Positions 1 to 64,000 of a stretch of DNA of 64,000 nt are shown here, in pieces. Under the pieces are notes generated by a model. The model saw only the letters and a program-made list of their open reading frames with translations. It ran no database searches and was not told the origin of the DNA. Within the stretch, counting starts at the first letter, position 1. Each line of letters opens with the position of its first letter. The position numbers and the translations under genes were made by a program. Where the stretch lies: contig OZ247587.1 in NCBI GenBank assembly GCA_965233865.1, positions 1,216,001 to 1,280,000 on the forward strand. The letters are read 5' to 3'. Source of the stretch: Candidatus Neptunichlamydia sp. (lineage in GTDB: Bacteria > Chlamydiota > Chlamydiia > Chlamydiales > Simkaniaceae).

Positions 1-380
1 TGTGATGCATTAGGTAATCCACTTGATTTTATTTTAACAGGTGGTCAAGCAGCTGATTGTCATCAAGCTAATCCTTTGCTCAAGGGTAGGGATTACAAAG
101 GATTATTGGCTGACAAAGGCTACGACAGCAATGCAATCATTGATCATGTAAAGAGCATCGGAGCTGTTGCCATCATTCCCTCAAAGAAAAATCGCATTGA
201 TCATCGAGAGCATGATAAAGACATATATAAAGAACGACACAAAATCGAATGTTTATTTGGCTTCCTCAAACATTATAGACGATTGTTTTCTCGGTTCGAG
301 AAGTTAGCATCAAGGTTCAAGGCATTCCTTCATTTTATCGCGGCTCTCCAATGGTTAAAGTAAATTTCTCAACACAACCT
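1..380 (+). mobile_element. IS5-family element, 3' part (transposase C-terminus 1-363 and right end)
   Basis: Frame 1 is open from base 1: CDALGNPLDFILTGGQAADC...LADKGYDS...YKERHKIECLFGFLKHYRRLFSRFEK, typical IS5 DDE motifs. It ends at ...CAACACAACC followed by TAG. Confidence 0.9.
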
Positions 381-398
381 AGTAAAATCTGAATAGCC

Positions 399-527
399 AA
401 AAAAAAGGGCCCCACAAGAGCAGCAGAGCCCGGTATAACTAACGAAGGAGTAGCTCAAGAAAGCAATCTCAAGGAGTAAGAAGATAAGATGAGCGAAGAT
501 GTTGCTTTCTTAAGCTGCGTTAGTTAT
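399..527 (-). ncRNA. Candidate structured small RNA: long hairpin plus intrinsic terminator
   Basis: Arms 435-444/518-527, 452-455/513-516 and 457-466/502-511 pair around a 27-nt loop. Minus-strand terminator GGGCUCUGC-loop-GUGGGGCCC-U8 uses G-U pairs that work only on the minus strand. Confidence 0.55.
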
Positions 528-603
528 GTAAGTGTAGTTGTGTTTTTGGTTGATGTTTCCCTCCATCTTCCAGTTTACCAGTTAACCTTTCCTGAAAATT
601 GCT

Positions 604-1730
604 TTACAGGTCCATTATAGAGTGATAAAGGTTGGTTTTCTTCTCCCCAAACAACCGGCGGAGCTGTAATTGATCTCTCATAGTGGTCTTTATCGGGCCA
701 GTTTTTGTTGCCGCCATTTTTGTAAACTCCCCAAAATCCTTTCTTCTATGTAGCGCATGGGTTAACTCATGAAACAAACCAGAAAAAGTATGGGGATTAT
801 TCTGCATTGTAATGTCTCCACTCCTACTCATACGGGGCTCATACACAGAACTGTCTCTGGGATATTGAGTACTCAATTCACGATTAGCTCTGTTATACGC
901 CCATCTAGATCCTGGAACAACAGGTATTCGATCAAGCCCGTTAGATACTTGAGTTAATTCATGAGCTCTTTGAACTTTCCCATGGTGTTAAATGGTAAAG
1001 AATCCCATTCGTCTTCAATAGCCTCTCTTGCGGAAGATTCCTCGGCATCTAGATCCTGCCTCTCTTTTCTTAATCGCTCTTGATTGTTATCATCTGCAAA
1101 TTCATAAAAACGGGTGGGTTGTTTTGAGTATAATCCGAAAGGAACAAACTCTTCTCTTTCATTAATTTCAGTTTCTCTTGGCCTCAAAGCAAAAGGAAAA
1201 AATTGCTCGCCTTCACCTAGATCAGTAGTCCTTGGTTCCAACTTAAACGGAAGAAATTTTTCACTTGAAAAACTCAATAGACTTTTTTGGTCGTATTCTT
1301 TATCAAACTTTTCAAATTCATTTGATCGATCTTTCTTAAGGAGAGCACGTTCAAATCTTTCATCAGACAGGATTTGATTCAAGCTTGTTTTTTCTTGTGA
1401 TGGTTTTCCTTCATGTAAGTCATAAGGAAATTCTGTGCTAATACTTGGTCTTTTTTTGTGTTCTGGAACCGCTTGTACTACATCAAAAGGGCTTCCCCAC
1501 TCACTTTCAATTTGGTCTCTTTCCTCCAATTCTAATAAAGTAAGAGGAATTGTGGTATGTGGCGCGGACCTTAATAGATCTCCAAGGCTTCGATCTGTTT
1601 CATTATTGACAATAGCTTCCCTTGCTGCTTTTTCTTCTTGAGACAGTAAATACTTTTCTCTTTCTCCAGGTCGCAGCCTTCTACTTAACTGATTTAAAGG
1701 CAGCATATTATGCTGGAATTGGTATGTCAC
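604..1730 (-). pseudogene. RING-partner protein with C-terminal HExxH (HELTH) motif, frameshifted
   Basis: ORFs 954-1754 and 604-876 are one continuous frame in the paralogue starting at 63003. This copy lacks 97 bp between two ATGAAT repeats. The GTG start at 1730 overlaps the RING gene end. Confidence 0.8.
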
Positions 1731-2190
1731 TTGCTTTTTCCTTTTTAAATACATCAGCTATTTTCTTAAATACGTTTACCATTCCCATGATAGAAGCGCA
1801 TGGAAATGTTCCATTTTTAGGAGAGAATTTCCACCTGCAAGTTGGGCATGTTAATCCATTGGATTTCCTAATGCCTTCAGACCCACCAGATATTTCCATT
1901 ATTTTTTCTAGTGTTGATTGATTGAATGTATGACAACATGCGGTAACTAATGGTTGATGTAAAGGCTCCATAGTAACAGGGTCTAGAGCATCAGGAGGAA
2001 GTTCCTCACAAAGAGGTCTTAGCTCTTCTACGATCTTATCATTCAACGTCTTTTGAGCTTTTACTTCCCGCATTTCCACTTCTTGAGACCTCAACTGCTC
2101 TCTCATTTCGAGTTCTTGAGTTTTGAGTTGCTCGCGGATGAATTTTTCAAAGTAAATGGTGTTATTCTGAATGCTTAATATGGCTGTCAT
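1708..2190 (-). CDS. RING/U-box-like protein (leader A, RING type alpha)
   Basis: IVEELRPLCEELPPDALDPVTMEP...CCHTF...CPTCR. Start moved to MTAILS, behind AGAGGA RBS and TGTTATAAT. Confidence 0.85.
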   Translation of the reverse strand: MTAILSIQNNTIYFEKFIREQLKTQELEMREQLRSQEVEMREVKAQKTLNDKIVEELRPLCEELPPDALDPVTMEPLHQPLVTACCHTFNQSTLEKIMEISGGSEGIRKSNGLTCPTCRWKFSPKNGTFPCASIMGMVNVFKKIADVFKKEKASDIPIPA

Positions 2191-2380
2191 CTTGTTTATC
2201 CTCTTACCTTTATTATAACATACTCTGCACGGAATCATTGAATGAAATCGTTCAAAATCAAAAATATTTTAGACCTTCGTTTCATAAAAATTCAACGCTT
2301 GCTGCTTACTGGATTTATATTTGCTGGTAAAGCTACAAAGGGCTAAAATGAGAATTAAACGAAAACAATGGATGATAATC
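2191..2380. promoter_or_regulatory. Class A bidirectional promoter (copies at 3387-3576, 48308-49776 IS-split, 61177-61366, 62355-62544)
   Basis: Minus strand: extended -10 TGTTATAAT at 2212-2220. Plus strand: TTGCTG-N17-TAAAAT at 2321-2349. Confidence 0.75.
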
Positions 2381-2695
2381 ATGGACTGGACGCAAGCACT
2401 TACTGTTATAGGAGTTTTCATTGGTGGGTTTATCTACATGATGAACAAAATGGACGCAAATAAGAAAGACACTGATACAAAAATGGAGTCTCATCAAAAA
2501 GAAAATAACACACGCTTTAATGGCATAGAAAACCGTCTAACTGCCATGGAAGTAGAGGTCAAAAACATCAATCAAAGAATCGATGACTTTAAGCATGAAA
2601 CAAACCAAAGACTCTCTACGATTGAAGGGTATCTAGTCCCAAAGAAGGTATTTCGCTTTGAGGAAACTAAAGACGAAGAACCCAAAGAGAACTAA
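2381..2695 (+). CDS. Small protein, N-terminal TM plus coiled coil (MDWTQ family, copy 1)
   Basis: WTQALTVIGVFIGGFIYMM hydrophobic helix then heptad-rich region; 5 near-identical copies in the window. Confidence 0.8.
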   Translation: MDWTQALTVIGVFIGGFIYMMNKMDANKKDTDTKMESHQKENNTRFNGIENRLTAMEVEVKNINQRIDDFKHETNQRLSTIEGYLVPKKVFRFEETKDEEPKEN

Positions 2696-2767
2696 GACAT
2701 CTATCATTCTAACTGATAATGAAATGCTACAAAAACTTCAGGAATCTTTAGAGCTAAGATTCGATGA

Positions 2768-2950
2768 TCAGTTTGCGTCATCTGGGTTTGTAAGAGCGCT
2801 TTGTAAGCTTGAACTTCTTGTTTTAGAAGAAAATGCTCCAGTAGGTATTTGGCTAAAGTCTTCAAAACGAGTTGGAGCAAGAAGGTGTTCTTGAGGTAAC
2901 GCATTTCCCTCAGATTCATAAAAAAATGGGTGTTGAGAGCTAGTTGACAT
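2768..2950 (-). pseudogene. Truncated RING-partner ORF ending TNPDDAN
   Basis: Start overlaps the RING stop. Homologous to 61824-61967; TNPDD also occurs in the papain-like partners. Confidence 0.5.
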
Positions 2951-3386
2951 GTTTATTGAAAGCCACGCTTATATTTTTTAATGTATTTGTGCAGTTATCT
3001 AAAGAAAAACAAGCATAGGTTTGTTTTAGTGGGGTTTTTGCCTTGCAGCTTGGGCATTCCATTGCATCTTGCTGACATAAGCCATTGGCTTTTGCTAAAC
3101 TAACGATGGTTGTGATATTTAATGTATGCCCACACCTAAAAACCATTCCTCTATCTAGTGGCTCCATAGTAACAGGATCCAAGGCGTCAGGAGGTAGTTC
3201 TTCGCAAAGAGGTCGCAATTCCTCAACTATCCTATCGTTCATTGTCTTTTGAGCTTTCATTTCGCGTATTTCAAGCTCTCGATCTTTTAATTCTGCTCGT
3301 GCTTCGAATTCTTGAGTTTTGAGTTGCTCTCGAATGAATCCTTCAAAGTAAATGGTGTTATTCTGAATGCTTAATATGGCTGTCAT
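2940..3386 (-). CDS. RING/U-box-like protein (leader A, type beta)
   Basis: Constant block, then CGHTLN...CPSC. Confidence 0.85.
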   Translation of the reverse strand: MTAILSIQNNTIYFEGFIREQLKTQEFEARAELKDRELEIREMKAQKTMNDRIVEELRPLCEELPPDALDPVTMEPLDRGMVFRCGHTLNITTIVSLAKANGLCQQDAMECPSCKAKTPLKQTYACFSLDNCTNTLKNISVAFNKHVN

Positions 3387-3576
3387 CTTGTTTATCCTCT
3401 TACCTTTATTATAACATACTCTGCACGGAATCATTGCATGAAATCGTTCAAAATCAAAAATATTTTAGACATTCGTTTCATAAAAATCTAATGCTTGCTG
3501 TTTATTGGATTTATATTTGCTGGTAAAGCTACAAAGGGATAAAATGAGAATTAAACGAAAACAATGGATGATAATC

Positions 3577-3879
3577 ATGGACTGGACGCAAGCACTTACT
3601 GTTATAGGAGTTTTCATTGGTGGGTTTATCTACATAATGAACAAATTGGACTCCCATCAAAAAGAAAACAATACCCGCTTTACTGCAATAGATAATCGCT
3701 TTAATGGCATAGAAAACCGTCTCACTGCCATGGAAGTTGAAGTTAAAAACATCAATCAAAGAATCGATGACTTTAAACATGAAACAAGCCAAAGGCTCTC
3801 TACGATTGAAGGGTATCTAGTCCCAAAGAAGGTATTTCACTTTGAGGAAAATAAAGACGAAGAACCCAAGGAAAACTGA
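3577..3879 (+). CDS. MDWTQ-family TM/coiled-coil protein (copy 2)
   Basis: Paralogue of 2381-2695 with a TAIDNRF heptad insertion. Confidence 0.8.
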   Translation: MDWTQALTVIGVFIGGFIYIMNKLDSHQKENNTRFTAIDNRFNGIENRLTAMEVEVKNINQRIDDFKHETSQRLSTIEGYLVPKKVFHFEENKDEEPKEN

Positions 3880-4007
3880 GCCTCTAGTATGCTAACTGAT
3901 AATGAAATGCTACAAAAACTTCAGGAATCTTTAGAGCTAAGATTCGATGATCAACGGGATTTATTCATAAGAGAGGACGATAGCAGCACTGGGCAGTTGT
4001 TACTTTT

Positions 4008-4493
4008 TTAGCAGAGCCTATCTGAAAAAAATTTCCCAGTTTCAATACTCCCTACTAAGGAAGTAGCATCACACAATTCCTTTATAGGATACTTTAACTG
4101 TTCATCTAATGGCAGCTTCCCCACTTTCCATGACTTTTTCCCATCCCAAAGCCACCATATCTTATCGAGGGGATCTCTCTTAGGCATACTGTTTGTTCCC
4201 TTGAATGTAGGAAATTCTTGAGCAAACACTGGAATTGAGAGGTTCTCTATAAACTTAACGGCCTCTTCTTTGATAGCACGCTGTAAAAAACAAAAAGTCT
4301 GAAACCTATGTGGTCTGTCTCCAGATTTTTGAATCTCTTCAAGCGACGGTCTTGTTTCGTAAAACCCATCAAAAACACGAATTAAACTGCCCCACTTTGG
4401 TGGTTTTGTATACTCATGAGTGTATTGAAAGTAAGCTAAGCCTTTTTGAGTTTGAATTTCATATACATCGCCGATCTTTTTTCGCCTAGTCAT
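4008..4493 (-). CDS. Imm26-like immunity protein (allele 1)
   Basis: KIGDVYEIQTQKGLAYFQY...LIRVFDGFY pattern; ATGA overlap with the upstream toxin stop at 4490-4492. Confidence 0.65.
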   Translation of the reverse strand: MTRRKKIGDVYEIQTQKGLAYFQYTHEYTKPPKWGSLIRVFDGFYETRPSLEEIQKSGDRPHRFQTFCFLQRAIKEEAVKFIENLSIPVFAQEFPTFKGTNSMPKRDPLDKIWWLWDGKKSWKVGKLPLDEQLKYPIKELCDATSLVGSIETGKFFSDRLC

Positions 4494-6639
4494 TCTAAAA
4501 TCTCCTCTATCCCATCATACTTGATTTCCTTTAATATTTCAGCTCCCCTAGATATAGAATCAGCATATTTTGGGTTTTTCTCTGATATACTGTTAATTTT
4601 ATTGGAAAGTGTGCCCCCATTTTTCTCTAGTTTGTGCATTTCAATCAAGGCTTGCTCGACTGCTCTTGCATCATATTTTGTTAGGTTTGTTGCTCTCGCT
4701 ATCTCTCTTACTCTATGGTGGTCCCAGACGTCAAGACCAAAATTTGCAAAAGTTAAGCTAGTTTTTCCTGATGTTAAATTCAGTTCTTATTCCTTCTTTA
4801 GACCTCAAGGCCTGTTCCATAATAGATCTCTGACGGCGTCTGATATCCCAAACTCTGGTGACGGCGCTGTCCATTATAAAACTCAAAATACACCTCTAGT
4901 CCCTTTTTTAGTTCTTTAAGGCTTTCATACCCTTTAGGATAAATATCCTCATACTTCACACTTCTCCAAAGACGCTCTATGAAAACATTATCAAGAGCTC
5001 TCCCTTTCCCGTCCATGCTGATTTTCACACCCTCTTTTTCTAATCTCTTAGTGCCGTGTACTTTTTTTTAAGCCATTCCAGCTCCATTTTTAGCCTTCCA
5101 ATTTGCTCAAATAACTCTCCTTTTTCCTGCTCCTCTTCTTTGGTAATCAAACGCTTATTGCTTTTCTCAAAAATTTGGGCTGCCGTGGCTTTAAAGTGTC
5201 TTTTCCACCCTCCAAGGACTAAAGGGTGAACTTCAAATTTCCCAGCAAGCTCTCCTGCCGTTTTCTCTCCTTTCAAAACTTCAAGCACCACCTTCAGCTT
5301 AAATTCAGCGGAATATTTTTTTCTTGTTTTTGCCATTTCTGTTCTCCTTTTGCTCGGAGAAAACTAGCTTAGCAAGTGGCTCGAATTTCTGGGACCATTA
5401 TACTCTGATTCCCTTTTTTAAAAGGTGTTCCAACTGCCTTCTAGATAGATTATTGGTAATCCCAACATACTTCACTTCTCCAGTGGTTTCATTGAAAGAT
5501 CTGTATACCGAGATATTCCCCTGCTCCCTAACTACAGGAGTCTGAACTTCAACTTGTGGCGTATTTGCTCTAGGGATTGGAGGATTCGTTGTAGTAGTCG
5601 TAGTCAGAGCACTTCCCGCAGCACCAGTAATAGCCATACCTTTTACAACACCAGAAGCTTTTGCAACTTTAACTATGGCCTTTGCACTCTTCGCGATCTT
5701 AGCAGGCTTACTTAATTGGCTACCAGGAACCGGCACAAAACAAAATACTACGTCCTTGCCAAGTTCTTTGAGTAATTCTCCCATAGTTTCAGGAGTTGAA
5801 GAAGATTTAAAGCTGCCATATTGTCCGGCGTAGTCAGTATTAAAAGACTGGTCTATCTTATCATGCAGACGATCGCTAAACGGAACCACGTCATTGCTAA
5901 AGAATTCATCGAAAGGCTCCCTTTTTGGAGGGTAATCATCGTATAAAAAGGAACTCATTTTTCCTAAAGATTCGACAAAGTTAGCTGTTCCATCAACGAA
6001 ATTATGAACAACATAAGAGCCAACCTTTCGCGCTTTTTCGGCTGCTTGTGACCAAAACGAAGCTTCGTCTTTCTTTGGAATATTTAAGTTATTTGCAGCT
6101 AGCACAGGTTCTTGACTGAGCTCTTCTTTAAGAGTGGTGTTTTGTCTTTCGATAGTTTCTTTTAGGAGAGCACTTTTCTCGGGTATCGGCTCTAATTGTG
6201 GAGTGATCTTTGGTATTAAAGCTTCTATTTCTTTCGGTCGATCATAGTCACAATGGCTTGGATAATAGGGATCGTTAAACGAATCAGCGTGAGGTTCTTC
6301 TTCATAAATCTCCCCAGCCTTATTTACAGGTGTTCGTGGTTTGGGATTGTTTTTTGGATTCGTTTCTCCATTGGCATCATAATCTACAGCAGCAGCTCCC
6401 GCAGCAATAACAGGCGCAGCAGCTCCACTTGTAGCGATGATAACCACAGTTGCAGCAACTACAACAACAGCTGAGATAATCACTACCTTTTTGTTTCTTT
6501 TGACGAATTTCTTAGTGCTTTTCCATGTGTTTGATACCCAACTGCAATTGATAATCTTTAGAGATTGATACCCATTTAATACCGCAGGAACAGCCTTAAC
6601 GCCGTAATCTTCATATCTTTTAGGGACGACCACCACCAT
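4490..6639 (-). pseudogene. Polymorphic toxin with C-terminal GIY-YIG-like nuclease, IS-interrupted
   Basis: VYRSF...YVGITNNLSRRQLEH. Removing IS 4714-5402 and one CTC restores the frame to ...ARAVEQALIEMHK...IEEILE*. Confidence 0.8.
4714..5402 (-). mobile_element. Internally deleted IS3-family element (689 bp)
   Basis: Ends TATAATGGTCCCAGA / TATGGTGGTCCCAGA; 3-bp TSD CTC; orfA joined to the orfB tail near 5050. Confidence 0.92.
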
Positions 6640-6861
6640 CCTCCGTTTCCCTCATTACATTCGCATTAAAAGCTAATTCTGAATTATTTGGTTCTCCTCT
6701 AAGCCATTTGATGTCTTCTTCGAGTTGAGCCTTAGCTTCAAGATCGTCGTCGCGAATGCCATTTCTAGCCAAGAAAATGACAAACTCCATGACTTGACTG
6801 GTCTGTGCTTCAGTTAGGTGCTTTTCTAAGGTGTTGCCATAAGCTACTTCATAAAGGAAAT

Positions 6862-7428
6862 CTATGATGTGCTGATAGGAAAGAGTTTCGTAATTGAGTA
6901 AGTCCCAAGGCGAAAAGTTTGTGTAATCGCCTTCAGAATGGCCTTGAGATACCTTCCAAAGTGAGCTTTTTGTAGATAATTTAAGAGCTTTCTTCTTGCA
7001 AAGACATATCTTACTAAGAGCGCTCTCATGCCTAAGAACTCCTTAGTTTCCTTATCAACGCCATGCATGTCTATTTCTAGTCTTTGAATTTTTTCGGTAT
7101 ATACGCCAATCCCTACATCACATGAAGAATTGTCCTGAGGAGATGTTTGCCACCGTTTGATGATGTCGCGCATGTCAACAATGTTAATACTATCAACCGT
7201 GCTTGATTTATTAGAAAGAGGCTTGCCTTTCTTGACTCTACTCGGAGGGACAAAATTTCGGATGGTTTTTTCGCAGTAGAAATTCTTGCCACTTACTTTC
7301 TTGCTTGGTTGAAAAACTCCTTTAGAAAGATAGCCTTTGAATGAATCTATAGAACAGCCAATGATCTGCGCTGCTTGCTTGGTGCTGATTAACTGACTTG
7401 TTTGTTGCGATTGTGTTTTCTCTGACAA
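6862..7428 (-). CDS. HTH (excisionase/MerR-like) - ribosomal protein S15-like fusion
   Basis: LISTKQAAQIIGCSIDSFKGYLSKG HTH, then DIIKRWQ..QDNSSCDVGIGVYTEKIQRL...ARRKLLNYLQKAHFGRY, which aligns by eye with uS15. TTG start at 7428 is inferred. Confidence 0.65.
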   Translation of the reverse strand: MSEKTQSQQTSQLISTKQAAQIIGCSIDSFKGYLSKGVFQPSKKVSGKNFYCEKTIRNFVPPSRVKKGKPLSNKSSTVDSINIVDMRDIIKRWQTSPQDNSSCDVGIGVYTEKIQRLEIDMHGVDKETKEFLGMRALLVRYVFARRKLLNYLQKAHFGRYLKAILKAITQTFRLGTYSITKLFPISTS

Positions 7429-7529
7429 GCTCTCACTTCTCTTTCTTAAAAAAGAAAGATATTTCCATAAATCACGGTTTAGGAACAAGCTTTTCGTAAG
7501 CTGTCTTTGCAGTAATTTGCTCGGCTGAA

Positions 7530-7956
7530 GATTTGTAAGAAGCATGGTTTAACGTACAAGACTGTGGCTTATGAGTTCGAATATCAAGAAGAAGCTGAAA
7601 TCTAGATGATCGACAACCAATGCGAGATAAAACGAAACATAACTGAATTCTGCAGAGGGAGATACGCTCTTTTGAAGAAAGAAAGGATTTTATCTCTTAA
7701 TAAGAAAAAAGCCGATGAGGGTAAGAAGAAAGGTGGAGAAAATGGTAGTATTTATTTTAATAAGTCTGCCCCAACATTGGGGCATACGTTTTCTAAAAAA
7801 GATTTGATAGAAGATCCTGCAGACAGAAACTACTCTGAAAACACGGATCGTTTACTCGCAAAAGATGCTGGTTTGTCTCATGGTACGATGCATACACCTA
7901 AGAAAAAACTTCCTCTTCCCCCTTTTTCAGCAATAAGGGTTTTTAAGGCAACCTGA
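7530..7956 (+). pseudogene. Phage/plasmid ParB-N-associated HTH protein remnant
   Basis: ICKKHGLTY...EFEYQEEAEI*MIDNQ..KRNITEF...TDRLLAKDAGLSHGT; in-frame TAG at 7603-7605. Confidence 0.5.
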
Positions 7957-8264
7957 TAGCATGAAAAACAAATTGAATATGGATCTTTACTGTTGCTAAG
8001 GTCCAAAAGGCTGTATTTTGACAATTTAGGCATTTCTTTTTCAGATGGTGTTTTTTCTTGAAAGGGCGCTTCAATAATCTCACCGAATGGCGTTGTTTTG
8101 AGGGAAAGACTAGCATAACGAAGAATTTTTGGAAGACTCACAAAAAACAAGGCTCAGATTTGCGCTGTGTTGCGCTGTTGGAGATTTAGAGTTGTGTTGG
8201 GATTGCGAGAAGATAAATCAGCTTAAAACGTGATTAAATGAGAATATGCGTGTTTAAGTATAAT

Positions 8265-8301
8265 TAGTTGGGATTTGGAAGGCTTTAATGTGAATTTAGT
8301 T
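8265..8301. repeat. 37-bp cassette-end motif (copies at 11564-11600 and, inverted, 58294-58330)
   Basis: TAGTTGGGATTTGGAAnGnTTTAATGTGAATTTAGTT lies just downstream of partner-gene stops. Confidence 0.85.
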
Positions 8302-8318
8302 AAAGTTTACGAAAAATA

Positions 8319-9473
8319 TCAAGTTCCAAAGTGACTATTGAAGGTGTTAAATAATTCTGGTCTATTTGCAAAGCGCCCTTGTCCAATAAGAATATCTCGA
8401 AGTGATTCATTTACTTGTTCTCCATCATCATCAAATTGGGGGTAATCGTCCTCAATTATTGATTTAATAAACCCTTTCCCACGCAACATATGACCTGGAT
8501 GGAGATTTGCATAGTTTTCAACTGTGTCTTGGAAGTTTTCCTCCCAAAGACCTGAATTTATTCCAATATGACCGAGACGAGGACGTTTACCAAATTCTCT
8601 CCTAGCTGCATTCTCGTCATTTTCTATATTTCTGGCCTCTTCTAGGTCTGAATATAATGATGGAATTCCAGATGGATGAATCATTGGCAATGGAATAGAT
8701 CTTCTGTTTATGGACTCTTGAGGATCTTTTAAAAAGGATCTTTGGTGGCCGTGTTCATGAAGCAAGTCATCTACAGTTCTTGGTTGTTTACCATAGAACG
8801 TACGTCCTTCATAATCATGACGCATTCTTGTGGAATCTTCTGATTCTTCCTCGTCACTAGGAAATAAAAGTTCACCGCTATTAAGTTGTGATTGAGTAAA
8901 TGGTCCCTTCTTTCCAGGAGGTTCGTATATCTCTAGATGATGTAAGGGCTCCGTTCCGTATCCAGTAACCATGTCTTTTTGCTCGAATTGTCCATCTGCT
9001 CCTTGCTTAACTCCGAAACCAAACCTATTACTGTGCGAGAATGGTAGCTTTGATTTTTGATGTTTTTCTATGTCATCCAGTAAAACTTTAAAATAACTTG
9101 GAGCTCCCTTAGATGCTATTCTTGCATCTTCCATAATCGCGTCTTTATCTTCAGAGTCATCAGTGAAGTCAAATAAAGATTCATATTTACCTGTCAATAC
9201 GTCTGAAAGAGATCCCCTGGATCTAGCTTCGGGAAGAGGGATTTTGTCTTTTCTTAGTGGCTGTTCACCTGAAAAATACTCCGTAGAATTCGCATCAAAC
9301 AGGGGTATTTTACTTTTTCTAAGTGGAGCTTCTTGATCAGGAGAATCGATATACACAACGTTTTTTCTTATTGAGCGAGAAGGATCAACGTAAACTACAT
9401 TTTCTCTTTTTGTATCCCTTTTTTGCCTCTTGAGATCCCAACGATGCTGTTTTCTTCTTAGGTTGTGCTTCAT
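8319..9473 (-). CDS. RING-partner, M91/NleD-like zinc metalloprotease
   Basis: LLHEHGH...E...ENAARREFGKRPRLGH; basic N-terminus; 89-bp overlap with the RING gene. Confidence 0.65.
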   Translation of the reverse strand: MKHNLRRKQHRWDLKRQKRDTKRENVVYVDPSRSIRKNVVYIDSPDQEAPLRKSKIPLFDANSTEYFSGEQPLRKDKIPLPEARSRGSLSDVLTGKYESLFDFTDDSEDKDAIMEDARIASKGAPSYFKVLLDDIEKHQKSKLPFSHSNRFGFGVKQGADGQFEQKDMVTGYGTEPLHHLEIYEPPGKKGPFTQSQLNSGELLFPSDEEESEDSTRMRHDYEGRTFYGKQPRTVDDLLHEHGHQRSFLKDPQESINRRSIPLPMIHPSGIPSLYSDLEEARNIENDENAARREFGKRPRLGHIGINSGLWEENFQDTVENYANLHPGHMLRGKGFIKSIIEDDYPQFDDDGEQVNESLRDILIGQGRFANRPELFNTFNSHFGT

Positions 9474-9921
9474 TATTTTCTACCGTTCTTTTAAATATTT
9501 TTGTTACTTTTTCAAGATGTTCTACCGTTTCGTCAAATGACTGGTCATATAAGAAAAACCGCCCCGTTGTTTCAGATCTACAAATCGGACAAGGGATTTT
9601 ATCGTCCATTGTGAAGCCCTTTGTTTTTCCAATCATTTCTACAGCTTTCGCGCTTAAAGCATGGCTACAACGCATCACTAAAGGAGTTCTAATTGGTTCA
9701 TACGTCACTGGATCTAAAGCACATTCAGGCAATTCTTCACATAAAGGCCTAAGCTCTTCAACTATCCTATCGTTCATTGTCTTTTGAGCTTTCATTTCGC
9801 GTATTTCAAGCTCTCGATCTTTCAGTTCTTCTCGCATCTCAGATTCTTGTGTTTCCAGTTGCTCTCGGACGAACTGTTCAAAGTAAATAGTGTTGTTCTG
9901 AATGCTTAATATGGCTGACAT
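9385..9921 (-). CDS. RING/U-box-like protein (type gamma)
   Basis: Constant block, CSHALS...CPICR; AAGGAG RBS. Confidence 0.85.
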   Translation of the reverse strand: MSAILSIQNNTIYFEQFVREQLETQESEMREELKDRELEIREMKAQKTMNDRIVEELRPLCEELPECALDPVTYEPIRTPLVMRCSHALSAKAVEMIGKTKGFTMDDKIPCPICRSETTGRFFLYDQSFDETVEHLEKVTKIFKRTVENNEAQPKKKTASLGSQEAKKGYKKRKCSLR

Positions 9922-10963
9922 ATTGTTCTCCTTGGGGTTTACCTGCAAAAGCTGTGTTATAGCCTAGCCTAGTTGGTTGTATCTGTTCTCCCCTTTCATC
10001 ATTCTCTTGAATTCCTTGAAATGTTTTCATCACATCTTCTAACCAGCTTTTTGAGAATTTCCCATCGCCTTTTACTGAGCTCCAAAGAGAGCGTACTGGG
10101 TAATTATTTCCTTTTCTCGTTATAAAAACATGGTCTTCTGGCCTATCTTCATTGGCAAAAACAGTTGTCCCATCTGGAAGATCAAAATCTTGTAATTTAT
10201 TATAGTCGATTTCGCCACGATTTCCAGGCGGATTTAAAACATCTATAAGCCTTTCACCATAGGAAAGGCTGTATTTTCCAGGTTCTGTAGCTCTTTGAAG
10301 GCGTTCTTGTACTTCTTCTTTTTTCAGCTTGCCTCTTGAGATTAAGTCATAGCAAACCCCTTCAGCACAGTTCATCGTCTTTGGTTTTGAGCCTTTTTCG
10401 CTGTTATGGTCACTTCCATACTCGTCTGTAACCCACCTTCCAAACGGTCTGGAGGAATAATCTTCATGGTCAGCAATAGGACCCCAGGCTACGTTCTTGT
10501 AATATTCAGAGTCATCTGGGTTTGTGAATGGTGTTCCTGGTTCTGATTCTCTTGAAGAGATTTGATCAAAAAGTCCTTCTTCAAACTCTCTATATTGCGG
10601 TTGTAGAGCAGAATGCAAACTCTGACTATCTGGAATCTGATCAAACATTTCCTCTTCTAACCCTCTGAATCGAGGTAGAGTCTGTAATAGATTTATTTGA
10701 GAATCTTCTAGCTCTAAGCTAGCATCATATCCATATGGAAAACCAATATTACGGTTTGGTTCCTCATCTGAATCATAGTCCGGTGCATTTTTTGTAGGCA
10801 TGGGTGTTTTATAGATAGTTGAAGTAGGTCGAAGAGGTGGAGGAGGTACTGGCCTGTATGAATATTCTCTAAGAGTTGCCATCCACTTTGCCATATCAAT
10901 AGGCTGGTCTCCCATTTCTGGATCATATCTAGCAAACTGCTTTTTTCTATAATTACTCGGCAT
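9878..10963 (-). CDS. RING-partner with papain-like Cys/His domain
   Basis: MNCAEGVCYDL...DHVFIT...VRSLWS; paralogues at 57606 and 58937. Confidence 0.6.
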   Translation of the reverse strand: MPSNYRKKQFARYDPEMGDQPIDMAKWMATLREYSYRPVPPPPLRPTSTIYKTPMPTKNAPDYDSDEEPNRNIGFPYGYDASLELEDSQINLLQTLPRFRGLEEEMFDQIPDSQSLHSALQPQYREFEEGLFDQISSRESEPGTPFTNPDDSEYYKNVAWGPIADHEDYSSRPFGRWVTDEYGSDHNSEKGSKPKTMNCAEGVCYDLISRGKLKKEEVQERLQRATEPGKYSLSYGERLIDVLNPPGNRGEIDYNKLQDFDLPDGTTVFANEDRPEDHVFITRKGNNYPVRSLWSSVKGDGKFSKSWLEDVMKTFQGIQENDERGEQIQPTRLGYNTAFAGKPQGEQYVSHIKHSEQHYLL

Positions 10964-11354
10964 ATTTTTTAAAGATTCCGCTTATTTTTTTAAAAATTTC
11001 CACACAACCTTCTATAGGAATATATGGGTAAAGCATGTTGATTGTTGTTGAGGAGTTGCAAGATGGGCATTTTATTAAATCCTGCTTGTATAGCTTTTGT
11101 GTTTTAGCAATGCTCACAACTGTAGAAAGATTCAATGCGTGACCACACCTATATACTATACTTCTGTCTAAAGGCTCAAAAGTAACAGGGTCCAACGCGT
11201 CTGGAGGTAGTTCTTCGCACAAAGGCCTTAGTTCTTCAACAATCTTGCTATCTCTTGTCTGTCGTTCTTTATATCTCTCTTCAAACAATTCATCAATCGA
11301 CATTGTTTGTGTTGCGACAGTAGTGCTGTTTTTTGGTGTGATTGATATGCTCAT
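10953..11354 (-). CDS. RING/U-box-like protein (leader B1, type beta)
   Basis: MSISITPKNS leader, constant block, CGHALN...CPSC. Confidence 0.85.
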   Translation of the reverse strand: MSISITPKNSTTVATQTMSIDELFEERYKERQTRDSKIVEELRPLCEELPPDALDPVTFEPLDRSIVYRCGHALNLSTVVSIAKTQKLYKQDLIKCPSCNSSTTINMLYPYIPIEGCVEIFKKISGIFKKYAE

Positions 11355-11560
11355 CTTGTTCTCCTTGTGTCTATTATAACACATTTTGCACTGAATCGTG
11401 GCATGAATTCTTGTGTTTTTAAAAAATTTTTCATGTAGAAATGCAGGGAGTATATCATGATAGGAATAACACGTATTTTGAATTTTTGATTCGTGCGCAA
11501 ATCCGCCTGACCAAGAATAAAAAAAGAATGCTTTTTAGGGGTGGCCCCCTTTTTAAGGGT
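11355..11560. promoter_or_regulatory. Class B bidirectional promoter/leader repeat (also ~13082-13195, 17985-18183, 53332-53440, 56522-56720, 58335-58539; partial 55915-55985)
   Basis: TGTTATAAT plus AAGGAG toward the RING gene; divergent TTCATG-N17-TATCAT at 11430-11458; AGGGG-TGGC-CCCCT-T4 hairpin at 11537-11554. Confidence 0.75.
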
Positions 11561-11687
11561 AACTAGTTGGGATTTGGAATGTTTTAATGTGAATTTAGTT
11601 CAAATTGATAAGCTGAGTTTTCCAACAACAAATACAACTCCAAAACTATTTTAGCACATGTTTTTGAGAAGCTTGTATCAGGCATGA

Positions 11688-12605
11688 TCATCTTTGAATA
11701 GTGATTTCTTGTTTTGGGTGTCTATACCGAGGCATACGCATGATATCAGAGTGGTCAACGTCACTTCCTAGCGCGTCCCACAGAGTGCCAATATTTGGAA
11801 AATCAGAGCCAAATTCATCCTCTAAATTTTTTTCTTCTTCTAACTCAAACATACTCAATGGACCACTGTTTTTAATTAACCGCTCCGATTTTTCTAAAAA
11901 ACCATCCCAAGCTCTTAAATTTCTTTCTGTTGGGATTTGTTTTCGTTCTGTATCCATAAATTTGTAGGTTTCATTTTGTAAATCTACAGGTAGATTATTA
12001 CCTATTTTTCCTAGCAACGCAGACCTTAGGGTGCCTCTATTTATTAAAGCGTCCTGTAAGTTGCCGTTTGAGGAACCGTGATCAGCTTCAGAAAGAAAAC
12101 TAATCTCATCAGAACCAGTATCTTCTGGTTGGAATAGTGGGTCTCGAACAGACCCCACATCAGAATCATTGTCGTTCACTCCTGAAAATCCAGGGAATGC
12201 ACGATACTCAAGGGCAGGATAATTATTGTCATCTATTAAAAAATTTGGCTTTTCCTTGAAATCCCTTAAGTCACCCCAATTATATTCCTTTGGTAATGAT
12301 TCGTATCTTCTACGAGATCTTTCGTAGTTTTTTAATCCTTTATAAGAGCTTCTGTCTTCATGAACATGTCGTGGAATGTAAGTTGGCGATAGACCACCAT
12401 CTTCCTGAATTTCTTCTAATCCAGTTTCTTTAGTAACAAAATCTCTTAAGAGCCCTTCATCGTAATGGGATAAAAAATCAAATGTTTGAGGAGAGGGAAG
12501 ATCTGTGAAAGTATTAGCATAAGCGGCAACATCAGGAATGTCATTGTAACCATAATCTCTAATATCTATTTTTCTACGTTTAAGATTTCCCATTTTCAGC
12601 CTCAA
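11688..12605 (-). CDS. RING-partner, acidic low-complexity hypothetical protein
   Basis: 305-aa ORF; TTGA overlap with the RING stop; KRRK near the N-terminus. Confidence 0.7.
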   Translation of the reverse strand: MRLKMGNLKRRKIDIRDYGYNDIPDVAAYANTFTDLPSPQTFDFLSHYDEGLLRDFVTKETGLEEIQEDGGLSPTYIPRHVHEDRSSYKGLKNYERSRRRYESLPKEYNWGDLRDFKEKPNFLIDDNNYPALEYRAFPGFSGVNDNDSDVGSVRDPLFQPEDTGSDEISFLSEADHGSSNGNLQDALINRGTLRSALLGKIGNNLPVDLQNETYKFMDTERKQIPTERNLRAWDGFLEKSERLIKNSGPLSMFELEEEKNLEDEFGSDFPNIGTLWDALGSDVDHSDIMRMPRYRHPKQEITIQR

Positions 12606-13081
12606 ACTGTTAGTTTGTTTTTGTCGAAAACATTTTTTATTCTTTTTATAATTCCCACTGTCTCTCCAAAAGATTGGTCATAAAATAGGTGGTTTATTTT
12701 TGAATCCTTTCTGCAAAGAGGACATTCTATATTTAAGTCACTTCTACTTCTTTTTTTTGATTCGAAGATTGATTTGATGGTATCTTCATTAAATGTATGT
12801 CCACATCGTGTTACTCTAGGTCGTTCCAAAGGCTCAAACGTAACAGGATCTAAGGTGCAATCGGGAAGCTCTTCACACAGAGGTCTTAATTCTTCTACGA
12901 TTTGGTCATTCCTTGTTTTTTGAGCTTTTATCGATTCTAGGTTTTCTTGCATCCCTCTCATCTCATCTTCTCGATCTTTCAGGTCTGCTCGCGCTTCTGT
13001 TTCTTGCGTTTCCATTTGAGTACGCATCGCTTGTTCAAAATAAGTGATAGTGTTGCTTTTTGTATTTGCTATGACGGACAT
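12602..13081 (-). CDS. RING/U-box-like protein (leader B2, type zeta)
   Basis: Constant block, CGHTFN...CPLCR. Confidence 0.85.
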   Translation of the reverse strand: MSVIANTKSNTITYFEQAMRTQMETQETEARADLKDREDEMRGMQENLESIKAQKTRNDQIVEELRPLCEELPDCTLDPVTFEPLERPRVTRCGHTFNEDTIKSIFESKKRSRSDLNIECPLCRKDSKINHLFYDQSFGETVGIIKRIKNVFDKNKLTV

Positions 13082-13290
13082 CTTGTTCTCCTTGTGTCTA
13101 TTATAACACATTTTGCGCTGAATCGTGGCATGAATTTTTGCTTTTTTAAAAAATTTTTCATGTATAAATGCAGAGAGTGTATCATGATAGGAATTAAGGT
13201 AAAATCCATCGAACAGTCAGGTGATTTTCCAAAACCTCCTCCAAATAGAGTAAAATTCATCTTATAAATGAACGTAATAGGAAGAAAATT

Positions 13291-13701
13291 ATGAGTACGA
13301 TAACAGCAACAACAAGCACACAAACATTGTCTTTTGATGAAATCGTTGAGCAAGCGATTCAAGAACGGCAGTTAAAAAGTGATGAATCTTTTGAAGAATT
13401 AAGGGAGCACATTTGTGATTACTCTCCAACATTAGGATATGATCCGATCACTAATGAACCATTGATAGAAGAACCTCTTCAGATACGGTGTGGTCACGTG
13501 TTTAATAGAAATACTTTTATCAAAGAATTTAAGAAAATTCCAAAAGAACAAAAAGATCCAGAAAAACAGGAGTGCTTTGTATGCAAAAAAACTTATTCTG
13601 CTCGCTGTGCTTGGTCTAACTTTTCAACAGAAAGTGCTATGAGATATATAATAAAAACAAAGGAACTATTTAAAACATATGCCGCCAAAATACAATTTTA
13701 A
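13291..13701 (+). CDS. Divergent RING/U-box-like protein
   Basis: YDPITNEPL..P..IRCGHVFNR...CFVC. Confidence 0.8.
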   Translation: MSTITATTSTQTLSFDEIVEQAIQERQLKSDESFEELREHICDYSPTLGYDPITNEPLIEEPLQIRCGHVFNRNTFIKEFKKIPKEQKDPEKQECFVCKKTYSARCAWSNFSTESAMRYIIKTKELFKTYAAKIQF

Positions 13702-13811
13702 TGGTCTTCAAACTCTAGAAGAAGAAAATCCGGAAGAAGAAGCACAAGACTTTTGGAATGTTCAGAAAGAAGACATGGGTTAGAAAGAAATTTAGTTCCA
13801 GAGAATAGACT

Positions 13812-14303
13812 ATGATAACAGCAAGCTGTTCTACACAGACAGAATACTCAATCCAACAATTGTATTATAAATCTCCAAGAAAAGCTTGGGAGCCAATTAT
13901 TGCAACTGGGATTTTCAAAAAAAAAGATGCAGAATCTCAAACAATTGAGACTGGGATTAACCAAAAATTAAAACAAGTATTTAAATTAAAAATAAAAAAT
14001 CATGATAAATCAAAAGATTCAGAATCTCAAACATATGCATTTCCAGTCTTGATGGGTCTATATCAACACATGATAGATCAGAAAGCATCTAAGATAAATG
14101 GAAAGGTCGAACACATAAGTAATAAAGAGTTAACAGATCCGATAACGCTTTCATGTAGCCATATTTTTAACAAAAAAACGATTGAGAATATCGAATCTGC
14201 GCGTCATTTCATGCACGAACGAAATGTTGAACCTCTAGAAGATTACCCAAAAATACCATGCCCAGCATGTAATAGATTATTAAACGCAAAGGAATATATA
14301 TAA
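13812..14303 (+). CDS. Divergent RING/U-box-like protein
   Basis: ELTDPITLSCSHIFNKKTIE...CPAC. Confidence 0.75.
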   Translation: MITASCSTQTEYSIQQLYYKSPRKAWEPIIATGIFKKKDAESQTIETGINQKLKQVFKLKIKNHDKSKDSESQTYAFPVLMGLYQHMIDQKASKINGKVEHISNKELTDPITLSCSHIFNKKTIENIESARHFMHERNVEPLEDYPKIPCPACNRLLNAKEYI

Positions 14304-14506
14304 TGTCATTACCAGCTCAGAACCTTTTAAATGATTTAGGGTTAACACAGGAACAGTACGATGTTTTTTTACGTGATCAAGAAATAGCGGAAAGGATCAT
14401 AGTGAATTATCCTTTATTTTGGGCAACATATGGTATAATGAACGCAAGAGGAAGAAGTTATGAGTATGATAACAGCAACAACAAGCACACAAACATTGTC
14501 TTTTGA
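14303..14506 (+). CDS. Short RING-coupled hypothetical protein (probably truncated)
   Basis: TAATG overlap with the RING stop. Confidence 0.4.
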   Translation: MSLPAQNLLNDLGLTQEQYDVFLRDQEIAERIIVNYPLFWATYGIMNARGRSYEYDNSNNKHTNIVF

Positions 14507-15990
14507 TGAAATCGTTGAACAAGCAGTTCAAGAGAAACAACGTGATAATGATGTGCTTCTTGAAAAAGTAAGGCATGAGGTATGTGATTTTGAGCCCATG
14601 CTAGGTTATGATTCTGTTACAGGCAAGCCGTTAACCTATAATGGTCCCAGAGATTCGAGCCACTTGCTAAGCTAGTTTTCTCCCGATAAAAGGAGAACAG
14701 AAATGGTAAAAACAAGAAAAAAATATTCCGCTGAATTTAAGCTGAAGGTGGTGCTTGAAGTTTTGAAAGGAGAGAAAACGGCAGGAGAGCTTGCTGGGAA
14801 ATTTGAAGTTCACCCTTTAGTCCTTGGAGGGTGGAAAAGACACTTTAAAGCCACGGCAGCCCAAATTTTTGAGAAAAGCAATAAGCGTTTGATTACCAAA
14901 GAAGAGGAGCAGGAAAAAGGAGAGTTATTTGAGCAAATTGGAAGGCTAAAAATGGAGCTGGAATGGCTTAAAAAAAAGTACACGGCTTTGAGTTAGCTCT
15001 GAGAAAATCTCTTATAGATGCAGGTGATACTGAGCTATCACAGAGAAAGCAGTGTGAGCTTCTGGGATTAAGTAGATCGACCCTATACTACGTTGAGAAC
15101 ATTCCTAAAAAAGAAGACTTAGACTTAATGAAAGCAATTGATAAAGAATATCTTAGAAACCCATTTTATGGGAGACGTAGGATGACATTAGAAATGCGCG
15201 ACCAAGGATTTTTCGTTGGAGAAAAAAAAGTCAGGACTGCCATGAAAAAAATGGGATTAGAAGCGATTTACCCAAAGCCTAATTTGAGCAAGCCACATCA
15301 GGAGCACAAGAAATATCCATATTTGATGAGGTCTGTAAAGGTAGACCGTTCTGACCAAGTGTGGGCTGCAGACATCACGTATATTCCGCTTCAAGGTGGA
15401 TTTGCATATTTATTTGCAATTATTGATTGGTACAGCAGGTTTATCCTTGAATGGGAGCTCTCAAATCTCCTTGATACAGATTTTTGCATAGAGGCTTTGG
15501 AAAGAAGTTTGAAAAAAAACTGCCCAGAAATTTTCAATACAGATCAGGGAGTGCAGTTCACAAGCTTGTGCTTTACTAAGAGATTAGAAAAAGAGGGTGT
15601 GAAAATCAGCATGGACGGGAAAGGGAGAGCTCTTGATAATATTTTCATAGAGCGTCTTTGGAGAAGTGTGAAGTATGAGGATATTTATCCTAAAGGGTAT
15701 GAAAGCCTTAAAGAACTAAAAAAGGGACTAGAGGTGTATTTTGAGTTTTATAATGGACAGCGCCGTCACTAGAGTTTGGGATATCAGACGCCGTCAGAGA
15801 TCTATTATGGAACAGGCCTTGAGGTCTAAAGAAGGAATAAGAACTGAATTTAACATCAGGAAAAACTAGCTTAACTTTTGCAAATTTTGGTCTTGACGTC
15901 TGGGATCACCATAATGTTTATCTAGACCTTACAATGCGATACGTTATGAAAATAAAAGGAGTATTTAAAGACCATGCCGCCAAAACATAG
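14460..15990 (+). pseudogene. RING-like paralogue of 13291, interrupted by IS3 with the RING core lost
   Basis: N-terminus MSMITATTSTQ...YDSVTGKP precedes the IS. Only the tail MRYVMKIKGVFKDHAAKT* follows it; no TSD. Confidence 0.7.
14637..15913 (+). mobile_element. IS3-family element, full length (orfA 14703-14996, orfB to 15772)
   Basis: Terminal IRs, A8G slippery site at 14970-14978, DDE motifs WAADITY/FNTDQG/ERLWRSVKYE; amber stop at 15770. Confidence 0.95.
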
Positions 15991-16107
15991 TTTACACGGA
16001 CTACCAGCACATTTACGTTCTATGGCAGAAGATGCTATGCCAGATACGAGGCATCCACCACCTGCATATACTACAAGCAGAATAAATCCAACCCTTGAAG
16101 GAGAAGA

Positions 16108-16326
16108 TTATGGCCTTACTATTGTTCCGTCGCTTTTAATTTCATAGCAATAGTGAACTTCAGGTTTTTCAAATGTTTTGCCACAGATAGGACATGTCCA
16201 AGAAGGAGCTTCTTTTTTGCGAGAGGATTCTTTCACAGTTTTAATGTCTTTAAAATCTTCACTCGCTGCGTTTAATATTCCCAAGAATGACAATGACAAA
16301 ATGATTTTAGTAGTGAATTTTAACAC
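16108..16326 (-). CDS. Small secreted protein with WTCPIC motif
   Basis: Signal-peptide-like N-terminus; motif shared with 21867-22226. Confidence 0.6.
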   Translation of the reverse strand: MLKFTTKIILSLSFLGILNAASEDFKDIKTVKESSRKKEAPSWTCPICGKTFEKPEVHYCYEIKSDGTIVRP

Positions 16327-16358
16327 AATGTTTTTCCTTTAGATTAGCTGCTTGAGGT

Positions 16359-16592
16359 TCAATCTAAAATGCCGTTAAGATCATCAAGACCTAAGACTTC
16401 TTGAATTTCATGAGGGTCCATATTCTTTTCAACAAGCTTTCTTGCAATGTATTTTAAGCGATTTTCTTTTTCTAGTTCTTTCTCCAGCTTCAGAAAATTT
16501 AATTCTTCTTTAAGGCCTGCGTTCTCAATGGCCGAAATTTTTAAATAATCTAATTGAGCTTGTGCTATTTCGTTTTCTACATATGGGTCCAT
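16359..16592 (-). CDS. Small hypothetical protein resembling the C-terminal tail of Rpn/PD-(D/E)XK proteins
   Basis: IARKLVEKNMDPHEIQEVLGL. Confidence 0.45.
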   Translation of the reverse strand: MDPYVENEIAQAQLDYLKISAIENAGLKEELNFLKLEKELEKENRLKYIARKLVEKNMDPHEIQEVLGLDDLNGILD

Positions 16593-16645
16593 GATGTTCT
16601 CTTATTTAAATTGGTCATGGGATTTACTTATAGCATAGAATTTGT

Positions 16646-17581
16646 TTACTCGAAGTTATTTATATAAAACCATCGCATCCAACCTCCTCTTCTTTGAGGT
16701 GCTTTAATGTTTTGCCGTTGATTCTCCTTCAGCTGGCGCCTCTCTTCTAGGAAATCTTGATCTTTAAATAAGTGCCCTGGATATTGCCTTTGAATCGGAA
16801 AAATTGCATTATTGAAGCTGTTTTGATCAGGCTTTTCCTGCCACCCAAAATGTCCATATCTAACGGGGAGACCAGCTTCTTCCCTAAAAGCATTTTCTGT
16901 AACTTCTCCCTTTTTAAAATCTCCTCTTTTACCTATGACTTTTATCTCATTGGTGTTGCTGTAGAATGGAATATTAACTGCATTAGGAGAGTAATTTCCC
17001 TGTTTTTTGTCTAAGATATGCTTTGCTTCATGAGCAAAAGAAATGTGATTTGGTCTTTCAATAGGAATCATCTCTCTCTCTTTTGAATGCCTGCCAACAA
17101 CATATCCAGAGTTAGAGTTCATGGAAATTTCATTGTCTCCAGCTTCCCAATCTCTTTTGGTAACATCTATTTTTGGTGGTGAAAATTTAGCAAGAGCACC
17201 TGCTAGACTATTTGTTGTTTGAGGGGATCTCATAGATAAAACCACTCCATGATTATGCATATCTTTTTCAAGTCCTTCCTCTACGTTAAATAGAGATTGA
17301 AAATTAAGAAATGTTTGAAGTTCTTGAGGGTAGTTCTGAGAGTCTCTGATTATATTTTTTCTGTTTTTTAATTCTGCTTTCATTACGTCATTGAGAGATT
17401 TATAATTTTGTAGAGGAAACATTGATTGGCGAGTAGAGTAGTCATCTGAACCAACATAGATTGTGTGTTTCCTTTTTGCTTCCCGAGGAGCATCAACGCG
17501 AACTGTATTTACTCTTACAGGTTCTTTTTTTTGTCTTTTTAGACCCGAATGAGGCTGCTCTTTTCGTCGATTTTTCTTCAT
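16646..17581 (-). CDS. RING-partner, M91/NleD-like zinc metalloprotease
   Basis: FAHEAKHILD...NEIKVIG...TENAFREEAGLPVRYGH; 89-bp overlap with the RING gene. Confidence 0.75.
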   Translation of the reverse strand: MKKNRRKEQPHSGLKRQKKEPVRVNTVRVDAPREAKRKHTIYVGSDDYSTRQSMFPLQNYKSLNDVMKAELKNRKNIIRDSQNYPQELQTFLNFQSLFNVEEGLEKDMHNHGVVLSMRSPQTTNSLAGALAKFSPPKIDVTKRDWEAGDNEISMNSNSGYVVGRHSKEREMIPIERPNHISFAHEAKHILDKKQGNYSPNAVNIPFYSNTNEIKVIGKRGDFKKGEVTENAFREEAGLPVRYGHFGWQEKPDQNSFNNAIFPIQRQYPGHLFKDQDFLEERRQLKENQRQNIKAPQRRGGWMRWFYINNFE

Positions 17582-27652: not shown

Positions 27653-29017
27653 TTGATAGCGAAAGAAAGATCGTTAATTCATACCCATAATAGCATCAAC
27701 CTTTTAAATAAGATTTTCCTACTATTACTCATTTTTGCTCTTGCCTTTCTTTTATTGAACATCTTCAATTTTTCACTAGAAAAAAGCGGGGTAGTCATAC
27801 CCAAAAATAAGGAAATGAGCCCGTCAATCTTAGTTTTTGAATATGAAAAGATTGGCGAAGGCCCCCTTGCTGTTGATTCAGAGCTTCAAAGTTTCCCTTT
27901 TCCTGATTTAAGCGGCAAGATTTTATTTCTTGCCCGCTCAAATCGTCCAAATAGTGGTTTTATGGAGACACTCTATTTGTTGGGTCTTAAAGGATCTCAA
28001 GAAAAAAGGGTAGTAAAGGAAGAGCAAAAGCTGTATCTAGCGTATGAAGAAGACCAGCTCATCTTTTCCGAGAAAGCAGCGCCCCTATGGATCAAGCCAA
28101 AGCAAAATGAAGAAGGGAGAACCACCCTGCAAATGGGGATTGATTTAGCTTCCAACCAAGGAGCAGTGCTTCTTTCTGAGACAAGAGAACATCTGATTAA
28201 AGAAGATTGGAAGCCCTTAAAAAGAGAGCAAGTGTCTCATCCTGAGCTGATTGCGGGGGTTTATGCTTTCGAAGATGCTAAATGGTGGCCAGCCGATCGC
28301 CTTTTTGATCAATATGCTGGAGATGAATACCAAATTTACAAAGGGCTTGAGCGTCTAGAAATTCTTGGGGAGCAAATTCTGTTTGTAGAGGAAGGAAGAA
28401 CCTATATTTGGAAGGAAGAAAAGTGGGACGTGGGCAATGAAGAGGGGTACCCCCTAGCACGGGTCAAAGAGATCACTCCTTTCAAGATGAGCTTCGAACT
28501 TTGGGATCCATCAGGAATTGAAACTGTCCATATGACTTTTAATCGAGAAAGAGCGCGGCCCATAGCAATTAAATTGGAAGAGATTTTTACGCGTCTAAGA
28601 CAAAGAACAATATCGCGCGTCTCTTGTCGTATCGATAATCGAGCGACGATATTAAAAATTGGAGATTGGATTTTTCATACAGATAGGGGGTGGCACACTG
28701 TTAAAAATTCCTACGAAATCGATGCTATCGTCAAGTTTAATGTTATGGGGGAGCTTTTCATTTTTGACGGGCTTGAAACTAGAGATGGGAAGAAGTTTTT
28801 TTGTGGATCGCTCTTTGATCCAATGCGCACAGAGCTCCAATCCGTTCGACTTCCCATTTCGCAAATGAAGACTCTTGAACATTCTCCTCCCACTAAAAAG
28901 AGGAGATCGACTAAAATTCGTTCTCCGGTTTCTAGCAAAACAGAAAAAAGTCGTTCAAGACTGAAATCGCACAAAAGATTGCAGCCAATAGAGGATTACG
29001 AAGTTTTTGAAGAATAG
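27653..29017 (+). CDS. T2SS-operon-associated membrane protein (chlamydial gene preceding gspD)
   Basis: N-terminal TM; overlaps the gspD start. Confidence 0.75.
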   Translation: MIAKERSLIHTHNSINLLNKIFLLLLIFALAFLLLNIFNFSLEKSGVVIPKNKEMSPSILVFEYEKIGEGPLAVDSELQSFPFPDLSGKILFLARSNRPNSGFMETLYLLGLKGSQEKRVVKEEQKLYLAYEEDQLIFSEKAAPLWIKPKQNEEGRTTLQMGIDLASNQGAVLLSETREHLIKEDWKPLKREQVSHPELIAGVYAFEDAKWWPADRLFDQYAGDEYQIYKGLERLEILGEQILFVEEGRTYIWKEEKWDVGNEEGYPLARVKEITPFKMSFELWDPSGIETVHMTFNRERARPIAIKLEEIFTRLRQRTISRVSCRIDNRATILKIGDWIFHTDRGWHTVKNSYEIDAIVKFNVMGELFIFDGLETRDGKKFFCGSLFDPMRTELQSVRLPISQMKTLEHSPPTKKRRSTKIRSPVSSKTEKSRSRLKSHKRLQPIEDYEVFEE

Positions 29018-31352
29018 AATCGCCCTCCTATTATTATTGTGTATCTCCGCTTTACATGGGCAAACTATCGAAGAAAAGCGGGACTCTCTCCTCCTTCAGA
29101 AGGAAGAGAAAGAGCTTCGCAGTTTTTTAAACGAAATCAATGGCCAACTCCGAAAGCTTCGTATTGTAATGGAAGAAAAGTATGAACTCGTCAATGAATA
29201 TCATAAACATGGAGCAGGAGAGAATGAATACCAAGATCTTTTAAAAGACGTAAATGGAATCCGTCGTGAAATCCAAGACCTCGAAAAAGAATGGCACGAT
29301 CTTGTTGTCACCGAGGCAAAAAAAGAGGATGAGGGATACGCTCTTTGGGACCAGGAAGAGACCTCTCTCTCTCAGTTGATTATGGAATACGGTTCGAGCG
29401 ACTATTTGTATGTGATTCCTCCGGAAGTTTTGTCGATTAAACTTCATATGCATTCTGACATTCCAATCCCTCGTGAATCTTGGAATGATCTCCTAGAAAT
29501 AATCCTCTCTCATAATGGAATTGGAGTCAAACAACTCAACTCATATACACGACAGCTTTACATATTGAAGCAAGATTTAGTTGCAGTAGACCAGGTTCTT
29601 AACAATCCCCGTAACCTCCTGCGCATCCCTCCGAAAACACGTGTAGCTTATATTTTCTCACCTCCTCCCGAAAGAATTAAAGGAGTGTCTCAGTTTTTTG
29701 AACGGTTCCGTGATCCTAAAATGACCTTTGTTTATCAGGTGGGGTACAAGATAGCGATCATCTCTTCCAAAGAAGAAGTGGAGAAGCTGTTAGCTCTTTA
29801 TGATGCTGTGTGGGAAAAGGAAAACGAAAAACTTACGCGCGTTTTTCCGATGGACCGGCTAAAGCCTGAGGAAATGGAAAAAATCTTAGTTGCCTATTTT
29901 GGTGATTTAACAAAAAAGCCACGAGTGGGTTTAACAAAGGGAGAAGGGGATGACTTGGTCATACTCCCTCTTAAAAACGAAGGGTCTTTAGTTCTAATTG
30001 GCCCAAAAGACATGATCGATCGTGCAGAACATATCATTAAAGAGACAGAAGGGCAGATTGAAGACCCAATGGAGATGACAGTTTATTGGTACACCTGTCG
30101 TCATAGCGATCCGCTTGATGTTGCTGAAATCTTAGGGAAAGTCTATGCATCACTTATTTATTCAGGGATTGAAGGTCAAGCTCCTCGTCCTGAAGGGAGC
30201 CTAATCCCGCCTACCCGTTTGTTAGAGTCTTCGCTCGAGCCACAACTTTCTCCACCTACGTATGGCTCTCCTCCCTATTCTACTGTTGTGCACCCTCCAA
30301 CAGCAGTTGCCGCAACAATAGAATCTCAGAAAGAAAAGTCATTTACCACCAACTTCATTCCTGATCCAAAAACAGGTTCAGTTATGATGGTTGTACGGCG
30401 TGACACACTGGATAAGATTAAGAATTTAATTCGGAAGATTGATGTTCCGAAAAAAATGGTTCAAATTGAAGTCCTGCTTTTTGAAAAAAGGATAAAAAAC
30501 CAAAATGATTTTGGTCTTAACTTATTGCGTTTGGGTTCAGCTGCAACCAATACTCATAAAACCGGTTTAAAATATGAAACAAGTCTAGGACATGCCAGCA
30601 AGGGAATTATAGACTTTTTTATTTTTAGAGAAAAACCGAGCGATTTTTGGCCAGCATTTGATATTGCCTACAATTTTTTGATGGCCCAAGAAGATGTTAG
30701 AATTAATGCAGCACCTTCTGTCACAACACTCAACCAAACCCCTGCTCAAATCTCGCTTGTTACGGAAATTTCAATCGATAATGGAGCTGCACCGATAGAT
30801 TCGAATCAAGGAATAGCATTCCAGAAGTCCTATTCGCGGGCGCAATATGGGACCACGATGGTGATTACTCCAACCATTCATGATCCCGAACATCCTGATG
30901 ATGAAAAACATTTTGTCACACTTGAAACCAATATCACTTTTGATACGATTAAAAAAAACACTCAGGAAGACCGCCCTGCTGTTAGTCGACGCCATGTTGA
31001 AAATCAAGTGCGTGTCATTGATGGTGAGACGGTGATTTTGGGTGGTCTCCGTGAGAAAACAGCAGAAGATTCAAGTAGTAAGATTCCTTTTTTAGGAGAA
31101 CTACCAGGGATTGGGAAATTTTTTGGGGATTCTCGAATGACTGATGAAAAAACCGAAATGTTTATTTTTATTACCCCAAAAATTGTTTTCGATGTGAAAG
31201 GTGAGCATGAAAAACTACGGCTGGAAGCTCTCATGAAACGGCCGGGGGATCTTCCTGAATTTCTAGAGAGGATTCAGGAGGCGAGGAAGCGAAGCAAAAA
31301 AAGTCTCTTTGATAATAGTTTAAAACTCCTTTTTGGAAATGTCGATGGCTGA
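29007..31352 (+). CDS. gspD: Type II secretion secretin
   Basis: IDVPKKMVQIEV, DGETVILGGL, KIPFLGELPGIGKFF, EMFIFITPKI. Confidence 0.95.
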   Translation: MKNRIALLLLLCISALHGQTIEEKRDSLLLQKEEKELRSFLNEINGQLRKLRIVMEEKYELVNEYHKHGAGENEYQDLLKDVNGIRREIQDLEKEWHDLVVTEAKKEDEGYALWDQEETSLSQLIMEYGSSDYLYVIPPEVLSIKLHMHSDIPIPRESWNDLLEIILSHNGIGVKQLNSYTRQLYILKQDLVAVDQVLNNPRNLLRIPPKTRVAYIFSPPPERIKGVSQFFERFRDPKMTFVYQVGYKIAIISSKEEVEKLLALYDAVWEKENEKLTRVFPMDRLKPEEMEKILVAYFGDLTKKPRVGLTKGEGDDLVILPLKNEGSLVLIGPKDMIDRAEHIIKETEGQIEDPMEMTVYWYTCRHSDPLDVAEILGKVYASLIYSGIEGQAPRPEGSLIPPTRLLESSLEPQLSPPTYGSPPYSTVVHPPTAVAATIESQKEKSFTTNFIPDPKTGSVMMVVRRDTLDKIKNLIRKIDVPKKMVQIEVLLFEKRIKNQNDFGLNLLRLGSAATNTHKTGLKYETSLGHASKGIIDFFIFREKPSDFWPAFDIAYNFLMAQEDVRINAAPSVTTLNQTPAQISLVTEISIDNGAAPIDSNQGIAFQKSYSRAQYGTTMVITPTIHDPEHPDDEKHFVTLETNITFDTIKKNTQEDRPAVSRRHVENQVRVIDGETVILGGLREKTAEDSSSKIPFLGELPGIGKFFGDSRMTDEKTEMFIFITPKIVFDVKGEHEKLRLEALMKRPGDLPEFLERIQEARKRSKKSLFDNSLKLLFGNVDG

Positions 31353-32907
31353 TGTAGAAGATGACTATCTTTTTGCAGATCGCTTTGGTCTTACTTCCAT
31401 GTATGATCTTTCAAATAGCCCTTTTGTTGCTCAGGGCATTCAGAAGCTTCCCTACGGTTTTGTAAAACAGAAACTTGTACTTCCTATTGAAGAAAAAGAA
31501 GGAAAATTAGTCGTTGCGATTTCCCACCCTTATGACTTAGAGGTGCTAGAGGAAATTCGATGCATCACTGGGCAAGATATTGAAGAGGTCTTCTGCCCTC
31601 AGGCATCTCTCGAAGAGGCTATTGAAAAATGCTATCACCAAGGAGAGAAAGAAGCCTCTCAGTATATTGAAGGCCTTAAAAAAGAAGGGCAGGAAGTTAT
31701 TTCTGAGGAGAGTGATGATGAATACGATCTTCTCGATAAACAAGACAATTCCCCTGTTGTTAGACTGTTAAATATGGTTATTATCGAAGCGATTCAGCAG
31801 GGATCCTCTGATATCCATTTCGAACCGCTCGAAAATAAAATGGCTGTTCGGTATCGGATCGATGGTGTTCTTCAATTTCGCCATTCCCCTCCTCCAGATC
31901 TTTGTAAACAACTTCTAACGCGCATCAAGGTGATAGCAAAGATGGATATTGCAGAATATCGCCTTCCTCAAGATGGACGGATTAAGCTTCGGATGGGAGG
32001 AAGGCAGATCGATTTTCGTGTAAGTACCGTACCCGTTGTTTATGGAGAACGGATTGTTCTTCGAATTCTTGATAAGAGCAACATTGTCTTAGGCCTTGAT
32101 AAGATTGGAATGGAAGAAGAAACCTTAAAAAACTTTCAAAAATATATCCATCAAAACCAAGGAATTGTTCTTGTTACAGGCCCAACAGGAAGTGGAAAGA
32201 CGACGACTCTATATAGTGCAATCAATGAGATTCACTCGCAAGAAATCAATGTGATGACCATCGAAGATCCCGTTGAGTATAAACTTGCAGGAATAGCACA
32301 AATTGGGGTGAATCCAAAAATTGATCTTACCTTTGCAAAAGGGCTCCGACATATTTTAAGGCAAGACCCTGATGTGATAATGATAGGAGAAATTCGAGAT
32401 AAAGAAACCGCAGAAATTGCCATTCAATCTTCACTTACTGGTCATTTAGTTTTAAGTACACTGCATACCAATGATGCGCCTTCAGCGCTTACACGACTGG
32501 TTGATATGGGAATTGAACCCTACCTTCTTTCTTCTTCAGTGCTTGCTATCCTGGCGCAACGACTCGTTCGCCGTATCTGCGATGGATGCAAAGAAACCTA
32601 TATGCCCTCCTCTCAAGAACTCGAGGATTTGCAACTGAAGAAAGGAAAACTCTATAGGGGCAAAGGATGCAATGCTTGCTTTGGTTCCGGCTATCGGGGA
32701 CGAGTGGGAATTTATGAACTTTTGCCAGTTACGGGTCCGATCAAACAGCAACTTCTTCTAAGTGCGGATGCAAATGCGTTGCAGAAAATTGCAACAGAAC
32801 TAGGAATGGTATCTCTCCGCTCTGAAGGAGGGAAACTAGCGCAAGAAGGCATGACAACCACTGCTGAAGTCCTGCGGGTCACCCGGCAATTAGAACTTTA
32901 TAATTAG
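31333..32907 (+). CDS. gspE: Type II secretion ATPase
   Basis: SDIHFEP, TGPTGSGKTTTLY, TIEDPVEY, LRQDPDVIMIGEIRD. Confidence 0.97.
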   Translation: MEMSMADVEDDYLFADRFGLTSMYDLSNSPFVAQGIQKLPYGFVKQKLVLPIEEKEGKLVVAISHPYDLEVLEEIRCITGQDIEEVFCPQASLEEAIEKCYHQGEKEASQYIEGLKKEGQEVISEESDDEYDLLDKQDNSPVVRLLNMVIIEAIQQGSSDIHFEPLENKMAVRYRIDGVLQFRHSPPPDLCKQLLTRIKVIAKMDIAEYRLPQDGRIKLRMGGRQIDFRVSTVPVVYGERIVLRILDKSNIVLGLDKIGMEEETLKNFQKYIHQNQGIVLVTGPTGSGKTTTLYSAINEIHSQEINVMTIEDPVEYKLAGIAQIGVNPKIDLTFAKGLRHILRQDPDVIMIGEIRDKETAEIAIQSSLTGHLVLSTLHTNDAPSALTRLVDMGIEPYLLSSSVLAILAQRLVRRICDGCKETYMPSSQELEDLQLKKGKLYRGKGCNACFGSGYRGRVGIYELLPVTGPIKQQLLLSADANALQKIATELGMVSLRSEGGKLAQEGMTTTAEVLRVTRQLELYN

Positions 32908-32919
32908 TGAGATAGGCTC

Positions 32920-34101
32920 ATGGCACTCTATCAATATACAGCACTTTCTGGAGAAGGGCGGCGCAAAATGGGAATGGTCAACGCTGATTCGATCGAGCTC
33001 GCTAAAGAACGTCTTCGGAAGCAGCAAATTCTTGTTACAAAATTGGTTTCCTACACAAAAAGAGGAGACCAAATGTCTCTTCCTTCAGCGCTGTTAGTCG
33101 GATTTACAAGAGATCTTCATGTCTTCCTTAGAGCAGGGCTTCCTCTCTATGATAGTCTCCTAACCCTGGAAGAAAAATATCGTCGCACTAAGCTCCATCC
33201 CATTTTCCTCGATTTATGTGATCAGGTAAAAGAAGGGCGCCTTTTTTCAGAAGCTCTCAAAGATTACCCTAAGATTTTTGATCCTGTTTATCTCTCTTTG
33301 ATCAGAGCTGGAGAAGAATCTGGATCCTTGCAACAAAGTTTTGCAGAGCTTGAAAAATTGATAGGTCGAGAACAAGCACTAAAGAAAAAACTCTCCTCTG
33401 CTATGATTTATCCCGCCTTTTTAGGCGTTTTTTGTCTCACAGTTATTTCTGTTCTCCTCTTTTTTCTTATTCCCTCGATGAGCGAACTGTTTGAAGAGAG
33501 ACAACTTCATCCGATGACAGAAGCTGTTCTAGCGCTTAGCCATTTCTTGAATGCGCACTTCTTCCTTCTTTTCGTGACAGGTGCTGCTGCCCTACTATTC
33601 TTTCTTTTTTTCTTCCGCCATCCCAAGGGCCTAGAAAAAGTGAAACGGGCCATGCTCCATGTTCCCATTGTCAAGCGGCTTTTCATCGAAACCATTATGG
33701 CACGTTTTTGCCGCGTTTTTTCCATCCTTTTTAATGGGGGCGTATCGATGATTGAATGTCTTCGCCTTGCAAAGAAAGTGATGAAGCATCCCTCATTTGA
33801 AGCGATTGTGACCGAGGCAGAGAAAAAAGTTCTTGAAGGGCGGCGCTTATCCGAAGAGTTTCAAAAATCCCCGCTGATCCCTACCCTTGTTGTTAGAATG
33901 CTCTCAATCAGCGAAGAGTCAGGTCGGGTTGCCGAGATGATGAACCATCTCTCAGATATTTACGAAGAAGATATTGAAAGAAGTTTAACACGCCTGACCT
34001 CATTTGTTCAGCCGGTGATGCTTCTTTTTTTAGGTGTAGTGGTTGCAGTGATCCTTTTAGCGGTCCTTCTTCCCCTTACCGACGTCAGTTCAATTTTATA
34101 A
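32920..34101 (+). CDS. gspF: Type II secretion platform protein
   Basis: RAGEESGSL, SAMIYP, duplicated GspF domains. Confidence 0.95.
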   Translation: MALYQYTALSGEGRRKMGMVNADSIELAKERLRKQQILVTKLVSYTKRGDQMSLPSALLVGFTRDLHVFLRAGLPLYDSLLTLEEKYRRTKLHPIFLDLCDQVKEGRLFSEALKDYPKIFDPVYLSLIRAGEESGSLQQSFAELEKLIGREQALKKKLSSAMIYPAFLGVFCLTVISVLLFFLIPSMSELFEERQLHPMTEAVLALSHFLNAHFFLLFVTGAAALLFFLFFFRHPKGLEKVKRAMLHVPIVKRLFIETIMARFCRVFSILFNGGVSMIECLRLAKKVMKHPSFEAIVTEAEKKVLEGRRLSEEFQKSPLIPTLVVRMLSISEESGRVAEMMNHLSDIYEEDIERSLTRLTSFVQPVMLLFLGVVVAVILLAVLLPLTDVSSIL

Positions 34102-34113
34102 TAAGGAAAAACC

Positions 34114-34521
34114 ATGAAAAAAAAATATGCAATGACCCTCCTTGAAATCATGATTGTAATTTTCATCATCGGTATTATCGGAAGCGTGATTGGTTACAAT
34201 ATGCAAGGAAGTCTAGATAAAGGAAAAGCGTTTAAAACAAAAGAAGGAGTGAACAAGATTTATGAGATTGTCCAGTTGGAAGAAGCTCAAGGAACTCTTC
34301 TGAATCCTGATAATTTTGAATTATCTGTTAAGAACTTACTCATAAATTCTGGGCTTGTTCGAAAGCCTTCTGATTTGATGAAAGATGGTTGGGGAAATTC
34401 CTATAAATATAAGATTGAGAATAAAGAGCTTCATGTGACTTCAGACAAATATGAGAATTATTGTGAGGTCAAAGGAATTAAAGATAAGTATCCATGGGAC
34501 AACGACGCAGCTTCACGCTAA
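34114..34521 (+). CDS. gspG: Major pseudopilin
   Basis: AMTLLEIMIVIFII prepilin motif; KDGWGNSY. Confidence 0.8.
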   Translation: MKKKYAMTLLEIMIVIFIIGIIGSVIGYNMQGSLDKGKAFKTKEGVNKIYEIVQLEEAQGTLLNPDNFELSVKNLLINSGLVRKPSDLMKDGWGNSYKYKIENKELHVTSDKYENYCEVKGIKDKYPWDNDAASR

Positions 34522-34955
34522 TAGAGCTTTTCCTCACACTTGGTTTGATTGCCATGGTGGGAAGTACTTTTCTCATTCAGGCAAAGCCTATGCTTGATCG
34601 GTATCATTTTCGCCAAGGAGTCTCAAAGCTTGAACGAGAGATTTTGTTTTCAAAACGCCTCTCTGAGGCGGCCCATGCAGACATCGAGTTTCAGATTAAA
34701 GAAACTAAGAAAGGGTTAGAGTGCAAGAGGTTAACCGATGAACCGCTCAAGCTTCACCGCACCATAGATACAGGGATCAAAATCCCCCACCTTCATTTAG
34801 AGAAAAGGGGAAACCTTTCTGTGACCTTTACCGCTTCAGGGGCATTGATAGGTGAAAATCAGTTTACTGTTTCGAATAACAAAGAAAAGTGGGTCGTGCA
34901 AGTACCAGCCCATTCGATTCAGAAAAAACAATATGAATCCTCTGAGGGTGAATGA
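34494..34955 (+). CDS. Minor pseudopilin
   Basis: RSFTLIELFLTLGLIA prepilin motif. Confidence 0.8.
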   Translation: MGQRRSFTLIELFLTLGLIAMVGSTFLIQAKPMLDRYHFRQGVSKLEREILFSKRLSEAAHADIEFQIKETKKGLECKRLTDEPLKLHRTIDTGIKIPHLHLEKRGNLSVTFTASGALIGENQFTVSNNKEKWVVQVPAHSIQKKQYESSEGE

Positions 34956-34982
34956 CATCATTTTTTTTAATGAGGTGAAAAT

Positions 34983-35620
34983 ATGAAAAACCCCTTAACC
35001 AACCTTCCAATACGTGATTTTTCTATCTACAAGTCATCTGAATGTGGTTCTCGATTTAGATTTTATGCCAATAAGAAAGAAATATTAAAAAATTGCAACT
35101 TTTTCCCTATCGTTTGGAGTCACCCAGATTGCTCAGTTCAAAATCAGATTGCTCTCATGTTAAGATATGCTGATGCTCATAGAGAAGTCGATCCACAGAA
35201 ATCAATTAAAACCTATGAAAAAGCCCATAAAATTGGAAGCTTAGATGCTAGAGTTGGTCTTTTTGAGGTGCATAAAAAGCTTGGAGATACTGATAAATCT
35301 CTTTTCTGGGCAGAGAGAACCGTAAATCAGGTGGATAATCCTTCTCTCCAAAATATATTCTTTTGTGCTTCAGAATTTAGGAAGGCGGGAAGATAGGAAA
35401 AAGCTTATAGTTACTATTTAAAGGCGGCCAATCAGAGTAACTATTGGGGCTATTTAGAAGTGATTAAAAGGAGAGAAAGAGGGGTAGGTGTAGAGAAAAA
35501 TTTACACAAGGCAAGGAAATGGAGGAAGAAACTTCCTAAAGGTTTTGTGAAAAAACGTATGTCATATTTTGGAGCGTATCTGAAGTCCATTGGTTATCAA
35601 GTGACCAATAAAACTTGGTA
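34983..35620 (+). pseudogene. Sel1-like repeat protein with in-frame amber stop
   Basis: After TAG at 35394-35396 the frame continues EKAYSYYLKAANQ...GVGVEKNLHKARKW. Confidence 0.7.
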
Positions 35621-35674
35621 GAGTTCTCTAATTGCAAGCAAGAGATTTTCTCCAAACTCCTTTAAACCGGATCA

Positions 35675-36619
35675 TCATTCATCCTCATTGGGGGTAAGTG
35701 GAGGGAGTATAACAACATCTAAAAGATTATCAAGATTTCCAGTACAAAGACGTGCTTCAATTTCCGCGGAAACACATCCTTCTTTTAGGATTTCTATTTT
35801 GGTGACAATTGCAACAGGAATGTCTTTTGGAAACACCCCATCCATTCCAGTTGTCACAAGCAAGTCCCCTACATCCATCAAAGAAAGCCTTTCTTCCTTA
35901 TTTAATTGATCAAGAGGCCTTCCGCTCCTAAGCTCTCTTGCTGGTCCCTCTTCATCTCCAAAATCGTAGTTAAATCCGATTCCCTTTAAAATTTCAGAGC
36001 GCCCTCTCCAAAGAGCAGAACTACTTCCATAAAGCTCTCCCTTTGCTAAATATTCTCCCTCTCGAGCAACTCTAACAGAGGGGGTTAACGAAGAATCTGT
36101 TAATAACCGCACACGACTCCGATGTTTTCCAACATACTCCACCAAGCCAATTAAGTTTTCTCCTTTTAGAACCGGGCTATTGAGCTCAATTTCTTTTTCA
36201 CCCAAGTTAATCCACACAGTTGCATTCCAATTTGCTACTTCGCGGTAAACCACTTCTGCGAATCGGAAAGACAACTCTCTTTCAAGACTCTCTTCAGCAG
36301 CTTTTTTTCTTCTGCTATAAAAACCTGAAATTTTTTTCTCATCGAGTGCAATGAGTTCTTTGACCCGCTTGATTCGAACGCTAATCCTTTCTTCAGAAAG
36401 GAGACGTCGGCGGAGAATGCTGTTTTGATTTTTTAATAAAAGAAGTTCTGCTTGAAGCTCTTCGATATCGCTAGTACTCGTATGAACAAAAACTTTTGAG
36501 CCAACGGCTGCTCCTGTTGCCGCTGTTCGAACCTCTTCAACAATCCCTTTAGGAATATAGAAAAGTCCCAATAAAACAAGCCCTAGGATAATGTAGGAGC
36601 GATAGCTTTTTTCTCTCAT
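35675..36619 (-). CDS. mreC: Rod shape-determining protein MreC
   Basis: TM, coiled coil, WINLG, SRVRLLTD, GDLLVTTGMDGVFP. Confidence 0.9.
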   Translation of the reverse strand: MREKSYRSYIILGLVLLGLFYIPKGIVEEVRTAATGAAVGSKVFVHTSTSDIEELQAELLLLKNQNSILRRRLLSEERISVRIKRVKELIALDEKKISGFYSRRKKAAEESLERELSFRFAEVVYREVANWNATVWINLGEKEIELNSPVLKGENLIGLVEYVGKHRSRVRLLTDSSLTPSVRVAREGEYLAKGELYGSSSALWRGRSEILKGIGFNYDFGDEEGPARELRSGRPLDQLNKEERLSLMDVGDLLVTTGMDGVFPKDIPVAIVTKIEILKEGCVSAEIEARLCTGNLDNLLDVVILPPLTPNEDE

Positions 36620-37812
36620 CCCATCGTTTTTACAATTGCTTCCATGACATAGGTAATGTTTTCTTCTGATAAACCGGTTAAATTAACCCGTCCACTCCGA
36701 GCCAAATAGACCCCATATTCACCAATCATTCGATCAACTTGCTCTGGGGAGATCCCTAGCATTGAAAATAACCCATGCCGTCTTTTTAAAAACCCGAAGC
36801 TATCTTTTCCAAACTGCCCAGACAGGGCGTCATATAAAATGCACCTCATCTCTTCAGCCCGCTTACGCATCTGGTCAACCTCTCCTCGCCACAATTCAGA
36901 AAGGCCCCTATCTTGGAGCACAGTTGCGACAATTCCTGCCCCATGCTTTGGGGGATTTGAGTAGGCGACTCGCGCCACTCCTTTGACAACAGAGGAGGAG
37001 TTTTGAACGAGCTGCTCGTTCTTAGCAAGGACCGACAACAAGCCAATCCTTTCCCCATACAGCCCAAAGTTCTTTGAGTAGGAGGACGCAACAAACATTT
37101 CGTGCCCTTGCTCTGCAAAGTACCGAATTGGCCAAGCGTCTTCCTCTAGCCCTCGGCCAAAGCCCTGATAAGCAAAATCAAAGAGAGGGACAAGCTTCTT
37201 TCTATGGATGAGCGCTGAAATCTCTTTCCATTGCGCCTGCGAGGGATCGCATCCCGTTGGGTTGTGACAACAGGCATGAAGAACCACCAAACTATTTTCA
37301 GGGGCTTCTGATAAAGCATTCAGTAGACATTCAAAATCAAGTATATGATTTTTCTTGTCGTAATAAGGGTATTTCTTTACTTCCAATCCACATGCTTCGA
37401 ATATACCAACATGGTTGGGCCACGTAGGATCAGAAACATATGCCGTTTTTGTCACTTCGAGAGACAAAAATTCCCCAGCTAACCGGAGAGCTCCCGTTCC
37501 ACCAATAGATTGTACTCCAAAAAGCGTTCCTCGTGCATCCTTGCAAAAGGTCTCTCCAAAAATGAGTTTTTGAGCCTCCTTGACAAAGGTATCACTTCCT
37601 CCCATAGGCAAATAAGTCTTATCCACTTCAAGTTTCATCAAAACCTTTTCTGCCTCTTTGACAGAGCGTAGAGTGCGTGTTTTGAGATCATTATCGCGAA
37701 AAACCCCTACTGTCAGATCGATTTTCTTTGGATTTTTATCTTTCTTAAACCGGGCAGCCAGCCCAAAAATGGGATCTGGGGGATAGGGTTCTATTTTTTC
37801 AAAAATACTCAT
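36616..37812 (-). CDS. aspC: Aspartate/aromatic aminotransferase
   Basis: PPDPIFGL, GGTGALR, HACCHNPTG, DFAYQGF, SYSKNFGLYGERIG. Confidence 0.95.
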   Translation of the reverse strand: MSIFEKIEPYPPDPIFGLAARFKKDKNPKKIDLTVGVFRDNDLKTRTLRSVKEAEKVLMKLEVDKTYLPMGGSDTFVKEAQKLIFGETFCKDARGTLFGVQSIGGTGALRLAGEFLSLEVTKTAYVSDPTWPNHVGIFEACGLEVKKYPYYDKKNHILDFECLLNALSEAPENSLVVLHACCHNPTGCDPSQAQWKEISALIHRKKLVPLFDFAYQGFGRGLEEDAWPIRYFAEQGHEMFVASSYSKNFGLYGERIGLLSVLAKNEQLVQNSSSVVKGVARVAYSNPPKHGAGIVATVLQDRGLSELWRGEVDQMRKRAEEMRCILYDALSGQFGKDSFGFLKRRHGLFSMLGISPEQVDRMIGEYGVYLARSGRVNLTGLSEENITYVMEAIVKTMG

Positions 37813-37879
37813 AAGCGCTCATCATAACAAGTGATTGAAAAAAACTCTCGAAGAATTTATAATTAAGCTCATTTCTCGT

Positions 37880-37952
37880 GGGGCGTTAGCTCAGTTGGTA
37901 GAGCGCAACAATGGCATTGTTGAGGTCAACGGTTCGACCCCGTTACGCTCCA
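37880..37952 (+). tRNA. tRNA-Ala(GGC)
   Basis: GGGGCGT/ACGCTCC acceptor with G3-U70; anticodon arm CAACA-ATGGCAT-TGTTG; GGTTCGA; CCA not encoded. Confidence 0.97.
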
Positions 37953-37988
37953 AAATTCACCACAAGAGACCCCCTATGCTATCATCTT

Positions 37989-38996
37989 TTAAAACTCAAT
38001 ACCAAGATGACCGGTAACACCATAAAAAGTTAGGTCGTCGGCCTGGCGAGCAATTTTAAGCCTTCCTCGACCCGTATCTTCCATTGTCACCATTTGATTT
38101 TGACGCCAATAGTAATCTGCTTCATATGCAAGAGAGATAAAAATTTGAGCTCCACCTATAGGGAAATCTTTATTCAAGCCGAAGGTGAAGGAAAGGTTGG
38201 GGGAGAAAAGGTGAGCATCTCCCTTAATTTTAATGGGAATTTCTGTATGTTTGACCTCAAAATCTCCATAAAGCAGTGCCCCTTTGACGTTCCCAAAAAA
38301 GCTAAACCCTGAAAAAAGGTGACAGTTCATATTCATTCCAAGCTGAGGCCCCACTCCTTTAAATCGGCAACGGTCTTTCACCTTCGTAAGGTCTTGTTGA
38401 AATGCGCTATATGTCACCCATTGCTTTTGGTCAATCCACGCTTGTTTAACACCTAAACTAGATCCTAATCCCAGAAGGCTTCCTAAAAATGAGTTCCTCT
38501 TTAGCTCAAGAGAAACCGCGTCATAGTCAATATCATAAGAAGATTTTATGCTCTGGTTGAAGACAAAAAAGCTTCCCCGCAAATTTACAAGAAGAGAAGG
38601 AGGAATGATTCCGCGCCCTTCCGTATCGTGAGCCCCAAAATGGGTATAGGTACCCAAAACTTCCCACTTCACAATCGGAAGAAAAACCCCTACCCCAAGG
38701 CGGTATCCAAGATCCCAGTCAAAACTTTGGCTTTCCTCTTTCCTCTTTCCACTCGCTAGACTATAGACATACTCAGTGCCCCCCACTTTTGCATGCCAAT
38801 AAAGAGGGCCCCCAAACAACTCAATACCAATCCATCCTCTTTCAAATGTGGCATTTGCAATCTGGGATCCATAATCACTACTAGGGGGGTGTGTCCCGAT
38901 ATTCCCCATTTGCTGCTCTAAAACACCCACCCGTGTTTCCATTTTCTCAGCAAACAAGGGAAAAGTGCAAAATATGCCGACAATCATCCATTTCAT
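37989..38996 (-). CDS. Lpg1974/MOMP-like outer membrane porin
   Basis: Signal peptide, LYWHA, GYRLGVG, FKGVGPQLG, terminal Phe. Confidence 0.8.
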   Translation of the reverse strand: MKWMIVGIFCTFPLFAEKMETRVGVLEQQMGNIGTHPPSSDYGSQIANATFERGWIGIELFGGPLYWHAKVGGTEYVYSLASGKRKEESQSFDWDLGYRLGVGVFLPIVKWEVLGTYTHFGAHDTEGRGIIPPSLLVNLRGSFFVFNQSIKSSYDIDYDAVSLELKRNSFLGSLLGLGSSLGVKQAWIDQKQWVTYSAFQQDLTKVKDRCRFKGVGPQLGMNMNCHLFSGFSFFGNVKGALLYGDFEVKHTEIPIKIKGDAHLFSPNLSFTFGLNKDFPIGGAQIFISLAYEADYYWRQNQMVTMEDTGRGRLKIARQADDLTFYGVTGHLGIEF

Positions 38997-39089
38997 GGAA
39001 ATAAATTACCATGGCTTGCTCAAATTCACAATCGATTCTTCTTGCATCAATTGTTTAAATTTTTTACTCAATTATTAAAAAGGTGATCA

Positions 39090-39621
39090 ATGAATTTTCT
39101 TAACATCGACCCAAAAATTGTTTTTCGCTGGGATTACTTAAAATTTCTTTCTGTAGCAAACAACATCCATGTGCAAACAATTGTTGAGGTCGGAACGTGG
39201 GATGGGGAAAATGCTAAAAAACTAATACCTCATTGACCCCTATCACCCAACTCCCACTTACCTTCAAAAAGGAAACCCCACTTCTTTTAATCCAAAAGAT
39301 TATGAAAACAATTATAAAAAAGTTTGTAAACACTTTGAAAATGACTCGAAAACAACTATACTAAAAGCGACTTCCACGGAAGGAGCATTTCTAGTTCCGG
39401 ATGATATTGATCTCGTGTTCATTGATGGAGACCACAGCTACAAGCACGTAAAACAAGACATTCTAACATGGAAGCCAAAAATTCGTGCTGGAGGGCTTCT
39501 CACAGAGCATGACTATAGCTTGTTTTTTCCAGATGTTATGAAAGCTGTTAATGATTGTCTTCCAAATAAATTTGTCGTCGGAAAAGATTCTGTCTGGGCT
39601 GTGATCACATCAGGTGTTTAG
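39090..39621 (+). pseudogene. Class I SAM methyltransferase, degraded
   Basis: IVEVGTWDG and LIDPY...DLVFIDGDHSY are in different frames with stops. Confidence 0.75.
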
Positions 39622-40585
39622 CATAATAAATTGTCCCCAAAAGAGCAGTCCTATCATTGAGAACAACACGAATGGGAATTGCTTCAAGGAGAGACCCAAA
39701 CCGTCCCTTTCCTGTGAACGATCGGAGAAAATCTCCTCTCTTCAACACTCCCATAATTTTTGGCGCTATTCCCCCGCCGATATAAACCCCGCCCAGCGCA
39801 AGCATTTTTAATGCGACATTCCCCGCCTCAGCTCCGTAGATAGACACGAAAAGCTCTAGCGTTTCTGCGCATGCTTTCGACGAGCCACTGAGCCCTTTTT
39901 CTGAAATAAGAAGAGGAGAGTCTCCCGATGCAATCTCCTTATAAATCTCTTCCTTTTCCACTACTTGCTTTGTCTCCACCATGAATTGATAGAGGTTGTA
40001 AAGCCCGGGACCAGAAAGAATTCTTTCGTAGGAAACATGACCAAACTTTTCTCTCAAATAGCGAAGAAGAGCATCCTCCCTTTCATTCCTTGGGGCAAAG
40101 TCTGTGTGCCCCCCTTCGCAGGCAAAGGGATAGTGACGTCGTCCATCGAAAAAAACACCAGCTTCCCCTAAACCCGTTCCAGCTGAAACCATTGCCTGGT
40201 TTCCCTCTGCGCGGGGATCTCCTTCATTGATCGTATAAAACTCATCATCCTTAAGCATGTTCAATCCATAGACGTTGGCTTCTAAGTCATTAATCATGGA
40301 AACCTTGTCGATTGAGAGTTCTCTTTTCAGTTGGTCTATATCCACAAGCCAAGGAAGATTTGTTGCTTGACTTTTTCCTTTTTTAACAGGCCCTGCAATG
40401 CCAAAGCAGGCTTTAGAAATATGAACCGTTTCTCCCTTTAGAAATTCTTTCACAATAGTTCGAAGGTTAGGGTATTTCTGGCTAGGAAACTTCTCTTCTT
40501 TTACACACTCTACCTTTCCCTTTTCTTCAAGATAAAGGGCTAAGTGGGTTTTTGTTCCGCCTATGTCTCCTACTAAATAAGTCAT
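39605..40585 (-). CDS. glk: Glucokinase
   Basis: GDIGGTKT, GIAGPV, TNLPW, INDLEA, AGTGLGEA, EGGHTDF. Confidence 0.96.
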   Translation of the reverse strand: MTYLVGDIGGTKTHLALYLEEKGKVECVKEEKFPSQKYPNLRTIVKEFLKGETVHISKACFGIAGPVKKGKSQATNLPWLVDIDQLKRELSIDKVSMINDLEANVYGLNMLKDDEFYTINEGDPRAEGNQAMVSAGTGLGEAGVFFDGRRHYPFACEGGHTDFAPRNEREDALLRYLREKFGHVSYERILSGPGLYNLYQFMVETKQVVEKEEIYKEIASGDSPLLISEKGLSGSSKACAETLELFVSIYGAEAGNVALKMLALGGVYIGGGIAPKIMGVLKRGDFLRSFTGKGRFGSLLEAIPIRVVLNDRTALLGTIYYAKHLM

Positions 40586-40681
40586 TTCTTTTTCTTATCA
40601 TGATGGCGAAATTTTAACCATGATTCTAATCGCAAAAGTGTGTATATTGAGAAGAAATGAATTTAAGTGTAAGGACCTACC

Positions 40682-41719
40682 ATGTCAAACTCAAGTGATG
40701 CTGCAAAGAAAAAAGCGTTGGAACTTGCTGTATCTCATATTGTAAAGCAATTTGGGGCCGGATCTATTATGTCTCTCGGAGACCACTCCGCAAGCCACGA
40801 AATCAGTTCAATTAAAACCGGCGCAATTTCTCTTGATCTTGCTCTAGGAATTGGGGGAGTCCCTCGAGGAAGAGTTGTTGAAATTTATGGTCCTGAGTCT
40901 TCAGGAAAATCAACGCTCGCTACACATATTGTCGCAAGCTGCCAAAAAGAAGGAGGTATTGCTGCCTACATCGATGCAGAGCATGCAATGGATCCTTCTT
41001 ATGCAGCAAAAATTGGGGTAAACATTGATGATCTTATGATTTCTCAGCCTGACTGCGGAGAAGACGCTCTTAATATTGCAGAAATGCTAGCACGCTCGAA
41101 CGCTGTTGATGTGATTGTCATTGATTCGGTTGCAGCTCTCGTTCCAAAATCTGAGCTTGAAGGAGAGATTGGGGATACTCACGTAGGACTCCAAGCCCGC
41201 CTTATGTCGCAAGCCCTTCGAAAACTTACATCATCTCTTGCAAAAAGTGGCACCTGCGCTGTTTTTATTAACCAAATCCGTGAAAAAATTGGGGTTATGT
41301 TTGGAAACCCTGAAACAACATCTGGTGGCCGTGCCCTAAAATTCTATTCTTCTGTTCGCTTAGACATCCGTCGAACTGGAAGCATTAAAGGTCCAGAAAA
41401 TGTTGATATTGGAAACCGTGTAAAAGTGAAAATCGTTAAAAATAAAATGGCTCCTCCATTTAGAATTGCTGAGTTTGACATCCTCTTTAACGAAGGCATT
41501 TCTCGCACAGGATCGATCATTGATCTTGGTGTTGAACATAACATTATCGACAAGAAAGGAACTTGGTACAGCTATGGAGATAAACGCCTAGGTCAGGGTA
41601 AGGAAGCGACGCGCGAAGAGCTTAAGAAAAACCCAGAGATGACGGATGAAATTGAACGTCTCATCATGGAAAAAGTTCAGGATGTTCCAAAAGGAAAACC
41701 TGCCTTAGCAGCGAAGTAA
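40682..41719 (+). CDS. recA: Recombinase RecA
   Basis: [43 protein letters not shown]. Confidence 0.99.
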
Positions 41720-42580
41720 GTCAACCATTTGCTGAAACTCGGGAACCCACATCCCGAGTTTTTTCATTTTAAGAGTGAATGTTTTGACCTCTTCCTCTAA
41801 TCGACGCTCTGCATCTTCTTTTCCACAGGCCTGAGCAATATTTATCGAACCTATGCCGTCTTGATCCATATCCCCTATATCATCCCAAATCTGAAAAGCC
41901 ATTCCAAAGTGGAATGCCACTTCTCGAATCTCATCTACTCTTTGAAGTTCACCTCCTCCAAAAACCCAACCATAAACAAATGCGATTTCAAAAAGAGTCA
42001 CCGTTTTTTTGTAAATCACATCAAGAATTTCTTCTATGGAGTGGTTTTTAGGAAAGATGTCCTTAAACTGCCCACCAACAGCACCAGAAATCCCCGCACA
42101 CCGCGTAGCAGCATCCAAAGAGATAGAACAAGCCTCATTTGCTCTCTTTGAAAAAGGGTCTTTTTGTTTCGATAATGACTGAACTGAGTGAAAAATCTTC
42201 TCGTACCCGGAGGAAATTAGAGCATAACTAGCTAATAGCGCAATGGTTTCTCCATGCACTTTATGTAAAGCTGGTTTACTTCTTCTGTAGTCATCGTTAT
42301 CCATACAAGGAAGATCGTCAGCAATGATTGAAGCCGTATGAAAGTATTCGACAGAAAGACAAGCCTCTAAAACATCTAAGTTATTTCCTAGAGCTCGAGC
42401 CACCACCATTACAATCAGCGGGCGAATCCTTTTTCCCCCGTTCAATAAAGCATATTCGCAAGCATCCCGTAGTTCGCTCTGGTCCCCCAGGCGAAGAATA
42501 TTTAACTCCAAAAAAGTTTCAAACGTCTTTTTAAGGGGTTTAAGAAGGCTGGCTTTAGGAGCAATCAGCTGATTTAACAT
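41705..42580 (-). CDS. ispA: Polyprenyl (geranyl/farnesyl) diphosphate synthase
   Basis: [26 protein letters not shown]. Confidence 0.93.
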
Positions 42581-43220
42581 TTTTTAGATTCCTTACATTT
42601 GATTTCTGAATCAAGCTACATGCTTTTGAAAACGTGTGCTTACGCAGCAATACACCGGGGTTAAGGACGCTATTACACCCAATCTGGGATAGATCCCCCA
42701 ATATAGCCCCAAACTTCCTTAGACCTGTCTTAAAAAGCGTTCCCTCGATTTTAACAAGGACCTCTCCATGATCCAGCCTAAAGTTTGCGCAAATCACGCC
42801 AGCACCAAGGTTAACACCTTTTCCTAAGATAGAATCTCCAACATAATTAAAATGGGGCGCTTGAGCACCATCGAGCAAAACAGAGTGCTTCATCTCAGTT
42901 GAATGGCCAATGATACATTTATTTCCAGTTAAAACATAGGGTCGAACGTAGGCCCCATGACGCACCTGAGAATCCTCCCCAATAACGCAGGGGCCCTCAA
43001 TATAGGCTCCCGGTTCAATGCGTGTTCCCTTCCCTATTGAAATCTTGTCAGGACTCACAAGTGTGACTCTCTCGGGAATAGCACACTCAATTTTTCCAAG
43101 ATCCAACGAATTAAGATATCTCTTTAGTTCTTTTAAGCTGTCCCACACTGGCAACCCTAATTTAAAAAATCCTTTGTGAGAAAAATCCTTTAGATCAAAA
43201 AAACGTTCTGGCGTAGGCAT
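42555..43220 (-). CDS. glmU: GlmU-like hexapeptide-repeat transferase (chlamydial short form)
   Basis: Hexapeptide repeats, HFNYVGDSILG, NLGAG, KFGAILGD. Confidence 0.8.
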   Translation of the reverse strand: MPTPERFFDLKDFSHKGFFKLGLPVWDSLKELKRYLNSLDLGKIECAIPERVTLVSPDKISIGKGTRIEPGAYIEGPCVIGEDSQVRHGAYVRPYVLTGNKCIIGHSTEMKHSVLLDGAQAPHFNYVGDSILGKGVNLGAGVICANFRLDHGEVLVKIEGTLFKTGLRKFGAILGDLSQIGCNSVLNPGVLLRKHTFSKACSLIQKSNVRNLKNVKSADCS

Positions 43221-43229
43221 GCATTTAAC

Positions 43230-43500
43230 TCATTCATTAATAAGAGAAAAAGAATAATCTATTTAAGTATTTTTCTTCATCTTCTTCCGCTGTGGATTTG
43301 TTGATAACCCCTAATTTCTATAGAGGAACCTCATTGTTCACTCGATGTTGAAGAACTGACAAAACTGATAACTATTTGAATAAACCGCTCCTGCCAACAA
43401 GTTATCATCAGTTGCTCGACAGAGCATAAACAGCATTTTCCACAGCAGCATTTTTTGACTATAATAACGTGAGTTCGATTTTGAATCTACAGATTATAAT
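43230..43500. other. Candidate replication origin (oriC)
   Basis: Tandem DnaA-box-like TTATCAACA-AATCCACA (minus, 43291-43307), GC spacer, AT-rich tract; another TTTTCCACA near 43436-43444. Confidence 0.55.
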
Positions 43501-43542
43501 CTTTTTAAAATAAAAATTCTAGGTTAAATCTCTCTTAAGAAA

Positions 43543-43617
43543 TCTGGGTGAGAGGATTCGAACCTCCGACCCCTTGCACCCCATGCAAGTGCGCTGGCCA
43601 AGCTGCGCTACACCCAG
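43543..43617 (-). tRNA. tRNA-Pro(GGG)
   Basis: CTGGGTG/CACCCAG acceptor; CTTGC-ATGGGGT-GCAAG anticodon arm; GGTTCGAATCC. Confidence 0.96.
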
Positions 43618-43861
43618 AAATAGAGGAGAACACTGTTTTAGAAAAAAAAATAGTGAATTGACTTTGATATTTTCAGTTAAAACTTTGCTTTTGACCTCAT
43701 TAACTAACAAGTGGTCAATGTCGATCTCCAAACATAATTTTTCCGTAAAAACCTTTGAATCAATTCTGCACTTTGTTTTTTCGAAATGGTATAATATTGT
43801 ATGGATATTTACTGTTTGTGTCAATCTTGTAGTAAAGTTTTCAACGTGGTATTCTGCTGCC

Positions 43862-44542
43862 ATGATGCAAATGGAAAAAAGTTGGCACGAAGCCCTCAAA
43901 GAAGAAATGGAAAAGCCCTATATCGCGGAGCTTAAAAAATTTTTAGAAAGTGAAAAAAGAGGAGGCCAGGTCATTTTTCCTCCTGAAGAGCAAGTTTTTA
44001 ATGCTTTTCGTCAAACTCCCTACGACAAAGTTAATGTTGTTTTGATGGGACAAGATCCCTATCACGGCCCGAATCAAGCAGAAGGACTTTGTTTTAGTGT
44101 TAGGAAAGAAGTTTCTCTTCCCCCGTCGCTAAGAAACATTTATAAAGAGATGGAATCGGATGTAAAAATCCCACCAACATCTCACGGCTGTTTAATTAGC
44201 TGGGCAAAACAAGGCGTTTTAATGCTCAATGCAACCTTAACAGTTCGAAAGGGGGAACCAAAATCTCACTTCGGAAGGGGGTGGGAAACATTTACGGACG
44301 CAGTCATTCGAAAACTTTGTAGACGAGCAGACCCGCTGGTTTTTATCTTGTGGGGAAGGTCTGCAAAGGACAAGTGTGAAAATATTTTAAATACAATGAA
44401 ACATCCGCATGCAATTTTGACAGCAGCACACCCTTCTCCGTTTTCTTCAACGCAGTTTTTTGGGTGCCGCCACTTTTCGAAAACAAATGCCGTTTTAAAA
44501 GAGTGGGGGAAGACCCCGGTGAACTGGTCTGTGGATGGATAA
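43862..44542 (+). CDS. ung: Uracil-DNA glycosylase
   Basis: GQDPYHG, PPSLRNIYKE, WAKQGVLMLN, HPSP; start reassigned to MMQMEKSW. Confidence 0.97.
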   Translation: MMQMEKSWHEALKEEMEKPYIAELKKFLESEKRGGQVIFPPEEQVFNAFRQTPYDKVNVVLMGQDPYHGPNQAEGLCFSVRKEVSLPPSLRNIYKEMESDVKIPPTSHGCLISWAKQGVLMLNATLTVRKGEPKSHFGRGWETFTDAVIRKLCRRADPLVFILWGRSAKDKCENILNTMKHPHAILTAAHPSPFSSTQFFGCRHFSKTNAVLKEWGKTPVNWSVDG

Positions 44543-45767
44543 GGAAGTTGTTAAACAAAAAACCTCCCTCTTTTCGATTTTCTTCACCTTTGCGGTAGAC
44601 AATTTAGGTGCAACAATTGTCTTTCCTATTTTTGCCCCTCTTTTTTTAGAACCTTCAAAAGGGTTGATCGGGGCAGATAATTCCCTTGCTTATAAAACAA
44701 CAATGCTCGGATTATTCTTAGGAATTTTCCCCTTTATGCAGTTTATTTTTGCACCGATCATGGGGGAGTATGCTGATCATCACGGAAGAAAAAAGGCCCT
44801 TCTATTAACGACTTTCTTAACCTTTGTTGGGTATGCACTTAGTGCTTTTGGAATTCATCACCACTCCCTTTTTATGATCTTCTGTGCAAGGCTTATCATG
44901 GGGGTTGGAGCTGGAAATCTCTCTATTTGTCTTTCCTCTTTATCTGATCTAAGCCCCAGCCCTAGGAAGAAGGTCCGTTATTATAGTTACGGTTCAGCGG
45001 TCGCTGGTTTAACATTCATTCTTGGTCCCTTCGTTGGAGGAAAGCTCTCAGACCCTTCAATTTCTCCATTATTTGATTCCTCCTTCCCCATGTTTATTGG
45101 TGCAATACTTGGTTTAATTAATGTTCTGTTTATTCTCCTTGCCTTTGGGGAAACTTTAGAAAACCCTTCTAAAAACCCCTTTGATTTCATCAAAGGAATT
45201 CGCAATATTCAGCTTGCCCTCAAAACAGACTCGATCAAGAGCCTTTATCTCATCTATTTTTTCTATCTTTTTTCATGGAACATTATTTTCCTTTTCGTGC
45301 CGGCCTTTGTTGTTGAAAACTTTCATTTAAGTAATTCCAAGATTGGAGACATTTGCGCGCTTCTTGGAATCTGTTGGATTTTTGGAACGGGGGTGTTGCA
45401 CCGCCTTTTCTACCACACGGTCAACCCAAAGTGGATTCTTCTTACGTCCTTTATTGCCTTTGGATTGCTGGTCGTTTTTATCCCCTATCCTCACTCTTTA
45501 AAAGGGTTCCTTATTACCTTGGGGGGATGCACTATCATTTCAGGGTTGATTTGGCCTTTATGCACGAGCGCAATTTCTAACGCAGCGCCCCCAGACATCC
45601 AAGGTAAGGTTTTGGGTTTGAGCCAATCAATGCTTTCTCTAACAATGATGTTTTCTTCGGTTCTTGGGGGACTATTTCTTCATGTGCATTCGATGATTCC
45701 ATTTGTATTTTCAAGCATTTCTGCCTTAGTTGCAGCTGCGGTCCTTCTCCAGGTAAAAGTTGAATGA
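44535..45767 (+). CDS. MFS transporter (TetA/DHA1-like)
   Basis: About 12 TMs; GEYADHHGRKK motif A; GPFVGG. Confidence 0.92.
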   Translation: MDKEVVKQKTSLFSIFFTFAVDNLGATIVFPIFAPLFLEPSKGLIGADNSLAYKTTMLGLFLGIFPFMQFIFAPIMGEYADHHGRKKALLLTTFLTFVGYALSAFGIHHHSLFMIFCARLIMGVGAGNLSICLSSLSDLSPSPRKKVRYYSYGSAVAGLTFILGPFVGGKLSDPSISPLFDSSFPMFIGAILGLINVLFILLAFGETLENPSKNPFDFIKGIRNIQLALKTDSIKSLYLIYFFYLFSWNIIFLFVPAFVVENFHLSNSKIGDICALLGICWIFGTGVLHRLFYHTVNPKWILLTSFIAFGLLVVFIPYPHSLKGFLITLGGCTIISGLIWPLCTSAISNAAPPDIQGKVLGLSQSMLSLTMMFSSVLGGLFLHVHSMIPFVFSSISALVAAAVLLQVKVE

Positions 45768-46657
45768 ACCTTGAAGAAGCCATAGACTCTATTTGTAAGC
45801 CCTATTCGCAAAAAACACTTGTACAAGCAGCCGCAGAGCTGTCAGAGAGGTATCACCATAAACAAGCTCACGCTACCGAGCTTCACCGGATTGCATATGT
45901 AGTAACCCGCCTCCCCGCAACATATGCTGTTTTAAGGAAGGTCTTTTCTCAAATTGAAACACCTCCAACTGTCCTTGATTGCGGAGGCGGCCCAGGAACC
46001 TCGATCTGGGCTCTCCTTGACCATCCTATCGACAACCTCACCCTAATCGAACAAGACCCTGAATTTGTGCGGCTAGGAAAAAAACTCTCTCCTAAAACAC
46101 CCTTTTCCGTCACCTGGAAGACCGGAAGCTTTCTTAATCTTAAAGACTCTGCCGACCTCCTCCTTTTTTCCTATTCTCTCAATGAAATTCCCCAAGAAAA
46201 ACTACCTGCCGTGATCGAAAAAGCTCATGGATTAACAAACAACTTCCTCGTTGTTGTTGAACCAGGCACTCCAGAAGGTTTTGAGCGCGTTCGAAAAATC
46301 CGCATTCAGCTTCTTTCCCTAGGGATGTCTCTCCATGCCCCCTGTCCCCATCATAATAGTTGCCCTATGTTTAACGGAGACTGGTGCCATTTTTCGGCGC
46401 GCCTTTCTCGCACGACGCTTCACCGCACGCTTAAAAGGGGATCGCTTGGCCATGAAGACGAAAAGTATTCCTATATCATCGCCTCTAAAAAAACTTTCGC
46501 CCCATCCGGCGCGCGCATTCTCCGTACGCCACTCAAGCGCAAGGGACACACCGTTGCAACCCTCTGCACCGAAGAAGGGCTCGTTCAAAAAACCTTCACA
46601 GGCAAAGAGCGAAAAAAACTCCATTGGGGGGATCTAGTAACCGACAATGAGTCATGA
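45764..46657 (+). CDS. Rsm22-like SAM methyltransferase
   Basis: RLPATYA, LDCGGGPGT, VEPGTPEGF, APCPH...CP...WCHF, EDEKYSY. Confidence 0.88.
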   Translation: MNLEEAIDSICKPYSQKTLVQAAAELSERYHHKQAHATELHRIAYVVTRLPATYAVLRKVFSQIETPPTVLDCGGGPGTSIWALLDHPIDNLTLIEQDPEFVRLGKKLSPKTPFSVTWKTGSFLNLKDSADLLLFSYSLNEIPQEKLPAVIEKAHGLTNNFLVVVEPGTPEGFERVRKIRIQLLSLGMSLHAPCPHHNSCPMFNGDWCHFSARLSRTTLHRTLKRGSLGHEDEKYSYIIASKKTFAPSGARILRTPLKRKGHTVATLCTEEGLVQKTFTGKERKKLHWGDLVTDNES

Positions 46658-46711
46658 ATCAAATCAATTGCCGCTTGGGCTTGCTATCTAAGAGTGCTGA
46701 TTTCTAGAGAA

Positions 46712-47086
46712 TCATTCTTTGGTCAATTCTTCGTAAACAAGCTTAGCGTATTCTCGGACCTTATGCCAGTTGAGGTCAGCAACGATTTCTGCATCATTCT
46801 CAGGACAGTCGTCACTCGAATCATAGATATCCACTATATCGTAGAGTTTCTTAAGCATTTGGTACTGTAGATTAGTAAGCTGAATATCGCTATCATTTCT
46901 ACTTTCTAAAACAGCATCGGCATCTTCAATGAAATATATGACAGTATTTTCATAACAGGCATAGTCTTTTGGGTTTTTGCGAGCTACCCATTGACAAGTT
47001 TGGTATGCTTTATCCGACATTTCCTTGATCGTGTCAATAATTGAAAGAAAAGCAGGGGCTTTTTTGTTCTTTTCCATTGCTACCAT
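46712..47086 (-). CDS. Probable immunity protein
   Basis: Small acidic ORF overlapping the toxin-like stop; SDKAYQ..W and D.NWHKVREYAK motifs. Confidence 0.55.
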   Translation of the reverse strand: MVAMEKNKKAPAFLSIIDTIKEMSDKAYQTCQWVARKNPKDYACYENTVIYFIEDADAVLESRNDSDIQLTNLQYQMLKKLYDIVDIYDSSDDCPENDAEIVADLNWHKVREYAKLVYEELTKE

Positions 47087-47802
47087 CCTTTGAATTCAAA
47101 CTTCCCAAGGGGGATGTGAGCTTCTTCTAGGTTTCTGTTAATAAGCTTCCCCGATTTGGTGACCGCATCAGCACTTCCTCTTTGCACAACGTAGGGCTCT
47201 CTTTGCGAAAGGTTTGGACTTTTGGGATTGCCAGGCATTACACGCACTTGGATGCATTGCTTATTTGCTGTTCCTGGCTTAATATAGACCATACTACCAC
47301 TTTTCTCGGAGATTTTAACAACGGCATCTCTTGAAAGCCCTTTGGGTCTGCGGAATGTTTTGAAGCCTGCTTGATGAAGGATTTTGCGAATCTGATGCTC
47401 AGATAGGGATTGAGCACAGAAGGCTTTGTAAAGCTCTTTTTCGAGGCGCTTGGTGTTTTTAAATTCCTGGATGAGAGAAGTGGTTTTCCCTCGCCAGGTT
47501 TCCTGGTGGGCGGAAATAATTTGGCGCGCTTTAAGCGATTTGGACAATCTATTCAGGGTGAGAGAGGCATTTGCTTCTCGAAGCTCTCTGAAAATCTGGA
47601 TGCCTTTCTTTGTTCTTTTAAGAAGAGCAAGCTCCACTCCAACTTTTCCAGCTATGATTCCTATGAGCTCTCCTTGCCTTAAGTAGGATAGCTGGTCGCC
47701 GCCTTTGATAAGTTCTTGCGCTTCAGGAAGCATTTGATAGAGGACTCCTCCAGCCCCTTCTTCCTTGATATACTGAATGGCGTGCTCAAAGGCTTGGCAC
47801 AA
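47080..47802 (-). pseudogene. 5'-truncated polymorphic toxin C-terminal fragment
   Basis: VRVMPGNPKSP..QREPYVV...EAHIP, an RHS-type toxin tip pattern; joined to the start of a RING partner at 47852. Confidence 0.55.
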
Positions 47803-47854
47803 CTCTCTTGAGATTTCCGTTGTGAATAATATGAATTATTAGGCATTGACATAT

Positions 47855-48307
47855 TTACATTTTCTCTTTGAATATTTTTGTTATTTTTTGCACGTGCTCG
47901 GTTAACCCCTCAAGAGGAACGCATTCTGATATCTGGTTACTACCAATACGATTTTTACAAACGGGACATGGAATTCCAGATTCTTTTGTTACTTTGTTTG
48001 AAAATATAAGGCTTTGGATAGTCTCTTTATTAAAAACATGCCCACACTTAAACACCCCAGGGATATTTTTAACCGTAAAAGGTTCATACGTCACAGGATC
48101 CAGTGCATCAGGAGGCAGTTCCTCACATAGAGGTCTTAGCTCTTCTACGATTCTGTCATTCATTGTCTTTTGAGCTTTTACATCGCGTATTTCAAGCTCT
48201 CGACCTTTCAGCTCTGCCCTTGCTTCGTTTTCTTGAGTTTTGAGTTGCTCGCGGATGAATTTTTCAAAGTAAATGGTGTTATTCTGAATGCTTAATATGG
48301 CTGTCAT
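47855..48307 (-). CDS. RING/U-box-like protein (leader A, type delta)
   Basis: Constant block, FKCGHVFNKETI...CPVC. Confidence 0.85.
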   Translation of the reverse strand: MTAILSIQNNTIYFEKFIREQLKTQENEARAELKGRELEIRDVKAQKTMNDRIVEELRPLCEELPPDALDPVTYEPFTVKNIPGVFKCGHVFNKETIQSLIFSNKVTKESGIPCPVCKNRIGSNQISECVPLEGLTEHVQKITKIFKEKM

Positions 48308-48417
48308 CTTTTTTATCCTCTTACCTTTATTATAACATACATTGCACGAGATGCTTGCATGAAATCGTTCAAAATCAAAAATATTTTAGACCTTCGTTTC
48401 ATAAAAATTCAACGCTT

Positions 48418-49693
48418 TATAATGGTCCCAGAGATTCGAGCCACTTGTAAGCTAGTTTTCTCCCGATAAAAGGAGAACAGAAATGGCAAAAACAAGAAAA
48501 AAATATTCCGCTGAATTTAAGCTGAAGGTGGTGCTTGAAGTTTTGAAAGGAGAGAAAACGGCAGGAGAGCTTGCTGGGAAATTTGAAGTTCACCCTTTAG
48601 TCCTTGGAGGGTGGAAAAGACACTTTAAAGCCACGGCAGCCCAAATTTTTGAGAAAAGCAATAAGCGTTTGATTACCAAAGAAGAGGAGCAGGAAAAAGG
48701 AGAGTTATTTGAGCAAATTGGAAGGCTAAAAATGGAGCTGGAATGGCTTAAAAAAAAGTACACGGCTTTGAGTTAGCTCTGAGAAAATCTCTTATAGATG
48801 CAGGTGATACTGAGCTATCACAGAGAAAGCAGTGTGAGCTTCTGGGATTAAGTAGATCGACCCTATACTACGTTGAGAACATTCCTAAAAAAGAAGACTT
48901 AGACTTAATGAAAGCAATTGATAAAGAATATCTTAGAAACCCATTTTATGGGAGACGTAGGATGACATTAGAAATGCGCGACCAAGGATTTTTCGTTGGA
49001 GAAAAAAAAGTCAGGACTGCCATGAAAAAAATGGGATTAGAAGCGATTTACCCAAAGCCTAATTTGAGCAAGCCACATCAGGAGCACAAGAAATATCCAT
49101 ATTTGATGAGGTCTGTAAAGGTAGACCGTTCTGACCAAGTGTGGGCTGCAGACATCACGTATATTCCGCTTCAAGGTGGATTTGCATATTTATTTGCAAT
49201 TATTGATTGGTACAGCAGGTTTATCCTTGAATGGGAGCTCTCAAATCTCCTTGATACAGATTTTTGCATAGAGGCTTTGGAAAGAAGTTTGAAAAAAAGC
49301 TGCCCAGAAATTTTCAATACAGATCAGGGAGTGCAGTTCACAAGCTTGTGCTTTACTAAGAGATTAGAAAAAGAGGGTGTGAAAATCAGCATGGACGGGA
49401 AAGGGAGAGCTCTTGATAATATTTTCATAGAGCGTCTTTGGAGAAGTGTGAAGTATGAGGATATTTATCCTAAAGGGTATGAAAGCCTTAAAGAACTAAA
49501 AAAGGGACTAGAGGTGTATTTTGAGTTTTATAATGGACAGCGCCGTCACTAGAGTTTGGGATATCAGACGCCGTCAGAGATCTATTATGGAACAGGCCTT
49601 GAGGTCTAAAGAAGGAATAAGAACTGAATTTAACATCAGGAAAAACTAGCTTAACTTTTGCAAATTTTGGTCTTGACGTCTGGGACCACCATA
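48418..49693 (+). mobile_element. IS3-family element, full length, inserted in a class A promoter
   Basis: Both IRs, 3-bp TSD CTT, orfA 48483-48776, orfB with amber at 49550. Confidence 0.96.
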
Positions 49694-49776
49694 CTTGCTG
49701 TTTATTGGATTTATATTTGCTGGTAAAGCTACAAAGGGATAAAATGAGAATTAAACGAAAACAATGGATGATAATC

Positions 49777-50058
49777 ATGGACTGGACGCAAGCACTTACT
49801 GTTATAGGAGTTTTCATTGGTGGGTTTATCTACATGATGAACAAAATGGACTCTCATCAAAAAGAAAACAATACTCGCTTTAATGGCATAGAAAACCGTC
49901 TCACTGCCATGGAAGTTGAAGTTAAAAACATCAATCAAAGAATCGATGACTTTAAACATGAAACAAGCCAAAGACTCTCTACGATTGAAGGGTATCTAGT
50001 CCCAAAGAAGGTATTTCACTTTGAGGAAAATAAAGACGAAGAACCCAAAGAAAACTGA
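49777..50058 (+). CDS. MDWTQ-family TM/coiled-coil protein (copy 3, shortest)
   Basis: Paralogue lacking both insertions. Confidence 0.8.
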   Translation: MDWTQALTVIGVFIGGFIYMMNKMDSHQKENNTRFNGIENRLTAMEVEVKNINQRIDDFKHETSQRLSTIEGYLVPKKVFHFEENKDEEPKEN

Positions 50059-50186
50059 GCCTCTAGTATGCTAACTGACAATGAAATGCTACAAAAACTT
50101 CAGGAATCTTTAGAGATAAGATTCGATGATCAACGGGATTTATTCATAAGAGAGGACGATAGCGGCAATGGGCAGTTATTGATGTT

Positions 50187-50732
50187 TTAGCAGAGCTTCA
50201 AGTCTCCGCTCATTCCGGTTTCTATTGCTTCAATAAGGCCTGTGCTGTTGTATATGCCCCTTTCTGGATAATTTGTCTGTTCTTCTAAAGAAAGATTTCC
50301 AATATGCCAAGACTTCTCCCCATTCCATAAGTACCAATTCGCTTCCTCTGGACTAGGCTTTTTAAATAGAAATTTCATGCTTTTGAAAATAGGGAACTCT
50401 TGAGCAAAGGCAGGAACAGGAAAGTTTCCAACACGTTCCCAATCACCTACGTTTACACCATGATGAACCGGGCAGAAAGTTTGGAACCTATGAGCCTTTT
50501 CTACACTTTTTTGAAGTTCTTCTATGGAGGGCCTTTTTTGGTAGAATTTCTCAAGAATACGAATCAAGCTCCCATAAACAGGTGGTCCTGTATGCTCATG
50601 AGTATATTGCACATATGCCAGGCCTCTAGATGTAGGAATCTCAATAACATCGCCAATTTTTTTCCTTACACGGCGAATGCATTTTGGAATCTCGGATCGT
50701 TTGGTTTTTGGTCTTTTGATAGATATACTCAT
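50187..50732 (-). CDS. Imm26-like immunity protein (allele 2)
   Basis: KKIGDVIEIPTSRGLAYVQY; diverged paralogue of 4008-4493. Confidence 0.65.
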   Translation of the reverse strand: MSISIKRPKTKRSEIPKCIRRVRKKIGDVIEIPTSRGLAYVQYTHEHTGPPVYGSLIRILEKFYQKRPSIEELQKSVEKAHRFQTFCPVHHGVNVGDWERVGNFPVPAFAQEFPIFKSMKFLFKKPSPEEANWYLWNGEKSWHIGNLSLEEQTNYPERGIYNSTGLIEAIETGMSGDLKLC

Positions 50733-50733
50733 T

Positions 50734-52176
50734 TCATTCCTCTATGTATCCTGCTTCCTGCAATATTTCTGAACCTCTTACGAGTGCTTTGTGATATTTA
50801 GGATTAGACTCCGCAATGCTGTTTATCTTGTTTATCAGTGTACCCCCATTTTTCTCTAGTTTGTGCATTTCAATCAAGGTTTGTTCTACAGCTCTTGCAT
50901 CTGATCTTGTAAGGTTTGAAATACCCTCCATTTCATCCACTTTTATCCCTTTTGATTTCCAGTGTTCCAACTGCCTTCTAGATAGATTATTGGTAATACC
51001 AACGTATTGTACTTCATCAGTTGCTTTATCTATCGATCTGTATGCCGAGATATTCCCCTGCTCCCTAACTACAGGAATCTGAACTTCAACTTGTGGCGTA
51101 TTTGCTCTAGGGATTGGAGGATTCGTTGTAGTAGTCGTAGTCAGAGCACTTCCCGCAGCACCAGTAATAGCCATACCTTTTACAACACCAGAAGCTTTTG
51201 CAACTTTAACTATGGCCTTTGCACTCTTCGCGATCTTAGCAGGCTTACTTAATTGGCTACCAGGAACCGGTACAAAACAAAATACTACGTCCTTGCCAAG
51301 TTCTTTGAGTAATTCTCCCATAGTTTCAGGAGTTGAAGAAGATTTAAAGCTGCCATATTGTCCGGCGTAGTCAGTATTAAAAGATTGGTCTATCTTATCA
51401 TGCAGACGATCGCTAAACGGAACCACGTCATTGCTAAAGAATTCATCGAAAGGTTCCCTTTTTGGAGGGTAATCATCGTATAAAAAGGAATTCATTTTTC
51501 CTAAAGATTCGACAAAGTTAGCTGTTCCATCAACGAAATTATGAACAACATAAGAGCCAACCTCTCGCGCTTTTTCGGCTGCTTGTGACCAAAACGAAGC
51601 TTCGTCTTTCTTTGGAATATTTAAGTTATTTGCAGCTAGCACAGGTTCTTGACTGAGCTCTTCTTTAAGAGTGGTGTTTTGTCTTTCGATAGTTTCTTTT
51701 AGGAGAGCACTTTTCTCGGGTATCGGCTCTAATTGTGGAGTGATCTTTGGTATTAAAGCTTCTATTTCTTTCGGTCGATCATAGTCACAATGGCTTGGAT
51801 AATAGGGATCGTTAAACGAATCAGCGTGAGGTTCTTCTTCATAAATCTCCCCAGCCTTATTTACAGGTGTTCGTGGTTTGGGATTGTTTTTTGGATTCGT
51901 TTCTCCATTGGCATCATAATCTACAGCAGCAGCTCCCGCAGCAATAACAGGCGCAGCAGCTCCACTTGTAGCGATGATAACCACAGTTGCAGCAACTACA
52001 ACAACAGCTGAGATAATCACTACCTTTTTGTTTCTTTTGACGAATTTCTTAGTGCTTTTCCATGTGTTTGATACCCAACTGCAATTGATAATCTTTAGAG
52101 ATTGATACCCATTTAATACCGCAGGAACAGCCTTAACGCCGTAATCTTCATATCTTTTAGGGACGACCACCACCAT
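50734..52176 (-). CDS. Polymorphic toxin, TM plus C-terminal GIY-YIG-like nuclease (allele 2)
   Basis: AYRS...YVGITNNLSRRQLEH...VEQTLIE...INKIN. An upstream frame (52113-52440) is out of phase and is probably the lost N-terminus. Confidence 0.75.
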   Translation of the reverse strand: MVVVVPKRYEDYGVKAVPAVLNGYQSLKIINCSWVSNTWKSTKKFVKRNKKVVIISAVVVVAATVVIIATSGAAAPVIAAGAAAVDYDANGETNPKNNPKPRTPVNKAGEIYEEEPHADSFNDPYYPSHCDYDRPKEIEALIPKITPQLEPIPEKSALLKETIERQNTTLKEELSQEPVLAANNLNIPKKDEASFWSQAAEKAREVGSYVVHNFVDGTANFVESLGKMNSFLYDDYPPKREPFDEFFSNDVVPFSDRLHDKIDQSFNTDYAGQYGSFKSSSTPETMGELLKELGKDVVFCFVPVPGSQLSKPAKIAKSAKAIVKVAKASGVVKGMAITGAAGSALTTTTTTNPPIPRANTPQVEVQIPVVREQGNISAYRSIDKATDEVQYVGITNNLSRRQLEHWKSKGIKVDEMEGISNLTRSDARAVEQTLIEMHKLEKNGGTLINKINSIAESNPKYHKALVRGSEILQEAGYIEE

Positions 52177-52405
52177 CCTCCGTTTCCCTCATTACATTCG
52201 CATTCATCATCAAAAGCTAATTCTGAATTATTTGGTTCTCCTCTAAGCCATTTGATGTCTTCTTCGAGTTGAGCCTTAGCTTCAAGATCGTCGTCGCGAA
52301 TGCCATTTCTAGCCAAGAAAATGACAAACTCCATGACTTGACTGGTCTGTGCTTCAGTTAGGTGCTTTTCTAAGGTGTTGCCATAAGCTACTTCATAAAG
52401 GAAAT

Positions 52406-52840
52406 CTATGATGTGCTGATAGGAAAGAGTTTCGTAATTGAGTAAGTCCCAAGGCGAAAAGTTTGTGTAATCGCCTTCAGAATGGCCTTGAGATACCTTC
52501 CAAAGTGAGCTTTTTGTAGATAATTTAAGAGCTTTCTTCTTGCAAAGACATATCTTACTAAGAGCGCTCTCATGCCTAAGAACTCCTTAGTTTCCTTATC
52601 AACGCCATGCATGTCTATTTCTAGTCTTTGAATTTTTTCGGTATATACGCCAATCCCTACATCACATGAAGAATTGTCCTGAGGAGATGTTTGCCACCGT
52701 TTGATGATGTCGCGCATGTCAACAATGTTAATACTATCAACCGTGCTTGATTTATTAGAAAGAGGCTTGCCTTTCTTGACTCTCCTCGGAGGGACAAAAT
52801 TTCGGATGGTTTTTTCGCAGTAGAAATTCTTGCCACTTAC
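52406..52840 (-). pseudogene. S15-like domain copy with the HTH deleted
   Basis: Near-identical to 6862-7296; 5' part replaced by the RING gene end. Confidence 0.7.
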
Positions 52841-53331
52841 TTTTTTGCTTTTTGAGATCCCAACGATGCTGTTTTTTTCTTAGGTTGTGCTTCATTATTT
52901 TTTACCGTTCTTTTAAATATTTTTGTTACTTTTTCAAGATGTTCTACCGTTTCGCCAAATGACTGGTCATATAAGAAAAACCGCCCCGTTGTTTCAGATC
53001 TACAAATCGGACAAGGGATTTTATCGTCCATTGTGAAGCCCTTTGTTTTTCCAATCATTTCTACAGCTTTCGCGCTTAAAGCATGGCTACAACGCATCAC
53101 TAAAGGAGTTTTAATTGGTTCATACATCACTGGATCTAAAGCATATCCAGACAATTCTTCACATAAAGGCCTAAGCTCCTCAACTATCCTATCGTTCATT
53201 GTTTTTTGAGCTTTCATTTCGCGTATTTCAATCTCTCGATCTTTTAATTCTGCTCGCGCTTCAAGCTGTGATCGCATTGCTTGTTCAAAATAAGTGATGG
53301 TGCTTGTTGGTGTAATTGCTATGGCTGACAT
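52837..53331 (-). CDS. RING/U-box-like protein (leader B2, type gamma)
   Basis: RING half almost identical to 9385-9921, different leader. Confidence 0.85.
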   Translation of the reverse strand: MSAIAITPTSTITYFEQAMRSQLEARAELKDREIEIREMKAQKTMNDRIVEELRPLCEELSGYALDPVMYEPIKTPLVMRCSHALSAKAVEMIGKTKGFTMDDKIPCPICRSETTGRFFLYDQSFGETVEHLEKVTKIFKRTVKNNEAQPKKKTASLGSQKAKK

Positions 53332-53580
53332 CTCGTTCTCCTTGTGTCTATTATAACACATTTTACGCTGAATCGTGGCATGAATTCTCGCATTTTTAAA
53401 AATATTTTCATGTAGAAATGCAGGGAGTATATCATGAGACGGATATCGAGTTTTAAGTTTATTCTTCTCTAAAAAAGTTCAATGGGAGTATCTTAGTGAA
53501 AGCTCAAGCTTAATTATTAAGGGAATGCAAATAAAAATTTAAACACTCAGATGATTAGACAACGAACAAAGGAGTTCCAA

Positions 53581-54747
53581 ATGACATCACCAATAGGAAA
53601 TACAAGTGTAAATGTCTCAAGTAACTTACTAAATCAAAATATTAAAGAGCCTTTTTTATCATCTTTTGGCTCGTCATCAGATGGTCTTTTTCAAAGAGAA
53701 GGAGAGGAATTCAAAAGTACTCTTACTCTTCAAAGAGATGTTTCTCCCTCAAGATCACTAACTTCTTCTTCTTCAAATGGCATCTACAAGGACGATGGAG
53801 ACGCTGTTGTTGTGAATCCATTTTCTTCTTCAGCTATAAGTAGCGCACATATAGAGCAAATAAGAGCTATTGTACTTTTAGAAACAGATCCTTTGAAGGA
53901 GAAAGTGACAGTACTTGAATCTGAGAATAAAGCACTTCATGGAAGGTTCACGGTCGTTGAGACAGAAAACCAAGGGCTTAGGATTGAAAATGGTCAGCTG
54001 AAGGAAGAAATTACAACCGTTAGGGGTAAAAATGGTCAGCTAGAGGCAGAAGTTACAACCGTTAGGGATGAAAATGGAAAACTTGAGGCAGAAGTTACAA
54101 CCGTTAGGGATGAAAATGGAAAACTTGAGGCAGAAGTTACAACCGTTAGGGATGAAAATGGAAAACTTGAGGCAGAAGTTACAACCGTTAGGGATGAAAA
54201 TGGAAAACTTGAGGCAGAAGTTACAACCGTTAGGGATGAAAATAGAACACTTGAGGCAGAAGTTACAACCGTTAGGGATGAAAATAGAACACTTGAGGCA
54301 GAAGTTACAACCGTTAGGGATGAAAATAGAACACTTGAGGCAGAAGTTACAACCGTTAGGGATGAAAATAGAACACTTGGGGTAGAAAACATCCAACAAA
54401 GAGACGCTATACAAAGAATTGAAAGAGCAGTAAATGCTCCAGAAGAAAAGAAATATCTTACTCTAAGAGAACAAGTTTCTGAAATAGGCAATGCCATAAT
54501 TAATCCCGTGCCTGCCCGCAAGAATCCATTACTGGGAGCGGTGAAAGTTGTAGGTGGGGTAGTATCTATCATTGCTATCGACGCATTGACTGGAGCAGCA
54601 TTAGTGGGAGCTGGACCTATAGCGGGACCAGCGATCGTAGCAACATATGCGGCTACTTCTGTAGGGTCCTTAGGATTTTCAATAGTACATGCTATGGGAG
54701 TAGGAGTGGGCATCCAAGATCGAGTAACTGGAAATGTACCAAAGTAG
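53581..54747 (+). CDS. Inc-like protein: Ser-rich N-terminus, repeat coiled coil, C-terminal bilobed hydrophobic domain
   Basis: MTSPIGNTSVNVSS after AAGGAG; 14-aa repeats; ~60-aa Gly/Ala/Val hairpin. Confidence 0.7.
   Translation: MTSPIGNTSVNVSSNLLNQNIKEPFLSSFGSSSDGLFQREGEEFKSTLTLQRDVSPSRSLTSSSSNGIYKDDGDAVVVNPFSSSAISSAHIEQIRAIVLLETDPLKEKVTVLESENKALHGRFTVVETENQGLRIENGQLKEEITTVRGKNGQLEAEVTTVRDENGKLEAEVTTVRDENGKLEAEVTTVRDENGKLEAEVTTVRDENGKLEAEVTTVRDENRTLEAEVTTVRDENRTLEAEVTTVRDENRTLEAEVTTVRDENRTLGVENIQQRDAIQRIERAVNAPEEKKYLTLREQVSEIGNAIINPVPARKNPLLGAVKVVGGVVSIIAIDALTGAALVGAGPIAGPAIVATYAATSVGSLGFSIVHAMGVGVGIQDRVTGNVPK
54043..54378 (+). repeat. 42-bp coding tandem repeat, 8 units
   Basis: 4 x EAEVTTVRDENGKL then 4 x EAEVTTVRDENRTL. 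Confidence 0.97.
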
Positions 54748-54750
54748 GTT

Positions 54751-55896
54751 ATGATGTTAGCAATTACGACTTTTTCACAGCCTCCAGAACTCTTTAAGTG
54801 CCTAATTTGCTTAGATCCTATGGAAGAAAATGCTTGTTCATCAGCTAGGTGCAAGCACTCCTTTCATAAGATATGCATAGAGGATTGGCTGAAGGAAAAT
54901 AACAATTGTCCAGCTTGTAGAACGGATAGACTAAGCAAAACCCTTTTTGTAGATAACAAGGAGATTGCTAGCGAATATCATAAGTGGAAAGATAATCCAG
55001 TAGTGTATGTTGTTCCTCAAGAAGACTCTGACTCAATAAGGCCTCCATCTCTAAGGGGGCCTGGTTGGCAACGAGATCTTTCAGCAAAAGAGGCTGTAGC
55101 GCATTTAAATGAAAGGCTAGATGACAATTGCTCTACTTCTGAAAGGAGAAAAAATGCTAATGAAGCTTTTGATGCTTTGAAGAAGGAGAGCGATGAGATC
55201 AAAAAAGATCAACAAAACATACGTAAAGATCTTATAGACATACGTAAAGATCAACAAAACATACGTAAAGGTCAAGAAAACATACGTAAAGGTCAAAAAA
55301 CCATAAGCGAAGATCTTATAGACATACGTAAAGATCAACAAAACATACGTAAAGATCTTATAGACATACGTAAAGATCAACAAAACATACGTAAAGATCT
55401 TATAGACATACGTAAAGATCAACAAAACATACGTAAAGATCTTATAGACATACGTAAAGATCAACAAAACATACGTAAAGGTCAAGAAAACATACGTAAA
55501 GGTCAAGAAAACATACGTAAAGGTCAAGAAAACATATGTAAAGGTCAACAAAACATACGTAAAGATCTTATAGACATACGTAAAGATCAACAAAACATAC
55601 GTAAGGGTCAACGTGAAAATGCAGTCTCCATTGAAAAGCTAAATAAACGCTTTGGGATACGGCCTGATCAACCACCAATGTCTTCGTCCTTCTCTTCTCA
55701 GGGATTAACGTCAGAATCTTCAACCCCATCTACACCTCCCCAAAGAATCAGCCCTATTAGAAAACAGCAATCGACTTCAGCACCACCGAACATACTGAGT
55801 CATAGAACTGTTAGAATATTTTTATTGGGTATGATAGCGGGTGCCTGTACGAGGATTGTATGGAAAGTATTAGAGAGATTCAAAAGCAGAAGGTGA
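54751..55896 (+). CDS. RING-H2 E3 ligase-like protein with heptad repeats and C-terminal TM
   Basis: CLIC...CKHSFHKICIEDWL...CPAC is canonical C3H2C3; tail IFLLGMIAGACTRIVW. Confidence 0.9.
   Translation: MMLAITTFSQPPELFKCLICLDPMEENACSSARCKHSFHKICIEDWLKENNNCPACRTDRLSKTLFVDNKEIASEYHKWKDNPVVYVVPQEDSDSIRPPSLRGPGWQRDLSAKEAVAHLNERLDDNCSTSERRKNANEAFDALKKESDEIKKDQQNIRKDLIDIRKDQQNIRKGQENIRKGQKTISEDLIDIRKDQQNIRKDLIDIRKDQQNIRKDLIDIRKDQQNIRKDLIDIRKDQQNIRKGQENIRKGQENIRKGQENICKGQQNIRKDLIDIRKDQQNIRKGQRENAVSIEKLNKRFGIRPDQPPMSSSFSSQGLTSESSTPSTPPQRISPIRKQQSTSAPPNILSHRTVRIFLLGMIAGACTRIVWKVLERFKSRR
55200..55610 (+). repeat. 21-bp coding tandem repeat mosaic
   Basis: IRKDQQN / IRKDLID / IRKGQEN units sharing ACATACGTAAAG. 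Confidence 0.95.
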
Positions 55897-55984
55897 TAAA
55901 TAATAAAATTATCTGAATTTGAAAATTACCTTCGTGCGCAAATCCGCCTGATCAAGAATAAAAAAAGAATGCTTTTTAGGGGTG

Positions 55985-56315
55985 GCGTCTATTGTTGCTA
56001 TCGATGCATTGGCAGGATCAGCACTCGTTGGAGCAGGAACTATAGCAGGACCAGTGATCGTAGTAACATCTGTGGCTGCTTTTGCAGGGGCCTTTACATT
56101 TTCAGTTGTAAATTCTATAGGAGCAGGAGTGGGTATCCAATCTAGAATAACAGGAAATGTACTAAAGTAGGTTATGATGTTAGCAATTACGACTTTTTCA
56201 CAGCCTCCAGAACTCTTTAAGTGCCTAATTTGCTTAGATCCTATGGAAGAAAATGCTTGTTCATCAGCTAGGTGCAAGCACTCCTTTCATAAGATATGCA
56301 TAGAGGATTGGCTGA
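55985..56315 (+). pseudogene. Partial duplicate: Inc-like hydrophobic tail plus RING-H2 N-terminus
   Basis: 56174-56315 matches 54751-54892; the upstream part is a diverged paralogue of the Inc-like tail. Confidence 0.85.
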
Positions 56316-56487
56316 TGGTATCAACAAGGCAAGAGAGAATGGTGTGCAGTTTGGTCGCAGATCTAAGATGAATAAAGAGGAGATCAAAGAACTCAAAGAG
56401 AAGCGAAAGACAATGATGATCAAAGAGCTAATGAAAGAGTATGGACTATCAAAGTCAAGCGTCTACAAGTACCTGAGTAGAGCCTAG
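56311..56487 (+). pseudogene. Serine resolvase/invertase C-terminal remnant
   Basis: GINKARENGVQFGRRSKM...IKELMKEYGLSKSSVYKYL (arm, GR motif, HTH). Confidence 0.8.
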
Positions 56488-56720
56488 ACCTCAAAGGGAC
56501 CCAGAACCTAGTGGTCGTCGCAAAGGGGGGCCACCCCTAAAAAGCATTCTTTTTTTATTCTTGATCAAGGTGATTTACGCACGAAGGGGATTTTCAAAAT
56601 ACGTGTTATTCCTATCATGATATACTCTCTGCATTTCTACATGAAAAATTTTTTAAAAAAGCAAAAATTCATTCCACGATTCAGTGCAAAATGTGTTATA
56701 ATAGACACAAGGAGAACAAG

Positions 56721-57164
56721 ATGTCCGTCATATTAAGCATTCAACAAAACATCCTTTATTTTGAAGAATCAATGCGTACTCAGCTCAAAACACAAGAATC
56801 CGAAATGAGAGAACAGCTCAAAACACAAGAGACTGAGATTCGGGCAGAGAAGGTGAAGAACATAACGAATACTAGGATAGTAGAAGAGCTCAGACCTCTT
56901 TGTGAGGAAGTGCCTCCTGATGCTCTAGATCCTGTTACTATGGAGCCTTTTGAAGAACCACTTTTATATGGATGCGGCCATGCTTTTGATCTGTCTACAA
57001 TTATGAATATAGCTAAAGCAAACCACTTAGGGCAACAGGATCTTCTAGAATGTCCGAAATGTAGGAAAAGTTATCGATTAAGAAGTTTTTTTACTCCTCT
57101 AAATTTAATAGGTTGCACAGATGCATTTAAAAGAATAAGTCAAGTTTTTAAGAGGCACAAATGA
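56721..57164 (+). CDS. RING/U-box-like protein (type epsilon)
   Basis: Constant block, CGHAFD...CPKCR. Confidence 0.85.
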   Translation: MSVILSIQQNILYFEESMRTQLKTQESEMREQLKTQETEIRAEKVKNITNTRIVEELRPLCEEVPPDALDPVTMEPFEEPLLYGCGHAFDLSTIMNIAKANHLGQQDLLECPKCRKSYRLRSFFTPLNLIGCTDAFKRISQVFKRHK

Positions 57165-57565
57165 GCTCAATTATCTCTGATTTTTCAATAGATCTAGACG
57201 ACTTTTTATCTAAAATGCAAACTCGCTTATCTGATAATAAAATTAGTCATGACGAGTATAAAAACACTCTTGAAAATGAAGAGAAAAGAAGGCTTGCTTA
57301 CAATAGGAGTCTTTATGAAGCCCTTATGTATCCGCCAGACTCTGTATCTCAGTCTAGCCTTGAAGCGTCTGTTCCAAGATCAACAAAAGATCAAGATTAT
57401 CAAACATTTAATAAAAAGATGCTTGATCGATCAGAGAATGGAGAAATCAGTCACGAAGAGTACAAAGATGAAATATTGAAAGAATTTGAACGAAGAAGCG
57501 CTTACAGTAGGAGTCTTTATGAAGCTCTAGGGTACCCGCCAGAGCCTGCAAAAAGCAGAGGATAG
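57161..57565 (+). CDS. RING-partner with an internal duplication
   Basis: Two copies of ISH.EYK...RR.AY.RSLYEAL.YPP; ATGA overlap. Confidence 0.7.
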   Translation: MSSIISDFSIDLDDFLSKMQTRLSDNKISHDEYKNTLENEEKRRLAYNRSLYEALMYPPDSVSQSSLEASVPRSTKDQDYQTFNKKMLDRSENGEISHEEYKDEILKEFERRSAYSRSLYEALGYPPEPAKSRG

Positions 57566-57605
57566 AACTTTTGAAAGAACGGCTCTCAGGGAAGCTTTTG
57601 AAAAT

Positions 57606-58289
57606 ATGCCTAGAGAAGATTTAGCTACCGACAGGTTTGAAAGACAAAAAACTGAAATAGCGTTTAATCTACTCCCTCAAAGATCACAAAGTAGTGAACG
57701 AGAAACTCCACCCGATGAAGCTCTATACTACAACGATCTCGAATGGGAGCCAATTAACACGGACCGACTAGAACAAACTCAATTTGCTGACTGGCTTCAC
57801 GGAAACTCCGATTACAAACCGAATAAGATGAATTGTTATGAAGGTGTTTGCTACGACCTTCTTTCAAGAGAAAAACTAGATAAAGAAAAGCTCAGAGAAA
57901 GGCTTACGGCTGATTTTCCGGGGGAAGAAAAGAGACCAACGGTCGGTCGCGCATATTCAGACAGTCTATTAAGTGTGCTTGACCCTAAGGATACTCGAAA
58001 AACCGTTAGCTATGATGACGTGCAATCTGGAAAACACAATATTCCTGCTGGATCTGTTATATTTGCAAACGACGAAAGTCCAAGAGACCATGTTTTCATG
58101 ACAAGAACTGGAGAGAGTAATCCAGTACGTTCTTTATGGAGTAAAAACCGGGGAAGCGGTAATTTTTCCAGAAGTTGGCTAAAAGACGTTGTAGATGAAT
58201 TTTACAAAGGGAAAGGAATGGATGGAAAAGAAACAACTCTTCTCTACAACACAGCCTTTGCAGATCCTGTTCTTCAACAAATGCGATAA
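57606..58289 (+). CDS. Papain-like Cys/His domain protein
   Basis: MNCYEGVCYDL...DHVFMT...VRSLWS...YNTAFA. Confidence 0.65.
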   Translation: MPREDLATDRFERQKTEIAFNLLPQRSQSSERETPPDEALYYNDLEWEPINTDRLEQTQFADWLHGNSDYKPNKMNCYEGVCYDLLSREKLDKEKLRERLTADFPGEEKRPTVGRAYSDSLLSVLDPKDTRKTVSYDDVQSGKHNIPAGSVIFANDESPRDHVFMTRTGESNPVRSLWSKNRGSGNFSRSWLKDVVDEFYKGKGMDGKETTLLYNTAFADPVLQQMR

Positions 58290-58539
58290 TTTGAACTAAA
58301 TTCACATTAAAACATTCCAAATCCCAACTAGTTACCCTTAAAAAGGGGGCCACCCCTAAAAAGCATTCTTTTTTTATTGTTGATCAAGCTGATTTACGCA
58401 CGAATGAAAAATTCAAAATACGTGTTATTCCTCTCATGATATACTCCCTGCATTTCTACATGAAAAGTTTTTTAAAAACACAAGAATTCATGCCACGATT
58501 CAGTGCAAAATGTGTTATAATAGACACAAGGAGAACAAG

Positions 58540-58947
58540 ATGAGCATATCAATCACACCAAAAAACAGCAATACCGTCGCAACACAAACAATGTCGATTG
58601 ATGAATTGTTTGAAGAGAGATATAAAGAACGACAGACAAGAGATAGCAAGATTGTTGAAGAACTAAGGCCTTTGTGCGAAGAACTACCTCCAGATGCTCT
58701 AGATCCTGTGACTATGGAGCCTTTTACACTAGAGAACATTCCATTAGTCTTCAAATGCGGGCATGTATTTAATAAAGAGACAATTAAATCTCTAATCGCG
58801 AATAACCCTGAAAAAAATTCAGGAATATCATGTGCTGTCTGCAAAGAAAAAATTTTTAAAAACCACATATCAGAATGCGTTCCTCTTGAGGGGTTAGTGG
58901 GACACAACAAAAAAATAAACAGAGTCTTTAAAAAATATGCCGAGTAA
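58540..58947 (+). CDS. RING/U-box-like protein (leader B1, type delta)
   Basis: Constant block, FKCGHVFNKETI...CAVC. Confidence 0.85.
   Translation: MSISITPKNSNTVATQTMSIDELFEERYKERQTRDSKIVEELRPLCEELPPDALDPVTMEPFTLENIPLVFKCGHVFNKETIKSLIANNPEKNSGISCAVCKEKIFKNHISECVPLEGLVGHNKKINRVFKKYAE

Positions 58948-64000: not shown

Follow-up and report, generated by a model that had tools for sequence, protein, structure and literature searches.

A hairpin and terminator module at the 3' ends of putative two-gene effector operons in a Candidatus Neptunichlamydia genome, and the likeness of its loop to RING gene start regions

Introduction

What is the role of a long hairpin that stands next to a transcription terminator and carries in its loop the complement of a translation start? 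This question is raised by positions 399 to 527 of the 64,000-nt stretch analysed here (the window), which corresponds to positions 1,216,001 to 1,280,000 of contig OZ247587.1 from Candidatus Neptunichlamydia sp. (assembly GCA_965233865.1). The initial annotation of this locus proposed a trans-acting small RNA (sRNA), possibly derived from a 3'-UTR, whose loop would be antisense to the ribosome binding site and start codon of a family of RING genes and could silence translation of the whole family. To our knowledge, almost nothing is known about RNA regulation in environmental chlamydiae. If the loop regulates, it would be a 3'-UTR-borne anti-Shine-Dalgarno (anti-SD) element controlling effector genes in such an organism.

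Results

A long hairpin followed by a strand-specific terminator

Three copies of the module described below are present in the 1.83-Mb single-contig genome. Copy 1 is that of the window, where its operon runs from 2190 to 399. RNA folding of the minus strand of window 395-535 gives two neighbouring folds, a long hairpin and then a terminator stem. The parts of copy 1 and its surroundings are as follows (window positions).

1-381, plus strand: right part of an 847-bp insertion sequence (IS) with a DDE_Tnp_1 transposase (Pfam, 3.4e-12)
399-431, minus strand: intrinsic terminator, with stem 423-431/407-415, loop 416-422 and U8 at 399-406
435-527, minus strand: long hairpin of 92 nt (predicted fold)
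518-527/435-444, minus strand: basal stem of the hairpin (predicted fold)
502-516/452-466, minus strand: upper stem (predicted fold)
445-451, minus strand: internal loop of 7 nt bearing the second exposed CUCCUU(C), unpaired probability 0.98
467-501, minus strand: apical loop of 35 nt (predicted fold)
528-571, minus strand: CA-rich 5' flank of the hairpin, conserved in copy 3, with which similarity stops at 571
572-603, minus strand: remaining 3'-UTR past the stop codon, in copies 1 and 2 only

Hairpin and terminator together reach -45.4 kcal/mol in the minus-strand RNA (z -5.88), a value equalled or bettered by 0 of 200 dinucleotide shuffles, and the same stretch of the plus strand gives z -2.44. 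The long stem described in the initial annotation is thus borne out, and the hairpin ranks first among the nested inverted repeats formed by the 25 pairs detected in the 64-kb window. Taken without the terminator it is of near-equal stability on either strand (-29.7 versus -30.0), so that only the terminator sets the strand of the element. This terminator follows about 3-4 nt past the hairpin and is canonical, with a GC-rich stem of 9 pairs (6 GC and 3 G.U), a short loop of 7 nt and a U8 tract, on the strand of the upstream gene. It is specific to the minus strand, as had been claimed, since its three G.U pairs become A.C mismatches on the plus strand, where there is no T-run. It is also the top terminator-like site of window 1-19000 and the sole strong one there; such sites are not enriched in these first 19 kb (11 observed versus 13.5 expected). 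The stop codon upstream of the hairpin lies at 604-606 on the minus strand, and the position of the element between this codon and a minus-only terminator fits the suggested derivation from a 3'-UTR.

The module closes two-gene units headed by a class A RING gene

Each of the three copies forms the 3' end of a unit of two genes, which lie on the same strand as the terminator and the first of which is always a class A RING/U-box gene. We call these units operons from gene order alone. The relevant features of operon 1 (window positions) and of the RING family (genome positions) are given below.

604-1754, minus strand: HExxH protein, decayed copy in three pieces with internal stops (fragments 954-1754 and 604-876)
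1708-2190, minus strand: class A RING/U-box gene, first in operon 1, true start ATG 2190-2188
2196-2220, minus strand: class A leader, with extended -10 TGTTATAAT at 2220-2212 and SD word GTAAGAGGATAA at 2207-2196
Genome 180-190 kb, 433-435 kb, 661-670 kb, 1215-1234 kb and 1263-1290 kb: RING clusters

The first gene of all three copies is preceded by the layout TGTTATAAT-AAAG-GTAAGAGGATAAACAAG-ATG. The TGTTATAAT promoter stands right before the SD word, and the class A 5'-UTR is therefore very short. The leaders of the RING cassettes carry the extended -10 TGTTATAAT 4-7 nt ahead of the SD, with predicted 5'-UTRs of about 15-20 nt; they are seen at window 2160-2220, 3356-3416, 11330-11400, 17960-18030, 58490-58550 and elsewhere. 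The starts placed further upstream in the list of open reading frames (MIPCRVCYNKGKRINK...) read through this promoter and are probably wrong.

The second gene is variable. In copy 2 it encodes an intact 464-aa HExxH protein, located just outside the window on the plus strand and carrying the zinc-protease motif HELTHALH, the counterpart of which is broken in copy 1. In copy 3 the second gene encodes a member of the 381-aa family, unlike those of copies 1 and 2. A paralogue of the HExxH protein (window 16646-17581) matches Peptidase_M91 ('Effector protein') at 24.6 bits with E 3.7e-5, just under the cut-off of 25, and the RING family has Pfam matches to zf-RING_UBOX/zf-Nse. Such pairs of RING and M91-like proteins presumably resemble the NleG/NleD effector sets of E. 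coli. When copies 3 and 2 are compared, their 773-bp 5' flank is 93% identical and the 158-bp 3' module 97% identical, whereas the intervening 1.6 kb is unrelated. In this effector cassette the middle has thus been swapped, and the module is the fixed 3' flank.

Genome-wide, 39 ORFs of the RING/U-box family fall into the five clusters listed above, and a class A RING protein used as query hits 32 places in this genome. Judging from these sequences, the family is a putative lineage-specific effector expansion. Several other ORFs of the arrays deserve mention. A 227-aa ORF in a cassette array (window 6862-7545, minus strand) matches Ribosomal_S15 at 35.6 bits (cut-off 31), and two 250-aa ORFs (genome 186900-187259 and 664069-664428) show weak, below cut-off RNase III-like matches at 21.8 bits; these ORFs may represent RNA-binding domains among the effector cassettes. 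In a 390-aa ORF (window 18620-19792, minus strand), a SAM-methyltransferase domain is joined to an rve integrase core; this is probably a host gene into which an IS3-type element has inserted or to which one has been fused.

Three copies, each at a rearrangement border

The mirror copy that had been predicted just past base 64000 is present. This copy 2 (genome 1280312-1280518, minus strand, window-equivalent 64312-64518) is 100% identical to window 414-620 and lacks the outer half of the terminator; its operon extends from genome 1278545 to 1280518. Copy 3 (genome 191417-191609, in an operon from 189585 to 191609) is 97% identical over window 379-571, with one substitution in the terminator, four in the stem and none in the loop. 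None of the four stem changes is compensatory and one of them has a neutral effect, giving U.G in the minus-strand RNA, these being few changes in one genome. Contigs from four sequencing runs covering window 382-1400 show only the copy-3 variant T506C and the copy junctions. A search for sequencing runs that contain window 382-2300 returned no RNA run.

The terminal inverted repeat of the IS, an element with about 15 copies at 96-99% identity in this genome, ends at about 381 and directly abuts copy 1. It marks a rearrangement, since the sequence on its other, left side shows no colinearity with copy 3. Copy 2 resembles copy 1 only from 414 onwards, within the terminator loop. There, a 381-aa ORF is fused to the module at a 7-nt microhomology, ACAAGAG (genome 1280512-1280518, window-equivalent 414-420), and runs through the 5' hairpin arm to a TAA at 477-479, thereby gaining a new 19-aa tail translated from that arm. 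This junction is a secondary fusion. Next to copy 3, an HU-type gene ends 3 nt short of the U-tract. This HU is 58-61% identical to the HU of all relatives and to the second HU of the genome; being an extra paralogue and not the core gene, it led us to drop a comparison of HU downstream regions across relatives. Copy 2 belongs to a large inverted repeat with arms of about 2.4 kb (window 414-2851 versus 61884-64518, the latter passing the window end), which are 91-100% identical in pieces. Homologous recombination between the arms could invert the 61-kb core, which holds T2SS genes, recA and mreC, among others.

Outside this genome, a DNA search with the module in 40 relatives, 16 of them of the same genus, returned chance matches only (best E 0.004). 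The exact 23-mer of the loop had no match in the collections of genome contigs and of metagenome contigs, and a loose 10-bp stem pattern retrieved at least 121 chance palindromes. One chance match of this loose pattern, in the Chlamydiia MAG contig CAWDOQ010000019.1, is an unrelated near-perfect palindrome with arms of about 38 bp. Protein queries with the 464-aa partner and the class A RING protein hit 0 of the 16 other genomes of the genus, and no relative of the partner was found in the metagenome contigs collection. By these searches, the whole system of module, RING family and partner appears to be lineage-specific.

The loop resembles a start region

Read on the plus strand, the apical loop carries AAGGAG (471-476) and, after a gap of 12 nt, ATG (489-491). 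The RNA of the minus strand displays ACUCCUU as well as the start codon's complement. Together with the internal loop it would present this heptamer twice, as the initial annotation had noticed, and both motifs are predicted to be unpaired (probabilities 0.92 and 0.98 in copy 1, 0.89 and 0.98 in copy 3). The doubling alone is unremarkable, since the five AAGGAGT pairs within 60 nt found in the genome, three of which are the module copies, represent three independent loci against about three expected by chance, the latter being our own estimate from motif density. The proposed likeness to two classes of RING starts holds at the level of words. The class A word GTAAGAGGATAA occurs five times in the window at RING starts, and the loop adds one occurrence with a single mismatch (6 matches versus 0.40 expected, five of these being paralogous leaders). 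For the class B word CAAGGAG-N6-ATGAG, the window has just three sites, at 11350, 17980 and 58527.

Pairing follows SD strength, and RING genes are not the top partners

For a genome-wide test, a set of 1747 starts was assembled with a crude and uncurated heuristic, which scored ORFs and codon usage and picked the start with the help of SD strength. Duplex energies were computed for the 35-nt minus-strand loop against the stretch from -25 to +15 around every start. The predicted duplex has -21.3 kcal/mol with the class A start, made of 12 contiguous pairs (one G.U) over the SD and 6 over the AUG, and -21.5 with the class B start. Shuffled loops seldom matched the real one (6 of 1000 for class A, 1 of 1000 for class B, 0 of 1000 for both), and the mean energy is -17.1 for RING starts versus -12.0 for other starts. 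The RING genes had been expected to rank top, which they do not: the best RING leader is at rank 32 of 1747, followed by 16 more at ranks 51-71. The class A value of -21.3 or better is attained by 53 of 1708 non-RING starts, and by 35 of the 473 non-RING starts with a strong SD. While 88 non-RING starts reach -20 kcal/mol, only 16 of the 39 RING leaders do so; the other 23 pair more weakly than class A and B, with class C and others at -7.8 to -17.8. When G.U pairs were forbidden, the six identical class B leaders took ranks 10-15 and class A ranks 58-75 of 1747, nine unrelated genes still outranking class B, including sucD and rho (both named by inspecting translations). The start of the rho-like gene (genome 1433876, minus strand) shares AAGGAG and a 12-nt identity, ATGAGCGAAGAT, with the loop and is its 3rd-4th partner, a likeness that is probably due to chance.

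Pairing energy tracks SD strength (Spearman 0.51), and the loop is therefore best described as a generic anti-RBS sequence. Against ordinary SD regions of comparable strength the RING leaders score marginally better (-16.5 versus -14.8 among strong-SD starts only, p 0.03, with paralogues that are non-independent). A reciprocal scan compared the class A and B leaders with 56,746 windows of 40 nt, mostly non-coding; the module was among the top 0.1-0.2% for leader complementarity. For the class A leader, 34 other windows equal the module in pairing, of which 12 are the antisense of RING leaders and 22 are unrelated, and for the class B leader there are 52 such windows. RNAcofold, which is unable to model loop-to-leader pairing, returned trivial end pairing only. 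The order of letters in the loop is clearly start-region-like, but neither unique nor family-wide to RING genes. Of the proposal that the loop is antisense to RING starts, the pairing with class A and B is thus retained, and RING specificity and family-wide cover are given up. Silencing of the whole RING family is not supported by the predicted energies.

Discussion

We propose that the element is a conserved 3'-terminal module of two-gene effector operons, with a structural role as the main one, and we give this reading a probability of about 0.5. Transcription of the minus strand would start from the TGTTATAAT promoter and proceed through the RING gene, the variable second gene and 76-150 nt of 3'-UTR. 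The 92-nt hairpin would then fold and transcription would stop at the intrinsic terminator, which would define the 3' end of the mRNA. The long stem-loop could block 3'-to-5' decay or act as a processing site. The module would also be the common downstream flank between which effector genes were exchanged. In favour of this reading are the statistics of fold and terminator, the position at the operon end in three of three copies, the fixed flanks, and a loop that is not RING-specific; its transcription and its stabilising role are inferred. Several observations count against the structural reading. The twin ACUCCUU motifs by the terminator exceed the needs of a mere stabiliser, no other segment of operon 1 is more complementary to the leader of that operon (-20.5), and the four stem substitutions of copy 3 are non-compensatory. 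Selection on the module is uncertain, since copy 2 lacks half of the terminator and copy 1 lies behind a pseudogene.

An anti-SD regulatory role, whether in cis in the manner of icaR or in trans, is doubtful when all its forms are taken together on the modelled duplexes. It could take the form of a regulator in the shared tail, whose two UACUCCUU loops would pair with class A leaders in cis and, after processing, with class B leaders in trans. This we hold to be somewhat more doubtful; if true, it would mean negative feedback on about 39 lineage-specific ubiquitin-ligase effectors in an Hfq-less chlamydia.

Pairing in cis, in which the 3'-UTR loop would bind the SD and start of its own class A gene, block initiation and offer a substrate to RNase III, is unlikely when considered separately. 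Every copy is in an operon headed by a class A leader and has its anti-SD motif between stop codon and terminator, as in icaR-type control, but the flanks of the three copies are common by descent, so that this co-occurrence is one event, and five of the eight class A genes have no module. The predicted duplex has 12 plus 6 pairs, and the loop is the best partner of its own leader in operon 1 and, up to the terminator, in operon 3. Such complementarity to the own leader (-20.5 to -21.3 kcal/mol) is however matched or bettered by chance in other 3.5-kb stretches, values of -17 to -25 arising within 3.5 kb of other class A units, and the 53 unrelated starts mentioned above pair as well. The genome has a gene for RNase III (117 bits), and precedents exist in icaR (PMC3868564) and hbs (PMC5737220), as far as the accessible parts of these reports describe them. 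No covarying changes are seen among the three copies.

The palindrome could instead have no RNA function and be a by-product or hot spot of array shuffling driven by IS elements and microhomology, carried along as a passenger. We consider this distinctly unlikely. Each copy does have a rearrangement border (the IS at 381, the junction at 414 in copy 2 and the break at 571 in copy 3), the module was not found in the 40 relatives searched, 16 of the same genus, and neighbouring genes are decaying. A passenger would hardly explain a canonical, strand-specific terminator placed exactly past a stop codon and 3'-UTR, nor a module kept at 97-100% identity while the middle of the operon was replaced.

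A trans-acting sRNA silencing RING cassette translation, transcribed alone or cut from the 3'-UTR, is improbable. Its layout would suit an sRNA, with a single-stranded CA-rich 5' flank, a stem-loop exposing C/U-rich motifs and a terminator, and the G.U-free ranks of class B (10-15) and class A (58-75), like the rarity of equally good shuffled loops (6 and 1 in 1000), are in its favour. Hfq was not found in this genome, and an Hfq-independent start-pairing sRNA, IhtA, is known in Chlamydia from the accessible part of one report (PMC4355289). Against it, the RING genes are not the top targets, only 16 of 39 RING leaders come to -20 kcal/mol, and pairing follows SD strength in general. The three copies are confined to one genome, one of them behind a pseudogene and another without a complete terminator. 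A consensus scan detected no promoter in window 528-620, where inspection by eye gave only a weak GAAACA-17-TACACT.

We give as little credence to the view that the plus strand of the loop is a start, or the dead relic of one, for ORF 489-620, with the minus-strand RNA as its antisense partner in the manner of a type I toxin-antitoxin or RNA-OUT system. The plus-strand loop exposes AAGGAG as well as ATG, and its minus strand looks like the antisense of an ordinary start region; in the reciprocal scan, most of the windows that pair equally well are antisense to real starts. The upstream ORF of copy 2 moreover stops between this SD and ATG. That arrangement is, however, the secondary fusion at the 7-nt microhomology. 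The ORF has 43 codons for amino acids in copies 1 and 2, with a hydrophobic N-terminal half, but it is cut to 9 codons by a TGA in copy 3 and its peptide contains no Lys or Arg. Its SD-to-ATG spacing is 12 nt versus 6-8 nt in RING genes, and no plus-strand promoter was found in the consensus scan. The conserved small hydrophobic ORF with a functional start that is typical of type I toxin-antitoxin loci is thus not seen here.

A CsrA-titrating RNA based on GGA motifs in the plus-strand loops was rejected, as CsrA (PF02599) was not found in this single-contig, 96% complete genome. A possible integron attC-like basal stem, noticed by eye (core about 6/7), was set aside, as the copies are not in an array.

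Returning to the structural reading, what we have mainly gained is a picture of the construction of effector cassettes in this genome, with a fixed flank of promoter, leader and N-terminus on one side, a fixed flank of hairpin and terminator on the other, and exchangeable genes between them. This layout will be useful for annotating such arrays and for understanding their shuffling.

Comparison with known RNA systems

In the icaR mRNA of Staphylococcus aureus, an anti-SD motif of the 3'-UTR pairs with the 5'-UTR of the same mRNA, according to the accessible part of the report (PMC3868564). As described there, that motif is, like ours, C/U-rich, located in the 3'-UTR before the terminator and complementary to the SD, here that of the first gene, and an RNase III gene is present in this genome too. 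The two are unrelated in sequence. Our motif is part of the loops of a 92-nt hairpin known from sequence alone and belongs to a two-gene operon, about 1.8 kb from the leader.

IhtA of Chlamydia represses by pairing around the start codon, independently of Hfq, in the accessible parts of two reports (PMC4355289, PMC3469542). The chlamydial host and the Hfq not found here either are points in common. IhtA is described there as conserved across Chlamydia with hctA and ddbA as targets, unlike our module, which is present in one genome and was read from its DNA.

An Rfam search with the module gave no family above threshold. The match to RF00519 (mmgR/suhB, alpha-r8) has 26.9 bits and E 0.0012, below the gathering score of 41. 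It covers a single-stranded motif rich in C and U and, after it, a GGGC...GCCC-U8 terminator. The module is not a member of this alpha-proteobacterial family, since the score is under gathering and the match rests mostly on the terminator. The enterobacterial 3'-UTR sRNAs CpxQ and SroC depend on Hfq and on RNase E processing sites. As in these, release of an sRNA made up of a stem-loop and the terminator of the mRNA itself is conceivable, but the genome of the module differs in that Hfq was not found in it.

A further likeness is to an ordinary rho-independent terminator with a stabilising stem-loop, with which the module shares a GC-rich 9-bp stem, a 7-nt loop, U8 directly after an operon and a long upstream hairpin. 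Unlike such a terminator, it has an upstream hairpin of unusual length, on which two identical anti-SD-like heptamers are exposed. On our best reading, hairpin and terminator are a further instance of this known kind of 3' end structure, with a loop that is not RING-specific.
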